Part shown: one piece after another, positions 1 through 18,657 of the stretch
Position numbering within the stretch: the stretch's first letter is position 1
Layout: each line of letters opens with the position of its first letter
DNA from: a virus
Lineage: Duplodnaviria > Heunggongvirae > Uroviricota > Caudoviricetes
Length of the DNA: 18,657 nucleotides
IMG/VR virus record: IMGVR_UViG_2923344815_000006
Strand: one strand, 5' to 3'
Position numbers and translations under genes: made by a program
Notes under the pieces: generated by a model
Seen by the model: the letters and a program-made list of their open reading frames with translations, nothing else
What the model was told of the DNA's origin: nothing
The model's database searches: none

Positions 1-504
1 TTACTGATAGTGTTTTATGTTCAGATAATGCCCGATGACCTTGTCATGCAGCTCCACCGATTTTGAGAACGACAGTGACTTCCGTCCCAGCCTTGCCAGA
101 TGTTGTCTCAGATTCAGATTATGTCGCTCAATGCGCTGAGTGTAACGCTTGCTGATAACGTGCAGCTTTCCCTTCAGGCGTGATTCATACAGCGGCCAGC
201 CATCCGTCATCCATACCACGACCTCAAAGGCCGACAGCAGGCTCAGAAGACGCGCCAGTGTGGCCAGAGTGCGTTCACCGAAAACGTGCGCCACAACTGT
301 CCTCCGTATCCTGTCATACGCGTAAAACAGCCAGCGCTGACGTGATTTAGCACCGACGTAGCCCCACTGTTCGTCCATTTCCGCGCAGACAATCACATCA
401 CTGCCCGGTTGTATGCGCGAGGTTACCGACTGCGGCCTGAGTTTTTTAAGTGACGTAAAACCGTGTTGAGGCCAACGCCCATAATGCGGGCAGTTGCCCG
501 GCAT
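1..504 (-). CDS. insB: IS1 transposase InsB (made as InsAB fusion by frameshift)
   Basis: 167-aa translation recognised as IS1 InsB; overlaps insA in the -1 frame as in IS1. Confidence 0.9.
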
Positions 505-698
505 CCAACGCCATTCATGGCCATATCAATGATTTTCTGGTGCGTACCGGGTTGAGAAGCGGTGTAAGTGAACTGCAGTTGCCATGTTTTACGGCAGTGA
601 GAGCAGAGATAGCGCTGATGTCCGGCGGTGCTTTTGCCGTTACGCACCACCCCGTCAGTAGCTGAACAGGAGGGACAGCTGATAGAAACAGAAGCCAC
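423..698 (-). CDS. insA: IS1 protein InsA
   Basis: 91-aa translation ([23 protein letters not shown]...) recognised as IS1 InsA with zinc-finger cysteines. Confidence 0.9.
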
Positions 699-912
699 TG
701 GAGCACCTCAAAAACACCATCATACACTAAATCAGTAAGTTGGCAGCATCACCCACCATGCAGATAGTTAGCAATTCTTTAGTATCTTTTCTGCTCACAC
801 CAACCCCCTTTAGCGTTGTTTAGAATGGCAATCATCATATATCCAAGACATGGCATTTGGTACATAGCTTGGGTCGGGATTTCAAATCCGATCCCCGTTG
901 ATGGGGCCGTTA

Positions 913-1290
913 CAGTACGCGCATATCCGCTTTATGTGAAACAGGAAGATTTTTCTGATATCACTGCCACAGCAAAACACCAATTTCGTGACCAGTACGC
1001 GCGCGAGGGGTATCAGTTGCAAAAATTTTGCAACTACGTCCGACCAGTACGCACACGATGGCGGGGGATACCATGAAACTGTTCTCTACACGAGACAGAG
1101 TGGTGGTGATGTGTTGATTATCGGCGTATATGCGCACAGGACGCGCTATGACGATGTTTTATGCGGGTACACCAATCACATGTATCTGATGTGATAAATC
1201 GTGTTACATGACATCTCATGTTGTGCTGGTGGTTATCACGACGTTCTGAATCTGGCCTTTGCCTGATATTTTGCGACAAGTACGCGCGCG
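913..1290. repeat. Cluster of four copies of a (C/A)AGTACGCGCGCG-like motif plus a perfect 19-bp palindrome, in a non-coding region
   Basis: Motif copies at 913-922, 992-1005, 1044-1057 and 1277-1290; palindrome GTTGCAAAAATTTTGCAAC at 1016-1034; only short overlapping ORFs in the region. Confidence 0.5.
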
Positions 1291-1622
1291 TAGCATCGAA
1301 ATTATCGGATGGCGTATGCTGCTGGCAATATGAAGACCGATAGTATTAACCGAAAAGCGATTAAGGAGTGCCAACTTTTCAGTAGAGAAACTAGCCAGCA
1401 TAGGAAAATGTAGAAATTACCCAATTAATAGGTAAAAGTTATTGACACAGCCTGTAGTGGATAACGATATGAATAAAAACCACATATAGTGGTTTTTCGT
1501 GAGTGATGATAGTATCTATGTTAGTTTCCTAAGTAACTGTGCATTGACATGTGGATAACTTCGGATAGAGTTACAGGCAACCGAGCCCGATCCTCTGTTT
1601 CTCCGCCGCCGATTTCAGGCAT

Positions 1623-2645
1623 GTGAGTTTCACGGTCGGGCCTTTTATTATCTTTTGTTTCGCCACTATGATTGCCGCAAAGCCTCATAAGGACTATCAC
1701 GAATTGCTAGGATTGCTACTTGAACGTGGCATGATTATCAATGATCGAAATCGTGCGATACGTAAGCTGTCGCAGGTTGGATATTATCGATTGTCAGGTT
1801 TTTGGTACCCATCAAGAATTATTGCGACAACAGATAAAGGTCTTTCGTACAGAACAGACCGATTTCTTGCTGGTACCAGTTTCGAGAAGACGTACGATCT
1901 ATATCTTTTTGACAAAAAACTGCGTCTTTTGATGATTGATGCTATCGAAAGAATAGAGATTCATGTTCGTTCAGTCATCGCGCATGAGGTTGGTCGCAAT
2001 GATCCACTTGCCTACATGTCATCAAAATACATTAATCCAAAATTCTCATCTGCCTTCGAGCATTGGGTGTATAAGCAAAAAGTAAAATTAGACGAAAGCA
2101 GAGATGACTGTATTGAATGGCATCGAAGCCAAGGCAAGGAGATTCCATTTTGGGTGGCGGTGGAGACCTGGGATTTTGGTCAGATGTCTAAATATTATGC
2201 GATGCTTAATGGTCATATGCAGGGGAAAATTATACGTCGTTTTGGCATTGATAATAAGCAGACATTTGCAAAATGGTTGAAGTGCCTTAATCTCATAAGG
2301 AATCGTTGCGCTCACCATTCCAGAATATGGAATAGAAAGCATCCCCGAGTTCCAGTACCGGATAATGAATACTTTGACGGACTTAATCTCCATCCAGAGA
2401 GTTGCGAGAGGATTTTTAGCGCGATCTGTATTATCTGGTACTTAGTTAAACGACTTGGTCCGGGATCAACATGGCTTCGGCAAATTGCAGACCTTATTGA
2501 CTCTAAACCAAATGTTCCCGGATGTGGATATGATTCAATGGGTTTACCTGCTAAAGGATTCCCACGAGAGAGATTCTCTCAGGACTTAGGTTTTGTTATC
2601 GCCGACAACGACCCTGTAGCTGAAGGGCGGAAAGGGAGCGATTGA
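1623..2645 (+). CDS. Abi_2 family abortive-infection protein (AbiD/AbiF-like)
   Basis: N-terminal YHELLGLLLERGMII...YYRLSGFWYP and the RNRCAHHSRIWN motif are typical of the Abi_2 family; visibly AT-rich. Start uncertain (1623 or ATG at 1666). Confidence 0.75.
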   Translation: MSFTVGPFIIFCFATMIAAKPHKDYHELLGLLLERGMIINDRNRAIRKLSQVGYYRLSGFWYPSRIIATTDKGLSYRTDRFLAGTSFEKTYDLYLFDKKLRLLMIDAIERIEIHVRSVIAHEVGRNDPLAYMSSKYINPKFSSAFEHWVYKQKVKLDESRDDCIEWHRSQGKEIPFWVAVETWDFGQMSKYYAMLNGHMQGKIIRRFGIDNKQTFAKWLKCLNLIRNRCAHHSRIWNRKHPRVPVPDNEYFDGLNLHPESCERIFSAICIIWYLVKRLGPGSTWLRQIADLIDSKPNVPGCGYDSMGLPAKGFPRERFSQDLGFVIADNDPVAEGRKGSD

Positions 2646-2674
2646 GCGATAAATATCATTTATACACTGATCAA

Positions 2675-3115
2675 TTACTGAAGCAGCGTATTGATTCTTT
2701 TAATATTGTTACCCTGACGCTTCCACGCGCTGTAAATGTCTTTATCCCACGCTTTACCAGCTTTTGTTTGGTAGCCTGCTTCATTGAGCCGTTCCGCTAT
2801 CACACGCCCATTATCAAATCCCTGTCGGATGGTATCGGCAATGATCTTTATAACTGCCGTTTCGTTATATGGCTTTGGTGGGATGTTCGGCTTTCCGGCA
2901 ATAAGCGACGCAGCGGCTTTTTCCATGCGCTCCACCAGCCCAAGCATTCGTGAATCAATAGACTTTTCCGGCTGTCCCAGCTTCATGCGAATCGCATCAA
3001 CAAGCCAGGAGGTTTTATCCCCTCCAGAAGCGAGAACAGACCGATTAAACTCATCCTGCAATTCAGATGGGATGCGGAACGCGACCAGATTAGATTTGCT
3101 CATTGCAAAGACCAT
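2675..3115 (-). CDS. Hypothetical DNA-binding protein (RHH-like N-terminus; C-terminal LNEAGYQTKAGKAW recombinase-domain-like motif)
   Basis: 146-aa ORF convergent with the Abi gene, ending next to iteron block A; alternative ATG at 3103 (MSKSNL...). Confidence 0.55.
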   Translation of the reverse strand: MVFAMSKSNLVAFRIPSELQDEFNRSVLASGGDKTSWLVDAIRMKLGQPEKSIDSRMLGLVERMEKAAASLIAGKPNIPPKPYNETAVIKIIADTIRQGFDNGRVIAERLNEAGYQTKAGKAWDKDIYSAWKRQGNNIKRINTLLQ

Positions 3116-3216
3116 ATCAGTGAGTAATATCCATACAGTATACCACTGTATAACACTGTTATACGCTCAAATATCAGCCAGAAAATAACGGACCAATCAC
3201 AAAGCTATCGCTGTGT

Positions 3217-3338
3217 TGTTGGTTCAGAGCTGGGCTGTGTTGGTTCAAAATGAGTTGATGTTGGTTCAATATTTCAGAAAAAACACAATAAAAACAACGA
3301 TCTTTACAAATTGAACCAACTGAACCAACTGAACCAAC
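3217..3338. repeat. Iteron block A (origin-like): 3 direct TGTTGGTTCA repeats, AT-rich spacer, 3 tandem TGAACCAAC repeats
   Basis: Direct repeats at 3217, 3238 and 3259 (21-bp spacing); tandem inverse-orientation repeats at 3312-3338; near-identical block at 10049-10160. Confidence 0.8.
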
Positions 3339-3374
3339 ACCTTTTTGCTTATCTATATAATCTGAGAGGCAGAA

Positions 3375-3662
3375 ATGATAAGGGACAGGAAAGCTGAAGA
3401 ACTGGAGTCAAAAGGGCTATACCGGAGAGCTGCCGCACGATGGGCAGAAGTCATGATGCTGGCAGATGGCGATAAAGAACGTGAACATGCAGCAAACAGA
3501 CGCTCTGAATGTATCCGTAAGGCGGCACGCCCACCAGCAACTACAGACAGATTCGGAGATTTAAGACAGGCAGTTAAGCGGACTCATTCGGCTCTTGGTA
3601 TGGATGAGGAAGCGAGAGGGTATTTCAGGCGTTATCGCGATAAAGATTGCCAGAGACAGTAA
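3375..3662 (+). CDS. PerC-family transcriptional regulator-like protein
   Basis: 95-aa ORF; ELESKGLYRRAAARWAEVMM...RRSECIRKA resembles the PerC family common in E. coli prophages; GAGAGG Shine-Dalgarno upstream. Confidence 0.6.
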   Translation: MIRDRKAEELESKGLYRRAAARWAEVMMLADGDKEREHAANRRSECIRKAARPPATTDRFGDLRQAVKRTHSALGMDEEARGYFRRYRDKDCQRQ

Positions 3663-3920
3663 TGCTCTCTCTGTTTTGGCAAATTACCCCTCACTTTGAA
3701 GGGATCGGAGCTATAAAAATGGTGTTATCCGGCTTCCTGCATTGCAGGTTTTCGAAAGAATCAATGGGTTAGGTTATCGTGCAAATTTGCACTCTGCCAG
3801 CCAACGCAATTTCTCGTTGGCGGAAATATCAGGTATTTACTGAACGAACGGTCTACCCGCCTGTTCAACTACCAGTTGTACATGGCTGCTTTATGTGCAA
3901 ATGGTGGTGAGAGAAAATTG

Positions 3921-4022
3921 TTTGGGGGTACTTTTGGGGGTATCTCCAAAGATGTAACTGGAAAATGTCTTTATATATCAATGTATTTTTATTGTTTGTT
4001 TTGTTCCTATTATCGCACCATT
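3921..4022 (+). other. Distal att junction of the integrative element (arm-type sites plus imperfect core copy), inverted relative to thrW
   Basis: TTTGGGGGTACTTTTGGGGGTAT (3921-3943) matches rc of 17079-17104 next to the integrase gene; TCCTATTATCGCACCA (4005-4020) matches the tRNA 3-prime end with one 1-nt gap. Confidence 0.6.
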
Positions 4023-4254
4023 AAAATCAAAGAGTTACCCCATATTTAAATACACCACGTTTCCTCCTGTGCCGTATTTGTGCCATTGTAACCTTGGCAA
4101 TTCATCAAAATACTGTTCTGACATCAGGCAGTGCAGGTGCAGACATTTAAGCCAATTGCTGCCGCCATTCTTTGACGTAGTCAATCAGGGCGCGGAGCTG
4201 GTGATGCTGCCAACTTACTGATTTAGTGTATGATGGTGTTTTTGAGGTGCTCCA

Positions 4255-4530
4255 GTGGCTTCTGTTTCTATCAGCTGTCCCTCCTGTTCAGCTACTGACG
4301 GGGTGGTGCGTAACGGCAAAAGCACCGCCGGACATCAGCGCTATCTCTGCTCTCACTGCCGTAAAACATGGCAACTGCAGTTCACTTACACCGCTTCTCA
4401 ACCCGGTACGCACCAGAAAATCATTGATATGGCCATGAATGGCGTTGGATGCCGGGCAACTGCCCGCATTATGGGCGTTGGCCTCAACACGGTTTTACGT
4501 CACTTAAAAAACTCAGGCCGCAGTCGGTAA
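4255..4530 (+). CDS. insA: IS1 protein InsA
   Basis: Translation identical to the InsA ORF of copy 1. Confidence 0.9.
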
Positions 4531-4952
4531 CCTCGCGCATACAACCGGGCAGTGATGTGATTGTCTGCGCGGAAATGGACGAACAGTGGGGCTACGTCGG
4601 TGCTAAATCACGTCAGCGCTGGCTGTTTTACGCGTATGACAGGATACGGAGGACAGTTGTGGCGCACGTTTTCGGTGAACGCACTCTGGCCACACTGGCG
4701 CGTCTTCTGAGCCTGCTGTCGGCCTTTGAGGTCGTGGTATGGATGACGGATGGCTGGCCGCTGTATGAATCACGCCTGAAGGGAAAGCTGCACGTTATCA
4801 GCAAGCGTTACACTCAGCGCATTGAGCGACATAATCTGAATCTGAGACAACATCTGGCAAGGCTGGGACGGAAGTCACTGTCGTTCTCAAAATCGGTGGA
4901 GCTGCATGACAAGGTCATCGGGCATTATCTGAACATAAAACACTATCAGTAA
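4449..4952 (+). CDS. insB: IS1 transposase InsB
   Basis: Translation identical to the InsB ORF of copy 1. Confidence 0.9.
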
Positions 4953-4970
4953 GTTGGAGTCACTACCTGC

Positions 4971-5546
4971 ATGGTGTACTTTTCAATTTATTTTTGTGCA
5001 TACATGGTAGTCCCAGATGAGTTTGAACATGGCAGTATTATTTATTCCATAACATTCTATTTTTTAGAGCTAACACCAATTTTGGCTATCCTTTTGGCAA
5101 TACATATTTATTTTTCCTTAAAAAAAGAATCGACTAATTGGGAGAAGGTATGGAGAGACAGAGGATTTCTAACATCACCTAAAGATGATGCATATGAGAG
5201 TGATTTTTCTGACTTTATAACAAACTACTACTCCAGCGAACAATTCAAAAATAGACTGTCTGATGTTTGGGAAACAGCAATGTATTCCATAGGGATTATA
5301 TTATTGATACTTACTGGTATCGCTCAATATGTTTTTAACATTGACTTATCATTAAATCCTGAAAATTTAATATCGCCATTGATTTTTGGTGAGATATTGA
5401 TCTTCTCATTCGGAATTTTCTTGAGTGTTGTTCTCTGCTCATTATGCAAACTACTGACTAACAGGTATCCAGGTGAAGCAAGGAGAGCAAGAAAGGCAAA
5501 TCCATATTATCTTTTATTTCCTAATGGAGACAGCAGAGATATCTAA
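4971..5546 (+). CDS. Small integral membrane protein (3-4 predicted TM helices), 5-prime end disrupted by IS1
   Basis: 191-aa AT-rich ORF with hydrophobic stretches at about residues 1-13, 23-50, 103-122 and 133-162; starts 4 bp after the IS1 end; its predicted original start and first 15 codons lie at 798..754 on the minus strand. Confidence 0.6.
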   Translation: MVYFSIYFCAYMVVPDEFEHGSIIYSITFYFLELTPILAILLAIHIYFSLKKESTNWEKVWRDRGFLTSPKDDAYESDFSDFITNYYSSEQFKNRLSDVWETAMYSIGIILLILTGIAQYVFNIDLSLNPENLISPLIFGEILIFSFGIFLSVVLCSLCKLLTNRYPGEARRARKANPYYLLFPNGDSRDI

Positions 5547-5564
5547 GCCATCCATGGCTACCAG

Positions 5565-7670
5565 TTATTGAGCTTCTTTTTGTGATGCCTGTGCGACTCT
5601 GGTGAGCGATTGTGTGACCGTACTGATCGCTCTGTCATATGCTGTGCTACCTTTTGGCGTATTTGCCAGACGTAACAAGGCATTTCGTATAACAGGGCTT
5701 TCGTATGCCTTCGCTGCTCCGCCTACGGCACCAGCAGCAGGAACAACAAACGCAGCCGTTTTTAGCATCCCCGCTAATACTGCTGCGTTTATGATGCCAC
5801 CACCAACTAACAATCCATAAAGCTGCTGACCATTTAAGTTTTGAACGTTCGCTTTTGCCGCGTGTCTTGTATCGTTGAGGTATTTAATAACGCCGTCCAG
5901 TTCCTTTCCATGTACGCCTTTAAAGAAAGTTGCTGATTGCTTCCTGTTCCGGTGTAACGCATTAATAAACTTCTCAACACTGATATTTCCAGACGGATCA
6001 GTCGCCTTATCTACAGCATTCTGAACTATGGCTGCTCGTGCGTTTTGCCTACCATTGTCATCCAGAAGCCTGTAAAGCTGAGAACGTTCTGATGGGCTTT
6101 GGCTAAAAACGAGTTTTGTTACATCCTCAGGCGTGGCCTTGCCGCTGGCTATTGCCTTTTGAACGCGCGTTCTTCCCATCATGTCATTGAATTTAGACCA
6201 TGAGCGATCAACCCTTGCCATATTAATGGCTTCGTCTGCTCCAAGATTTTTGGCTACGGCTTTTTTCATATCCGCCGTATATGCCTTGTAGATAATATCG
6301 CTGGCTTTCTGGAGCGTATCTTTATCAACAGTGTCAGATGACGCCATAAATCGCTTTCGAAGATCGGTTCTGTTTTCCCTCGCCAGACGCAGGTCATTTG
6401 GTCCGCTGGTGATATCGTCTTTAAATTGCTGCAAGACTTTTACCGCGGCTCTATCCTGAGATTTGCCCGGGCGGCTTAACACGGCAATCTGATTGTCGAT
6501 AGCTTTTACCGTGTTTGAGAGATCGACAGGGGTATCCCCCATAGCGTCAATTATGCGGTTATATCGCTTTCCTGCTGCCTCAATGAATTTTTGTTGCCCT
6601 TTAGTCGCAGATTCATAAAGCTGTTTATCAGAAATGCCACCCAGACCATCGCTAAATGTTCTGACTAAATTTTCTCGTGCTTGTTGTTGATTCAGCCGAT
6701 TCTTACCGGTTCCAAAAAAAGGAACTCTTTCGCCTAATGTCTGAGCCTGACTCTGCATAAAGGTTTTATCTTTCAGCATGTCACTGGTCATTAACGGCAG
6801 ATTTCTTTCCGATGCAAAGTCGACAGCAGCCTTTGCTTCAGGCGACATATCACCACGAACAGCCCTCGAAACCGCACTCGCTGTATTTTCCAGCCCCTTA
6901 CCAATACCACCAATGCCAGCAGAAATTACCGTTTGTAACGGATCAATATCTTCTCCACCAGCAAGACTGGTGGCTCCCTGTAGTGCTAAATCTGTAGCTG
7001 CTGATTTTCCTATGGCACTAAGCACCGTTCCAGCCCTGCCCGCTGGTGTAAACGCCAACGCATTAGCAAGAAACGAGGTCAGGTCTTGCGGTGATAAACC
7101 CGGCTTGTTCAGGGCATAATCACCTGATGGCAGAGAAACGATAGTATTCCCCTTCTCATCCTGCCTTAATGTCGCCCCCATTCCCTGAAGAATCTTTTCC
7201 TGAGACGCGTCAGAGCCGAAAAGTTGAGACCATCCAGCCTTTAGGGCATCCATGCTTAGTGAGTTCAATTCTGGGGCAGAGGCGACATTTTGCAGTCTCT
7301 CCATCTCTGGAGTCATTCGGCTTTCGCCTGTTATAGCATCGCGCATCGCAGCCCCAAGACTGGCTCCCTGTTCTGCTGAACGCTCAAGCCCCTCTCTTTG
7401 CTGAGTAGCTAACTTTGCATACCCTGACGCAAGAGAATTATCAGATGATGTATGTTGAATATTTTGAGTTGCTGATTGGGATCGGTCTATTTCATTCGTT
7501 GATGGTAGTGGATAGGCAGCATAAAAAGCCTGCTTAGCCTGCTCTACACTTTCTCCGGCTTGCGGGGCCACGACTTCATTGAAGTATTGCTCCTGAGCCT
7601 GCGCTTTTTGTTCTGGTGCTAACGCCTGATACTGTGGAGAGGCGATAACATCTTTCCATGCTTTAGCCAT
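5565..7670 (-). CDS. Uncharacterised 701-aa Ala/Gln/Ser-rich protein with C-terminal hydrophobic Gly/Ala-rich segment
   Basis: Long ORF coupled to the upstream gene by a TAATG stop-start overlap; no enzymatic motif I recognise; hydrophobic segment LYGLLVGGGIINAAVLAGMLKTAAFVVPAAGAVGGAAKAY near the C-terminus. Confidence 0.7.
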   Translation of the reverse strand: MAKAWKDVIASPQYQALAPEQKAQAQEQYFNEVVAPQAGESVEQAKQAFYAAYPLPSTNEIDRSQSATQNIQHTSSDNSLASGYAKLATQQREGLERSAEQGASLGAAMRDAITGESRMTPEMERLQNVASAPELNSLSMDALKAGWSQLFGSDASQEKILQGMGATLRQDEKGNTIVSLPSGDYALNKPGLSPQDLTSFLANALAFTPAGRAGTVLSAIGKSAATDLALQGATSLAGGEDIDPLQTVISAGIGGIGKGLENTASAVSRAVRGDMSPEAKAAVDFASERNLPLMTSDMLKDKTFMQSQAQTLGERVPFFGTGKNRLNQQQARENLVRTFSDGLGGISDKQLYESATKGQQKFIEAAGKRYNRIIDAMGDTPVDLSNTVKAIDNQIAVLSRPGKSQDRAAVKVLQQFKDDITSGPNDLRLARENRTDLRKRFMASSDTVDKDTLQKASDIIYKAYTADMKKAVAKNLGADEAINMARVDRSWSKFNDMMGRTRVQKAIASGKATPEDVTKLVFSQSPSERSQLYRLLDDNGRQNARAAIVQNAVDKATDPSGNISVEKFINALHRNRKQSATFFKGVHGKELDGVIKYLNDTRHAAKANVQNLNGQQLYGLLVGGGIINAAVLAGMLKTAAFVVPAAGAVGGAAKAYESPVIRNALLRLANTPKGSTAYDRAISTVTQSLTRVAQASQKEAQ

Positions 7671-9148
7671 TAATCACCCCATAGTGAAGAAAAGTTACTG
7701 CTGGCTGCTGGCTGTGATACCTGCTCAGATTGCGGCAATGTCTGCGACGAAGAAGCAGTTCCTCTGTCAACTGCTGAAATAACCCGCAAAGCATCATAAG
7801 TTCGACCAGAAGCAGCTTTCAGCGAATTGAACTGGTTTTCCATCTTCCGGCGCTTGGTATCAATGGTTTTTGTGGAATCACCAGGCTGAGGGAAATACAT
7901 TTGATAATATTTGGACATTTCAGCTGGTAGGATAGATGCCCCTGTTTCCTGACGGAGTATTGCCATTATTGCGTCATTAGCATTAACAACGTATTGCTGC
8001 TCTGCTGGGCTGAGCGTTAAGTTAGCCAGCGTCCCATTACCCAAAGCATTATTAATGATCGCCACTCGCTGTGGGCTAAGCTGGTCTTTCAGTGTATCTA
8101 TTGAATCAAGAGCATCCCTAACCCTGTATGCAAATCCAGCAGCTTTTTTAGCCCCTTCTGGCGACTTTTCCATGATCTTTTGGGCTGTTGGCAAAGCTAT
8201 TGGACGAAACCCATCTCCAGATATTGGCTGGTTTAGTTTTCCCTGCTCTTCACTTCCGTCTGTGTAGTATTTTGTGACAGTGCCATCATCGTTTTCTCTA
8301 ACACTCATTAATTTTTTGGCGTTTGTATTAATTCCAGCCGCTGCCGCAAATGCCGCCGCCCCCTCTGGATCCGCCTTTAACATTTGAGCGTACTGATTGT
8401 AATTCTGCATTGCTGCTGTTGGTGCATATGCTGACGTTAACGCATTTGCTCGGCTAATATCCTGCCCTCTCGCCTGAAGTGCTTCGCCAGCCTGATTGCT
8501 GCGGATTGTCTCTGCCAACTTGCCACGCTCAATATCCCGACCTTCCATTTGATCTTTGATATCGAAATACTTCTCATGACCGAGAGAAAACAGCGCCAGA
8601 TTACCTGCGAAATGCTGGAAGCCCTGCGGGTCATTAACCTGCATTTCAGCAATAGTTTCTGGAGGGATACCTAAACGACGCATCTCCTGCTCATTATCCA
8701 TCATGAACCTGCCAAATGCGCCCTGACCAAGCGATGAGGCTACCTGTGCTTTGAGCGCCAGATTGCCATAATCATCCCTTTGAGCATCATCGACATAACT
8801 CATCCCTTTACGGACTTCCTCAAACTCTTCTGGGAATGCTGTAATAAGATTACGCATCTGCTCCCTGTCACCGGACGCATAAGCATCTGCATAAGCTTTC
8901 TGGAATGCCGCTTTACGCTCCTGCTGTTGCTGCTGCTTATAAATATCAGCAACGCCAGCCAGACCACGAAGACCTGTCAGAGCAACGTTATTTGCACCTG
9001 AGCGAGCCAGTTCATTGTTTTCGCGGATCAGACCAAGCGTTGCGTTAATGTCGCTTGCCTTTGGCGCATTCTCATTTTGCGTACCGATGCCAGCCAGAAA
9101 ACCACCAGAATTAATACCCTGTTGCCACGTAGCCATTGATTTACCCAC
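7670..9148 (-). CDS. Uncharacterised 492-aa Ala/Gln-rich low-complexity protein
   Basis: Long ORF; probable true start is ATG at 9136 (MATWQQ...) rather than the GTG at 9148; poly-Q stretch and Ala-rich tracts. Confidence 0.7.
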   Translation of the reverse strand: MGKSMATWQQGINSGGFLAGIGTQNENAPKASDINATLGLIRENNELARSGANNVALTGLRGLAGVADIYKQQQQQERKAAFQKAYADAYASGDREQMRNLITAFPEEFEEVRKGMSYVDDAQRDDYGNLALKAQVASSLGQGAFGRFMMDNEQEMRRLGIPPETIAEMQVNDPQGFQHFAGNLALFSLGHEKYFDIKDQMEGRDIERGKLAETIRSNQAGEALQARGQDISRANALTSAYAPTAAMQNYNQYAQMLKADPEGAAAFAAAAGINTNAKKLMSVRENDDGTVTKYYTDGSEEQGKLNQPISGDGFRPIALPTAQKIMEKSPEGAKKAAGFAYRVRDALDSIDTLKDQLSPQRVAIINNALGNGTLANLTLSPAEQQYVVNANDAIMAILRQETGASILPAEMSKYYQMYFPQPGDSTKTIDTKRRKMENQFNSLKAASGRTYDALRVISAVDRGTASSSQTLPQSEQVSQPAASSNFSSLWGD

Positions 9149-9314
9149 GTCCAGTTAAAGTGTAAGCCAGCGCCTTATCCATTAATCCCCGAGCAATTTC
9201 GTGGATCGTTGGCGCAACTCCTACCTCTGATTTTTTACGCTGCTCCTCCTGAATTTTCTTTATCGCTTCCATTTGCTTCTCACTTATCAATACTGGCTTT
9301 ACTGAAATAGCCAT
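9141..9314 (-). CDS. Small 57-aa protein, possible ribbon-helix-helix regulator (not in supplied ORF track)
   Basis: ATG at 9314 preceded by AAGGGGG Shine-Dalgarno; translation MAISVKPVLISEKQMEAIKKIQEEQRKKSEVGVAPTIHEIARGLMDKALAYTLTGRG; stops 5 nt before the 492-aa gene ATG. Confidence 0.5.
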   Translation of the reverse strand: MAISVKPVLISEKQMEAIKKIQEEQRKKSEVGVAPTIHEIARGLMDKALAYTLTGRG

Positions 9315-9348
9315 AACGCCCCCTTAGAACTGTATAAAACAACAGTCA

Positions 9349-9378
9349 TTATAGTTTCATAAAACGCAACATTCATCA
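9349..9378 (-). promoter_or_regulatory. Putative promoter of the 57/492/701 operon (consensus -10, weak -35)
   Basis: TATAAT on minus strand at 9354..9349, about 35 nt upstream of the 57-aa ORF start; no good -35 hexamer. Confidence 0.3.
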
Positions 9379-9407
9379 TTGTGATTGCAAAATATGAAAC
9401 AAATAGC

Positions 9408-9442
9408 ACAAAAAAATGCCACCGTTCAGTAGCTGGTGGCAT
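9408..9442 (-). terminator. Rho-independent terminator downstream of the 153-aa gene
   Basis: Minus-strand hairpin with 8-bp stem ATGCCACC/GGTGGCAT and 11-nt loop, followed by a run of 7 T. Confidence 0.7.
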
Positions 9443-9494
9443 CGTTCTGTATGTCAGGTTTTGACAGTTTTTTTATGGACTCTAAAAACTATAT

Positions 9495-9956
9495 TTATGG
9501 AGTCGCATTACTCTTCATGGCGTGAGCTTTCCTGTTCTCTCTTTGTTCCTGGTTCCATGGATAAGTGTAATTGCCACCAGCAAAGACCATATTGATTTTG
9601 TGAGGAACCATTAAAGCGATATCAGCACTCATGTCACTGAATGAAACACAGTGCAGACGTTCAAGCCATTTGTATGCTGCTGCCGCTTCTCCCCACAAAT
9701 TAATCCCTGCAAGTTCAACAATATCTCTGATGGAGCAGATATCAACCATCCCGTTAACGCCTGTAAAACGGCGTTTAAAGTCGCCAAGATACTTTCTGAA
9801 AAGAGTTGCTTTCATTGGTTCAGAAAGGTCTATGTATGGGAACACAACCACATCAAGCAGCATCTCCCTTCTGTTGTTCATCGGTATTACAGATGGCAAA
9901 TCGGATACTTTGCCAAATACATGATGAAAAGCCTTTGCGATTATCTTCATCATCAA
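9495..9956 (-). CDS. Hypothetical 153-aa protein
   Basis: ORF with GGGAG Shine-Dalgarno; probable start ATG at 9953; between iteron block B and its own terminator; no recognised motif. Confidence 0.6.
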   Translation of the reverse strand: MMMKIIAKAFHHVFGKVSDLPSVIPMNNRREMLLDVVVFPYIDLSEPMKATLFRKYLGDFKRRFTGVNGMVDICSIRDIVELAGINLWGEAAAAYKWLERLHCVSFSDMSADIALMVPHKINMVFAGGNYTYPWNQEQRENRKAHAMKSNATP

Positions 9957-10048
9957 TCTCCCACTGAAACCAGTGATGTGGTGTTCAGATTTCGTAAAAC
10001 ACTCTCTAATGCCAGCCAGATGTTGTGCTCATCAATTCAGTCACGTTG

Positions 10049-10160
10049 TGTTGGTTCAAAATGCCGTGTTGTTGGTTCAGTGTTGGTTCAATAAAAAGAA
10101 TAAAATCCTTATAAAACAATACTCTTTACAAATTGAACCAACTGAACCAACTGAACCAAC
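10049..10160. repeat. Iteron block B (origin-like), same organisation as block A
   Basis: TGTTGGTTCA at 10049, 10070 and 10081; tandem TGAACCAAC at 10134-10160; shares CTTTACAAATTGAACCAACTGAACCAACTGAACCAACACCTTTT with block A; lies just 3-prime of the helicase-like gene. Confidence 0.8.
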
Positions 10161-10185
10161 ACCTTTTCTACGCACATGAAGAAGC

Positions 10186-11316
10186 TCATTCTTCAGATGA
10201 GTTGTAATCTCCTGGCTGGTAATTGAGTACATAAACGTTTATTTGTCGTCCCTGAATACGTGGTGATTTTCTTTGGTATCCACGACCGCTGTTTGGTGGG
10301 GTTAGCATCCCGGCTTTTTTCAACACTTCAGCAAACTGTTTTGCGTTGAAACCACATGCGATCTCCTTTTCAAATGTGGCCGGGAATGTGTAGAAAATCA
10401 TTGGGCTTTCGTCATGTTCTCCACGCTGACGGTATCCGGCTAAATCTTTGATGGGCAAATCTGCCGGGCTGTATGGAAATGGTGCAAAACGGCTAAGCCC
10501 ATAGGCATTAAGAAATGCCTCCGTTTGTTCAATAATCTGCTGATGCTCTTTGTTACCTGTGCCGAACTCGCGCAACCATGCGTTATAGCTGTGCTGTATC
10601 GCATCACGGCATGTCTGAGCATCCCAGCCTGTTACAACCTCGCCTAACAACAATGCGGCCTCCAGAATGGCAAATCGCGCGGCTACACGGTGAACCTGCT
10701 CACCATAATCGGATGGGATCAGGCTTCTCCATCTGCTTTCGCAGTCACGAACAGTTTTAATAGCCTGTTGCTGGTGGTCTGCCAGCCATTTAATCCACTC
10801 ACGCCCGGACGCGCCGTGGTGATGCTGGTAAGCGTCTTTCAGTGCGTCTGCGTGCTGTTTTCCGTTCTGGTAATCGTGAAAGCGTACTGCTTTACTCAAC
10901 GGAATATTCAGCAGTCGCACCATTTGCCCGGCTTTGGTTTTTCGCCCGGAAGTAGCGATAAATGTTTCTAAATCCATTTCTCCGGTGCTGATTGCCACTG
11001 TACGCCAGCGTTTTAGATCCCGGTTTCCACCATCTTTAGCGCCTTGCAGTTTCCCTACACCGTTAAATAACGCATAGGCAGACTGTGAAACACTGACAGG
11101 ATCAGCGCCCTGACCAACTTCATCAAGCGGCATTAGTCCGTCATTGTGGGCGGCAGCTTCATTTGCCAGCCCCAGCGCGGTTCCGTACCACGTCAGCCGC
11201 AGTAAATCAGGGTTGCCGTATAAGCTGCTCGCCACGTTTGCCGTGGTGGTCTTACCTGCGCTCGACTGCTCATAGAAATGAATGCCGAACCCGTCAGCGC
11301 CCACCAGCCCAATCAA
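10186..11316 (-). CDS. DUF927/SF3 helicase-like replication protein (P4 alpha / PICI Rep C-terminal type), apparently 5-prime-truncated
   Basis: Walker A (SSAGKTT) within ...AAHNDGLMPLDEVGQ...RWRTVAISTGE...KAGQMVRLLNIP, typical of the DUF927 helicase domain; ORF-track start is a TTG; in-frame stop at 11374-11376 with no ATG upstream. Confidence 0.65.
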   Translation of the reverse strand: MIGLVGADGFGIHFYEQSSAGKTTTANVASSLYGNPDLLRLTWYGTALGLANEAAAHNDGLMPLDEVGQGADPVSVSQSAYALFNGVGKLQGAKDGGNRDLKRWRTVAISTGEMDLETFIATSGRKTKAGQMVRLLNIPLSKAVRFHDYQNGKQHADALKDAYQHHHGASGREWIKWLADHQQQAIKTVRDCESRWRSLIPSDYGEQVHRVAARFAILEAALLLGEVVTGWDAQTCRDAIQHSYNAWLREFGTGNKEHQQIIEQTEAFLNAYGLSRFAPFPYSPADLPIKDLAGYRQRGEHDESPMIFYTFPATFEKEIACGFNAKQFAEVLKKAGMLTPPNSGRGYQRKSPRIQGRQINVYVLNYQPGDYNSSEE

Positions 11317-11429
11317 TGGCGCTGCCAGTGCTGCGCCGATCCCGGTCAGCCCAGCACATGAGGCCAGTTGTTTTCAGACGCACTGATAACCTGACGGATA
11401 AGATCAATGTTTCGCATTCTGGCCCCCGT

Positions 11430-12032
11430 TTAGTGCGTCACTGGTGCTTCTGGGATGCCGTTTTCGTTTAGTTCGGCAATAAAGCTGTTGTGAAGATCGG
11501 CAAGCACTTCTCGCCCAAACGAAGTGAGTGTTCCCTGTTCGACATCGAACATGTTGCTGTAAAAAATGATGGCATTCTTTGTTCCGACATCAACACCATA
11601 TTTCTCGATCATTGCGCCCTCAATGTTGTTTGCCATAGCGAGGCGCTCTGCTACTGGATACAGCGGCATGGCGACGATGCCATTGGAATAAACAGAAACC
11701 ACGGAATGATTGCCACTGTCATCAATAATGCTGACGGTGCCGTTTCCCTTTCTCATTTCATTGATGAATGCTGTTGCTATCAGCCAGCGCCACATAATCA
11801 CGTGATGCTGTGATGTGTAATCGAAATATCCCTGGTTGCCGCCACTGGCAATAGCGAGATGTATAAACATGCCTTCATCTGGTTTATCGTCATAATCCCC
11901 GGCATCCAGACGATTTACGGCATCAATATATGAGACGGTCTCAACGCGTTCTGTCATGCCATCGTTGCTGCGGTGCATGATGTTTACGCCGTCAGGCGTT
12001 GCTTCTGCATGGAAGGTTAAGAAATTATTCAT
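11430..12032 (-). CDS. Hypothetical 200-aa protein (upstream of the helicase-like gene, different frame)
   Basis: ORF-track ORF 11430..12137; probable start ATG at 12032 (MNNFLTF...), overlapping the upstream gene stop by 8 nt. Confidence 0.5.
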   Translation of the reverse strand: MNNFLTFHAEATPDGVNIMHRSNDGMTERVETVSYIDAVNRLDAGDYDDKPDEGMFIHLAIASGGNQGYFDYTSQHHVIMWRWLIATAFINEMRKGNGTVSIIDDSGNHSVVSVYSNGIVAMPLYPVAERLAMANNIEGAMIEKYGVDVGTKNAIIFYSNMFDVEQGTLTSFGREVLADLHNSFIAELNENGIPEAPVTH

Positions 12033-12246
12033 GTTTCGCCTCGCCTGAATGATTCTGTAACTCATATTTGCCCAACAATTCGTCTGCTTCCTGAATAGCT
12101 TCTGGTACGCCATTGAGCAGTGACATAACCGCGCCAATCATTAACTTGTCTCTGTTGCTGGGGCTGGCCCCTTCAAGCCAGAACCCTAAAACAGTCTGAA
12201 CCTGTTCGATGCGACATTGCGCTTCAATGAGCTGGATGTTGGTCAT
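12025..12246 (-). CDS. Hypothetical small protein (73 aa)
   Basis: ATGA stop-start overlap with the upstream gene at 12243-12246. Confidence 0.5.
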   Translation of the reverse strand: MTNIQLIEAQCRIEQVQTVLGFWLEGASPSNRDKLMIGAVMSLLNGVPEAIQEADELLGKYELQNHSGEAKHE

Positions 12247-12506
12247 TTCGCACTCTCCACATCGATTAAACTGATATCTATCAGGGAGGTAACTTTTTGT
12301 AGCCAGCTATTGATTACTGTCGCCTGTTCCCCTCCCACCGAGGGAATAATCTCATTCATCACATGAACCAGACCTGTGCGCGCTCTGGTAAGCCGTTCAG
12401 TCGCGCAATCTGCGGGAGTGAATGTGTCTGGATATGGCTCTTCGCGCCCCAGCAATGATTCAATTTCCAGCTCACACGGATGACGATAAATTAAGTTGAT
12501 ATTCAT
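12243..12506 (-). CDS. Hypothetical small protein (87 aa)
   Basis: ATGA stop-start overlap with the upstream gene at 12503-12506. Confidence 0.5.
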   Translation of the reverse strand: MNINLIYRHPCELEIESLLGREEPYPDTFTPADCATERLTRARTGLVHVMNEIIPSVGGEQATVINSWLQKVTSLIDISLIDVESAK

Positions 12507-12697
12507 TTTTCACCCCCAAGAATTACCAGCTCGGCACGGGCATCGTTAACCAAAGATGAGCACGCTTTAATCGCATCCACGACATCAGCAGCGTCCATTT
12601 CTTCAGCCGAAAGACTGACAGCAACCAGGACAGCCGCTGCTTGCTCGATTAATTGAAGTGCGGACGTAAGGCGAGGGGTATTAATTGAGTTATTCAT
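12503..12697 (-). CDS. Hypothetical small protein (64 aa from ATG 12697; ORF-track alternative start 12754)
   Basis: Internal ATG ([10 protein letters not shown]...) 8 nt upstream of the preceding gene stop, consistent with the coupling seen along this gene chain. Confidence 0.45.
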   Translation of the reverse strand: MNNSINTPRLTSALQLIEQAAAVLVAVSLSAEEMDAADVVDAIKACSSLVNDARAELVILGGEK

Positions 12698-13757
12698 TGG
12701 TTGCCCCCGTTTTGCATGGCATTTGTCCACCTTCCAGCAGGAAATGAACGTCACGAACGGCGAGATCCAATATCGCGAGTAACGCCTTCAGTTTTTCGTC
12801 TCGTGAGGGAGAGTTGCTCACCAGAATGTCATTAATCACTTCTGTCAGTGTGATGATCTGGCTTGTGCGTTCGAGGGGATCCATATGCACATCGTAGGTT
12901 TTAATCATGTGCCACCTCCATGCGGATACGACCAGCAAAAAAGCAGACGTGATCGCGCACCAGAGAACGGCGAGCATCGCGTTCAGACTCGGCAGCAATA
13001 TGATGAATTTTGGCGGTAATTGTCGGGCAATCGCGGCGAACTGCGGCGATAATCCAGATAAATTGCGGTTTTTGGGTAGGGGTAGTAGCCAGCATGTGGC
13101 AGCCTCCATTCGATAGCATGTAACGCTACCACCGGAAACGCCAATTTCGCTGGTGGTAGCCCAGACAGGGTTGGCGTAACCGGCTCGAATGGATACCGGC
13201 GCTTCCGAAGAAGCCCCTGCCTGAGCCACCATTGATTGACAAAGGCGCTGGATTATACACCAACGCCCAAAAAATGGGTGAGTCAGACCTACGACATAAA
13301 AAAAGACGCTCGGCGCGTCATATGTCGCCATTCGATTTACCAGGACGCCAATCCCGGCACCCGTTTTATGAGGTGCCTTATAACCATAAACCGTGTTGCC
13401 GCATAACGGCAAGCTCTTTTTTATGGACTCCGAAAACTCACTATTGGAAGAACCAGAAGCACAGTACATCGCGCTCATTTCGTTAACGTCACGCGCGTGG
13501 ACGAATGTTTTTGTGGAGTCACTACACGAGCAGAACAGGTCATCTACGACCAGAAATTCTCTGGCGCAGCCGCTGACCTTCTCAACGCTAACATCATCGA
13601 CCGTGATTTCTGACATAGTTAAGGCATCCGCTCCTACCACCAGCAAATGATAAACTTTGCTTGTATCTGCTGTATTAATGCCTGACTTTGCTGTCATATT
13701 GCTGGATTTTGGCGACATGCCAGCCAGTGAAAATGTCTTCTTCTGGGCGGTTAGCAT
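12690..13757 (-). CDS. Long ORF of uncertain coding status; C-terminal 72 codons from ATG 12907 look like a genuine small helical protein
   Basis: 356-codon open frame coupled to the upstream gene, but the central part is Trp/Cys-rich and not protein-like, and 12900-13120 is open in three frames. Confidence 0.3.
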
Positions 13758-13933
13758 TTGTTAACCTCCGCGAACTCCTTCATGAAACGTGCCAGCGGTT
13801 GTACGCATGGCGATTGATACCCGTCGCGATAAAACGTCACTCGGTTGTGAGACACGCTTTCGACAGTAACGAGTGCTCCGTGGGCATCTTTGTAGCGTTT
13901 TTGAGGTTGTGGTGTTCCTGTCGGCTTAAACAT
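13751..13933 (-). CDS. DUF4222-like small phage protein
   Basis: 60-aa product from ATG 13933 (ORF-track ORF starts at 14020); RYKDAHGALVTVESVSHNRVTFYRDGYQSPCVQPLARFMKEF resembles the DUF4222 family. Confidence 0.6.
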   Translation of the reverse strand: MFKPTGTPQPQKRYKDAHGALVTVESVSHNRVTFYRDGYQSPCVQPLARFMKEFAEVNKC

Positions 13934-14759
13934 GGACCGCCTCCAGACGCTTAGCGAGCCAGCGTTGCGACAGGCGGGTGAGTTCTCCTTTGCGCTGCTC
14001 ATATTCCATGCCCATATCAATTAACGTGATATTGGTGCTTTCGAGATATGAGAGGTGCTCAAGCTGTTCTGCGTTCATATGGTCGCGAGGTTCGCCAGAA
14101 TAGCCATTTATCCGCGCCCACTGCTTAGCAGTTAGCCCACCAAGAACGATACGAGAAATCATATTGCTCTCGTTTGTGTAGTGGTGTTGCTGCGTCGTTT
14201 TCCCCTGCTCGGCACGGGCCATGTTCAGCGCATCGCACATTGGCTTAAAGTTGTTTGCGGCACTGATACGGGCTTTTAGCTGGCGACGATAGCGGGCGGC
14301 GATTTCAGGAACGCTACGCTGTAATTCTTCCTCGCACTGGATGAAATAACGACGGATAGCGCGACCCTGATCATTGCGTTCGATCATTGCCAGTTCTTTC
14401 GCCATTCCGACACTTAACAGATAGTCTTTGCCGGGTCTGCCAGAGTGCTTAATCTTGCTGTAAGCCGCGCCATTCGGGCTTTTCCCCAAATTTGGGGAAA
14501 TTGTTTTATGGACTGAGTAATCGTGCCCAATGGTGAAGTCATATTCAGAGATGCGATCAGTGATCCATGTAGAGAAGTCTTTTCCCACGCCCAACGCTTT
14601 GTGTAACGCTTTTGCGCTAACAATATTGGTTTCACGCCCACCTATATGACCAGGAATAACCGGGACAATTGCGGCAAATTCATTACCGTTAATTGTGCCC
14701 AGAGAGGCGTTCAGATGAGGGGCAGCCTCAGAAATTAATCTGCTTTTTTCGATGTTCAT
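13926..14759 (-). CDS. Phage antirepressor-like protein (Bro-N / KilAC type)
   Basis: 277-aa ORF; DYLLSVGMAKELAMIERNDQGRAIRRYFIQCEEEL is characteristic of antirepressor DNA-binding domains; GGAG Shine-Dalgarno. Confidence 0.65.
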   Translation of the reverse strand: MNIEKSRLISEAAPHLNASLGTINGNEFAAIVPVIPGHIGGRETNIVSAKALHKALGVGKDFSTWITDRISEYDFTIGHDYSVHKTISPNLGKSPNGAAYSKIKHSGRPGKDYLLSVGMAKELAMIERNDQGRAIRRYFIQCEEELQRSVPEIAARYRRQLKARISAANNFKPMCDALNMARAEQGKTTQQHHYTNESNMISRIVLGGLTAKQWARINGYSGEPRDHMNAEQLEHLSYLESTNITLIDMGMEYEQRKGELTRLSQRWLAKRLEAVHV

Positions 14760-14771
14760 TTTCAGTCTCCG

Positions 14772-15203
14772 TTAGGCGGCGTTAAACGCGTCCGGGTAGA
14801 GTTTCAGAATGTCGGCAATTTCCTGCTGAGAAAGTCCGTTGTGATCATTTATGTTCGCAAGATGGTTAATATGAGTGATCACTTTCAGAACATCACCACG
14901 GCAGGAGAAACGGTAGCGAAGGTGTGTTCCGATACCATCAGGATTCTTTTCGTCGATACGCTCCAGAGTGATTCCGAGCTGGCGTTCTAACTCTGTTGCA
15001 TAGTTACGACCAGAAGACAGACGGCAGTAGCGAAGAATGTCATTTTCTGTCCATCCCTCTATACCAGTACGCAGCATATAGACTCGGGCACGATGCTTTT
15101 TCGGCGTGCGCTTTGGTGCTTGAAGGGATTTTGTCAGGGGCGTAACATCAGATACGCGAATATCTGAATTAGCCGCCTGTAATGGGCGGTTTTTCTTTTC
15201 CAT
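14772..15203 (-). CDS. Hypothetical phage-related protein (143 aa)
   Basis: ORF coupled to alpA by a TGATG stop-start overlap; basic N-terminus; no recognised motif. Confidence 0.55.
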   Translation of the reverse strand: MEKKNRPLQAANSDIRVSDVTPLTKSLQAPKRTPKKHRARVYMLRTGIEGWTENDILRYCRLSSGRNYATELERQLGITLERIDEKNPDGIGTHLRYRFSCRGDVLKVITHINHLANINDHNGLSQQEIADILKLYPDAFNAA

Positions 15204-15406
15204 CAGGCCACCTCGTCTCTAGATTCTAATATACACTTCTCAATCCATTCATCTATTTCAGACTCAACAAAAGCAATTGCCCGACTTCCAATTTTTACCT
15301 GTTTAGGGAACCTCCCCTGACTAATAAGACGATAAATCCATGCTTTGCTATAACCAGTTCGCCTTTGAACTTCAGAGAGACGAATTAATGAATTGTAATT
15401 AGCCAT
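15203..15406 (-). CDS. alpA: AlpA-family transcriptional regulator (excisionase-like HTH)
   Basis: 67-aa product IRLSEVQRRTGYSKAWIYRLISQGRFPKQVKIGSRAIAFVESEIDEWI matches the AlpA family; located next to the integrase gene. Confidence 0.85.
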   Translation of the reverse strand: MANYNSLIRLSEVQRRTGYSKAWIYRLISQGRFPKQVKIGSRAIAFVESEIDEWIEKCILESRDEVA

Positions 15407-15833
15407 TTATTAATATCCTGTACTAATGACGCAATAACCCCCTCCTGCAACGAATGGCGAGAGTTTTATTTGCGTCAAATGTCGAATACGCCAAAGACCA
15501 CAATATGAAAAACATATTGCGGTCTTTTATAAAAGATAGTCAGATTGTTTTGGTTTGTTTGCTCCACAAGGGTAGAGCTACCCTGCATTTCGGCAGGATC
15601 ACGCTATTAGGCGTGACATCCAGTAGTTTTAAAGAACAATTGCGCTTTGTCAGCGCCAAAGCCTGTTAAAGAACATTCCGCTTTTCAGCAGCGTAGAAGG
15701 CTCAATACACCTTCGTTTATAAAAGAGCGATTGCCCTTCTCCAGGGCTAACTGTTAAATAGCAATCCTCTGTGAGTTTTTATCAATCTACTCCCCTATAC
15801 TTTAGTAAACCTCTGTATACTTGTCCAGTTGTT

Positions 15834-17048
15834 TCATGCGTGTTTTTCAAACACCATATGCACCACATTTCCGCCATGCTCGAGAGAATCCATATAGTCG
15901 GCATACCATTGAAGCATCTCCCGCCGTCCATCCAGATATTGCGCATGGTTGTATGTGCCACGAATTGAGTTCTTATCAACGTGAGCGAGCTGCGTTTCTA
16001 TCCACGCGGTGTTATAGCCCTGCTCATGCAAAATCGTGCTCATAGTGTGTCGGAACCCATGACCAGTTACACGTCCAGCGTAGCCAATGCGCTTAAACAC
16101 TTGGTTTATGCTGGCCTCACTCATTGTTTTCCTTGGATCATTGCGCCCGGGAAACATAAGAGGGTAATTGCCTGTTATTTCTCTAATCTTCCCAATAAGC
16201 GAAAGAGCCTGCTCAGACAATGGCACAATATGAGGCCGCCGCATTTTCATACGTGAAGCGGGTATCTCCCATATAGCCTTGTTGAAATCAATTTCATCCC
16301 ATAATGCGCCACGTAGTTCGCCAGTTCGCAAGCCGGTGATAATCAGTAGGCGAGCCGCCATAACAACCAATGCGCTTCCTGAGTAACTGGATAATGCCTT
16401 GAAAAAATCAGGTAATTCTTTGGTCGTAAGGAAAGGGTAATGATTAGATTCATGGCCTTGCATCGCGCTAGTAAGGTCTGGTGCAGGGTTATACTCTGCG
16501 CGACCAGTGACTATTGCATAGCGGAAAACTTCCCCGCACCGCTGCCTCACTTTTTTGGCTTTTTCTGTCGCACCGCGCCCCTCGATGCGCCGCAGCACAT
16601 TCAGAAGTTCAAGTGGTTTGATTTCGGCGATTGGTTTTTTGCCAATGTAAGGGAACACATCTTTGTTGAAGGCTTCGAGGATGTCTGAAGCATAACCAGC
16701 AGACCATTTTTTTAATTTGCTGCTGTGCCACTCAAGGGCAATATCTTTGAAGGTGTTGTTTAACTGCGTTTCCCGGGCAATCTTTTCCTCTCGTTTCGCT
16801 TCCATCGGATCGATACCACCAGCGATACCTCTTTTCGCATCTTCACGTTTTGCCCGAGCATCGGCTAGAGTAACCTCAGGATACACACCTAGTGCCAATA
16901 GCTTCTCTTTACCTGCTACACGATATTTAAGTCGCCAGTATTTACCTCCATTAGGTTTTACCAAGAGATACAAACCGCCACCATCGGCCAGCTTGTAAGC
17001 CTTCTCTTTTGGCTTGGCTGTGTCTATTTGACGGGCATTGAGTTTCAC
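15834..17048 (-). CDS. P4-type tyrosine integrase (DUF4102 arm-binding N-terminus)
   Basis: 404-aa product; N-terminal ...AKPKEKAYKLADGGGLYLLVKPNGGKYWRLKYR... and C-terminal R..HGFRHT..Y-type catalytic region; GTG start with GGAGG Shine-Dalgarno; adjacent to the tRNA. Confidence 0.9.
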   Translation of the reverse strand: MKLNARQIDTAKPKEKAYKLADGGGLYLLVKPNGGKYWRLKYRVAGKEKLLALGVYPEVTLADARAKREDAKRGIAGGIDPMEAKREEKIARETQLNNTFKDIALEWHSSKLKKWSAGYASDILEAFNKDVFPYIGKKPIAEIKPLELLNVLRRIEGRGATEKAKKVRQRCGEVFRYAIVTGRAEYNPAPDLTSAMQGHESNHYPFLTTKELPDFFKALSSYSGSALVVMAARLLIITGLRTGELRGALWDEIDFNKAIWEIPASRMKMRRPHIVPLSEQALSLIGKIREITGNYPLMFPGRNDPRKTMSEASINQVFKRIGYAGRVTGHGFRHTMSTILHEQGYNTAWIETQLAHVDKNSIRGTYNHAQYLDGRREMLQWYADYMDSLEHGGNVVHMVFEKHA

Positions 17049-17049
17049 T

Positions 17050-17213
17050 TGGGGGTACCTCCACTAAACCGAACAGCAAATACCCCCATAAGTACCCCCA
17101 TCTGACCGTAGATTTTGAGGGACTTTAGTAGACGTCAAAAGACGAACGGGGCTTTAATACGTGGATTATAAGGGGTTTTGAAAGACTTTAGTAGACTTGG
17201 GGAGATGTTTGAA
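17050..17213 (-). other. Proximal att arm between tRNA-Thr and integrase, with arm-type repeats
   Basis: GGGGGTA-type motifs at 17051-17057, 17082-17088 and 17094-17100; 13-bp direct repeat GACTTTAGTAGAC at 17121-17133 and 17184-17196; same arm motif recurs at 3921-3943. Confidence 0.6.
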
Positions 17214-17289
17214 TGGTGCCGATAATAGGAGTCGAACCTACGACCTTCGCATTACGAATGCGCTGCTCTACCAACTGAGCTATATCGGC
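17214..17289 (-). tRNA. thrW: tRNA-Thr (anticodon CGT)
   Basis: Reverse complement reads GCCGATATAGCTCAGTTGGTAGAGCAGCGCATTCGTAATGCGAAGGTCGTAGGTTCGACTCCTATTATCGGCACCA: canonical cloverleaf, CGT anticodon, CCA end. Confidence 0.95.
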
Positions 17290-17403
17290 CCTGAAAGGAC
17301 ATGTTCACGAACGTGAATCACGGTGGACAAGGTTAAAACTAACCGGGCGATGCGTCAATGGCCTTGTGAATCAAATGGCTACTTTTGCATCACCCGGTTT
17401 TAT

Positions 17404-18657
17404 TTACGCACGAATGGTGTAATCACCAATGCCGATCCACTTGTAAGTGGTCAGTGCTTCCAGCCCCATTGGGCCACGCGCGTGGAGTTTTTGTGTGCTT
17501 ACCGCCACTTCCGCACCCAGACCAAACTGGCCGCCGTCGGTAAAACGCGTAGAGGCGTTAACGTAAATAGCGGACGAATCCACTTCGTTAACAAAACGCT
17601 GGGCGTTGCGCATATCGCGGGTCAGGATCGCATCGGAGTGTTGTGTGCCGTGTTCACGAATATGGGCGATGGCATCGTCAAGATCGCTGACGATTTTGAC
17701 GTTCAAATCTAATGACAGAAACTCATCGTCATACTCTTCGGCTTTAACAGCAACCACCTTCGCAGGGCCTGCCTGCAACTGCGCCAGTGCAGCTGCATCT
17801 GCGTGTAATGTCACGCCGCTTTCCGCCATTTGTTTGCTTAATGCGGGCAGGAAGCTATCGGCGATGTTTTTATTCACCAGCAACGTTTCAACCGTATTAC
17901 ATGTGCTCGGACGCTGAGTTTTCGCGTTGACGATCACTTTTAATGCTTCAGCGATCTCTACACTTTCATCAACGTAAATATGGCATACGCCTATACCACC
18001 TGTGATCACCGGGATTGTCGACTGTTCACGGCACAGTTTATGCAAACCAGCGCCACCACGCGGGATCAGCATGTCGATGTATTTATCCATACGCAGCATT
18101 TCACTGACCAGCGCACGGTCAGGATTATCAATCGCCTGCACGGCACCCGCCGGTAAGCCGCAGGATTTCAGGGCGTCCTGAATCACCGCCACCGTTGCAG
18201 CGTTAGTGCGACACGTTTCTTTGCCACCGCGCAGGATCACCGCATTACCGGTTTTCAGGCACAGCGAAGCGACATCAACCGTCACGTTCGGGCGCGCTTC
18301 ATAAATCACGCCAATAACCCCCAGCGGTACGCGACGACGCTCAAGACGCAGGCCGCTGTCCAGTACGCCGCCATCGATTACCTGCCCCACCGGATCGGCG
18401 AGGTTGCACACCTGACGTACATCGTCGGCAATGCCTTTCAGCCGTGCGGGCGTCAGTGCCAGACGGTCAAGCATCGCTTCGCTAAGGCCATTGGCTCGCG
18501 CGTCAGCAACATCCTGGGCGTTAGCGTTGAGGATGATTTCGCTTTGTGCTTCCAGTTCATCGGCGATTTTTTCCAGCACGCGATTTTTTTCGCGGCTGGA
18601 GAGTTGCGCTAATTTATACGAGGCTTGCTTCGCGGCAATGCCCATTTGTTCCAGCAT
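17404..18657 (-). CDS. proA: Gamma-glutamyl phosphate reductase (glutamate-5-semialdehyde dehydrogenase)
   Basis: 417-aa translation ([38 protein letters not shown]...) recognised as E. coli ProA; start codon at the window edge; next to thrW as in E. coli. Confidence 0.95.

Follow-up and report, generated by a model that had tools for sequence, protein, structure and literature searches.

A very probable recent IS1-generated inversion at the edge of a prophage-like island by thrW

The window analysed here, a stretch of 18,657 nucleotides, contains two IS1 copies in opposite orientation, and the question it raises is whether the DNA between them has been turned around relative to related genomes and, if so, by which route. 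The sequence-only reading of this window had proposed that IS1 inserted here and that inverted copies then recombined, flipping 3.4 kb. Our analysis indicates that the locus very probably carries a real and recent IS1-generated inversion at one end of the prophage-like island that lies by thrW in an enterotoxigenic E. coli. The rearrangement is clean and ordinary, of an already known, textbook kind.

Copy 2 (positions 4200–4967, plus strand) is complete at 768 bp, the size given for IS1 in PMC12428005. Its left end (IRL, 4200–4222) is GGTGATGCTGCCAACTTACTGAT and its right end (IRR, 4945–4967) is ATCAGTAAGTTGGAGTCACTACC; the pair GGTGATGCTGCCAACTTACTGAT / GGTAGTGACTCCAACTTACTGAT forms the imperfect terminal inverted repeats of about 23 bp that characterise IS1. 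It contains insA (4255–4530) and the overlapping insB' (4449–4952), which match the NCBIfam model NF033558 (transpos_IS1) with 91.9 and 147.2 bits, respectively, and the A6C motif for the −1 frameshift, AAAAAAC, is found at 4506–4512. Copy 1 (1–753, minus strand) is cut by the start of the window and thus lacks here the final 15 bp at its IRR end. Over the 753 nt that can be compared it is 100% reverse-complementary to 4200–4952, with 3,446 nt between the copies; hence the two are indeed identical and inverted, as had been claimed. Both IRL ends face inwards, that of copy 1 being at 753. The identity of the copies is uninformative as to their history, since the IS1 of FMU073332, situated at another site, is also identical to copy 2 at 768 of 768 positions.

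We denote as T the 9-mer found at 754–762 and 4968–4976, and as D the 9-mer at 4191–4199. Next to the IRL of copy 1, on its inner side, T reads CACCATGCA (754–762), and this is the reverse complement of TGCATGGTG (4968–4976), which adjoins copy 2 on its outer, IRR side. These are the only two positions of the T 9-mer in the window, and each directly abuts an IS1 end. A 9/9 match between two positions fixed in advance has a chance of 4^-9, about 4e-6, and the length agrees with the 8–9 bp reported for IS1 target duplications (PMC12428005). In IS-free relatives there is one T 9-mer, exactly at the junction, where CACCATGCA stands between AAAAGTA and GATAGTT. Since it is single there and doubled here, the T 9-mer is, judging from these sequence comparisons, a true target duplication made by IS1, with its halves now on different IS1 copies, and the flank match had been interpreted correctly.

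The segment between the copies (754–4199, 3,446 bp) comprises the terminal 3.27 kb of the thrW island together with 177 bp of yagP' from the adjoining chromosome. In all relatives examined its orientation relative to the sequence from 4977 onward is the opposite one, and the breakpoints of the inversion are exactly at the IS1 ends. The closest complete genome, the O6:H16 ST4 ETEC strain 2011EL-1370-2, has the segment uninverted and no IS1 at either breakpoint. It differs from the window by three mismatches in 12,271 bp, none of them in the flipped segment (100% identical), and therefore the event is recent. The ancestral order, as seen in 2011EL-1370-2, is proA-thrW-int-...-gp20-gp16-sieA(-), then T, then Abi-orf146-perC-attR-yagP', then D, then paoDCBA; the window has the T-to-D stretch turned around, with the two identical inverted IS1 copies at its borders.

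The uninverted order is general. At least 80% of the collinear T-to-D span is present in 66 complete genomes, all of the more than 20 loci inspected are uninverted, and fifteen loci have the IS-free arrangement with a single T 9-mer. When SieA', Abi, gp16 and the primase remnant were used as queries, every match was either an uninverted locus or a short contig interrupted at IS1; the loci found with Abi and gp16 were all uninverted, and some of them were islands located elsewhere in the chromosome. The inverted junction without IS1 occurs in none of 5,426 genomes. Thus the 3.4-kb inversion stands, and so does the expectation that related genomes would carry the uninverted arrangement, with none showing the inverted order and lacking IS1.

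The second junction is visible from one side. The D 9-mer, CGCGGAGCT (4191–4199), forms the inner (IRL) flank of copy 2, and its predicted partner, AGCTCCGCG, would lie left of the window. If the inversion is read in this way, the sequence there should be ...CACCAAAGCTCCGCG followed by GGTAGTGACTCC, then the remaining yagP' and paoD; at the left edge of the window we would expect ...GCAATATTGCACCAAAGCTCCGCG directly before GGTAGTGACTCCAAC, the remaining 15 bp of the IRR of copy 1. Exact searches with the predicted and the observed junction patterns gave no match in genome contigs and metagenome contigs, and the copy-2 configuration is absent from the 5,426 complete RefSeq E. coli genomes. The predicted chimeric YagP'-IS1 product (ending in NIAPKLRG and a stop) is absent from 15 billion proteins, where the native 136-aa form is present; this is a weak negative, as yagP' gene calls vary between assemblies, two of the loci having none. 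Five complete genomes with IS1 near yagP' were considered as candidate D-site insertions and rejected: in two (H45 and H41) the copies are at other positions, and in the remaining three the spans are larger than an insertion at D would give.

Which route, then, produced this layout? We favour, at about even chances or slightly better, an insertion of IS1 into T followed by intramolecular replicative transposition onto D. IS1 would insert at T, and the transposase would then attack CGCGGAGCT, located in yagP' at a distance of 3.4 kb on the same chromosome. Each IS end would join the opposite target strand, that is, transposition would proceed 'in trans', and replication across the element would yield a second, inverted copy and flip the intervening DNA in a single event. 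A strand-joining derivation of this route gives A-T-[IS]-D'-B'-T'-[IS']-D-C, which is the observed layout. The IRR-T-sieA junction is also found in draft genomes of the O6:H16 ST4 strain 99-3165 (JHJW01) and in the run SRR5296512; the draft contigs L003 and L004 start at it. Because the T junction occurs in other samples and the protein expected at the outer D-side junction is absent, the latter being a weak observation, the sequences suggest that an intermediate with IS1 at T only exists. The same footprint has been read as a one-step inversion for IS26, and the IS1 family has been called apparently replicative (PMC4471558). The IS1 donor copy was kept in all intrachromosomal events tested (PMC12428005), although donor retention is no proof of cointegrate-type chemistry.

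The alternative closest in probability, which we rate as a serious contender at clearly less than even chances, is that of two simple IS1 insertions in opposite orientation, at T and at D, each with its direct 9-bp repeat, after which RecA-dependent recombination flipped the segment and swapped the repeat halves. This two-step route derives exactly the layout observed, and IS1 copies are known to generate inversions in E. coli by recombining with each other, an example being the 1.49-Mb 'RRE-IS1' inversion of the long-term evolution experiment (PMC4173774). Independent donors are abundant, with at least about 40 IS1 matches per chromosome in the lineage, and IS1 targets this neighbourhood repeatedly: FMU073332 has an insertion at window positions 1192–1199 with an 8-bp repeat, and strain 10035776-3 carries IS1B in yagP' and has lost the pao operon. 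On the other hand, the route requires three events instead of two, and neither a simple D insertion nor both insertions in the uninverted state were seen in the 5,426 complete genomes or in the protein look-up. The end structure fits both routes equally, and the footprint by itself does not separate one-step replicative inversion from insertion and recombination. Hence the insertion-then-recombination history proposed in the sequence-only reading holds as far as the footprint fits it, but it loses its exclusivity, as one-step replicative transposition yields the identical end product.

It is quite unlikely that the orientation is an assembly artefact or reflects a mixed population, in which two simple inverted insertions surround a segment that is ancestral or flip-flopping and the assembler chose the orientation. 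Short reads cannot orient a segment between 768-bp inverted repeats, and segments in such a position can be mis-oriented in assemblies. An in-silico flip of 754–4199 indeed produces two perfect simple insertions, with copy 2 flanked by TGCATGGTG as a direct repeat; within the lineage, draft assemblies are interrupted at these IS1 copies (L003, L004), and no other genome of the collections searched has the same configuration. However, the continuity of the window through both copies implies that long reads or finishing were used, and 5 kb is a length readily spanned. Moreover, inverted insertions 3.4 kb apart would recombine anyway, so that the inverted isomer would exist. Extremely improbable is an origin as a composite transposon with inverted IS1 ends, similar to Tn1681, that came from elsewhere, or as a programmed site-specific invertible switch. 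Inverted IS1 copies around a few kilobases do resemble a composite transposon, but in all relatives the cargo natively adjoins the two flanks, including the shared 9-mer and the continuous yagP' frame; a unit-inserted transposon was thus rejected, the cargo being contiguous with the flanks instead of foreign. The island does encode a tyrosine recombinase, but the borders coincide with IS1 ends and with neither att nor short invertase sites, one border is situated outside the island, in the chromosomal yagP', and no invertase gene was found among the ORFs in or beside the segment. The programmed switch was rejected on these grounds.

Among the described systems, the layout is most readily compared with the IS26 'in trans' inversions (He et al. 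2015, mBio, PMC4471558). There, too, opposite IS copies bracket the inverted segment, the two copies of one target duplication are in inverted orientation, one adjoining the first IS on its inner side and one adjoining the second IS on its outer side, and a relative with the uninverted order exists. The IS26 case concerns the IS6 family, an 8-bp duplication and a resistance plasmid, whereas the present one concerns the IS1 family, a 9-bp duplication and the edge of a chromosomal island, with one flank pair of the two visible. Inversions by IS1-IS1 recombination in E. coli and Shigella (Raeside et al. 2014, mBio, PMC4173774) likewise have inverted IS1 at both breakpoints. Such inversions usually span far more DNA (up to 1.5 Mb) and arise between pre-existing distant copies; here the segment is 3.4 kb, and neither IS1 copy is present in the closest relative. 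The work of Turlan and Chandler on IS1-mediated adjacent deletions and replicative intramolecular rearrangements (1995, EMBO J, as cited in PMC4471558) concerns this very element, and the chemistry proposed is the same, with the IS end attacking a site close by within one molecule; going by its title, that work covers replicative deletions and excised circles, whereas the outcome here would be an inversion.

The island attaches at thrW, tRNA-Thr(CGU), at 17214–17289 on the minus strand, with the attL core at 17212–17230; its tyrosine integrase (15834–17048, minus strand) has the Pfam domains Arm-DNA-bind_3, Phage_int_M and Phage_integrase. The attR core (4005–4022), TCCTATTATCG-CACCATT, matches the 3' end of thrW (17212–17230) at 18 of 19 positions on the opposite strand. 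It is inverted relative to the attL core in thrW because the segment is flipped. An inverted att junction had been noted at 3921–4022; the inversion of the core and its explanation by the flip are upheld, but the core occupies 4005–4022 only. Next to it lies the 3' end of the LysR-family pseudogene yagP' (4023–4199, minus strand, stop codon at 4147–4149), which is the chromosomal flank and is cut at the D site. This flank is found in 3,330 genomes including K-12, where the annotation is that of a LysR substrate-binding domain protein, and it adjoins paoD in relatives. Since attL and attR are inverted and separated by IS1, the integrase can probably no longer excise the island, which would be immobilised.

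On the other side, the gene for a SieA-like membrane protein (4971–5546, plus strand; a weak precomputed match to PF26849, SIEA) is truncated. The native form has 204 aa and a GTG start preceded by AAAGGGGG; IS1 now separates what is left of the gene from its promoter, its ribosome-binding site and the initial 13 codons, and the remaining 191 aa are an exact suffix of the native protein. With the start, ribosome-binding site and promoter lost, the sieA-like gene is probably inactivated.

IS1-bounded composite transposons include Tn9 and the ST-toxin transposon Tn1681 of ETEC. The architecture here is analogous, in that inverted IS1 copies surround three intact genes: an abortive-infection-like gene of the Abi_2 family (1668–2645, plus strand; Pfam PF07751, E=2e-52; 'Abi family protein' in RefSeq), orf146, encoding a 146-aa hypothetical protein annotated in relatives, with no Pfam or NCBIfam match (2675–3115, minus strand), and the gene for a PerC-family transcriptional activator (3375–3662, plus strand; Pfam PF06069, E=3e-33). 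These genes would now form an IS1-bounded module that could in principle move as a unit, although, unlike Tn9 and Tn1681, the structure was made in place from resident DNA and not inserted as a unit. The most far-reaching interpretation, namely that a single IS1 transposition locked a thrW satellite or prophage remnant by flipping attR, disabled a superinfection-exclusion-like gene and packaged Abi_2 and the PerC regulator into an independently mobile composite transposon, seems unlikely to us. A repeated motif at 913–1290 was considered as a target of an island antisense RNA of the C4/CI type and rejected, as there is no complementarity of 9 nt or longer.

The inversion has little significance beyond this strain. 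It is a natural example of how flank bookkeeping, that is, noting which 9-mer stands beside which IS end, reconstructs a rearrangement. The inverted att sites also have a practical consequence, as att-based finders of islands and prophages will therefore mis-call the boundary of this island.

The window holds one complete IS1 of 768 bp (copy 2, 4200-4967), with its left terminal repeat at 4200-4222 (GGTGATGCTGCCAACTTACTGAT), the right one at 4945-4967 (...ATCAGTAAGTTGGAGTCACTACC), insA at 4255-4530 and insB' at 4449-4952, both matching NCBIfam transpos_IS1, and the frameshift site AAAAAAC at 4506-4512; the element passed all IS1 membership tests. Since 4200-4952 is the exact reverse complement of positions 1-753 (753/753), the latter are, judged by sequence, a second copy in the opposite orientation (copy 1), cut by the window edge 15 bp before its right end. 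The IRL ends of both copies point inward, at a spacing of 3,446 bp. The 9-mer abutting copy 1 (754-762, CACCATGCA) is the reverse complement of the one abutting the right end of copy 2 (4968-4976, TGCATGGTG); it has no further occurrence in the window, and two fixed positions would agree over 9 bp by chance with a probability of about 4e-6. The sequence-only reading, which had noted two identical inverted copies with reverse-complementary flanks, is upheld here.

The same reading proposed that the 3.4-kb segment between the copies is inverted, and comparison with relatives agrees. In MY732, FMU073332, 2011EL-1370-2 and all other inspected loci the order is of the ancestral type, thrW - int - ... 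- primase - gp20 - gp16 - sieA-like(-) - Abi(+) - orf146(-) - perC(+) - att core - yagP' - paoDCBA. There the reverse complement of 4977 onward joins 763 onward via a single CACCATGCA (...AAAAGTA-CACCATGCA-GATAGTT...), and window position 4199 is followed without a break by the remainder of the LysR-family pseudogene yagP' and then by paoD. The collinear span is kept to at least 80% in 66 complete genomes. Neither the window's LysR'/sieA junction minus IS1 (such an order without IS1 had been named beforehand as contrary evidence) nor the copy-2 configuration was found (each 0/5,426 genomes). The sieA-Abi-orf146-perC end is also present in two relatives' loci (L014, L016) whose island occupies another place in the chromosome, which marks this end as the ancestral architecture.

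The att core (4005-4022, TCCTATTATCG-CACCATT) matches the thrW 3' end (17212-17230) on the opposite strand, whereas the relatives have both as direct repeats; the att junction is thus inverted, as had been noted. Since 4023-4199 is chromosomal (present in 3,330 genomes including K-12), the inversion has one breakpoint within the island and one beyond it. By these comparisons the segment is truly inverted with respect to all the relatives. Three of the four features of an IS-bounded inversion are seen in the structure; the fourth concerns the outer flank of copy 1, left of the window, which is expected to be AGCTCCGCG, within the predicted sequence ...ATTGCACCAAAGCTCCGCG-GGTAGTGACTCC...

Let the ancestor be A-T-B-D-C, where T is the 9-bp site at 754-762/4968-4976 and D that at 4191-4199 in yagP'; the reverse strand of the window is then A-T-[IRR..IRL]-D'-B'-T'-[IRL..IRR]-(D)-C. 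Strand joining was derived for intramolecular replicative transposition, with a target staggered by 9 bp and each 3' end of the IS attacking its opposite strand. The window structure comes out exactly, whether the IS starts at T and attacks D or starts at D and attacks T. It comes out just the same if two simple insertions arise independently in inverted orientation and the copies then undergo homologous recombination with each other. Hence the footprint proves IS1-mediated inversion, but not its route: the earlier reading was right about the former, while recombination between the copies is not singled out.

We give even or slightly better chances to one-step intramolecular replicative transposition, in which IS1 would first have been at T and then attacked D in a single event. 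The same footprint as here was read as one-step inversion for IS26, and IS1-family elements were named apparently replicative (PMC4471558); IS1 makes duplications of 8-9 bp and retained the donor copy in all intrachromosomal events studied (PMC12428005). Two independent inverted insertions with subsequent recombination are a substantial, though lesser, possibility: IS1 copies are proven to cause inversions by recombining with each other (PMC4173774), but after IS1 at T this route needs two events as against one. The IRR-T-sieA junction is also seen in other samples (draft contigs L003 and L004). At the outer D junction the IS1 end contributes a TAG, so that the predicted protein is a YagP' with the ending ...KLRG*; this protein is absent among 15 billion sequences, the native 136-aa form being abundant. 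The two observations suggest the existence of T-only intermediates, with T as the site struck first. The local evidence leans slightly to the one-step route. The identity of the two copies is uninformative, since the lineage is rich in IS1 (roughly at least 40 matches per chromosome) and the FMU073332 IS1, at a different site, is identical too (768/768). Mis-orientation or a mixed population, the segment lying between 768-bp inverted repeats, is very improbable, and any other explanation has a negligible chance. An imported composite transposon and an invertase switch were also considered, and the structure fails the test for each. The case adds a new example to a textbook phenomenon, of an already known kind.

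With attL and attR inverted and IS1 between them, integrase-mediated excision should be impossible. The native sieA-like gene encodes 204 aa from a GTG start, which is preceded by a strong ribosome-binding site (AAAGGGGG); IS1 has cut off the first 13 codons of the gene together with all that precedes them, and a 191-aa suffix from ATG 4971 is left. The right end of copy 2 (4945-4973) puts GGAG (4957-4960) 10 nt upstream of this ATG, and the truncated ORF is codirectional with insAB' transcription, so IS1 read-through might still express the 191-aa SieA-like product. Abi_2, orf146 and perC are all intact. That one IS1 event both locked the island and made a mobile IS1-Abi-perC transposon is unlikely and, if true, of modest interest.

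Several enterotoxigenic E. coli genomes match the segment between the copies at 100% identity. Among complete genomes the closest is that of O6:H16 ST4 strain 2011EL-1370-2 (CP022912.1), with no mismatches over 754-4199 and, over 4962-17232, 12,271 bp aligned with 3 mismatches and no gaps. This identity ends at 17232, within the att core (loci L020/L032, left of the island integrase); at the place of the window's thrW-proA the strain has a second, DUF6538-type integrase and more phage-like genes, which suggests that it carries another element in tandem at thrW. Draft contigs of Logan run SRR5296512 and of O6:H16 ST4 strain 99-3165 (JHJW01 record; PMC5607484) begin within the IS1 right end and are 100% identical to window 4940/4949-8567. 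The FMU073332 IS1 (7986-8753 of its locus L001, equivalent to window 1192-1199) is an identical element 430 bp from T that shares the orientation of copy 1; its repeat is 8 bp long (TGATAAAT), and there is no inversion. In strain 10035776-3 (L030) IS1B in yagP' is joined straight to ykgJ', the pao operon apparently having been lost via an IS1-adjacent deletion. Judging from these two strains, the neighbourhood has been struck independently by IS1.

The right end of the window carries tRNA-Thr(CGU) thrW (17214-17289) and proA (17404-18657). The adjoining island is, by its gene content, integrase-bearing and P4-like: it has an integrase (15834-17048), an AlpA-type regulator (15203-15406), an AntA-domain antirepressor-like gene (13926-14759), an Ash-family ORF overlapping Rfam C4 and isrK matches, and a TOPRIM-DUF927 primase, of which a remnant ORF is left (10186-11316). 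Relative to the 918-aa primase of FMU073332, a 1,523-bp out-of-frame internal deletion (11347/11348) takes away the TOPRIM part along with the initial two-thirds of the DUF927 domain. The island was thus already in decay; 2011EL-1370-2 shares this deletion, and records of its product are limited to four contigs. Relatives' loci L021-L023 and L027 have other deletions in this primase region.

P22-type late genes form a contiguous block, gp20 (PF16928) and gp16 (PF26808) with the SieA-like gene (5565-9148 and 4971-5546), and relatives (loci L010-L019) add P22 gp7 and DUF2824. In P22 the gene order is 14-7-20-16-sieA, and P22 integrates at thrW too. The island looks like a satellite that has fused to the right end of a P22-like prophage, the two having formerly lain in tandem.

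The motif GAC(C/A)AGTACGC(G/A)C occurs four times at 913-1290, in the gene-free DNA that separates sieA from Abi, with a looser copy at 13477-13499 near the isrK/C4 region; it has no complementarity of at least 9 nt to the C4 and isrK RNAs. Iteron-like repeats TGAACCAAC / GTTGGTTCA form two clusters with up to 95% identity over 55 nt, one between orf146 and perC (3215-3345) and the other immediately downstream of the primase gene (10047-10167). The pair recalls the ori/crr pair of P4, and the relative orientation of the two clusters has been altered by the inversion.

Follow-up and report, generated by a model that had tools for sequence, protein, structure and literature searches.

The DNA between positions 1544 and 2645 of the window (the whole stretch of 18,657 nucleotides analysed here) likely constitutes a two-part AbiF-type cassette, that is, a type III-like toxin-antitoxin or abortive-infection system carried in the cargo slot of an Escherichia coli genomic island. 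Its two components are an Abi_2 gene (1668-2645, + strand) and a conserved leader RNA directly upstream of it (1578-1657, + strand), hereafter R1. As judged from protein homology, from the layout of the locus and from stand-alone copies of the RNA in phages, this RNA probably plays the role of the antitoxin in the pair. The evidence comprises the homology of the protein, a dedicated promoter, the conservation and covariation of the RNA, its strict linkage to the gene, and the lack of such linkage for the repeat-rich region lying further upstream. The system is of a known kind, the AbiF-type RNA-antitoxin defence, and its RNA partner looks like a new structural variant of the AbiF RNA.

In AbiF systems, a HEPN RNase acts as the toxin and a cis-encoded non-coding RNA neutralises it, as exemplified by the pairs PbAbiF-AbiFr (8VZ6) and AbiFCd-RCd22 (PMC12373285, PMC12737573, PMC13064643). 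The product of the gene at 1668-2645, a 325-residue HEPN protein (WP_021542399.1), is a member of this Abi_2/AbiD-F family, in agreement with the original prediction. Its sole Pfam match is the Abi_2 domain PF07751 (E 2e-52; 178 bits against a gathering score of 25.6), with no match to a ToxN/AbiQ-family toxin in Pfam, and PADLOC assigns it to AbiD (E 7e-58). The RefSeq annotation and the alignments of homologues set the start codon at ATG 1668 instead of GTG 1623, where the longest ORF opens. The homology to PbAbiF (PDB 8VZ6_A) is full-length, spanning query residues 4-301 (E 4e-36). The HEPN Rx4H motif (R211-H216) is encoded at 2298-2315; R211, N212, H216 and H217 are invariant across 25 homologues, and R211 and H216 align with R210 and H215 of PbAbiF, its catalytic residues (PMC12373285).

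A conserved RNA between promoter and start codon

The R1 element is an 80-base, single-copy hairpin sequence lying downstream of the promoter, and 10 nt separate its end from ATG 1668. In the window copy (+ strand), an 8-bp stem P1 (1585-1592 paired with 1634-1641) leads into an internal loop CUC (1593-1595) facing a bulged C (C1633), then into a variable P2 hairpin (1596-1632), and is followed by a U-rich tail (1642-1657). Two alleles of the Abi gene occur in E. coli. Their upstream sequences are identical up to 1597 and diverge afterwards; both nonetheless keep the long hairpin, with a compensatory A-U to G-C change between the window and the second allele (locus L003).

Comparison was extended to 80 loci encoding homologues at 41-68% identity in Enterobacterales, Pseudomonas, Vibrio, Pasteurellaceae, Burkholderiales, Desulfobacterota and Nitrospirae. 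Nearly all of them display the same succession before the start codon: -35 and -10 hexamers, YAAYNGYGCCCRRYCCYCUG, a variable hairpin and UYAYGNYYGGGCCUUCUUGUUUYUGG. The covariance model R1 was seeded with 30 sequences, none of which is enterobacterial. RNAalifold applied to this seed returned the structure drawn by hand, i.e., a P1 of 8 bp, a CYC/Y internal loop and a P2 of 9 bp. Compensatory changes support 12 of the 17 base pairs of the seed alignment, and 95.7% of its cells are paired as compared to at most 44% when the partners are slid by 1-3 columns; none of 500 shuffles reached the observed values. The same covariation picture emerges from an alignment of 81 matches fitted to the model (73 distinct rows). 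The minimum free energy of the window copy taken alone is unremarkable (z = -1.5).

In the 18.6-kb window searched with filters off, the only significant match to R1 is at 1578-1657 (39.3 bits, E 2.8e-11 to 7.6e-10). The model also matches 75 of the 80 other-species loci (Gamma- and Betaproteobacteria, Desulfobacterota and Nitrospirae), once per locus, on the strand of the gene and directly 5' of it, as well as the two E. coli loci L001 and L003 (one match each). No match was found on the islands L004-L006, which are devoid of Abi gene. With near certainty, a conserved and structured RNA linked to the Abi gene is encoded at 1578-1657. The original prediction had proposed that Abi has a non-coding RNA partner, forming a module akin to type III toxin-antitoxin systems, and this general idea is very probably correct; its assignment of that partner to the repeat-rich region (about 900-1300) has to be abandoned. 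Likewise, the covariance-model search that had been suggested upstream of Abi_2 homologues did reveal a conserved structure, but at the position of R1, the repeat motif being absent upstream of the 80 homologues.

The RNA is preceded by a sigma-70-like promoter (1544-1571, + strand) consisting of TTGACA (1544-1549), a 16-nt spacer and TAGAGT (1566-1571), which agrees with the consensus at 10 of 12 positions. A perfect DnaA box, TGTGGATAA (1550-1558), is embedded in the promoter spacer. A comparable promoter was detected in 69 of the 76 scannable RNA-bearing loci (74 from other species, the window and the E. coli locus L003) and in a single one when the control region 300 nt upstream was scanned. 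In 65 of these 69 loci, the -10 hexamer ends 5-6 nt before the start of the RNA model, a position from which the RNA would begin at +1 of a promoter of its own, its 3' end lying 10 nt ahead of the ATG.

Upstream of the promoter, breakpoints between islands and identity with L003 delimit a cargo-proximal spacer (1300-1543) that is common only to islands bearing either of the two Abi alleles. It contains a near-DnaA box (1456-1464) and a hairpin, AAAAACCAC-ATATA-GTGGTTTTT (1475-1497), resembling a bidirectional terminator. An Rfam match to lactis-plasmid at 1451-1540 was taken as a chance hit (18 bits against a gathering score of 70).

The island and its repeat-rich backbone

The window matches the chromosome of E. 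coli 99-3165 at 100% identity. The island sits at the tRNA-Thr gene thrW (17214-17289) and is adjoined there by a P4-type integrase gene (15834-17048); besides the cargo slot, it includes a truncated TOPRIM/DUF927 primase gene, P22-like ejection-protein genes (5565-9148), a SieA-like gene, a conserved 146-aa gene and perC. ARAGORN finds thrW as the sole tRNA gene, and a tRNA-like fragment at 866-905 was dismissed on this basis. Two copies of IS1 (1-753 and 4200-4952, as aligned) form 100% inverted repeats. The left copy runs past the start of the window and the right one, if full length, would end near 4967.

Comparison with the un-rearranged strain F5656C1 (locus L001) revealed that the segment 754-4199 lying between the IS1 copies is inverted. 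Both the inversion and the divergent arrangement deduced for the ancestral locus in the original prediction are borne out by L001, in which an interval of 869 bp separates the divergent SieA-like and Abi genes. IS1 insertion and inversion have split the SieA-like gene (204 aa): its first 15 codons, starting with GTG at 798, are left at 754-798 on the - strand and the remainder lies at 4968-5546 on the + strand, an assignment drawn from the gene order of L001, the IS1 copies and a weak PHROG match to SieA-like proteins. The non-coding interval upstream of Abi accordingly spans 799-1667 (869 bp), bounded by this GTG. As anticipated from the sequence, it holds no convincing ORF: none is annotated in RefSeq, and single-base indels between near-identical E. 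coli copies would break any frame. Two small ORFs (816-1076 and 988-1194) were dismissed as they have no Pfam match and are frameshifted by indels among strains. No NCBIfam model was found for the three proteins tested.

The first part of this interval (799-1299) is a conserved non-coding stretch of the island backbone that bears dispersed repeats, a palindrome and an inverted pair. The motif MAGTACGCRCRCG occurs in three exact copies, all on the + strand, at 993, 1045 and 1278 (0.01 expected; 0 of 200 shuffles), with two degenerate copies at 913 and 1137. The repeats noticed originally are therefore real, with three exact and two degenerate copies in place of the four then counted. The 19-bp palindrome reported at the outset is the core of a 21-nt palindrome, AGTTGCAAAA-A-TTTTGCAACT (1015-1035), and the further inverted elements of GCGCATAT type are likewise present as the pair GCGCATATCCGC (919-930) and GCGTATATGCGC (1124-1135). 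A 10-nt inverted repeat, TACGCGCGCG/CGCGCGCGTA (996/1283), had raised a retron-like reading, which was dropped since no reverse transcriptase is encoded nearby; it is merely the palindromic core of the dispersed repeat.

These repeats had led to the proposal that the region of about 820 bp upstream of Abi is transcribed, over roughly 900-1600, into a repeat-bearing, ToxI-like RNA partner. The repeats are indeed non-random and do lie upstream of an Abi_2 gene, yet several observations make this proposal highly improbable. First, TRF found no tandem repeat between 754 and 1700, and the successive copies are irregularly spaced (80, 52, 92 and 141 nt). Second, the region is not structured as had been supposed, the folding of 880-1300 being no better than that of shuffled sequences (z = -0.97 on the + strand and -1.78 on the - strand). 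Third, the terminator-like hairpin at 1475-1497 and the Abi promoter intervene between the repeats and the gene. Fourth, one strain lacks 53 bp between two repeat copies, including the palindrome and a repeat.

Finally, the distribution of the repeats does not follow that of the Abi gene. Among 5,426 complete E. coli genomes searched, the first 500-560 bp of the interval (799 to about 1300/1360) were found in 548, mostly at 95-99% identity, while only 127 carry at least 80% of the interval. Homology between islands ends 10-70 nt past the last repeat copy, with breakpoints at query positions 501-562, and the cargo that follows varies: it can be the present Abi allele, a second allele with 51% aa identity (L003) or, in islands devoid of Abi, an ImmA/IrrE gene with a small gene (L004), an HTH gene (L005) or only a 73-aa ORF (L006 and L170). 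The motif was found in E. coli island loci with or without an Abi gene, and upstream of none of the 80 Abi homologues of other species. This cargo-independent conservation, together with the absence of the motif at the other-species loci, indicates that the repeats belong to the island backbone; as partner of Abi they are essentially excluded. The result keeps a conserved backbone element from being misread as an antitoxin.

What the repeats do instead may be sought at the level of DNA. They probably serve the cargo slot as DNA sites for protein binding or in connection with recombination. We lean slightly towards the view that 799-1299 is a DNA-level island element, either a set of sites for a regulator, replication or packaging protein or a putative conserved flank or recombination junction of the cargo slot. 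Its conservation whatever the cargo, the end of island homology shortly after the last copy and the 53-bp deletion between two copies all speak for this view. Moreover, perC is closely followed in L170 and L231 by a further, near-identical copy, GGGACAAGTACGCGCGCGCGTAGCACC, which implies that the copies bracket a module made of the cargo, the 146-aa gene and perC. Against it stands the search of the phage collection, which returned no match to the repeat stretch. A DNA-level role of the backbone is compatible with, and not opposed to, an AbiF-RNA cassette downstream.

Relation to known AbiF systems and possible mode of action

PbAbiF is a Prevotellaceae AbiF protein associated with the non-coding RNA AbiFr (PDB 8VZ6), a finding credited to Zilberzwige-Tal et al. 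(2025) in the accounts given of it elsewhere (PMC12737573, PMC12373285, PMC13064643). Its own locus was recovered from rumen metagenomes at 100% aa identity (L090 and L091). There, the Rfam model of the abiF RNA motif, RF03085, matches with 58.5 bits 17 nt before the ATG, the match being followed by a U tract, and the consensus of the PbAbiF RNA reads CCCGCC-A-AGC-CUCUCAACGAU-GCU-CAAAUC-GGCGGG. The window resembles this system in the full-length homology of the protein with its conserved HEPN R and H, and in a single-copy hairpin RNA that is closed by a GC-rich stem (CCCG.../...CGGG), carries a CUCU motif and a U-rich tail, and lies 10-17 nt before the start codon; a UCAA-like 3' junction is also found in both RNAs. 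They differ in architecture. At 37 nt, the RNA of PbAbiF is the abiF motif of Rfam, with a 6-bp P1, a bulged A, a 3-bp P2, an 11-nt loop and a CAAAUC 3' bulge, whereas in the window RNA P1 extends over 8 bp, the internal loop is 3-nt/1-nt and the variable P2 hairpin has at least 9 bp.

The motif behind RF03085 was reportedly described by Weinberg et al. in 2017. It is comparable to the window RNA by its association with Abi_2, its location directly 5' of the gene, its CCCG-type stem and its CUCU sequence, and differs from it by secondary structure and length. RF03085 gave no match at E<=10 on the window, for which the Rfam search yielded no credible family, no match at E<=10 on a canonical R1 copy, and none at the gathering score on 20 proteobacterial loci. 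The model works elsewhere, with 38-58 bits in six PbAbiF loci and 37.6 bits on phiC2. Reciprocally, the R1 model picks up the PbAbiF RNA weakly, at the corresponding position (about 15 bits), by virtue of the stem and the tail. Since RF03085 fails on the window RNA, the transfer of the mechanism rests on protein homology and position. We regard the window element as the positional and probably also the evolutionary counterpart of AbiFr, in a distinct, larger form that is absent from Rfam 15.

The Clostridioides difficile pair AbiFCd-RCd22 (phi027/phiC2) is carried, like the window cassette, by a mobile element, and its protein is 29% identical to that of the window. Its order of promoter, non-coding RNA, terminator-like U tract and abiF, with co-transcription by read-through (PMC12373285), finds a parallel in the window as far as the latter can be read from its sequence. 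RCd22 consists of two RF03085 motifs and a separate terminator (one motif, the match of 37.6 bits, was detected in phiC2); in contrast, a single R1-type hairpin is present in the window, and its stem and tail would themselves act as terminator. The lactococcal AbiD, AbiD1 and AbiF belong to the same protein family (PADLOC AbiD), but are encoded on plasmids of Firmicutes; the sequence upstream of them is reportedly indispensable, and better conserved than the genes themselves (PMC13064643). ToxIN, CptIN and TenpIN follow a similar logic, with an RNase toxin preceded by an RNA antitoxin and a terminator. However, the ToxN/AbiQ fold is unrelated to HEPN Abi_2, and the antitoxin is made of tandem repeats of about 36 nt whereas the window lacks a tandem array.

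We infer the transcription, termination, binding, toxicity and defence steps of the cassette as follows. The dedicated sigma-70 promoter would start transcription at about 1578, and the first 65-80 nt or so of the transcript would fold into a long hairpin composed of the GC-rich P1, the conserved CYC/Y loop, the variable P2 and the conserved CCUU(C/U)U... U-rich tail. Most transcripts would probably stop in this tail, and those that read through would carry the Abi ORF, which starts 10 nt past the RNA element without an obvious Shine-Dalgarno sequence. By analogy with PbAbiF-AbiFr and AbiFCd-RCd22, the RNA would bind the AbiF dimer and block the HEPN RNase site formed by R211 and H216. Phage infection would then lower the RNA:protein ratio and free the RNase, thereby aborting the infection.

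Stand-alone R1 copies in phages and the case for action in trans

The main rival to an antitoxin role is that the hairpin at 1578-1657 acts exclusively in cis as a leader of the Abi gene, being either an intrinsic terminator or attenuator, or a translational gate holding the toxic gene silent until opened by a phage factor, without antitoxin activity in trans. The element does lie in the 5' untranslated region, 10 nt from the ATG, and given its GC-rich stem followed by a U-rich tract it could be mainly a terminator or attenuator. Two findings also speak for it: RCd22 cuts the transcription of abiF 17-fold in C. difficile (PMC12373285), and the translation of AbiD1 is switched on by a phage protein binding its mRNA, a gate having been proposed for the lactococcal abiD1 mRNA (PMC13064643). 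Nevertheless, a terminator has no need for loop and tail sequences that are invariant across phyla, and homologous proteins have been solved or purified with their upstream RNA bound (8VZ6; PMC12373285).

Stand-alone copies of the RNA provide a further argument. The IMG/VR collection was scanned RNA-first with a pattern in which part of the sequence is fixed, yielding 72 loci, 41 of which are genuine R1 matches. An Abi_2 gene follows the element in 13 of the genuine loci, and a 14th (L229) ends 27 nt past it. By contrast, 26 phage contigs carry R1 without any Abi homologue detectable by the family HMM (E<=1) in the stretch of up to about 15 kb inspected around each; positive controls gave 1e-129 to 1e-166 with the same HMM. 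These 26 orphan copies lie in short gaps between co-directional phage genes, mostly without their own promoter, and their neighbours include terminase, portal/adaptor, tail protein, scaffold, Ant and fibre-like genes. In a T7-like phage, one of them occupies the gap between the capsid gene and the tail tubular A gene. The element was not found in the nearest named relatives of this phage (Atoyac10, phiA014L and KBC54), so that it appears to be accessory there and not a core terminator. An orphan RF03085 RNA has also been noted in cyanophage S-CREM1 (PMC9964418).

Copies standing alone in phages, without an Abi gene to control, are hard to explain if the RNA is purely a cis element. They suggest instead an RNA class acting in trans, and favour the antitoxin over the leader. 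A role limited to cis therefore seems unlikely to us, even though the two roles are not exclusive and may coexist in the window RNA, as they do in RCd22.

A broader proposal, which we put forward tentatively and with some doubt, is that R1 represents a second, uncatalogued structural class among the antitoxin RNAs of AbiF, exceeding the Rfam abiF motif in size and endowed with a hypervariable P2. It would serve a whole AbiF clade in Proteobacteria, Desulfobacterota and some gut organisms, and phages may have captured stand-alone copies of it, lodged among structural genes, as decoys disarming AbiF. Such copies would be the counterpart of pseudo-ToxI, phages being able to escape ToxIN by carrying antitoxin mimics (PMC3475682). 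If the orphans are decoys, they would amount to a new RNA-based anti-defence strategy against AbiF. AbiF-type systems have recently been shown to be RNA-antitoxin systems and are likely ancestors of Cas13, only the 37-nt abiF motif having been tied to them so far. A second RNA architecture on the same family would reveal that the partner diversified while the HEPN protein stayed constant. R1, with its strong covariation, its occurrence in several phyla and its absence from Rfam 15, bears directly on the question of how a variable guide could arise from a fixed antitoxin RNA. We anticipate that the R1 model would also allow annotation pipelines to spot the RNA partner in hundreds of AbiD/Abi_2 calls from Enterobacteria and Pseudomonas that count as single-gene systems. 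As for gut organisms, two human-gut phage-like contigs encode Abi homologues at 30-35% identity accompanied by elements of R1 rather than RF03085 type.

A variable cargo slot and putative DNA signals in and around it

Comparison of the window with related E. coli islands (L003-L006 and L170) places a variable slot at window 1300-2670, bordered on one side by the conserved non-coding backbone and on the other by the genes coding for a 146-aa protein and PerC. The cargo found in this slot includes two Abi alleles sharing 51% amino acid identity, an ImmA/IrrE gene together with a small gene, an HTH gene, and a 73-aa ORF alone. On the basis of this comparison, the slot is considered a cargo hotspot of the thrW island family. 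The last repeat unit of the backbone (window 1268-1296) recurs 3' of perC in some islands as a near-identical copy, GGGACAAGTACGCGCGCGCGTAGCACC (L170:4700-4730 and L231:2436-2462), and direct copies therefore bracket the cargo module. In L170, 53 bp are missing between repeat copies 2 and 3, the palindrome included.

Within the slot, a hairpin at window 1475-1497 (AAAAACCAC-ATATA-GTGGTTTTT) is bordered on either side by runs of A and T, like an intrinsic terminator that works in both directions. This predicted terminator would isolate the Abi cassette from the backbone of the island. In the Abi/RNA promoter, the spacer contains a perfect DnaA box (TGTGGATAA = TTATCCACA, window 1550-1558), and a near-perfect box (AGTGGATAA, window 1456-1464) lies 94 nt 5' of it, each sitting inside a repeated GTGGATAAC. 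These boxes hint at a putative control of the Abi cassette by DnaA in E. coli; conservation of the box in the promoter spacer was not seen in other genera.

Immediately 5' of perC, an iteron-like array (window 3217-3338) consists of three copies of TGTTGGTTCA spaced 21 nt apart (starting at 3217, 3238 and 3259), followed by an AT-rich stretch and three tandem copies in inverted orientation, TGAACCAAC (3312-3338). This array could be a replication origin of the island or an operator.

Orphan leader RNAs in phages and breadth of the RNA class

RNAs matching R1, the covariance model of the hairpin RNA located 5' of the Abi gene, were found in IMG/VR phage contigs with scores of 34-75 bits and without an Abi_2 gene in the stretch inspected (L177, L180, L181, L183, L184, L186, L188, L189, L193-L195, L199, L208, L209, L213, L217, L218, L220-L222, L230, L233, L235, L236, L238 and L241). 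These orphan RNAs are flanked by co-directional terminase, portal, tail, scaffold or Ant genes, and most lack a promoter of their own. A candidate role for them is that of RNA antitoxin decoys directed against AbiF.

The Abi homologues of the Pasteurellaceae Mannheimia, Lonepinella and Rodentibacter (L076, L082 and L086) are preceded by a divergent hairpin, GUGGCGUAGCCCCUG...AAGCUACGUCCUUGCC, in the same layout as in R1-type loci. Since the R1 model finds no match to these hairpins, the RNA class is broader than the model. In the Prevotellaceae AbiFr, residues C32 and U38 are reported to block the active site (PMC12737573). If the numbering of AbiFr starts at the A of ACUAGAA, directly 5' of the abiF motif, one of these residues falls at each end of the motif's 3' bulge CAAAUGU (L090:302-362, the PbAbiF locus from a rumen metagenome). 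R1-type RNAs have at this place only a 1-nt bulge along with invariant U-A and G-U pairs.

IS1 rearrangement and gene content

Two IS1 copies lie in inverted orientation at window 1-753 and 4200-4967, and this pair has flipped the 3.4-kb segment 754-4199 with its Abi cassette, perC and the gene for the 146-aa protein. A gene with weak likeness to sieA (4968-5546) is split by the IS1 copies and the inversion. In strain 99-3165, prpR rather than island DNA is found beyond the left IS1, an arrangement that implies an additional IS1-mediated deletion.

Downstream, P22-like ejection-protein genes occupy window 5565-9148 (PHROGs 'DNA transfer protein' and 'released from the phage upon host infection'). 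The same island codes for a P4-type integrase and a TOPRIM/DUF927 primase, which, alongside the P22-like ejection genes and the SieA-like gene, is an unusual combination for a satellite-like element. The DUF927 primase gene is truncated (window 10186-11316).

Follow-up and report, generated by a model that had tools for sequence, protein, structure and literature searches.

We find that an 18,657-nt stretch of DNA (hereafter the window) carries two iteron modules of common architecture, block B beside a replication gene and block A on the far side of several kilobases of variable cargo. The reading that we favour, at slightly better than even confidence, is a two-armed origin, in which B is the origin and A a distal, mirror-image Rep-binding module, with the cargo in between. 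It builds on the observed anatomy and conservation of the blocks, the observed co-variation of iterons with Rep and the observed cargo boundaries, and it would have Rep bind A, A fire and the adjacent promoter respond.

The window is a PICI-type phage satellite in E. coli, integrated at tRNA-Thr (thrW) beside proA. Pfam and annotation place int, AlpA, AntA, Ash and DUF927 genes together with the tRNA-Thr on the island, which is 99.9-100% identical to that of strain F5656C1 over the shared segments. The features of Gram-negative PICIs (int-alpA, unidirectional genes, an att site, pri-rep-ori, no virion or lysis module, and helper induction) were recovered from the window and its relatives together, with induction coming from EcCIMP1 only. 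P22-type ejection protein genes are present among the cargo, despite the class being without a virion module.

Two inverted copies of IS1 flank a segment (Table 1) that, once reverse-complemented, matches its F5656C1 counterpart at 100% identity. No IS1 is found there in F5656C1, and the 9-bp target duplication of IS1 appears in inverted orientation (CACCATGCA at 754-762, TGCATGGTG at 4968-4976). Block A, which lies on this segment, was originally inverted relative to B and has been flipped in the window strain by intramolecular transposition of IS1. Congruent with the opposite orientation that the preliminary description had proposed for the state before inversion, A is inverted relative to B in all five intact E. 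coli relatives examined, the two blocks being 7.4-8.4 kb apart in these five islands, which occupy two integration sites.

Table 1. Features of the window that bear on blocks A and B.
Feature	Position	Strand	Remarks
IS1 copy	1-753		Inverted relative to the second copy; cut by the window edge
IS1-inverted segment	754-4199		Holds AbiD/Abi_2, the 146-aa gene, block A, perC and the island right end
AbiD/Abi_2	1623-2645
146-aa gene	2675-3115	-	Divergent from perC; N-terminus reads as ribbon-helix-helix
Operator-like repeats of the 146-aa gene	~3120-3150		CAGTATACCACTGTATAACACTGTTATAC
Block A	3217-3339		Fills the intergenic region ahead of perC; complete second copy of B
Block A, spaced iterons S'	3217-3268	+	3 x TGTTGGTTCA, starts 3217, 3238, 3259; phasing 21/21 nt
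Block A, AT-rich spacer	3269-3311		43 nt, 79% AT
Block A, tandem triplet T'	3312-3339	+	3 head-to-tail TGAACCAAC
-10-like AT-rich motif	3343-3362	+	TTTTTGCTTATCTATATAAT; TATAAT at 3356-3361, facing perC
perC-family regulator	3375-3662	+	After block A
IS1 copy	4200-4967		Inverted relative to the first copy
Cargo, non-inverted part	4968-10048		Between the blocks
Weak SieA-like gene	4971-5546		191 aa
P22-type DNA-transfer protein	5565-7670	-	701 aa
Ejection protein	7670-9148	-	492 aa
153-aa ORF	9495-9956	-
Block B	10049-10161		On the 3' side of rep (primase-helicase), at 24 nt
Block B, spaced iterons S	10049-10090	+	3 x TGTTGGTTCA, starts 10049, 10070, 10081 (21/11 nt); opposed to T, cargo-facing
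Block B, AT-rich spacer	10091-10133		43 nt, 84% AT; presumed melting region
Block B, tandem triplet T	10134-10161	+	3 head-to-tail TGAACCAAC; rep-proximal, 24 nt from the rep stop
rep pseudogene	10186-11417	-	Start codon 11415-11417, 23 codons, then stop

With at most one mismatch allowed, the window has 15 matches to TGTTGGTTCA where 1.6 would be expected, a count that none of 200 shuffles reached, and 12 of these matches are grouped into blocks A and B. Each block opposes three spaced to three tandem iterons around an AT-rich spacer, the layout of PICI and SaPI origins. The count and the shuffles bear out the common architecture described before, with the identical segment corrected from 44 to 45 nt (3301-3345 and 10123-10167, the longest run shared by A and B, its starts 6822 nt apart); the placement of B directly 3' of a helicase-like gene and of A between the 146-aa gene and perC likewise held. 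Of the two, B lies immediately 3' of rep, as expected of an origin, while A is ~7 kb off. AT-rich candidates for unwinding elements are present as the spacers of both blocks, whereas the anticipated shift of strand bias did not appear, as GC and AT skew track gene orientation only and give no origin signal. An Rfam scan of both blocks returned no RNA family, merely a lone chance match to a miRNA model over B (E = 0.087), and a strict terminator scan found nothing at A and did not call the short palindrome that separates T from the rep stop.

The rep gene of the window has suffered a 1523-nt deletion at junction 11347/11348. The remaining ORF (10186-11316, minus strand) corresponds to the last 376 rep codons, comprising half of the DUF927 helicase and the C-terminal iteron-reading domain. 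With a defective rep and an IS1-flipped A, this strain leaves both modules orphan unless another island supplies Rep. The intact F5656C1 product spans 918 aa with Zn_Ribbon_Prim, Toprim_3 and DUF927 domains, and sequence and modelling suggest a fusion of a P4-alpha-type zinc-ribbon/Toprim primase to a self-loading helicase of the SaPIbov1-Rep/Cch type. In phmmer, Rep matches SaPIbov1 Rep (8tch, E = 1e-11). Since a profile of the C-terminal 119 residues gave no match among the PDB sequences, the fold was approached by modelling the last 376 residues with AF2 (mean pLDDT 74.8; 86-94 in the C-terminal domain), and with this model Foldseek recovered 5dgk (SCCmec Cch) and 8tch at E ~1e-8 over 370-380 columns. 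Homology, predicted fold and the residue co-variation described below point to Rep as the cognate initiator, a putative self-loading helicase with a C-terminal iteron reader. The likeness to SaPIbov1 Rep and Cch, themselves self-loading helicases with an iteron-reading C-terminal domain, is nearly full-length in the structure model, and SaPI origins too flank an AT-rich region with opposed iterons 3' of rep. Sequence identity to SaPI Rep is however ~16% only, the N-terminal primase of the window family is of the P4-alpha Toprim type, and its iterons measure 9 bp. For SaPIs, a winged-helix/iteron model of Rep has been presented, with the origin as a single contiguous unit (PMC9371898).

Iterons and AT-rich spacer recur in this layout 3' of rep in 59 of the 62 relatives with usable sequence (Enterobacterales). 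Together with the definition of a PICI origin in the text of PMC6092414, by which two sets of iterons flank an AT-rich stretch directly after the 3' end of rep, this supports the earlier assignment of B as a PICI-type origin directly downstream of its initiator gene. Among these 59 loci, the arms are contiguous in ~30 (within ~255 bp), 0.3-9 kb apart around highly variable cargo in 13, and visible as one arm only in 16. For 11 of these 16 the full 10 kb downstream is present and holds no second site; thus, the distal arm is dispensable for at least some replicons. In the contiguous form, moreover, T' lacks an inner AT spacer of its own, hence the split and contiguous forms are not strictly equivalent. 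Matches were found in 527 of the 5426 complete genomes of E. coli, at a median of two places per genome. A generic repeat element was rejected as their source, as every locus examined is an island of this PICI family.

That the blocks delimit variable cargo, as previously claimed, is evident from two E. coli islands whose homology ends at the edge of A and 58 nt past B, and from the inter-block ORFs, whose products fall into 73 protein clusters, 60 of them with a single member. The islands of the family have a mosaic make-up.

In 9 loci representing 8 genera, the iterons of block A retain a mean pairwise identity of 0.87-1.00 while the gaps between them fall to 0.39-0.56, and gaps and flanks taken together to 0.29-0.56 across the 8 genera. 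T' reaches 0.92 across genera, TTTACAAAT, which adjoins T' in the A spacer, is invariant, and the core TTATAA(A/G)G of the B spacer is conserved. The A blocks of the 8 genera also have the 21/21 phasing and the TTTACAAAT junction in common, which is not so in many B blocks, and by these sequence characters they are orthologous to one another. A passive by-product, namely a duplication scar or tandem-island remnant, recent or homogenised with B and serving only as a recombination patch, would account for the 45-nt identity and for cargo homology stopping at block edges in mosaic islands. Such an element would hardly be inverted rather than tandem, lack an adjoining rep remnant, be orthologous across 8 genera with iterons kept amid diverging gaps, and occur with at least 8 iteron specificities, and we consider this origin of A very improbable. 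Its variant as the remnant of a second island in tandem was rejected by the orientation of A, the missing rep remnant and the orthology across genera.

The second arm bears the resident iteron type in the GTTGGTTCA, GTTGTCTCA, GTCGGTTCA and ACGGGTTA lineages, and equally in those of GTCGGGTA, GTGGGTTA, CTTATCCCA and GGTCGGTT. Reps of the GTTGGTTCA and GTTGTCTCA types are separated by 7 fixed differences in 918 positions, 5 of which fall within residues 891-896, and the excess of within-type over between-type Rep identity is maximal at the C-terminus. Sequence and structure model alike suggest that the C-terminal domain reads the 9-bp iteron GTTGGTTCA, and the six-residue patch 891-896 appears to set this specificity. 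Common descent of A and B could give the appearance of co-variation; the long retention across genera speaks for selection. An island with a DUF5906 Rep has a non-cognate A that has lost T' and the spacer by deletion. A second iteron cluster, 1 kb away, occurs in a DUF5906-Rep island. The non-cognate A of strain E50 has decayed.

The preliminary description had likened the two blocks to ori and crr of P4 (NC_001609), where two iteron sites kilobases apart are bound by one primase-helicase, one of them directly 3' of the initiator gene. Taken strictly, A and B would then act as ori and crr of an obligatory two-site replicon, looped by the initiator and both required in cis. Indeed, B occupies the position of crr, the crr units of P4 also have iterons around an A-rich stretch, a second cognate site is conserved kilobases off, and the primase domain of Rep is homologous to that of P4 alpha (33% identity, E = 2e-41). 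The alignment is however confined to residues 7-361; beyond, the helicase and DNA-binding half belongs to the SaPIbov1-Rep/Cch type and gives no alignment with alpha. Furthermore, the P4 iteron is TGTTCACC, unlike that of the window, and crr consists of two 120-bp direct repeats, whereas B is a single unit and A is no such repeat pair. P4 ori has a different structure and sits upstream of the alpha operon, while A is a mirrored full copy of the origin downstream of the cargo. The 11 relatives with no second site in 10 kb and the decay of the non-cognate A in E50 also count against an obligatory pair, which we judge distinctly unlikely; a P4-like cis requirement is unlikely to be general in the window family. 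The data do not support a place for the two blocks in the P4 ori/crr system.

The surroundings of A bear on a transcriptional role. As perC has no co-directional upstream gene, its promoter must fall in the 259-nt intergenic region that A fills. In 40 loci the -10-like motif stands behind T' at a constant distance, regardless of iteron type and downstream gene (alignment consensus TTTtg.tTataTATA-aaAaa). In iteron plasmids, iterons overlap a promoter controlled by the initiator; in the window, TATAAT follows T' by 17 nt with no -35, the position of which would be within the last iteron, and a strict sigma-70 promoter scan returned no promoter at A. A transcript from this TATAAT would begin inside the Shine-Dalgarno sequence of perC, so that the motif, instead of a -10, could be a site for a host factor or a melting element. 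Downstream, the first gene is often ssb. These data could be read as a purely transcriptional operator, with Rep or its truncated C-terminal fragment at T' switching the downstream operon (ssb, perC, accessory genes) and A having no part in replication. Such a role would suit the fixed spacing to a motif facing the next gene, the missing inner AT spacer of contiguous T', and ssb as a gene useful when Rep is present. It is less congruent with the split-form A, where three phased S' iterons and a 43-nt spacer, superfluous for a simple operator, are kept under purifying selection, nor was a canonical promoter called; we regard it as rather unlikely. Conservation, cognate iterons and the link of T' to the motif together suggest that A is a selected Rep-binding module, neither a scar nor a homologue of P4 crr. 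It may act as an auxiliary origin, as a site of Rep control over the downstream promoter, or as both at once.

The 146-aa protein had been put forward as a second candidate for binding the iterons and was rejected. It yields no Pfam or PADLOC match and a weak PHROG match, and looks like a ribbon-helix-helix regulator. Its homologues are also found in loci with a contiguous origin, where the closest iterons are 2-9 kb off, and are preceded by unrelated operator repeats of their own (GTAAGACA / CTGTATAAC) whatever the iteron type.

Among characterised islands, EcCICFT073 (Fillol-Salom et al. 2018, PMC6092414) is alike in its int-alpA genes, unidirectional organisation and perC as an accessory gene, and its origin, as described in the text of that paper, similarly lies immediately 3' of pri-rep, with an AT-rich region between two iteron sets. 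It also bears outer inverted tandem iteron pairs ~190 nt apart. It differs in its iteron, CTGTCTACC, and Rep family, compared with the DUF927 fusion and GTTGGTTCA of the window family, and in missing the conserved TTTTGCTTATATATA motif after T'; the window has two full origin copies split by ~7 kb of cargo. According to the text of PMC6092414, Rep-dependent autonomous replication was assayed for EcCICFT073 only, hence with a different Rep. A search of article texts in one literature library retrieved no account of PICI origins that are split or have a second site. Fig. 2a of PMC6092414 may already depict the outer arm of the contiguous form.

EcCIMP1 of E. coli MP1, for which the P22-like phage Kapi1 provides induction and packaging (PMC11773190), is a close relative and matches the window in its thrW/proA site, Rep, block B and an inverted A beside perC, at 8.4 kb. 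Its rep and B are 98.8% identical to F5656C1 at the DNA level, and its cargo includes P22-type ejection proteins, the inter-block cargo being otherwise largely different. Compared with the window, rep is intact and A unflipped. The text of the EcCIMP1 paper has no mention of an origin or iterons (PMC11773190).

The second site with the same iterons, put forward in the preliminary description, is conserved in related elements beside replication genes, and is no generic repeat. Under a two-armed origin, Rep would bind the opposed iteron sets of B and open the AT-rich spacer between them. The two-armed form would be ancestral to this PICI family, with the arms contiguous in most relatives, and the lineage of the window would have come to hold kilobases of exchangeable cargo between them. 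A would constitute an S'-AT-T' module whose T' abuts the -10-like element heading the downstream genes, here perC. Upon induction, Rep would be made and occupy both arms; B would fire as the origin, and A would serve as an auxiliary Rep-loading or looping site through which Rep also controls the promoter region of the downstream operon. The conserved arms could in addition be homology anchors for cargo swapping.

A bolder version, a mirror-symmetric two-armed origin enclosing an accessory hotspot, with Rep loading both arms and thereby coupling replication, cargo dosage and accessory expression, is speculative and in our view doubtful. If true, the cargo (ejection-protein mimics, Abi, Sie-like) would be the earliest and most amplified DNA, the arms could loop together with the distal one switching on the downstream operon, and the cargo would be a cassette exchangeable by homologous recombination among islands sharing Rep specificity.

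Virulence and anti-phage genes travel on PICIs, which are widespread as satellites and whose origin is treated as one compact unit beside rep. In a large enterobacterial family of them, we find a second, mirrored, putative Rep-binding arm at the start of the downstream genes, and variable cargo can sit between the arms. The Rep 891-896 patch may be usable for predicting compatible and competing island replicons. EcCIMP1 and Kapi1 constitute an experimentally tractable pair with exactly this two-arm architecture, and the arrangement would connect satellite replication to accessory-gene expression and cargo exchange in a concrete way that can be tested.

The two repeat blocks of the island, block B directly 3' of rep and block A before perC, were recovered with the common architecture that the preliminary description had assigned to them. 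Searching for the decamer TGTTGGTTCA with at most one mismatch yielded 15 matches in the window against 1.6 expected, a number reached in none of 200 shuffles, and 12 of the 15 reside in the two blocks (see table). The identical segment described for the pair exists as the longest identical run, but spans 45 nt (3301-3345 equalling 10123-10167) rather than 44. The placements were likewise accurate: block A is flanked by the 146-aa ORF and perC, and the stop codon of the helicase-like ORF is 24 nt away from the end of block B.

Features of the repeat blocks, the cargo and the integration module in the window
Feature	Position	Strand	Remarks
Block A, spaced copies	3217, 3238, 3259		decamer TGTTGGTTCA search
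Block A, AT spacer	3269-3311		43 nt, 79% AT
Block A, tandem triplet T'	3312-3339		3 x TGAACCAAC, head-to-tail
Block B, spaced copies	10049, 10070, 10081		decamer TGTTGGTTCA search
Block B, AT spacer	10091-10133		43 nt, 84% AT
Block B, tandem triplet T	10134-10161		
AbiD	1623-2645	+	
SieA-like protein	4971-5546	+	weak
P22-type ejection and DNA-transfer homologues	5565-9148	-	phrog_917, phrog_770
AlpA	15203-15406	-	
Integrase	15834-17048	-	

PICI and SaPI origins are defined as two opposed iteron sets around an AT-rich region, directly 3' of rep (PMC6092414; PMC9371898). Block B fits this definition, and judging from its sequence it is in all likelihood a PICI origin, a known kind of element. 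The intact initiator, Rep, from the island of E. coli F5656C1 (918 aa) comprises Zn_Ribbon_Prim, Toprim_3 and DUF927 domains. Its primase part shares 33% identity with P4 alpha (E = 2e-41), with nothing aligned to alpha beyond residue 361, and in sequence searches its helicase part matches SaPIbov1 Rep (8tch; E = 1e-11). An AlphaFold model of the last 376 residues, those present in the window (mean pLDDT 74.8, rising to 86-94 for the C-terminal domain), aligned over 370-380 columns with both SaPIbov1 Rep and Cch (5dgk), at E about 1e-8. EcCIMP1 of E. coli MP1, which occupies the same site with the same gene order as the window island, is a PICI whose inducing and packaging phage is the P22-like Kapi1 (PMC11773190). 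It carries B beside rep and an inverted A beside perC with 8.4 kb between them; PMC11773190 contains no discussion of its origin.

A search with the intact Rep against one genome per species returned 77 loci, 62 of them with usable sequence past the rep stop. The block B layout is common to 59 of these 62: two to three (once at least seven) tandem iterons about 25 nt past the rep stop, then about 45 nt of AT-rich DNA and at least two, usually three, opposed spaced iterons. The expanded case is an Erwinia MAG locus (L065), where the rep-proximal set directly 3' of rep has grown to at least seven head-to-tail GTTGGTTCA units versus three. The iteron itself varies by Rep lineage (GTTGGTTCA, GTTGTCTCA, GTCGGTTCA, ACGGGTTA, GTCGGGTA, GTGGGTTA, CTTATCCCA, GGTCGGTT). 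Across 48 aligned full-length Reps, only seven fixed differences distinguish the GTTGGTTCA from the GTTGTCTCA group, five of which fall at residues 891-896 (RKS-PRI versus GRV--RE), and the within-type minus between-type identity peaks at the C-terminus. In the model this patch forms a beta-hairpin following helix 325-334 (fragment numbering), as expected of the wing of a winged helix, and we infer that it reads the iteron. The primase-coding part of rep in the E. coli E50 island (L004, 11720-14071) is 95% identical at the DNA level to that of another locus (L001, 12787-15543), whereas the helicase, DNA-binding and origin modules differ (DUF5906 and GGTACAGGT iterons in L004, DUF927 and GTTGGTTCA iterons in L001); this combination points to the helicase, reader domain and origin having been swapped as one unit within one gene.

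The 59 loci fall into three classes. In the contiguous class (about 30 loci) everything lies within about 255 bp, in the order T, AT spacer, five spaced iterons, one reversed iteron and T' inverted with respect to T. The split class (13 loci) has a simple block B and, 0.3 to 9.0 kb beyond, a second block of reversed spaced iterons, AT spacer and T'; it takes in other iteron lineages, as in loci L045 (GGTCGGTT) and L066 (CTTATCCCA). The single class (16 loci) has block B only, and 11 of these have the full 10 kb of downstream sequence. The second arm is always of the resident iteron type. Across nine split loci from eight genera, identity is 0.87-1.00 in the block A iteron columns and 0.92 in T', against 0.39-0.56 in the inter-iteron gaps and 0.29-0.39 in the outer flanks, with the 21-nt phasing kept. 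The 21/21 phasing and an invariant TTTACAAAT are common to the A blocks and missing from many B blocks, which argues that the A blocks are orthologous to one another rather than continually copied from B. In each of five intact E. coli islands, which represent two integration sites, block A is inverted relative to B, at a spacing of 7.4-8.4 kb. Outer inverted tandem pairs, separated by about 190 nt, are also present in the prototype EcCICFT073, whose Rep is unrelated. In the DUF5906-Rep island of strain E50, the island's own iteron recurs as a second cluster 1 kb past the first; the block A on its perC side is non-cognate, and T' and the spacer are gone from it. Aggregated, these comparisons point to block A being a real, selected module of predicted cognate Rep sites, probably forming the distal arm in a two-armed layout that relatives conserve. 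To our knowledge the split form, in which cargo lies within the origin, is undescribed, no description having been found in the text (as distinct from the figures) of the literature searched.

The pair had previously been likened to the ori/crr sites of P4. In the P4 record, crr follows alpha directly on its 3' side, past a terminator, and is built from two direct repeats of 120 bp, in each of which type 1 iterons surround an A-rich stretch; ori is 4.7 kb off, across the alpha operon and between vis and sid. The likeness holds for the position of block B, which is that of crr, and for the existence of a second site. It fails for the DNA-binding half of the initiator and for the iteron, and the two systems also differ in how both sites are built and in where the second one lies. 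The single-arm relatives argue against an obligatory two-site pair, and the resemblance is at most a functional analogy.

Binding of the iterons by the 146-aa protein, also raised earlier, was rejected. Its homologues adjoin A in six split loci, but occur also in contiguous-origin loci 2-9 kb from any iterons, and each gene copy has its own upstream tandem repeats (GTAAGACA or CTGTATAAC), constant across iteron types. The protein lacks a Pfam match; its N-terminus appears to read as a ribbon-helix-helix, and it is most likely a neighbouring regulator. Operator-like repeats of this kind, CAGTATACCACTGTATAACACTGTTATAC in the window (3120-3150), are kept across genera as two to three copies of GTAAGACA upstream of the gene in island loci L022, L025, L027, L043 and L063.

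Elsewhere in the island, Rfam matches at gathering score identify a C4 antisense RNA (13149-13236, minus strand; 79.5 bits) and isrK (13299-13376, minus strand; 67.1 bits) within the stretch of the 355-aa 'Ash' ORF, directly upstream of the AntA antirepressor gene, which looks like a putative P1/P4-style RNA immunity module (c4 - icd/ash - ant) inside a PICI. Rfam gave no match in 700-1700 and 9150-10200. Two short repeat families, ATTTYGYGAC.AGTACGCGCGCG (983-1005, 1268-1290, 13477-13499) and TTTTTTATGGACTCYRAAAACT (9469-9490, 13417-13438), each pair the leader upstream of isrK/C4 with one or two cargo sites; a copy of the former adjoins block A in a Serratia island (L064).

Following T' at fixed spacing, a conserved motif, NNN-TTTTGCTTATATATA-AAAAA, was found in 40 loci, constant whatever the iteron type or next gene (ssb, perC or others), this gene always being co-directional. 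In the window it reads TTTTTGCTTATCTATATAAT, with TATAAT at 3356-3361 and the perC ATG 13 nt further. With no co-directional gene upstream, perC must have its promoter within the 259-nt intergenic region occupied by block A. The motif is perhaps not a plain -10 element, since the corresponding -35 position falls inside the last iteron, a strict promoter scan of the block A region called no promoter, and a start about 7 nt past TATAAT would land within the perC Shine-Dalgarno sequence. It may instead be a -10 that is weak or depends on an activator, or else serve in unwinding or as a host-factor site. Under either reading, the presumed Rep occupancy of A must overlap the perC promoter region.

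The island sits at tRNA-Thr (17214-17289), with proA adjoining. On the minus strand follow the integrase, AlpA, the AntA-type antirepressor, the Ash-family region, small ORFs and the DUF927 ORF (10186-11316); past block B come 492- and 701-aa P22-type ejection/DNA-transfer proteins, the SieA-like ORF and an IS1, and beyond it perC, the 146-aa gene, AbiD and a second IS1. Compared with the F5656C1 island, shared segments are 99.9-100% identical, with three differences. First, 754-4199 is inverted between inverted IS1 copies (1-753, 4200-4967), and the 9-bp IS1 target duplication is inverted too (CACCATGCA / TGCATGGTG, at 754-762 and 4968-4976), a signature indicating intramolecular replicative IS1 transposition. 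This event turned inverted blocks into direct repeats, bearing out the opposite orientation proposed for the ancestral arrangement. Second, a 1523-nt deletion at junction 11347/11348 leaves rep (10186-11417, minus strand) with 23 codons and then a stop; the gene is a pseudogene, and the remaining 376-codon ORF would, if expressed at all, encode half of the helicase and the iteron-reading domain. Third, an additional 2.1 kb in the window contains the Ash and AntA genes. The rep deletion cripples the system in this strain, and IS1 has altered its geometry.

That the blocks delimit variable cargo was confirmed. Between F5656C1 and EcCIMP1, rep and B are 98.8% and block A 87% identical, and homology ends on one side with the last iteron of A and on the other 58 nt past B. 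The 97 inter-arm ORFs of the split loci form 73 clusters, 60 of which are singletons, and include tape-measure-like, ejection and transglycosylase proteins, a Fic protein and AbiD. In the Serratia sp. H1w locus (L028), a near-perfect LexA-box-like palindrome, TACTGTATATACATACAGT, precedes the first cargo gene, about 130-150 nt past block B. The corresponding slot in related islands is occupied by other proteins of the ejection, transglycosylase or tape-measure-like kinds; together with the ejection-type, SieA-like and AbiD cargo of the window, this suggests that the island tampers with, or borrows, the injection machinery of its helper phage.

For the replication of such islands, we lean modestly towards a mechanism in which Rep would sit on both arms. 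Block B would be the origin that fires, and block A an auxiliary Rep loading or looping site that may in addition govern the downstream promoter.

Follow-up and report, generated by a model that had tools for sequence, protein, structure and literature searches.

The locus

The window, the whole stretch of DNA analysed here, comprises 18,657 nucleotides (IMG/VR record IMGVR_UViG_2923344815_000006). Its features are collected in Table 1. The only tRNA gene in the window is thrW, encoding tRNA-Thr(CGU). On the same strand lie the gene for a tyrosine integrase (Arm-DNA-bind_3, 1.4e-28; Phage_int_M, 1.3e-34; Phage_integrase, 1.8e-26) and alpA; int followed by alpA at one end is the arrangement of a phage-inducible island (PICI). 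At the other end of the window there are two copies of IS1.

Table 1. Features of the window bearing on the attachment sites and the inversion.
Feature	Position	Strand	Basis or remark
IS1 copy A	1..753	-	inverted relative to copy B, 100% identical over 753 nt; last 15 bp beyond the window edge
Inverted segment, 3,446 bp	754..4199	.	Abi, 146-aa ORF, iteron cluster A, PerC, attR, 179 bp of flank
9-bp IS1 target duplication CACCATGCA	754..762	+	single copy in E. coli F5656C1 (L001 13055-13063)
Abi	1668..2645		inside inverted segment
Iteron cluster A	3215..3345		inside inverted segment
PerC	3375..3662		inside inverted segment
P arm, two direct GGGGGTA	3921..3943	+	presumed arm-type sites for the integrase N-terminal domain
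AT-rich spacer, 75% A+T	3944..4004	+	conserved ATCAA at 3977-3981; possible DNA-bending (IHF-like) segment
attR core TCCTATTATCG-CACCA and shared TT	4005..4022	+	copy of the thrW 3′ end without one G
Displaced flank: thrW-downstream intergenic DNA and end of the yagP LysR pseudogene	4021..4199	+	runs into paoD in uninverted genomes
IS1 copy B, complete, 768 bp	4200..4967	+	
Same target duplication, reverse-complemented, TGCATGGTG	4968..4976	+	each copy of the duplication adjoins an IS1 end
AlpA regulator/excision factor	15203..15406	-	same protein accession annotated in F5656C1 and MP1
Tyrosine integrase with Arm-DNA-bind_3 N-terminal domain	15834..17048	-	domain search
Third GGGGGTA, inverted	17049..17057	+	overlaps the int Shine-Dalgarno sequence and GTG start
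P′ arm, two direct GGGGGTA	17080..17102	-	invariant in 44 attL regions
Two GTCTACTAAAGTC repeats, 63 bp apart, in P′ arm	17113..17196	-	conserved in aligned attL regions
thrW; last 17 nt (17214-17230) = attL core TCCTATTATCGGCACCA	17214..17289	-	tRNA search, alignment

The closest described element is EcCIMP1, a 20-kb PICI of E. coli MP1 in a tRNA-Thr gene between proA and yagU (PMC11773190). Excision, circularisation and transfer of EcCIMP1 by the P22-like phage Kapi1 require int and alpA (PMC11773190). When the MP1 locus (L129) is set against the window, the integrase differs at no more than one residue and AlpA is identical. Both islands occupy the same site and share the order int, alpA, antirepressor, Ash, primase, P22-like ejection genes and PerC. 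EcCIMP1 is intact and mobile, whereas the window has two IS1 copies, an inverted 3.4-kb end, a 1,523-bp deletion in the primase gene and Abi as cargo. Judged by its sequence, the window is a rearranged EcCIMP1-family PICI with a P4-type integrase, a member by descent of which this copy is defective. No relatives of sid, psu or delta were found in 20 protein scans of the larger ORFs, and a P4-like satellite in the strict sense was rejected for that reason.

Several other features of the island can be recorded here. Two Rfam families scored above the gathering threshold, C4 antisense RNA at 13149-13236 (-; 79.5 bits) and isrK at 13299-13376 (-; 67.1 bits). Both matches lie inside the region read as the Ash-family ORF, which suggests a P1/P4-style RNA-based immunity; the island thus does have an antisense RNA of the C4/CI type. 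P22-type ejection genes are found within 4971-9148, with Inj_translocase/gp20 at 7670-9148 and a gp16-like gene at 5565-7670. A SieA-like gene in this region has its N-terminus cut off by IS1, and relatives also carry gp7 and DUF2824 genes. For a satellite with a P22-like phage, Kapi1, as its known helper, such genes are an unusual cargo. There are two iteron clusters, at 3215-3345 upstream of PerC and at 10047-10167 just downstream of the primase gene, built of GTTGGTTCA/TGAACCAAC and about 85% alike. They resemble an origin and a second cis site. Upstream of the Abi_2 gene is an 870-bp non-coding stretch with three copies of GACCAGTACGCGCGCG and related repeats (983-1294), to which no Rfam family matched.

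The integrase-distal junction

The arm motif TTTGGGGGTACTTTTGGGGGTAT lies on the plus strand at 3921-3943 and contains two direct GGGGGTA repeats, at 3924-3930 and 3936-3942. Its sole other relative within the window is GATGGGGGTACTTATGGGGGTAT, at 17080-17102 on the minus strand, which is identical to it at 20 of 23 bases; a repeat search pairs the two arms as a 21-nt inverted repeat, 95% complementary. Two matches to the motif occurred in none of 200 dinucleotide-preserving shuffles of the window, and the near identity of the two motifs claimed in an earlier note on this DNA holds.

After a gap of 61 nt comes the core TCCTATTATCGCACCA, at 4005-4020 on the plus strand, which equals the thrW 3′ end TCCTATTATCGGCACCA minus one G (16/17). 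The TT at 4021-4022, immediately after the core, is also common to the thrW side. By our own calculation, about 1e-5 exact matches to a 16-mer are expected by chance in 2 x 18.7 kb. The earlier note had placed a copy of the thrW 3′ end with a single 1-nt gap some 60 bp beyond the arm; the copy, the gap and the spacing stand, and the position it implied must be moved, as the core begins one base to the left. The distal arm and core are thus on the plus strand, whereas thrW and int are on the minus strand.

The stretch 3921-4022 is attR, the integrase-distal junction of an EcCIMP1-family PICI in the 3′ end of thrW. It was proposed in the same note as the arm-plus-core distal junction of a tRNA-integrated element, and this is borne out by the same layout in the attR of relatives and by island-free DNA, in which the flank starts at the core.

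The chromosomal flank

In strain 10035776-3 (L002), where the site is unoccupied, the yagP remnant directly follows thrW. A 361-bp probe for the empty junction was covered to at least 80% in 948 of 5,426 complete E. coli genomes. The homology of the window to empty-site genomes starts at the core, at window position 4005. A copy of the tRNA 3′ end is therefore followed by its native downstream flank, with the copy in the window on the opposite strand. That 4021-4199 is displaced chromosomal flank had been suggested from the letters alone; aligned with the DNA downstream of thrW, it matches in L002 and in those 948 genomes. In uninverted relatives, F5656C1 among them, Abi, PerC and the iteron cluster sit between int and attR, and the assignment of this region to the element was likewise correct.

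In E. coli K-12 the yagP-side flank of CP4-6 is identical to window 4021-4199. CP4-6, a cryptic prophage in thrW, likewise lies between proA-thrW and yagP-paoD. It is nevertheless a separate element: its integrase gene is a different one, intF, situated next to yagP, and its thrW repeat is 49 nt long and has GG.

The alleles of thrW itself differ by a compensatory pair in the T stem. The window (17225-17245) and K-12 have GTAGG...CCTAT, and the empty-site strain L002 (3985-4005) has GGAGG...CCTCT. One of these alleles may be derived from an element, as elements with long cores (CP4-6, 49 nt) would replace both halves together.

In two further genomes, L137 (GCA_014857235.1) and L139 (GCA_046580495.1), Abi-PerC is followed by Bro-N and yicG-ligB-gmk-rpoZ-spoT instead of yagP, so that the Abi-PerC module must have a second chromosomal location or be shared with a different element. 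Neither of the two showed a GGGGGTA arm.

The true limits of the island in the window are thus 4968-17213 and 754-4020, and 4021-4199 belongs to the chromosome. These corrected limits keep Abi and PerC from being annotated as chromosomal genes.

The IS1 inversion

The reference free of IS1 is the island of E. coli F5656C1. There the order is proA, thrW, int, alpA, primase, P22-like ejection genes, a SieA-like gene, Abi, a small hypothetical ORF, PerC, arm, core, yagP′ (the LysR pseudogene) and paoDCBA, collinear and in one orientation. By blastn, window 754-4199 equals L001 13055-16500 at 100% on the plus strand, whereas window 4968-11348 (L001 13063-6683) and window 15060-18638 (L001 3579-1) match on the opposite strand. 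The segment 754-4199 is flipped relative to the rest of the island, and the breakpoints fall exactly at the two inverted IS1 copies. The reference is not complete in every respect. Between L001 3572 and 3579, corresponding to window 12936-15059, F5656C1 is without 2.1 kb present in the window and in EcCIMP1 (a 143-aa ORF, the AntA antirepressor, DUF4222 and part of Ash), and the reference island is therefore itself partly deleted.

Of the two IS1 copies, one was inserted in the island between the SieA-like gene and Abi and the other in the yagP pseudogene. Inverted IS copies with target duplications in reverse complement are the signature of IS-mediated inversion, as described for IS26 and Tn4401 (PMC4471558). 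The window has the same features: two inverted IS1 copies bracketing inverted DNA, a collinear IS-free reference, and a target-length 9-bp sequence at each copy, one the reverse complement of the other. It differs from the IS26 and Tn4401 cases in showing only one of the two expected duplication pairs. A second duplication, CGCGGAGCT, is at 4191-4199, and its partner falls outside the window. That the junction reads on the wrong strand through an IS1-mediated inversion, as had been supposed, agrees with the uninverted order in F5656C1. The relative orientation of the two iteron clusters was altered by the same event.

IS1-family elements appear to use replicative transposition (PMC4471558). 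The inversion could have arisen in one step by intramolecular replicative transposition of IS1 ("in trans"), or by two IS1 insertions followed by homologous recombination; the sequence fits both routes alike. The DNA to the left of the window is predicted to be the 15-bp IS1 end followed by AGCTCCGCG, the rest of yagP and paoD.

The main competing explanation is that the inversion is an assembly artefact, the wrong flanks having been joined across the identical 768-bp IS1, or that the culture was a mixture of both orientations. The two copies are indeed 100% identical over 753 nt, and the window begins inside copy A, with the far side of the inversion unseen. Neither the arrangement yagP′-IS1-SieA-like nor an IS1 at either insertion site occurs in the 5,426 complete E. 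coli genomes. Short junction patterns cannot tell the inverted from the uninverted form, as the DNA beside a given IS1 end is the same in both. A search with the truncated SieA-like gene as marker gave two short-read drafts that share the IS1/CACCATGCA junction (GCA_000614435.2 and SRR5296512); their contigs stop inside IS1, leaving the orientation unreadable. With Abi as marker, the ten longest contexts with Abi-PerC-attR were all uninverted. Nevertheless, the window covers IS1 copy B from end to end and continues into unique sequence to the left and right of it. Inverted IS copies commonly give rise to inversions, and the pattern of flanking duplication fits such an event. We regard an artefact or a mixture as distinctly unlikely, and the identity of attR, the assignment of the flank and the island boundary hold even so.

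Attachment sites in related islands

The comparison of both arms with the att sites of related elements, which the earlier note had called for, was made with 80 IMG/VR loci whose integrases are 86-100% identical to that of the window. Among these, 44 distinct attL regions could be aligned. All 44 have both direct GGGGGTA repeats, and the inverted copy that overlaps the int start, without any change, amid DNA that diverges. Conservation extends to two GTCTACT motifs and to AAATCTAC. The GTCTACTAAAGTC repeats of the P′ arm are candidate sites for AlpA or an accessory protein.

Distal junctions were sought with a pattern of two GGGGGTA, 45-75 bases of any kind and the core, in which the second G was optional. 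The search gave 36 sites beyond that of the window, and the GGGGGTA repeats are invariant in the 37 junctions. The spacers are AT-rich and strongly diverged in sequence; their length, for which 45-75 nt were allowed, is 58-64 nt, and 61-63 nt in 35 of 37. A strict IHF consensus is present in the spacer of 8 of the 37, and the interpretation of the spacer as a strict IHF site was dropped for that reason. What is retained is an AT-rich segment whose length is conserved and which contains a conserved ATCAA.

The core with a single G is found in 31 of the 37 distal junctions, beside many unrelated right-hand flanks, and ten further E. coli loci are alike. The remaining six attR-like junctions have GG, two of them being tandem island-island junctions. 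All 44 attL regions have GG; one of them (L008) has a separate C-to-A change just before it. The GG is required for the acceptor stem of the tRNA. The attR of EcCIMP1 has the arm GGGGGTACTTTTGGGGGTAT, a 63-nt spacer and the single-G core. Since this mobile island carries the single G, the 1-nt gap is a conserved family trait of the distal junction, not damage or decay, and a decay that blocks excision was ruled out on the same evidence.

The origin of the two core versions is indicated by a contig in which the host thrW has the other T-stem allele. Its attL is CCTCTTATCGGCACCA and its attR CCTATTATCG-CACCA, on the same strand and 15 kb apart. The attL is of the host type and the attR of the island type, which makes the island the source of the left part of the attR core. 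Strand exchange would then lie to the right of the G, in CACCAT/T, a position that the six GG junctions keep from being fully fixed. From these alignments we infer that the single-G core is the form carried by the island itself, since all of attR left of the crossover is island DNA. It is conceivable, if doubtful, that the conserved 1-nt difference between the cores of island and tRNA is a designed asymmetry, by which exchange would be confined to the final 5-7 bases of the tRNA gene. For EcCIMP1 only TCCTATTATC was given as the repeat, and arm sites were not described (PMC11773190); the conserved 1-nt indel explains why the repeat was given in this short form.

A free attP with the P arm, core and P′ arm of this island gave no matches in an exact-pattern search of IMG/VR. 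A looser pattern gave five junctions, of which at least three are clear tandem island-island junctions (L115, L119 and L131) and two have a different arm motif. Both G and GG are present among them, and the attP sequence is not directly readable from these junctions. In the IMG/VR contigs L130 and L132 the single-G thrW core is unchanged, but the arm that lies about as far upstream of it consists of two TGTGTATAG repeats, which suggests a second integrase lineage with another arm specificity and the same core.

The arm and the core-like 16-mer might also belong to a second, tandem element or to the decayed remains of an older integration. Tandem arrays at thrW do exist (L006, MP1, L115 and L119), and the core is one base off thrW. 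Against this, F5656C1 has a single island between thrW and the junction, and no second integrase or attL lies between int and the position equivalent to 3921 in uninverted relatives. The arm repeats match those beside the island's own integrase, the flank that begins right after the core equals that of the empty site, and the single G is the norm of the family, present in mobile EcCIMP1. A foreign origin of the junction is highly improbable.

The junction is best understood, then, as the island's own attR. The GGGGGTA repeats would be arm-type sites bound by the N-terminal arm-binding domain of the integrase. The AT-rich, bendable spacer of fixed length would allow the same integrase molecules to reach the core, where strand exchange would take place within the final bases of the tRNA gene or immediately past them (CACCAT/T). 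In the classical architecture a single integrase contacts both an arm site and a core site, with the DNA bent between them (PMC2951348). The conserved motifs of the two arms, which keep a fixed distance to the core, together with an arm-binding integrase, fit that architecture. The att sites of the window resemble those of the P4 family and the lambda type: repeated arm motifs flank a short core derived from a tRNA 3′ end, and the integrase possesses an arm-binding domain. They differ in that the GGGGGTA arms and their layout are putative and that the cores of island and tRNA differ by a 1-nt indel. An arm site overlapping the int start, as in the window, is also found in the attL promoter region of KplE1 intS (PMC2951348), and the GGGGGTA copy over the int start is likely to be an autoregulatory site.

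Mobility of the island

The att repeats, direct in the relatives as is expected of a PICI, are inverted in the window. As attL and attR are inverted, Int and AlpA presumably cannot release a circle. The primase gene (TOPRIM/DUF927; 10186-11417) has in addition an internal, out-of-frame deletion of 1,523 bp by comparison with F5656C1 and MP1. The deletion junction, at 11347/11348, has 2 nt of microhomology, and the C-terminal 376 aa are left, so that the primase is not intact. The inverted att sites and the primase deletion most likely leave the island of the window immobile. Helper-phage-induced excision and packaging are predicted to have been lost in this copy.

A different history, in which an excised circle was captured beside an empty thrW by an IS1 cointegrate formed from the IS1 in yagP and then inverted by Int through attB x attP, gains something from the geometry, since Int recombination of the present inverted attL and attR would give exactly an IS1-flanked island beside a restored thrW-yagP′, but it needs more steps than an IS1 inversion of the integrated island, which close relatives commonly have in uninverted form and with 100% identity, and it is highly improbable.

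The window retains int, alpA and the two att sites in an intact form that matches mobile EcCIMP1, and it is conceivable for this reason that a helper phage could still trigger Int/AlpA recombination of the inverted attL and attR. About 13 kb would be flipped, and the island would be a helper-inducible invertible segment. We consider this doubtful. If it were true, the flip would bring thrW and its native flank together again. The whole island would then contain an attP and be bracketed by two IS1 copies in direct orientation, so that its loss, or its movement as an IS1 composite, would become possible.

Concluding remarks

We give a probability of roughly 0.85 to the explanation as a whole, which comprises the attR of an EcCIMP1-family PICI, the way in which the site would work, the single-G core, the IS1 inversion and the immobility of this copy. 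The case is an ordinary one, a known type of site and a known type of IS event, and general views on site-specific recombination and IS rearrangement are unchanged by it. For the family it adds detail on the att sites beyond what has been published, namely GGGGGTA on both arms, a spacing of about 62 nt and an arm over the int start. The family core extends past the published TCCTATTATC and has a conserved 1-nt indel. One copy of a recently described PICI family is thus most likely immobilised by IS1 and a primase deletion.

Follow-up and report, generated by a model that had tools for sequence, protein, structure and literature searches.

The window analysed here is a stretch of 18,657 nucleotides from a Caudoviricetes virus record (IMG/VR IMGVR_UViG_2923344815_000006). 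Within it, a gene for a 701-aa protein (5565..7670, minus strand) and a 191-aa ORF (4971..5546, plus strand) point at each other, with their stop codons facing across 18 bp (5547-5564). The convergent geometry described in an earlier note on this DNA, which placed the two gene ends at 5565 and 5546, is real, and a terminator scan found none in or near the gap. The small gene is also AT-rich, as that note had said, with 33.6% GC (5001-5500) against 45-51% in its flanks. Directly upstream of the 701-aa gene, and sharing one base with it at position 7670, lies a gene for a gp20-family ejection protein (7670..9148, minus strand; PGAP start 9136), which matched PF16928 Inj_translocase (E 5.5e-84) and phrog_917 (E 9e-143). 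Further along, an integrase gene (15834..17048, minus strand; PGAP) sits beside a tRNA-Thr gene (17214-17289) located by ARAGORN.

The 701-aa protein is a member of the P22 gp16 family of DNA ejection (injection) proteins. It matched phrog_770, 'DNA transfer protein', with an E-value of 1e-162, and BLASTP aligned it to P22 gp16 with 31% identity over 435 aa (E 2e-52). PF26808 (Phage_P22_gp16) is carried by 119 of the 120 homologues listed for it, of 1903, and is precomputed on homologues 93-97% identical to it; the PGAP name for an identical gene is 'P22-gp16 family phage DNA ejection protein'. When the protein was used as a query against our local Pfam copy, no family and no colicin or pore domain was returned, and no nucleotide-level match to the gene was found among sequenced phages. 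Sister islands have genes for gp14 and gp7, both of which are missing from the window's island; in the order gp14-gp7-gp20-gp16, gp16 is the last gene of the module. Proteins of the gp16 type are packed in the capsid and freed at adsorption, and together gp16, gp20 and gp7 form a conduit that carries DNA over the periplasm and inner membrane. The label 'secreted-type' previously attached to the 701-aa protein was inaccurate; by its family, the protein would be virion-internal and ejected into the envelope of the target cell.

The hydrophobic C-terminal segment that had been noticed in this protein does exist. It is one Gly/Ala-rich stretch at residues ~614-654 (5709..5831, minus strand), the sole Kyte-Doolittle peak of the protein, and it aligns with the region of P22 gp16 in which SieA-escape mutations fall (G532 with G614, P546 with K637). 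Leavitt et al. 2024 (PMC10883804) place such mutations in the C-terminal parts of both gp16 and gp20. The segment holds a 9-residue insertion, YGLLVGGGI, and of seven gp16 proteins compared only the E. coli island and Citrobacter alleles carry it. Such a large protein, hydrophobic in one stretch near its C-terminus and facing a small polytopic membrane protein, could be a pore-forming toxin that kills via this segment while the membrane protein protects the producer, and the membrane association of P22 gp16 reported by Perez et al. (cited in PMC10883804) would agree with such a pair. We nevertheless find this reading scarcely credible and rejected it. The large protein belongs to the gp16 family of virion proteins and is encoded after gp20 (and, in intact islands, after gp14 and gp7 too), it has no colicin or pore domain in Pfam, and a sequence search of the PDB with gp16 found no relative. 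A Foldseek search of PDB folds with its AlphaFold model gave no match at E <= 0.001, a comparison weakened by the poor model of residues 602-658 (pLDDT < 50). Beside the pair no lysis gene is annotated, other cassettes can face gp16, and the partner is dispensable: sieA occurs in 22 of 66 sequenced P22-like phages (PMC10883804), and about 75% of the E. coli genomes with this gp16 allele are without the SieA-like gene, which argues that gp16 is independent of it. The pore-forming bacteriocin/immunity half of the earlier note is therefore unsupported.

The small ORF is the 3' part (codons 14-204) of a gene for a 204-aa SieA-family inner-membrane protein, the intact product of which is WP_000087355. 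It matched phrog_7745 ('SieA-like', E 3.7e-4), BLASTP of its protein recovered P22 SieA (E 8e-8) and the type-B SieA of E. coli HS (E 2e-9), and hhalign paired the SieA alignment with it at a probability of 99.3% (E 2.5e-20). A profile search of 1.84 billion representatives yielded 42 clusters of ~105-430 aa, mostly 160-200 aa; nearly all of these also pair with P22 SieA and HS1 SieA, and most have RYPGEA or a close variant. The profile of the aligned family in turn finds PF26849 (SIEA) proteins, some of them called 'superinfection exclusion protein A'. Identity between the tested SieA proteins and the SieA-like protein is 29-34% and is limited to the C-terminal ~110 residues, and two motifs, YSSExxxNRxSD and RYPGEAxxxRK, are kept. 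The conserved C-terminal motif of SieA is FxRYPxEAxxFNK (Leavitt et al. 2024, PMC10883804). At this place the SieA-like protein reads LTNRYPGEARRARK, with the RYPGEA core and final K kept and the leading F and 'FN' replaced; the 'FNK' of the published motif is 'ARK' here, and most family representatives read ..RK too. Judged by its sequence, the small ORF is a divergent SieA-family homologue that is nearest to the 'type C' branch and has an extra N-terminal helix. Its nearest named relatives come from Providencia and Proteus.

The four-helix membrane topology proposed earlier agrees with two predictions. The 204-aa form has four hydrophobic segments on the Kyte-Doolittle scale, and these are spanned by the four long helices of its AlphaFold model (residues 3-26, 35-76, 105-135 and 149-176; mean pLDDT 74), so that a polytopic inner-membrane protein is predicted. 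PF26849 is precomputed on other family members and not on the SieA-like protein (P0001, P0003), our local Pfam copy gave the small protein no match (nor did it assign a family to gp16, whose homologues have PF26808 precomputed), and no NCBIfam or PADLOC model matches either this protein or P22 SieA itself. A PDB sequence search with the SieA profile returned nothing, Foldseek matched the model to none of the BFVD viral structures, and tblastn found no match in 50,697 phage records. Two scans of genome contigs for SieA-like loci returned none, and the broad alignment was too diverse for a pattern search.

The low identity to tested SieA proteins, the empty defence-database searches and the fact that the same position takes unrelated small envelope proteins would all suit an accessory membrane protein unrelated to a block of DNA entry, for example one for envelope modification or a lysis regulator, whose likeness to SieA would reflect a mere common membrane scaffold. 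This is quite unlikely, since conservation is concentrated in two specific soluble motifs outside the membrane helices, the profile-profile probability is that given above, and four lineages have kept the classical sieA position.

The 191-aa ORF is the remnant of a 204-aa gene split by IS1. A 768-bp IS1 with insA and insB (copy B; 4200..4967, plus strand), recognised by Pfam InsA/InsB and its terminal repeats and 92-99.8% identical to IS1 of phage records, lies inside the SieA-like gene. It is followed by a 9-bp target-site duplication read from the sequence, TGCATGGTG (4968..4976), at which homology to IS1-free relatives starts. The second copy of the duplication, the reverse complement CACCATGCA (754..762), abuts the inverted-repeat end of another IS1 (copy A; 1..753, minus strand), which is inverted relative to copy B, is cut by the start of the window, has ORFs at 1-504 and 423-698 and a terminal repeat, and is annotated as IS1 family transposase in locus L001. 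Adjacent to it is the displaced 5' end of the SieA-like gene, its GTG start and codons 1-12 (763..798, minus strand), whose 36 nt exactly match how the intact gene begins in island L002 (0 chance matches expected). The displaced region upstream of the cassette position, which would hold the promoter and ribosome-binding site, follows (799..1335, minus strand) and is 95-97% identical to the pre-cassette region in islands L002, L011, L020 and L021, whatever ORF comes next there. A promoter scan of 799-1335 gave one weak consensus match, and promoter and terminator scans were uninformative overall.

IS1 inserted after codon 12 in this strain, and a later IS1-mediated rearrangement left the first 12 codons, together with promoter and ribosome-binding site, 4.2 kb distant on the opposite strand. 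A simple inversion between the two IS1 copies, with matching duplications on both, was considered and rejected, for it holds only by half: the insertion in the SieA-like gene left a clean 9-bp duplication, whereas the outer flanks of the other IS1 ends mismatch, so that an extra deletion or rearrangement must have taken place. About 12 kb found in L010 is missing from the window. Among 5426 complete genomes, strain 99-3165 alone has the exact junction of IS1 and gene, and strain FMU073332 gives a variant match in two pieces. The start codon of the 191-aa ORF, the ATG at 4971, falls within the duplication, four bases past the IS1 end at 4967; IS1-free relatives encode 204 aa from a GTG 36 nt further upstream. 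Compared with them, the 191-aa ORF is without promoter and ribosome-binding site, and its product is 13 residues shorter, which costs it roughly one quarter of membrane helix 1. Because these 5' elements were moved away, the SieA-like gene is most likely inactive here. A GGAG lies 11 nt 5' of the ATG at 4971, and the loss of function is less than proven because read-through from IS1 could express the 191-aa ORF. Nothing new would be expected to work at these coordinates, the gene of the window being an IS1 casualty.

The two genes lie at the distal end of an EcCIMP1-like phage-inducible chromosomal island (PICI) that is integrated at tRNA-Thr and has decayed; the element is not a P22-like prophage. 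EcCIMP1 is a PICI of E. coli MP1 that is mobilised by the P22-like phage Kapi1 and confers superinfection immunity (Pick, Stadel & Raivio 2025, PMC11773190). Positions 11432-18657 of the window, integrase included, share 96% identity with the strain MP1 locus of EcCIMP1, and 96-98% in the integrase, regulatory and primase parts. Within tRNA-Thr is the att core GATAATAGGA (17221..17230), which is the EcCIMP1 core as published, TCCTATTATC, in reverse complement (PMC11773190), and a second copy of the core was read as TCCTATTATC at 4005..4014, in inverted orientation because it is located in the rearranged segment. The traits of a PICI are all present, namely an integrase, a module of AlpA-type regulator and primase, and an att core at tRNA-Thr, and the island has no capsid, tail or lysis genes. 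Its primase is a pseudogene (10186..11349, minus strand; PF06048, PGAP 'missing N-terminus') of which the DUF927 C-terminal part is left, the region having lost ~2.3 kb relative to island L002. With the primase truncated, one att core inverted and two IS1 copies present, mobility of the island is unlikely. Elsewhere in the chromosome the same architecture recurs, there combined with another integrase and another primase. The phage or bacteriocin locus that the earlier note had assumed is thus a phage satellite in which the small gene is broken.

Outside this window, the pairing of the two genes recurs. In P22, gene 16 and sieA are convergent too, across 22 bp, and gaps of 3-22 bp separate the pair in three related lineages. 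SieA relatives of Citrobacter (50% identity), Serratia (38%) and Providencia/Proteus (31%) are convergent to a PF26808 gene and adjoin mnt/arc/ant, the Citrobacter one also the tailspike gene. The nearest relatives thus lie in P22-like prophages of Citrobacter, Serratia and Providencia at the classical sieA position, while the window's SieA-like gene is convergent to gene 16 outside any P22-like prophage. In E. coli, all five inspected island loci that carry the SieA-like gene are PICIs, and the gp16 gene is on a satellite island in nine of nine loci inspected. The pairing of gp16 and sieA-like genes is beyond chance, and of the two readings offered earlier, that of ejection proteins followed by a sieA-like exclusion protein agrees with the gp16 family, the SieA homology and the P22-like convergent layout.

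Pairing beyond chance is not obligate pairing. In E. coli genome searches, contig look-ups and IMG/VR, on which co-occurrence was based, the SieA-like gene was present in 103 E. coli genomes and this gp16 allele in 398. The position facing gp16 is a swap site for small envelope proteins with conserved flanks, at which genes are exchanged precisely between start and stop codon. Beside near-identical gp16 alleles it is occupied by at least three other genes: for example, a 129-aa unrelated membrane protein adjoins a gp16 with identical C-terminal 120 residues (L020), and a 146-aa secreted protein adjoins a gp16 that is 93% identical. A co-evolved match between the SieA-like protein and the neighbouring gp16 allele, by which island particles would escape their own SieA or SieA would shield its producer from its own gp16, is distinctly improbable. 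It is favoured by contiguity of the SieA-like gene with this allele in 99 of 103 genomes, by identities of gp16 and SieA that drop together across lineages (76/50%, 62/38% and 34/31%) and by the 9-residue insertion at the SieA-escape region, which the gp16 proteins of the E. coli island and of Citrobacter have and the remaining five lack, those two being the neighbours of the most similar pair of SieA-like proteins. Physical linkage would account for the co-divergence just as well, however, the identical C-terminus and the insertion occur beside a non-SieA cassette (L020) and a third cassette (L021), respectively, and types A and B of SieA do not differ in target specificity, P22 SieA even excluding P22 itself (PMC10883804). 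The 'matched protection' suggested for the pair is not supported by these observations.

Our account as a whole, a gp16-type gene facing a SieA-family exclusion gene on a decayed PICI and broken by IS1, has in our estimate a probability of about 75%. Where intact, the SieA-like gene would, by homology to the tested types A and B, be transcribed alone while the element is resident. Its product would stop incoming P22-like phages from delivering their DNA through the inner membrane, by interfering with the gp20/gp16 conduit. It would be an accessory exclusion gene inherited facing gene 16 and not an immunity partner of the neighbouring gp16. These data extend the SieA family to a branch missed by Pfam, NCBIfam and PADLOC and place SieA-family genes on phage satellites, beyond P22-like prophages; a 'hypothetical protein' of ~2% of complete E. 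coli genomes would gain a functional name. The only literature that we found on SieA or ejection proteins on satellites was the EcCIMP1 paper, which does not mention SieA.

The gp16-facing position is the obvious place to seek the unexplained anti-helper superinfection immunity of EcCIMP1-type islands. It is conceivable, if rather unlikely, that EcCIMP1-like satellites carry a self-contained entry-control module made of their own ejection proteins (gp20 and gp16, and optionally gp14 and gp7) and a swappable exclusion cassette facing gp16. If so, helper capsids would be refitted with DNA-delivery proteins of the satellite, the cassette would encode a SieA-type or other envelope protein that keeps out incoming P22-like phages and competing satellites, the unusually hydrophobic gp16 C-terminus would be an adaptation to pass SieA-type barriers, and the cassettes would account for the so far unexplained immunity of EcCIMP1.

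Among known systems, the likeness to pore-forming colicin/immunity pairs is superficial, a large hydrophobic-ended protein beside a small polytopic membrane protein; the locus has no homology to them, no colicin domains, no annotated lysis gene and a dispensable partner. With P22 gp16 and the Sf6-type E proteins, the island gp16 shares the family, the position after gp20, helical character and the conserved C-terminal YES..RN.LLRLANT region. It differs from P22 gp16 in length (701 aa versus 609 aa) and in a C-terminal segment that is more hydrophobic and has the 9-residue insertion.

EcCIMP1 has the same integration site (tRNA-Thr by proA) and att core as the window's island, and both have a PerC-like gene and 'DNA transfer' genes downstream of the primase. 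At the gp16 position, however, EcCIMP1 encodes a 906-aa protein with a lytic transglycosylase domain in place of the 701-aa gp16, and a same-strand 232-aa lipoprotein comes next. The window's island is in turn without gp14 and gp7 and has the truncated primase, the inverted att copy and the two IS1. EcCIMP1 confers superinfection immunity without a SieA homologue, and SieA is therefore not the sole exclusion route in islands of this type.

P22 SieA and its relatives are homologous to the SieA-like protein, including the cytoplasmic RYPxEA motif, and P22 SieA shares with it the polytopic inner-membrane architecture and the convergent place right after gene 16. Hofer 1995 is cited in the literature for the P22 SieA superinfection-exclusion protein. 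Like sieA genes, the SieA-like gene is AT-rich and, where intact, has its own ~520-bp upstream region. SieA of types A (P22) and B (E. coli HS prophage) blocks DNA injection, type C is that of the genera Providencia and Proteus, and the helices number three in type A and four in types B and C (PMC10883804). The extra N-terminal helix of types B and C is present in the SieA-like protein, as is the short C-terminal extension of type C, yet its identity reaches no more than 29-34% with types A and B and 31% with the Providencia form. Unlike known SieA, the gene of the window has no precomputed Pfam SIEA match and is broken by IS1. In E. coli, Leavitt et al. report types A and B only, whereas the SieA-like branch is also in E. 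coli; and the sieA genes that they examined are all in P22-like prophages, between genes 16 and 9, whereas the SieA-like gene is carried by a PICI satellite.

The 701-aa protein encoded on the minus strand at 5565-7670 is, by its sequence matches, a P22 gp16-family ejection protein. It matched phrog_770 'DNA transfer protein' (E 1e-162) and P22 gp16 (31 % identity over 435 aa, E 2e-52); it has 1903 homologues, with PF26808 on 119 of the 120 listed, and a gp20 homologue lies directly upstream of its gene (PF16928, E 5.5e-84). The window is E. coli chromosome, corresponding as a whole to positions 7034-25690 of the strain 99-3165 locus, with 4968-7670 100 % identical to that strain. On the plus strand, a SieA-like ORF of 191 aa occupies 4971-5546, and the two genes converge with 18 bp between their stop codons. 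The small ORF is AT-rich (33.6 % GC vs 45-51 % in its surroundings), and the only hydrophobic stretch of the 701-aa protein, rich in Gly and Ala, spans residues ~614-654, so the convergent geometry described in the earlier note is real. The residues of P22 gp16 at which SieA escape arises align with G614 and K637, at the edge of and inside this hydrophobic segment, respectively. Among seven gp16 proteins compared, only the E. coli island and Citrobacter alleles carry a 9-residue insertion in the segment.

The small protein is a member of the SieA family. Its match to phrog_7745 'SieA-like' was weak. In pairwise comparison it matched P22 SieA at E 8e-8 and the type-B SieA from E. coli HS, a tested protein, at E 2e-9; profile-profile comparison with SieA put the probability at 99.3 % (E 2.5e-20). 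When 1.84 billion representative proteins were searched with a profile, 42 clusters were retrieved, about 105-430 aa long (mostly 160-200 aa), nearly all matching P22 and HS1 SieA pairwise and most terminated by a RYPGEA..RK-type motif. The protein retains the two soluble motifs that are conserved, YSSExxxNRxSD and RYPGEAxxxRK. The concentration of conservation in these motifs makes it unlikely that the protein is a membrane protein of unrelated function. The full-length form has four hydrophobic segments, and its AlphaFold model (pLDDT 74) has helices at 3-26, 35-76, 105-135 and 149-176; the ORF in the window, the one described in the earlier note, is only a fragment of it. From the distribution of positive charges, the N-terminus, central loop and C-terminal motif are predicted to be cytoplasmic, in agreement with the published prediction for the motif. 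Identity to its nearest relatives is 50 % in Citrobacter freundii, 38 % in Serratia fonticola and 31 % in Providencia/Proteus. The SieA 'type C' of Leavitt et al. comes from Providencia and Proteus (PMC10883804), and type C and the SieA-like protein are both extended, at the N-terminus by ~40 aa that add a helix and at the C-terminus by a short stretch.

In IS1-free relatives the gene starts 36 nt farther upstream, at a GTG, and its product has 204 aa. Here an IS1 copy (4200-4967) is followed by a 9-bp target duplication, TGCATGGTG (4968-4976), which contains the ATG at 4971. The displaced 36 nt of the gene's 5' end lie at 763-798 on the minus strand, a match not expected by chance, where they adjoin the other copy of the duplication, in reverse complement (754-762), and a further, inverted IS1 (1-753); this arrangement places the IS1 insertion after codon 12. 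A later IS1-mediated rearrangement inverted the segment 754-4199 between the two inverted IS1 copies, removing the promoter, ribosome-binding site and first 12 codons from the SieA-like gene. The insertion in the gene is flagged by the clean 9-bp duplication; at the remaining IS1 ends the outer flanks mismatch, indicating that a further deletion was involved, and ~12 kb of strain RM10386 is absent from the window. Of 5426 complete genomes, 1 has the exact IS1-gene junction and another matches it as a variant, in two pieces; the disruption is a recent, strain-level event. Without promoter, ribosome-binding site and a complete first helix, the window's copy is probably silent, although expression of the truncated ORF by read-through from IS1 is possible.

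A 19-codon upstream ORF, MMIAILNNAKGGWCEQKRY, overlaps the GTG start of the SieA-like gene (11926-11985 in L002, an island with the intact gene; window ~777-836, minus strand). Alleles with one extra base bring it in frame and yield annotated forms of 218 aa and longer, so the start codon is uncertain, as it is for P22 sieA. The same ORF also gives other small genes in this position their annotated N-termini.

P22 gene 16 and sieA converge, 22 bp apart. The same orientation towards a PF26808 gene (gaps 3-22 bp) is seen for the relatives in Citrobacter, Serratia and Providencia, which adjoin mnt/arc/ant, with tailspike and head genes also present in Citrobacter; this is the classical sieA position in a P22-like prophage. 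With the family identities, this synteny makes the earlier note's second reading, an ejection protein facing a sieA-like exclusion protein, essentially correct. The SieA-like gene occurs in 103 of 5426 complete E. coli genomes, always at 99 % identity or more, and is contiguous with the window's gp16 allele in 99 of them; the reverse does not hold, since that allele is found in 398 genomes.

Islands with 93-99.9 % identical gp16 carry different genes in the SieA-like position: a 129-aa gene with four hydrophobic segments (L020 4492-4881, L023 6593-6982) or a 146-aa gene with a signal peptide (L021 4900-5340, L022 6498-6938). In the EcCIMP1 locus of strain MP1, the position is taken by a same-strand 232-aa lipoprotein gene with an LAGC lipobox (L019 14632-15330). 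The SieA profile did not match the 129-aa and 146-aa cassettes (tested in L020 and L021). Conserved flanks run to a shared Shine-Dalgarno and GTG start on one side and to the cassette stop codon on the other, the boundaries of the 204-aa SieA-like cassette lying at window 795-798 and 5546-5548. Because other cassettes sit beside near-identical gp16 between conserved flanks, the position facing gp16 in EcCIMP1-like islands is a cassette exchange site with a precise start-to-stop swap.

These other cassettes rule out an obligate toxin-immunity or matched pair. The pairing of a pore-forming bacteriocin with its immunity protein, which the earlier note had also read into the locus, does not fit the domain content or the dispensability of the partner, and fold search counts against it too, though weakly since the segment was poorly modelled. 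A co-evolved match of gp16 and the SieA-like protein is suggested by their parallel divergence and by the shared 9-residue insertion, but the C-terminal 120 residues of gp16 are identical beside the SieA-like gene and beside the 129-aa gene, and the published work found no type specificity. Type-A SieA of P22 and type-B SieA of HS1 each suffice to block DNA injection by P22-like phages (PMC10883804). By homology, exclusion is most likely the function of the intact 204-aa protein too: it would reside in the inner membrane of the island-carrying cell, with expression not tied to the convergent late-type operon, and would most likely stop incoming P22-like phages from completing or using the gp20/gp16 conduit.

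The surrounding element is no P22-like prophage, as gene order and identity to EcCIMP1 mark it as a phage-inducible chromosomal island (PICI). The order runs tRNA-Thr, integrase, AlpA-type regulator, AntA/B antirepressor, DUF4222, Ash, primase (truncated in the window), 57-aa ORF, gp20, gp16, convergent cassette, PerC-like gene and att. The published att core, TCCTATTATC, lies inside tRNA-Thr at 17221-17230, with a second copy at 4005-4014. This distal copy was flipped with 754-4199, so integrase-mediated excision should no longer be possible. The island is decayed (truncated primase, ~2.3 kb deleted, one att inverted, two IS1). All 9 E. coli contexts inspected were of this island type, and the same architecture occupies a second chromosomal site with another integrase and another primase.

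The window island lacks gp14 and gp7, an arrangement also seen with an intact primase. One variant carries gp14-gp7-gp20-gp16 (primase-gp14 junction contiguous in 240 genomes) and the other gp20-gp16 only, after the 57-aa ORF (with intact primase in strains 510016, W170 and NCTC9022); both are stable (window 7670-9314 vs L002 14704-17435), and the gp20 N-terminus differs at the DNA level in the shorter one (window 8957-9165). An ~88-bp element occurs twice, once shortly after the primase gene and once ahead of the PerC-like gene (window 10081-10167 and 3259-3345; L002 17915-18001 and 10459-10545), bracketing the ejection-protein and cassette module in intact islands. Built of three TGAACCAAC repeats and, in inverted orientation, two or three copies of GTTGGTTCA, placed around an AT-rich spacer, it resembles a replication origin of the iteron type or a shared regulator-binding site. 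The accessory region holds an AbiD-like abortive-infection gene (1623-2645, plus strand; PADLOC AbiD E 8e-58, PGAP 'Abi family protein'), adjoined by a 146-aa ORF with no function assigned (2675-3115, minus strand) and a PerC-family regulator (3375-3662). A 153-aa ORF (9495-9956, minus strand) in a ~430-bp stretch missing from sister islands (9558-9992) had no Pfam, PHROG or PADLOC match.

In E. coli HS (NC_009800 291741-335045), the full P22-like prophage HS1, with its type-B sieA, occupies the same tRNA-Thr site, followed in tandem by integrase WP_000772656 heading a BREX-carrying island; that integrase and the window island's WP_000772646 have adjacent RefSeq numbers, a likeness by accession only. 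P22-like prophages and such islands thus share tRNA-Thr as a landing site, where, placed side by side, they could exchange modules.

Overall the biology belongs to a known kind; its novelty lies in an E. coli branch of the SieA family that is missed by current family libraries, in the site facing gp16 at which cassettes are exchanged, and in a SieA-family gene on a phage satellite. All sieA genes examined before were in P22-like prophages (PMC10883804), and our literature search found no paper linking SieA with PICIs. EcCIMP1 is a PICI excised and transferred by the P22-like phage Kapi1, against which it adds superinfection immunity; SieA goes unmentioned by its authors, who described 'DNA transfer' genes on the downstream side of the primase (PMC11773190). 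We found no SieA homologue in EcCIMP1, and the gp16-facing cassettes are candidates for its immunity. The integrase, regulatory and primase parts of the window island are 96-98 % identical to those of EcCIMP1. EcCIMP1 has a different, 906-aa protein in the gp16 position, followed by the same-strand lipoprotein.

Follow-up and report, generated by a model that had tools for sequence, protein, structure and literature searches.

The window analysed here, an 18,657-nucleotide stretch of DNA recorded as viral (IMG/VR IMGVR_UViG_2923344815_000006), contains a reading frame of 191 codons that opens directly beside an IS1 element (Table 1). Whether this frame is a gene in its own right or what an insertion left of a larger one is the immediate question; if it is the latter, the whereabouts of the missing end and the identity of the original product must also be accounted for. 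The reading that we favour, to which we assign a probability of roughly 85%, is that a gene of 204 codons, encoding a SieA-family protein of the inner membrane with four helices, has been split by IS1; positions 4968-5546 are its 3' 94%, and the segment adjoining it is inverted.

Table 1. Features of the window, in order of position (rc, reverse complement; L001, the corresponding locus of E. coli strain F5656C1).
Feature	Position	Strand	Remarks
IS1 copy 1	1..753	-	last 15 bp cut by window start; IRL end at 753; with insA/insB ORFs
CACCATGCA, rc of the 9-bp target duplication	754..762		encodes codons 13-15 (C-M-V) on the minus strand
Segment inverted relative to intact loci	754..4199		3,446 bp; 100% identity to reversed L001 9077-5632; contains sieA 5' end, spacer, AbiD (1623-2645), 146-aa ORF (2675-3115), PerC (3375-3662) and end of yagP-like LysR pseudogene
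Orphaned codons 1-12 of the sieA-like gene	763..798	-	GTG at 798-796
Native Shine-Dalgarno AAGGGGG	804..810	-	5 nt before GTG
CGCGGAGCT, flank of copy 2 IRL	4191..4199		unrelated to TGCATGGTG
IS1 copy 2	4200..4967	+	complete, 768 bp; insA 4255-4530, insB' 4449-4952
TGCATGGTG, 9-bp target duplication	4968..4976	+	codons 13-15 of the original gene
Residual ORF	4971..5546	+	191 aa, residues 14-204 of the SieA-like protein; EYV85060.1 / WP_050436865.1
P22 gene-16-like ejection protein gene	5565..7670	-	31% over 435 aa to P22 gp16, E=2e-52; PHROG 770
P22 gene-20-like ejection protein gene	7670..9148	-	Pfam Inj_translocase 5.5e-84; 55% over 239 aa to P22 gp20
AlpA	15203-15406
Integrase	15834-17048
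tRNA-Thr	17214-17289
proA	17404-18657

IS1 is about 768 bp long; its terminal inverted repeats, each of about 23 bp, are imperfect, its gene insA is overlapped by insB', and its insertion duplicates 9 bp of the target site. Copy 2 agrees with this description in its length, terminal repeats and insA/insB' frames and, at the sieA-like site, in its 9-bp duplication. Its termini are GGTGATGCTGCCAACTTACTGAT and ATCAGTAAGTTGGAGTCACTACC, its two overlapping frames encode 91 and 167 amino acids, and its counterpart in E. coli genomes is annotated as an "IS1 family transposase, programmed frameshift". Copy 1 is the reverse complement of 4200-4952, identical at 753 of 753 positions with zero mismatches. 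The 9-mer TGCATGGTG abuts the IRR of copy 2, and its reverse complement abuts the IRL of copy 1.

An initial annotation, made from the letters alone, had proposed that a membrane-protein gene was split here by IS1 copy 2 and that its 5' end now lies at 798..754 on the opposite strand. Undoing the inversion in the manner suggested, by joining the reverse complement of 763-798 to TGCATGGTG and to 4977 onward, does restore the frame: the result is one uninterrupted 204-codon ORF with the product MSRKDTKELLTICMVYFSIYF... A chance match of a given 9-mer has a probability of approximately 4e-6, and we rejected chance as an explanation for this match and for the in-frame join alike. Of 5,426 complete E. 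coli genomes, 102 carry the reconstructed 192-nt junction as one continuous stretch, and in nine of these the identity is 100%; the gene proposed from the letters exists undivided elsewhere.

Alignment by BLAST to the intact locus of strain F5656C1 (L001) makes the insertion, the duplication and the inversion directly visible. Positions 754-4199 correspond to L001 9077-5632 in the reverse direction over all 3,446 nucleotides, and 4962-11348 resumes at L001 9063; from these coordinates it follows that the intact site holds TGCATGGTG once, with copy 2 abutting 4968 in the window, and that the whole segment between the two IS1 copies is inverted. Gene order reflects the same change, being PerC(-)/hyp(+)/Abi(-)/gene(+) at intact loci and Abi(+)/hyp(-)/PerC(+) in the window. 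The window is otherwise collinear with F5656C1, except for the two IS1 copies, the inversion and a 1.5-kb deletion in a primase gene. The far breakpoint, 4199/4200, falls within a yagP-like LysR pseudogene common to 3,274 genomes, K-12 included. This arrangement predicts that copy 1 is flanked on its outer side, immediately beyond the left edge of the window, by AGCTCCGCG, the reverse complement of CGCGGAGCT and thus a second 9-bp duplication; the sequence to the left would be expected to read ...ATTGCACCAAAGCTCCGCG and then GGTAGTGACTCCAAC. Exact-pattern scans of GTDB species genomes and JGI metagenomes returned no match to the predicted outer junction, GCACCAAAGCTCCGCG followed by GGTANTGAC.

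The orientation of the segment deserves separate scrutiny. Two simple IS1 insertions, each with a direct 9-bp duplication, could have occurred with no fixed inversion, the orientation given then reflecting either a choice made during assembly or one of the states of a population in which recombination between the inverted IS1 copies flips the segment; the gene would still be split by IS1, and its 5' end may then lie directly upstream of copy 2. Such doubt arises because the copies are 100% identical over 753 bp, a length exceeding short reads, and because assembly can misorient a segment that lies between identical inverted repeats of 768 bp. The junction of IS1 with TGCATGGTG also occurs in the draft genome GCA_000614435.2 and in run SRR5296512, and as their contigs (L005, L006) end inside IS1 these two assemblies lend the orientation no support. 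Against the doubt, the window is continuous through both copies, a 4.70-Mb contig with the 191-aa product suggests a finished assembly, and nothing in the data contradicts the orientation as given. We therefore regard a merely apparent inversion as unlikely; the reconstruction presupposes that the segment truly has the orientation assembled.

The position of the native start was established from intact genes. In strain F5656C1, PGAP (NCBI) annotates a 204-aa CDS, WP_032328543.1, that begins exactly at the predicted GTG. Close homologues form three clusters only among 5.8 billion proteins, two from E. coli at 99% identity and one from Citrobacter freundii at 50%, all of 204 aa. The Citrobacter homologue aligns with the reconstructed protein from residue 1, with D5, K7, E8, T11, V15 and Y16 conserved, and its DNA has a GTG/ATG start at the equivalent place. 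An exhaustive profile search extended this agreement to relatives in Serratia fonticola (38%) and in Providencia/Proteus (31%), which keep the N-terminal extension and the first hydrophobic helix. Pairing with the anti-Shine-Dalgarno sequence gives -11.4 kcal/mol for the native GTG, as compared with -0.9 for the ATG of the 191-aa frame in its intact context and -5.9 for the same ATG at the IS1 junction. The GTG and the Shine-Dalgarno sequence 5 nt upstream of it had both been pointed out by the initial annotation, which had proposed a comparison with the N-termini of intact homologues as a check. It had likewise held that the additional residues complete the first transmembrane helix: the peak of the first hydrophobic segment (Kyte-Doolittle, 19-residue window, with a threshold of 1.6) is 2.11 in the full protein and 0.88 in the 191-aa remnant, which retains a hydrophobic stub of 14 residues.

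ATG 4971 as a conserved native start was considered and rejected. The alignment column of M14 holds F, L, S or I in homologues and never Met, so that none begins at the equivalent of this codon with a ribosome-binding site of its own, and the codon has no Shine-Dalgarno sequence in the intact context. A weaker form of the idea is that ATG 4971 is a genuine or at least sufficient start, that the 191-aa product is functional, and that IS1 altered the regulation of the gene rather than inactivating it. Some pipelines choose the 191-aa ATG ORF even at intact loci (L007-L010), and annotation by itself is thus ambiguous on the start. The end of IS1 also provides a GGAG at 4956-4959, 11 nt before the ATG, exactly where the initial annotation had placed it, and it is this motif that underlies the -5.9 kcal/mol at the junction. 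Moreover, the type A SieA of P22, which has three helices and lacks an N-terminal extension, is functional (PMC10883804); as this protein naturally does without the first helix, loss of the helix need not abolish activity. These points are to be set against the far stronger pairing found for the GTG in the intact context (-11.4 versus -0.9 kcal/mol for the ATG), against the conservation of the upstream residues at 31-50% identity, and against the stub itself, which is neither a full helix nor absent. Transcription is a further obstacle. The sigma-70 scan found no site reaching its threshold across the copy-2 IRR junction; by inspection the junction offers a weak TTGGAG-17-TACTTT, from which the transcription start would fall downstream of ATG 4971. 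On balance a functional 191-aa product appears decidedly improbable to us, and we retain the view that the frame is a remnant.

The outward -35 box of IS1 is known to form hybrid promoters (PMC8764528). With no junction promoter passing the scan and the weak element misplaced for ATG 4971, expression of the remnant would depend on read-through from IS1. The same scan found no sigma-70-like site just upstream of the native GTG. The orphaned 5' end, read on the minus strand over 730-798, encodes a 23-residue peptide (MSRKDTKELLTICMVGDAANLLI, followed by a stop) that runs into copy 1 with the same polarity as insA. As a separate observation, positions 740-768 of the plus strand contain a promoter-like TTGGCA-17-GATAGT, a pattern match at 9 of 12 positions, built from the outward -35 box at the left end of copy 1 together with its flank; it would be directed antisense across the orphan fragment and toward the AbiD gene.

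SieA proteins are prophage-encoded and block the injection of DNA by P22-like phages. The split gene is, by homology and position, a candidate superinfection-exclusion gene of this family, an identity newly assigned here. The protein matches PHROG 7745, "superinfection exclusion SieA-like" (E=4e-4 and 2e-4), and BLASTP aligns it with P22 SieA at 29% over 108 C-terminal residues (E=3e-8) and with the SieA of prophage HS1 of E. coli HS at 33% over 118 residues (E=1e-9), both alignments spanning the NRYPGEA motif. In an alignment of 34 sequences (the query, its close relatives, remote profile matches, P22 SieA and HS1 SieA), PHROG 7745 is matched by 32 members; N107, R108, R178 and P180 are invariant, and A183 is nearly so. 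The published motif is FxRYPxEAxxFNK (PMC10883804), and the corresponding region, TNRYPGEARRARK, matches six of its nine defined positions (R, Y, P, E, A and K; the two F and the N are not matched). A precomputed match to Pfam PF26849 (SIEA) is weak. Searches of Pfam, NCBIfam and PADLOC gave no match for the split protein; we judge that the copy of Pfam used is without the SIEA model, since P22 SieA itself obtains no score there. The reconstructed protein has four hydropathy segments above threshold, in agreement with the three to four transmembrane helices of SieA, and an AlphaFold2 model from a three-sequence alignment was too poor for use (pLDDT 49.6). Neither megablast of the reconstructed junction against phage and plasmid collections nor tblastn of the protein against phages, even at E=10, gave any match, and the clade thus appears to be absent from sequenced phages and plasmids.

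Synteny points the same way. The split gene is convergent with the gene-16 homologue, with 18 nt between their stop codons, and the P22 layout has 22 nt between gene 16 and sieA. Gene 20 lies beyond the gene-16 homologue; the island holds no gene 9 and no complete P22-like prophage. The Citrobacter homologue at 50% identity has gene 16 on one side and mnt/arc/ant/tailspike on the other, within a complete P22-like prophage. In this same Citrobacter freundii prophage the gene-20 homologue is interrupted by an element of the IS21 family (rve and IstB; L011 11512-13313).

In the history that these observations give, IS1 inserted after codon 15 and duplicated TGCATGGTG. The 3.4-kb stretch reaching to a second, identical and inverted IS1 in the yagP-like pseudogene is inverted, and the present form is X-d / IS1(R..L) / rc(t) / rc(S) / rc(d) / IS1(L..R) / t / gene, where t and d denote the 9-bp targets in the gene and at the yagP-like site, respectively, S the 3.4-kb segment and X the chromosome to the left. 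Two routes could lead there. In the first, an IS1 resident at either site would have undergone intramolecular replicative transposition, that is, duplicative inversion; in the second, two opposite and independent insertions would have been followed by RecA-dependent homologous recombination. Intramolecular replicative deletions and inversions made by IS1 are documented (PMC9330008). The one-step route is slightly favoured because it takes two events rather than three and because the copies are identical, as duplication predicts. The two-insertion route, which we would place somewhat short of even odds, draws on the abundance of IS1 in this lineage, the closest relatives having 32-40 IS1 matches each, and on a relative with an independent IS1 in the AbiD-sieA spacer, from which it follows that repeated local insertions occur. 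Both routes leave identical structures, so that sequence alone cannot decide between them, and as no IS1 was found at either site among the complete E. coli genomes searched, there is no intermediate to tell them apart.

The relative in question, E. coli FMU073332, is a related ETEC strain whose IS1 (L015 5919-6616) lies approximately 400 bp upstream of an intact sieA-like gene; the A+T-rich AbiD-sieA spacer has thus been a repeated target of IS1. A JGI metagenome contains a further truncated allele of the sieA-like gene (P0005, 105 aa). Up to residue 74 this allele hardly differs from P0001, the start residue aside, and it then continues into unrelated sequence, a divergence that suggests an independent disruption elsewhere.

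These events have several consequences for the gene. Its native ribosome-binding site, GTG and first 12 codons are now found at 810-763 of the opposite strand, 4.2 kb away and pointing into copy 1, and the native promoter presumably moved along with them. The remnant has lost the charged cytoplasmic N-terminus and one third of the first transmembrane helix; its transcription could come only from within or through IS1, and a fortuitous GGAG of moderate strength precedes its ATG. We infer that its exclusion activity is lost or strongly reduced, a view tempered by the activity of type A SieA without the first helix. The case is one of ordinary IS1-mediated gene decay (pseudogenisation) in a member of a known family. 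The interpretation offered by the initial annotation is supported by these results, and each of its statements about the sequence was confirmed.

At thrW there is an island, of which this locus makes up the distal end. The annotation of E. coli O6:H16 str. 99-3165 includes the 191-aa product, and the closest intact relatives are strains rich in IS1 and mostly of human origin, among them one of type O6:H16. The decaying thrW island belongs to an IS1-rich lineage, probably ETEC O6:H16. Decay is evident elsewhere in it. The TOPRIM/DUF927 primase gene (10186-11417, minus strand) has a deletion of approximately 1.52 kb relative to F5656C1 (L001 15450-16972), with a joint at 11347/11348 that features 2 bp of microhomology. 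The frame shifts there and stops after 23 codons, and the replication gene of the island is thus dead in this genome.

Several further features of the island may be recorded. Two iteron-like clusters, at 3218-3338 before PerC and at 10050-10160 before the primase gene, lie 6.8 kb apart with flanks 84-95% similar, each consisting of three copies of GTTGGTTCA followed by three of TGAACCAAC. The first is inside the segment inverted by IS1, and the relative orientation of the two clusters is thus flipped with respect to intact loci. We take the pair to resemble the ori/crr repeats of the satellite phage P4. The backbone of the island (5565-17289) is PICI/P4-like, with an integrase, AlpA, an AntA-like antirepressor, an Ash-family protein and a primase; it carries intact P22-type ejection genes 20 and 16 together with the sieA-like gene, and is without gene 7, a tailspike or head genes. 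It may be either what is left of a tandem prophage or a satellite that carries an entry/exclusion module. An abortive-infection gene of the AbiD type (1623-2645, plus strand; Pfam Abi_2 2e-52, PADLOC AbiD 8e-58) adjoins the sieA-like gene, so that a small anti-phage cluster occupies this end of the island; owing to the inversion, the AbiD gene is reversed with respect to the remainder of the island. Between 12567 and 15400, about 2.6 kb with an Ash-family ORF (12690-13757) and an AntA-like ORF (13926-14759) has no counterpart in the F5656C1 island, where the interval from the small ORFs to the AlpA-like gene is occupied by a single 126-aa ORF; the island thus varies in its regulatory module.

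The value of these findings lies mainly in annotation, and they open no new biological question. The 191-aa "hypothetical protein" of the ETEC O6:H16 genome is a 5'-truncated pseudogene or remnant, and its annotation should add the orphan piece at 754-798. About 2% of complete E. coli genomes have the intact 204-aa gene, which may now be annotated as a candidate for superinfection exclusion of the SieA family, and the type-C-like branch of SieA would be extended beyond Providencia, Morganella and Proteus. The allele is also a natural loss of the N-terminus, and as such provides material for asking whether the extra first helix matters. A more ambitious reading is that the thrW island, with its int-AlpA-primase backbone and paired iteron clusters, is a PICI/P4-like satellite and no prophage remnant, that it deliberately carries a matched module of gp20, gp16 and a type-C-like SieA, combining entry machinery with the exclusion of competitors, and that IS1 switched the exclusion off in one ETEC O6:H16 lineage. 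We offer it as a long shot; were it true, a type-C-like SieA previously unreported in E. coli would be part of such a satellite.

Comparison with known systems places both the rearrangement and the protein. The former is a clean, textbook inversion bounded by IS1, with a history that remains legible in the reverse-complementary duplications of the target. As in duplicative inversions of the IS1 and IS26 type, two identical inverted IS copies bracket an inverted segment, and reverse-complementary copies of the target stand one inside and one outside it; the likeness is qualified in that recombination between two independent insertions leaves the same end product.

Among SieA proteins, that of P22 (type A) resembles the split protein in its C-terminal 108 residues, including RYPGEA, in being a small multi-helix membrane protein, and in the placement of its gene, convergent with and immediately after ejection-protein gene 16. 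However, identity over the full alignment is only about 16%, and the P22 protein has 164 aa, whereas the split protein, at 204 aa, is 40 residues longer at the N-terminus and has an extra hydrophobic helix. The gene here also differs in lying within a thrW island that is without most P22 genes, and it is an exclusion candidate known from its sequence. SieA types B and C possess one additional helix at the N-terminal end, and their N-terminus is cytoplasmic (PMC10883804); it is precisely this portion that the 191-aa remnant is missing. The type B protein of HS1 (EcHS_A0321), shown by Leavitt et al. 2024 to exclude P22-like phages (PMC10883804), shares with the split protein NRYPGEAR..K, an extended N-terminus that includes an added helix, and the position after gene 16; it differs in overall identity (about 17%), in falling into a separate cluster, and in that HS1 is a complete P22-like prophage. 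When the alignment is clustered, the present clade is about 16-17% identical to both types, which are 25% identical to each other, and it groups with Providencia/Proteus proteins, including those of Providencia rettgeri and Proteus mirabilis, at 31% identity. Type C is described as having an N-terminal extension of about 40 residues with an extra helix and about 10 additional C-terminal residues (PMC10883804), and the split protein, likened to it by this published description, similarly has an extension of about 40 residues and a C-terminus longer than that of P22 SieA. Type C is reported as confined to Providencia, Morganella and Proteus (PMC10883804), whereas the present clade occurs in E. 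coli, Citrobacter and Serratia. Judged by the published description, then, the clade is probably type C itself or a sister of it.

Follow-up and report, generated by a model that had tools for sequence, protein, structure and literature searches.

Profile and BLASTP searches identify the two large proteins of a three-gene operon, located within the 18,657-nucleotide stretch of viral DNA that we analyzed (the window), as homologues of gp20 and gp16 of phage P22, and the element that carries them is an EcCIMP1-type PICI. The notable aspect is this placement, in which P22-type ejection proteins are carried by a satellite instead of a phage. Based on the comparative analysis presented below, we estimate a probability of about 60% that the operon is a virion-protein module with which the satellite would provide its own conduit proteins for helper-built particles. 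A sequence-only reading of the same DNA had preferred an undescribed or defence system, a view that fails: PADLOC matched only AbiD in the window and found no defence match for the trio or for the adjacent SieA-like protein, RefSeq already names the large proteins ("phage DNA ejection protein" and "P22-gp16 family"), and the EcCIMP1 paper had already noted "DNA transfer" genes (PMC11773190). The trio is not an unknown system; it belongs to a known satellite type with copies of known ejection proteins.

Identity of the two large proteins

The three ORFs stand in tight series on the minus strand with near-abutting junctions, as the sequence-only reading had described, and encode proteins of 57, 492 and 701 aa (Table 1). 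The stop codon of the gp20-type gene overlaps the start of the gp16-type gene directly downstream at position 7670, an arrangement that matches P22. The gp20-type protein measures 492 aa when read from GTG 9148 and 488 aa from ATG 9136; the latter codon lies 4 nt past the stop of the 57-aa gene and is the gp20 start in RefSeq, and the protein is probably the 488-aa form starting there.

Table 1. Features of the window, with the basis of each assignment.
Feature	Position	Strand	Basis or remark
AbiD gene	1623-2645		PADLOC match; unrelated to the trio
Iteron block A, 3+3 inverted TTGGTTCA	3219..3337	.	Adjoins the PerC gene
SieA-like inner-membrane protein gene	4971..5546	+	Convergent with gp16; BLASTP, PHROG 7745, TM segments
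gp16-family ejection ("DNA transfer") protein, 701 aa	5565..7670	-	PHROG 770, BLASTP, hydropathy
gp20-family ejection protein	7670..9136 (ORF to GTG 9148)	-	PF16928, PHROG 917, BLASTP
Small protein gene, 57 aa	9141..9314	-	ORF; heads the operon
Candidate promoter/operator region of the operon	9320..9400	-	Sequence and 11-genus alignment
Terminator-like hairpin and T-run	9418..9440	-	Ends the upstream 153-aa gene, separating it from the trio
Iteron block B, 3+3 inverted TTGGTTCA	10051..10159	.	Just 3' of the primase gene; putative satellite ori
TOPRIM/DUF927 primase remnant, C-terminal 376 aa	10186..11316	-	Profile matches; deletion junction 11347/11348
Satellite tyrosine integrase	15834..17048	-	Adjoins tRNA-Thr (17214-17289) and proA

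The 492-aa ORF matched the Pfam family PF16928 (Inj_translocase) above its cutoff (E=5.5e-84; 281.7 bits, cutoff 29.7), with residues 16-232 (492-aa numbering) aligned to profile positions 1-217 of 218, while PHROG 917 was matched over the full length of the gp20-type protein (9e-143). BLASTP with P22 gp20 gave 2e-85, with 55% identity over residues 1-239 and near identity over residues 1-60, and the stretch from 94 to 459 shares 54% identity with proteins of APSE phages. These matches establish the 488/492-aa protein, at the level of sequence, as a P22 gp20 homologue.

The 701-aa protein matched PHROG 770 at 1.1e-162, its residues 19-700 covering profile positions 3-667 of 668, and P22 gp16 in BLASTP at 2e-52 (31% identity across 435 aa), by which it is identified as a full-length gp16 homologue. 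The Pfam copy searched gave no match and neither did NCBIfam, which misses even P22 gp16, so that no curated cutoff applies to this protein. No sequenced phage was found with closely matching ejection proteins, the best match being 67% for gp16 (67.5% identity to a protein of Escherichia phage N7). Both large proteins are enriched in Ala, Gly, Gln and Ser (Ala 14%), a composition that the sequence-only reading had reported correctly. It had also placed a hydrophobic Gly/Ala-rich segment at the very end of the 701-aa protein; the segment exists, but hydropathy locates it at residues 617-649, which leaves about 52 residues up to the C-terminus. Similarly, its statement that the large proteins hold no recognisable motif is true by eye, but profile searches identify both unambiguously. 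P22 gp20/gp16-like ejection proteins had been its named alternative, to be checked by profile search and BLAST against the P22 proteins, and this alternative gave the correct identity.

The carrier island and the genes around the trio

The gene content of the window (integrase, AlpA, AntA, Ash, DUF927 primase, iterons, PerC and AbiD) comprises no capsid, portal, terminase, tail or lysis gene. The window has 13 copies of TTGGTTCA, where 0.9 would be expected, and 12 of them form the two inverted iteron blocks, which are 85% similar and lie on either side of the operon, as had been proposed from the sequence. The att core TCCTATTATC and the tRNA-Thr/proA site are common to this island and to EcCIMP1, the island of E. 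coli MP1 with helper vB_EcoP_Kapi1 (Pick, Stadel & Raivio, ISME J 2025, PMC11773190). By its integrase, AlpA, primase, iterons, site and att core, the element is an EcCIMP1-type PICI, and the earlier view of it as a satellite with iterons is thereby borne out. A prophage remnant is a poor fit, as the window has no other structural gene and the satellite family has conserved the module under selection; the sequence-only reading had reserved that name for homologues inside a prophage structural module, and homology was found, but no prophage surrounds the trio.

The window island has suffered IS1 insertions, an IS1-mediated inversion and the inversion of one att core, and a 1,523-bp deletion has removed most of the N-terminal half of the primase, whose intact gene in T309 encodes 918 aa. 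Because of these lesions, helper-dependent excision, replication and transduction are unlikely in the window copy, which is a degraded and probably immobile island. The trio genes may currently be idle, given the broken primase, the inverted att sites and a sieA gene cut at its 5' end.

The small gene at the head of the operon, together with its promoter, is specific to the EcCIMP1-type satellite family and always heads the module. We collected 45 homologues of the small protein, from Enterobacterales wherever the source was named, with lengths of 53-61 aa in relatives, and an alignment of 15 sequences contained 20 invariant columns. In relatives the gene invariably lies 3' of the DUF927 primase and directly 5' of virion-protein genes, and tblastn against 50,697 phage records returned no match. 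None of the 45 homologues carries a relevant Pfam domain, and the proposal that the 57-aa protein is a ribbon-helix-helix regulator was not upheld, no search supporting an RHH (Arc/MetJ/CopG) fold. This protein without a known family would suit an undescribed three-gene system unrelated to virion proteins, a reading to which we give practically no credence and which the strong full-length gp20/gp16 homology and the P22 gene order refute. The candidate promoter, as read from the sequence, consists of a -10 element TATAAT at 9353-9348 and a weak -35, followed by a LexA-box-like palindrome, CTGT-N8-ACAG, at 9345-9330 (the sole copy in the window, with 0.23 expected); the inverted repeat GTTTCATA/TATGAAAC occupies 9354-9361 and 9393-9400. 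Across 11 genera, the blocks TTTCAT..TGCAAT..TGAAAyTATAAT..CTGT are conserved.

At the other end of the operon, 18 bp separate gp16 from a convergent gene, and the resulting order gp20-gp16-convergent sieA is that of P22. The product resembles P22 SieA (BLASTP 8e-8, 29%; PHROG 7745, weak at 3.7e-4) and shows four TM-like segments, the last directly followed by RYPGEA, identical to P22 SieA. SieA is a multi-pass inner-membrane protein with a cytoplasmic motif FxRYPxEAxxFNK after its last TM segment, and its homologues have been reported solely inside P22-like prophages, between genes 16 and 9 (Leavitt et al., mBio 2024, PMC10883804). Here, neither gene 9 (tailspike) nor a prophage adjoins the gene, the carrier element is a satellite, and the motif flanks F and FNK are not kept (TNRYPGEARRARK). 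In the window, the first 12 codons and the promoter have been lost to IS1, and intact 204-aa versions are found in T309, KEN and CH4804. Taken together, similarity, topology and the motif core make a SieA-type inner-membrane protein probable.

This neighbour adjoining gp16, and the superinfection immunity that EcCIMP1 adds against Kapi1 (PMC11773190), could point to a host-protective exclusion system, in which cell-made gp20/gp16 and SieA would disrupt the assembly of P22-like conduits or poison virions; satellites often carry defences, as with AbiD in the window island. We consider such defence cargo quite unlikely, however, since it is from the virion that ejection proteins act, and copies made in the cytoplasm are not known to reach the conduit in the periplasm. 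EcCIMP1, moreover, leaves helper titres unreduced on induction (PMC11773190), PADLOC was negative for the trio, and the tape measure and baseplate hub genes in the slots of other genera are a better fit to virion building.

Maintenance of the module and its proposed role

At least 80% of the trio is present in 301 of 5,426 complete E. coli genomes. The dN/dS of gp16 among island copies was 0.07-0.16, a low value that could partly reflect recent transfer from phages. We read the contents of the slot in the 15 species genomes from our scan and in other related islands. Every related island in the sample, which spans 12 genera with Escherichia among them, has the small gene and the conserved promoter at the head of a virion-protein operon. 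The contents are ejection proteins, a 108-aa protein with a tape measure, a baseplate hub, internal virion proteins or transglycosylase-containing head proteins, and nearly all of the proteins are DNA-delivery components (ejection, tape measure, internal virion and baseplate hub proteins). The slot was filled on separate occasions in Serratia and, by other virion proteins, in 10 further genera. Ejection-protein alleles have been swapped on one island backbone; gp14 and gp7 are present in the KEN and MP1 islands and absent from the window and Serratia islands, while gp20 and gp16 are always kept.

This pattern bears on whether the operon is an inert fossil, that is, a functionless 20-16-sieA piece of a P22-like prophage captured at the shared thrW attachment region. 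Such an origin would account for the identical P22 synteny, the first 60 residues of gp20 being nearly those of P22 and the visible decay of the window copy, and the EcCIMP1 integrase and excisionase do resemble those of the P22-like helper (PMC11773190). A fossil is nevertheless unlikely: the window holds no further prophage structural gene, gp16 retains its low dN/dS with ORFs intact in every copy examined, the 301 genomes attest to wide carriage, several alleles have been exchanged on one backbone, and the same small gene and promoter precede the independently filled slots of Serratia and the 10 further genera. Purifying selection acts on the module, which is intact and widespread in E. coli.

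A role in packaging or capsid morphogenesis, redirecting the helper toward satellite DNA, was suggested for EcCIMP1_017-019 by the EcCIMP1 authors, and PICI packaging genes usually sit 3' of primase and ori, as the trio does (PMC11773190); small-terminase-like genes also follow shortly after the module in Raoultella and Rahnella. We nevertheless regard this role as very unlikely. P22 mutants in genes 7, 16 and 20 form DNA-filled particles that fail only at injection (PMC10883804), so gp7, gp16 and gp20 are not needed for packaging, and the full-length homology of the large proteins is to ejection proteins, not to a terminase or scaffold.

The preferred reading, a virion-protein module, builds on the biology of P22-like podoviruses, whose gp20 and gp16 are packaged in the capsid, ejected and assembled into a DNA channel across the periplasm and inner membrane. 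Ejection proteins enter procapsids ahead of DNA packaging, gp7 is essential in P22, and P22 SieA blocks the gp20/gp16 channel. In the presence of an active P22-like helper, the satellite would express gp20 and gp16, perhaps via AlpA and/or the release of LexA, and these proteins would be loaded into helper-built procapsids, replacing or joining the helper's own, with gp7, which is missing from the window island, supplied by the helper. Particles with satellite DNA would then inject through a satellite-specified conduit, and the SieA-like protein of the island would shield the host against superinfection by P22-like phages. The superinfection immunity that EcCIMP1 adds against Kapi1, with no loss of helper titre (PMC11773190), favours this reading. 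We know of no means of restricting ejection proteins to satellite-carrying particles, which counts against this reading. The finding of a Kapi1-like prophage in only 2 of 21 EcCIMP1 strains (PMC11773190) also counts against it, as does the absence of closely matching ejection proteins from sequenced phages, which leaves no candidate helper for the window allele.

The likely benefit would be a changed response to exclusion proteins that block injection, SieA among them. Mutations that escape SieA map to exactly gp16 and gp20, where they fall in the C-terminal regions, and P22 virions can work with foreign ejection proteins (PMC10883804). Very different ejection proteins are still excluded by both SieA types, with partial escape by those of HK620 (Leavitt et al., PMC10883804), and bypassing SieA by a change of allele is therefore not easy.

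Comparison with known systems

The closest relative of the window island is EcCIMP1. Its helper, the P22-like Kapi1, induces and transduces it, and its excision, replication and transduction depend on that helper (PMC11773190). The two islands share the tRNA-Thr site between proA and yagU and the att core, as well as integrase, AlpA, AntA, DUF4222, Ash, TOPRIM/DUF927 primase, small protein, ejection genes and PerC, with a backbone identity of 96-98%. Their cargo differs: in EcCIMP1, the small gene is followed by gp14 (DUF2824), gp7, gp20 (439 aa), gp16 (906 aa, with a transglycosylase domain) and then a lipoprotein gene, whereas in the window it is followed by gp20 (488 aa), gp16 (701 aa, without that domain) and then the SieA-like gene. 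The two gp16s have no BLAST similarity, and identity between the gp20s is confined to the N-terminal part, at 26%; the deleted primase, IS1 insertions and inversion are likewise particular to the window copy.

With P22 itself, the island shares homologous gp20 and gp16 in the same order, a convergent sieA-like gene, the RYPGEA core and a SieA-like topology, and its gp20 and gp16 alleles are mosaic, as they are in P22-like phages. Capsid, portal and tail genes, gp7 and gp14 are all absent from the island, and its sieA-like gene is not followed by one for a tailspike; the C-terminal half of its gp20 resembles APSE phages, and its gp16 exceeds that of P22 by 92 residues and has a more strongly hydrophobic segment. 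Classical Gram-negative PICIs such as EcCICFT073 and EcCIEDL933 have a similar integrase, AlpA, primase-replication module, ori iterons and accessory genes, but carry packaging-redirection genes (Rpp) 3' of ori, where the window island has ejection proteins, and EcCIMP1-type islands form a clade separate from them (PMC11773190). Mobilisation by a helper, as shown for EcCIMP1, is a property of the family.

A functional analogy, as distinct from a family assignment, is offered by the PLE satellites of Vibrio cholerae, whose chimeric tails contain a tape measure, a tail chaperone and a baseplate hub of satellite origin (Nature 2026, PMC12987554). These tails evade a PLE-encoded inhibitor of the helper tape measure, which in PLE11 is Rta (PMC12987554). 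In both cases a satellite carries its own version of helper DNA-delivery proteins, and in relatives of the window island the corresponding slot is taken by genes for a tape measure and a baseplate hub. The element family and host are unrelated, however, and the window island has capsid-internal ejection proteins and a podovirus-type helper. The step that is blocked differs as well, being assembly in the producing cell for Rta and entry into the recipient for SieA.

Ejection-protein homology and operon layout

The 492-aa and 701-aa proteins are almost certainly homologues of the P22 ejection proteins gp20 and gp16, respectively. The 492-aa protein matches Pfam PF16928, the family of gp20 (DNA/protein translocase of the P22 injectosome), with an E-value of 5.5e-84 and 281.7 bits against a cutoff of 29.7, and it matches PHROG 917 across its full length; for the 701-aa protein the match is to PHROG 770 ('DNA transfer protein'), spanning residues 19-700 with an E-value of 1.1e-162. 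BLASTP aligned the latter with P22 gp16 at 31% over 435 residues (E=2e-52), and it shares 67.5% identity with the gp16 homologue encoded by Escherichia phage N7. No relative of either protein was found in the PDB, and NCBIfam gave no match for the 701-aa protein, P22 gp16 itself being unmatched there as well.

The island gp20 shares 55% identity with P22 gp20 over residues 1-239, with its first ~60 residues (8956-9136) nearly the same and the remainder diverging, and its C-terminal part is 54% identical to APSE phage proteins; with a P22-like N-terminal and an APSE-like C-terminal part, it is a typical gp20 mosaic. The N-terminal segment is unlike that of the related island in strain S1-KEN-07-A (KEN), which is otherwise 96% identical. 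Because the start of gp20 is nearly identical to P22 and yet different from KEN, the comparison points to a recent recombination with a P22-like phage at the gp20 N-terminus, in which gp14 and gp7 would have been lost in the same event.

The sequence-only reading had preferred an undescribed three-gene system, possibly for defence, and had named a P22 gp20/gp16 ejection-protein remnant as the alternative. The profile and BLASTP matches, together with the P22 gene order, proved the alternative right on identity, and a truly new system, refuted by the homology of the large proteins, retains practically no probability. No trio gene matched a PADLOC defence model, and what had been taken for an unknown defence system consists of known ejection-protein families in a published satellite type. 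Neither the gene families nor the element type is new; RefSeq already lists the large genes, one as 'phage DNA ejection protein' and the other as 'P22-gp16 family phage DNA ejection protein', and the locus is an allele cassette.

The description of the locus itself largely held. The ORFs confirm three tightly linked minus-strand genes: the RefSeq start of the middle gene, annotated in identical loci, is ATG 9136, 4 nt past the small-gene stop, which gives 488 aa, and the middle-gene stop overlaps the third-gene start. The 8-mer TTGGTTCA occurs 13 times in the window against 0.9 expected, and since 12 of the 13 copies form two 3+3 inverted blocks, the operon indeed lies between two iteron blocks. 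Ala, Gly, Gln and Ser are abundant in both large proteins, as had been noted, and the hydrophobic Gly/Ala segment of the 701-aa protein exists, at residues 617-649 and not at the extreme C-terminus where it had been placed.

Coordinates of the features in the window and, where an L handle (a related-island locus) is given, in the corresponding locus.
Feature	Location	Strand	Remarks
Small gene	9141-9314	-	ORF, 57 aa
Middle gene (gp20 family)	7670-9148	-	ORF, 492 aa from GTG
Third gene (gp16 family)	5565-7670	-	ORF, 701 aa
SieA-like gene	4971-5546		Convergent with gp16; BLASTP to P22 SieA 8e-8
Promoter region of the operon	9320-9400		5' of small gene
153-aa ORF	9495-9956		Between ori iterons and trio; ends at own terminator-like hairpin 9418-9440
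Iteron blocks	3219-3337, 10051-10159		Copies of TTGGTTCA
Primase pseudogene	10186-11348		Deletion junction 11347/11348
IS1 copies	1-753, 4200-4967		Two identical copies, inverted orientation
AbiD/Abi_2 abortive-infection gene	1623-2645		PADLOC AbiD 8e-58; Pfam Abi_2 2e-52
PerC-family regulator	3375-3662		Pfam 2.6e-33; adjoins iteron block A
att core	4005-4014	+	
att core	17221-17230	-	
Lipoprotein gene, EcCIMP1 (strain MP1)	L002 12632-13330		232 aa, predicted
Tape-measure islands	L008/L009 9177-12665; L017-L019, L021-L024, L026 (about 10150-13900)		PHROG 1107, E=0
Three-large-protein and Rahnella islands	L013 10529-17988; L014/L015 10457-17332; L025 10182-17985; L020 10153-13111		

The surrounding element

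The rest of the window carries a tyrosine integrase adjoining tRNA-Thr and proA, AlpA, AntA and Ash, a TOPRIM/DUF927 primase remnant, the iterons, PerC, AbiD, two IS1 copies and small ORFs; no capsid, portal, terminase, tail or lysis gene was found in it. Judged from this gene content, the window is a satellite and not a prophage, and its organisation, its site and its att core TCCTATTATC are those of EcCIMP1, a PICI of E. coli MP1 whose excision and low-frequency transduction both require the P22-like helper Kapi1 (PMC11773190). A search for further P22-like structural genes in the window found none, with which the 'prophage remnant' half of the earlier alternative agrees poorly, and megablast of the whole window against phages returned only IS1 and short ejection-gene stretches. 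A partial match, AMSCJX02, considered as a helper prophage with the same gp16, turned out to be another island.

Several lesions mark this copy. Compared with the island of strain T309.Ta3 (T309), the primase is a pseudogene with a 1,523-bp deletion that removed most of the N-terminal half, leaving the C-terminal 376 codons of a protein that has 918 aa in intact relatives. Both IS1 copies are flanked by the same 9-bp target sequence, and the segment that they enclose (754-4199), with AbiD, PerC, iteron block A and an att core, has the opposite orientation to that in intact islands. This leaves the two att cores inverted relative to each other, and for this reason the island is probably unable to excise. 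The AbiD/Abi_2 gene is accessory cargo of the island; Abi_2 genes also lie at the matching end of related islands in Serratia, Erwinia, Raoultella and Rahnella. The PerC homologue of EcCIMP1 represses LEE1 expression in Citrobacter rodentium (PMC11773190). The 153-aa ORF, found in T309 and KEN and missing in AMSCJX02 and in another source of a related island, CH4804, had no match in Pfam, PHROGs, NCBIfam or PADLOC.

P22 has exactly the same gene order: gp20, gp16 and, across a gap of ~20 bp, the convergent sieA. In the SieA-like protein the RYPGEA core of the SieA motif occurs at the matching position, and four TM-like segments are present; in this window IS1 is inserted in the 5' end of its gene, displacing 12 codons and the promoter. 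In EcCIMP1 the place of this gene is held by a predicted lipoprotein whose signal peptide ends in LLAGC and which had no family match.

Conservation of the module and its platform

At least 80% of the trio is present in 301 of 5,426 complete E. coli genomes, and all full- and near-full-length matches examined in context lie within thrW islands. Selection is evident in gp16, with a dN/dS of 0.07-0.16 and all ORFs intact across four island copies. Four cassettes were found on one backbone: small-gp20(488)-gp16(701)-sieA in this window, small-gp14-gp7-gp20(473)-gp16(701)-sieA in S1-KEN-07-A, small-gp20(449)-gp16(701)-129-aa gene in AMSCJX02, and small-gp14-gp7-gp20(439)-gp16 with a transglycosylase domain (906)-lipoprotein in EcCIMP1. 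Serratia islands independently carry small-gp20-gp16 without gp14 or gp7, and from these together with the four cassettes gp20 and gp16 emerge as the constant part of the module. An inert prophage fossil, the reading in which the trio is a leftover with no role, is unlikely and is disfavoured by the selection, the prevalence, the recurrent independent occurrences and the conserved platform.

The small protein has 45 homologues of 31-99 aa, from Enterobacterales in every case with a named source and none with a relevant Pfam domain, and an alignment of 15 sequences contains 20 invariant columns. It had no match in Pfam, NCBIfam or PHROGs, nothing meaningful in a PDB profile search, and no match even at E=1 by tblastn against 50,697 phage records. 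Its AF2 model (pLDDT 74), an extended N-terminus and two helices, fits an RHH monomer; the RHH identity suggested at first gained no support from the searches, with no family match and an hhalign probability <1% against P22 Arc and Mnt. The C-terminal tail YTLTGRG, considered as a gp7 leftover after deletion, matches neither the KEN gp7-like protein nor P22 gp7.

A sigma-70 consensus scan missed the operon promoter, which was located by cross-genus alignment in a region conserved in 11 genera. The E. coli and Serratia promoters contain a CTGT-N8-ACAG palindrome directly past the -10 TATAAT, a candidate LexA box because it is the sole such site in the window, and the region also holds an 8-bp inverted repeat, GTTTCATA/TATGAAAC. 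Palindrome and repeat suggest that the module may be under SOS or operator control.

Our scan with the small protein, which took one genome per species, yielded 15 loci in 11 genera, with a DUF927 primase upstream in 15/15. In these and in further loci from exact-protein look-up, Escherichia and Serratia islands carry P22-type ejection proteins directly after the small gene, and a 108-aa protein with a ~1,050-aa tape measure occupies this slot in Erwinia, Pantoea, Chimaeribacter, Lonsdalea and Serratia silvae. A few tape-measure genes seem split or truncated (L019, L022). In islands of Leclercia, Klebsiella and Pectobacterium the slot contains three large proteins, annotated as internal virion proteins in Leclercia and partly in Klebsiella. 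The Leclercia proteins scanned match PHROGs 418, 1044, 3003 and 684 (internal virion, transglycosylase or virion structural), and the first slot gene, the only one scanned in Klebsiella and Pectobacterium, matches PHROGs 1044 and 992, being a transglycosylase-containing 'head protein' in Pectobacterium. Raoultella has a 605-aa transglycosylase-containing protein, and in Rahnella a baseplate hub (PHROG 196) precedes a small-terminase-like gene. Since only small ORFs come after them, the slot genes are not a prophage edge.

A possible DNA-delivery role and its precedents

The reading we prefer, with a probability of roughly 60%, is that the trio is a functional virion module of the satellite, which would express gp20 and gp16 while a P22-like helper is active; both proteins would be loaded into helper procapsids and contribute to the conduit of the particles that form. 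A weak point is that we know of nothing that targets ejection proteins to satellite-carrying capsids. Foreign ejection proteins are functional in P22 virions (PMC10883804). In the EcCIMP1 paper the corresponding genes are coloured 'DNA transfer' and a packaging role is proposed (PMC11773190), a very improbable one given that P22 ejection-protein mutants still package DNA. That the ejection proteins themselves act in defence is also improbable: no mechanism is known, and EcCIMP1 does not reduce helper yield.

Superinfection immunity has been reported for EcCIMP1, its cause unexplained (PMC11773190). The SieA-like gene, which would count as a sieA homologue outside a P22-like prophage, is a candidate source of such immunity in EcCIMP1-type islands and, by analogy, its product would exclude incoming P22-like phages; the lipoprotein could be another envelope candidate in EcCIMP1. 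P22 mutations escaping SieA map to gp20 and gp16 (PMC10883804), and with gp20 and gp16 of its own the island would encode a different conduit. The escape position G532 aligns with a conserved Gly in island gp16, P546 lies in the region of a 9-residue insertion that does not align reliably, and the gp20 escape sites lie within the non-homologous C-terminal half of island gp20. A bypass of SieA by the island proteins is doubtful, and its weak point is that SieA tolerates much ejection-protein diversity (PMC10883804).

Tentatively, and as a possibility that falls well short of an even chance, EcCIMP1-family satellites of Enterobacterales may share one conserved platform, the small gene and its promoter, that carries replacements for the helper's DNA-delivery proteins, be they P22-type gp20/gp16, T7-like internal virion proteins, a siphovirus tape measure with chaperone, or a myovirus baseplate hub. 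In E. coli the module would be accompanied by a membrane protein that blocks injection (SieA-like, or the lipoprotein in EcCIMP1), and satellite particles would enter by their own conduit and escape exclusion by a resident helper prophage while the island shields its host. We found no such family-wide pattern for EcCIMP1 relatives in the searchable literature and, apart from what the EcCIMP1 paper remarks (PMC11773190), no description of P22-type ejection proteins on a satellite. Both the replacement of delivery proteins and the SieA-like immunity are directly testable with existing P22, HK620 and Kapi1 tools.

The ejection genes are conserved, and related islands have tape measure, internal virion or baseplate hub genes at the corresponding slot, which suggests that satellites may follow a general strategy of replacing the DNA-entry apparatus of the helper. 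To our knowledge, such replacement has so far been shown experimentally in Vibrio PLEs only. These are the closest precedent, in that a PLE places its own tape measure and baseplate hub in helper tails and requires them for transduction, and in PLE11 the satellite's tail proteins are coupled with an inhibitor that acts on the tape measure of the helper (PMC12987554). If the platform model is true, a satellite-specified conduit would both generalise the chimeric tails of PLEs and be their podovirus counterpart.
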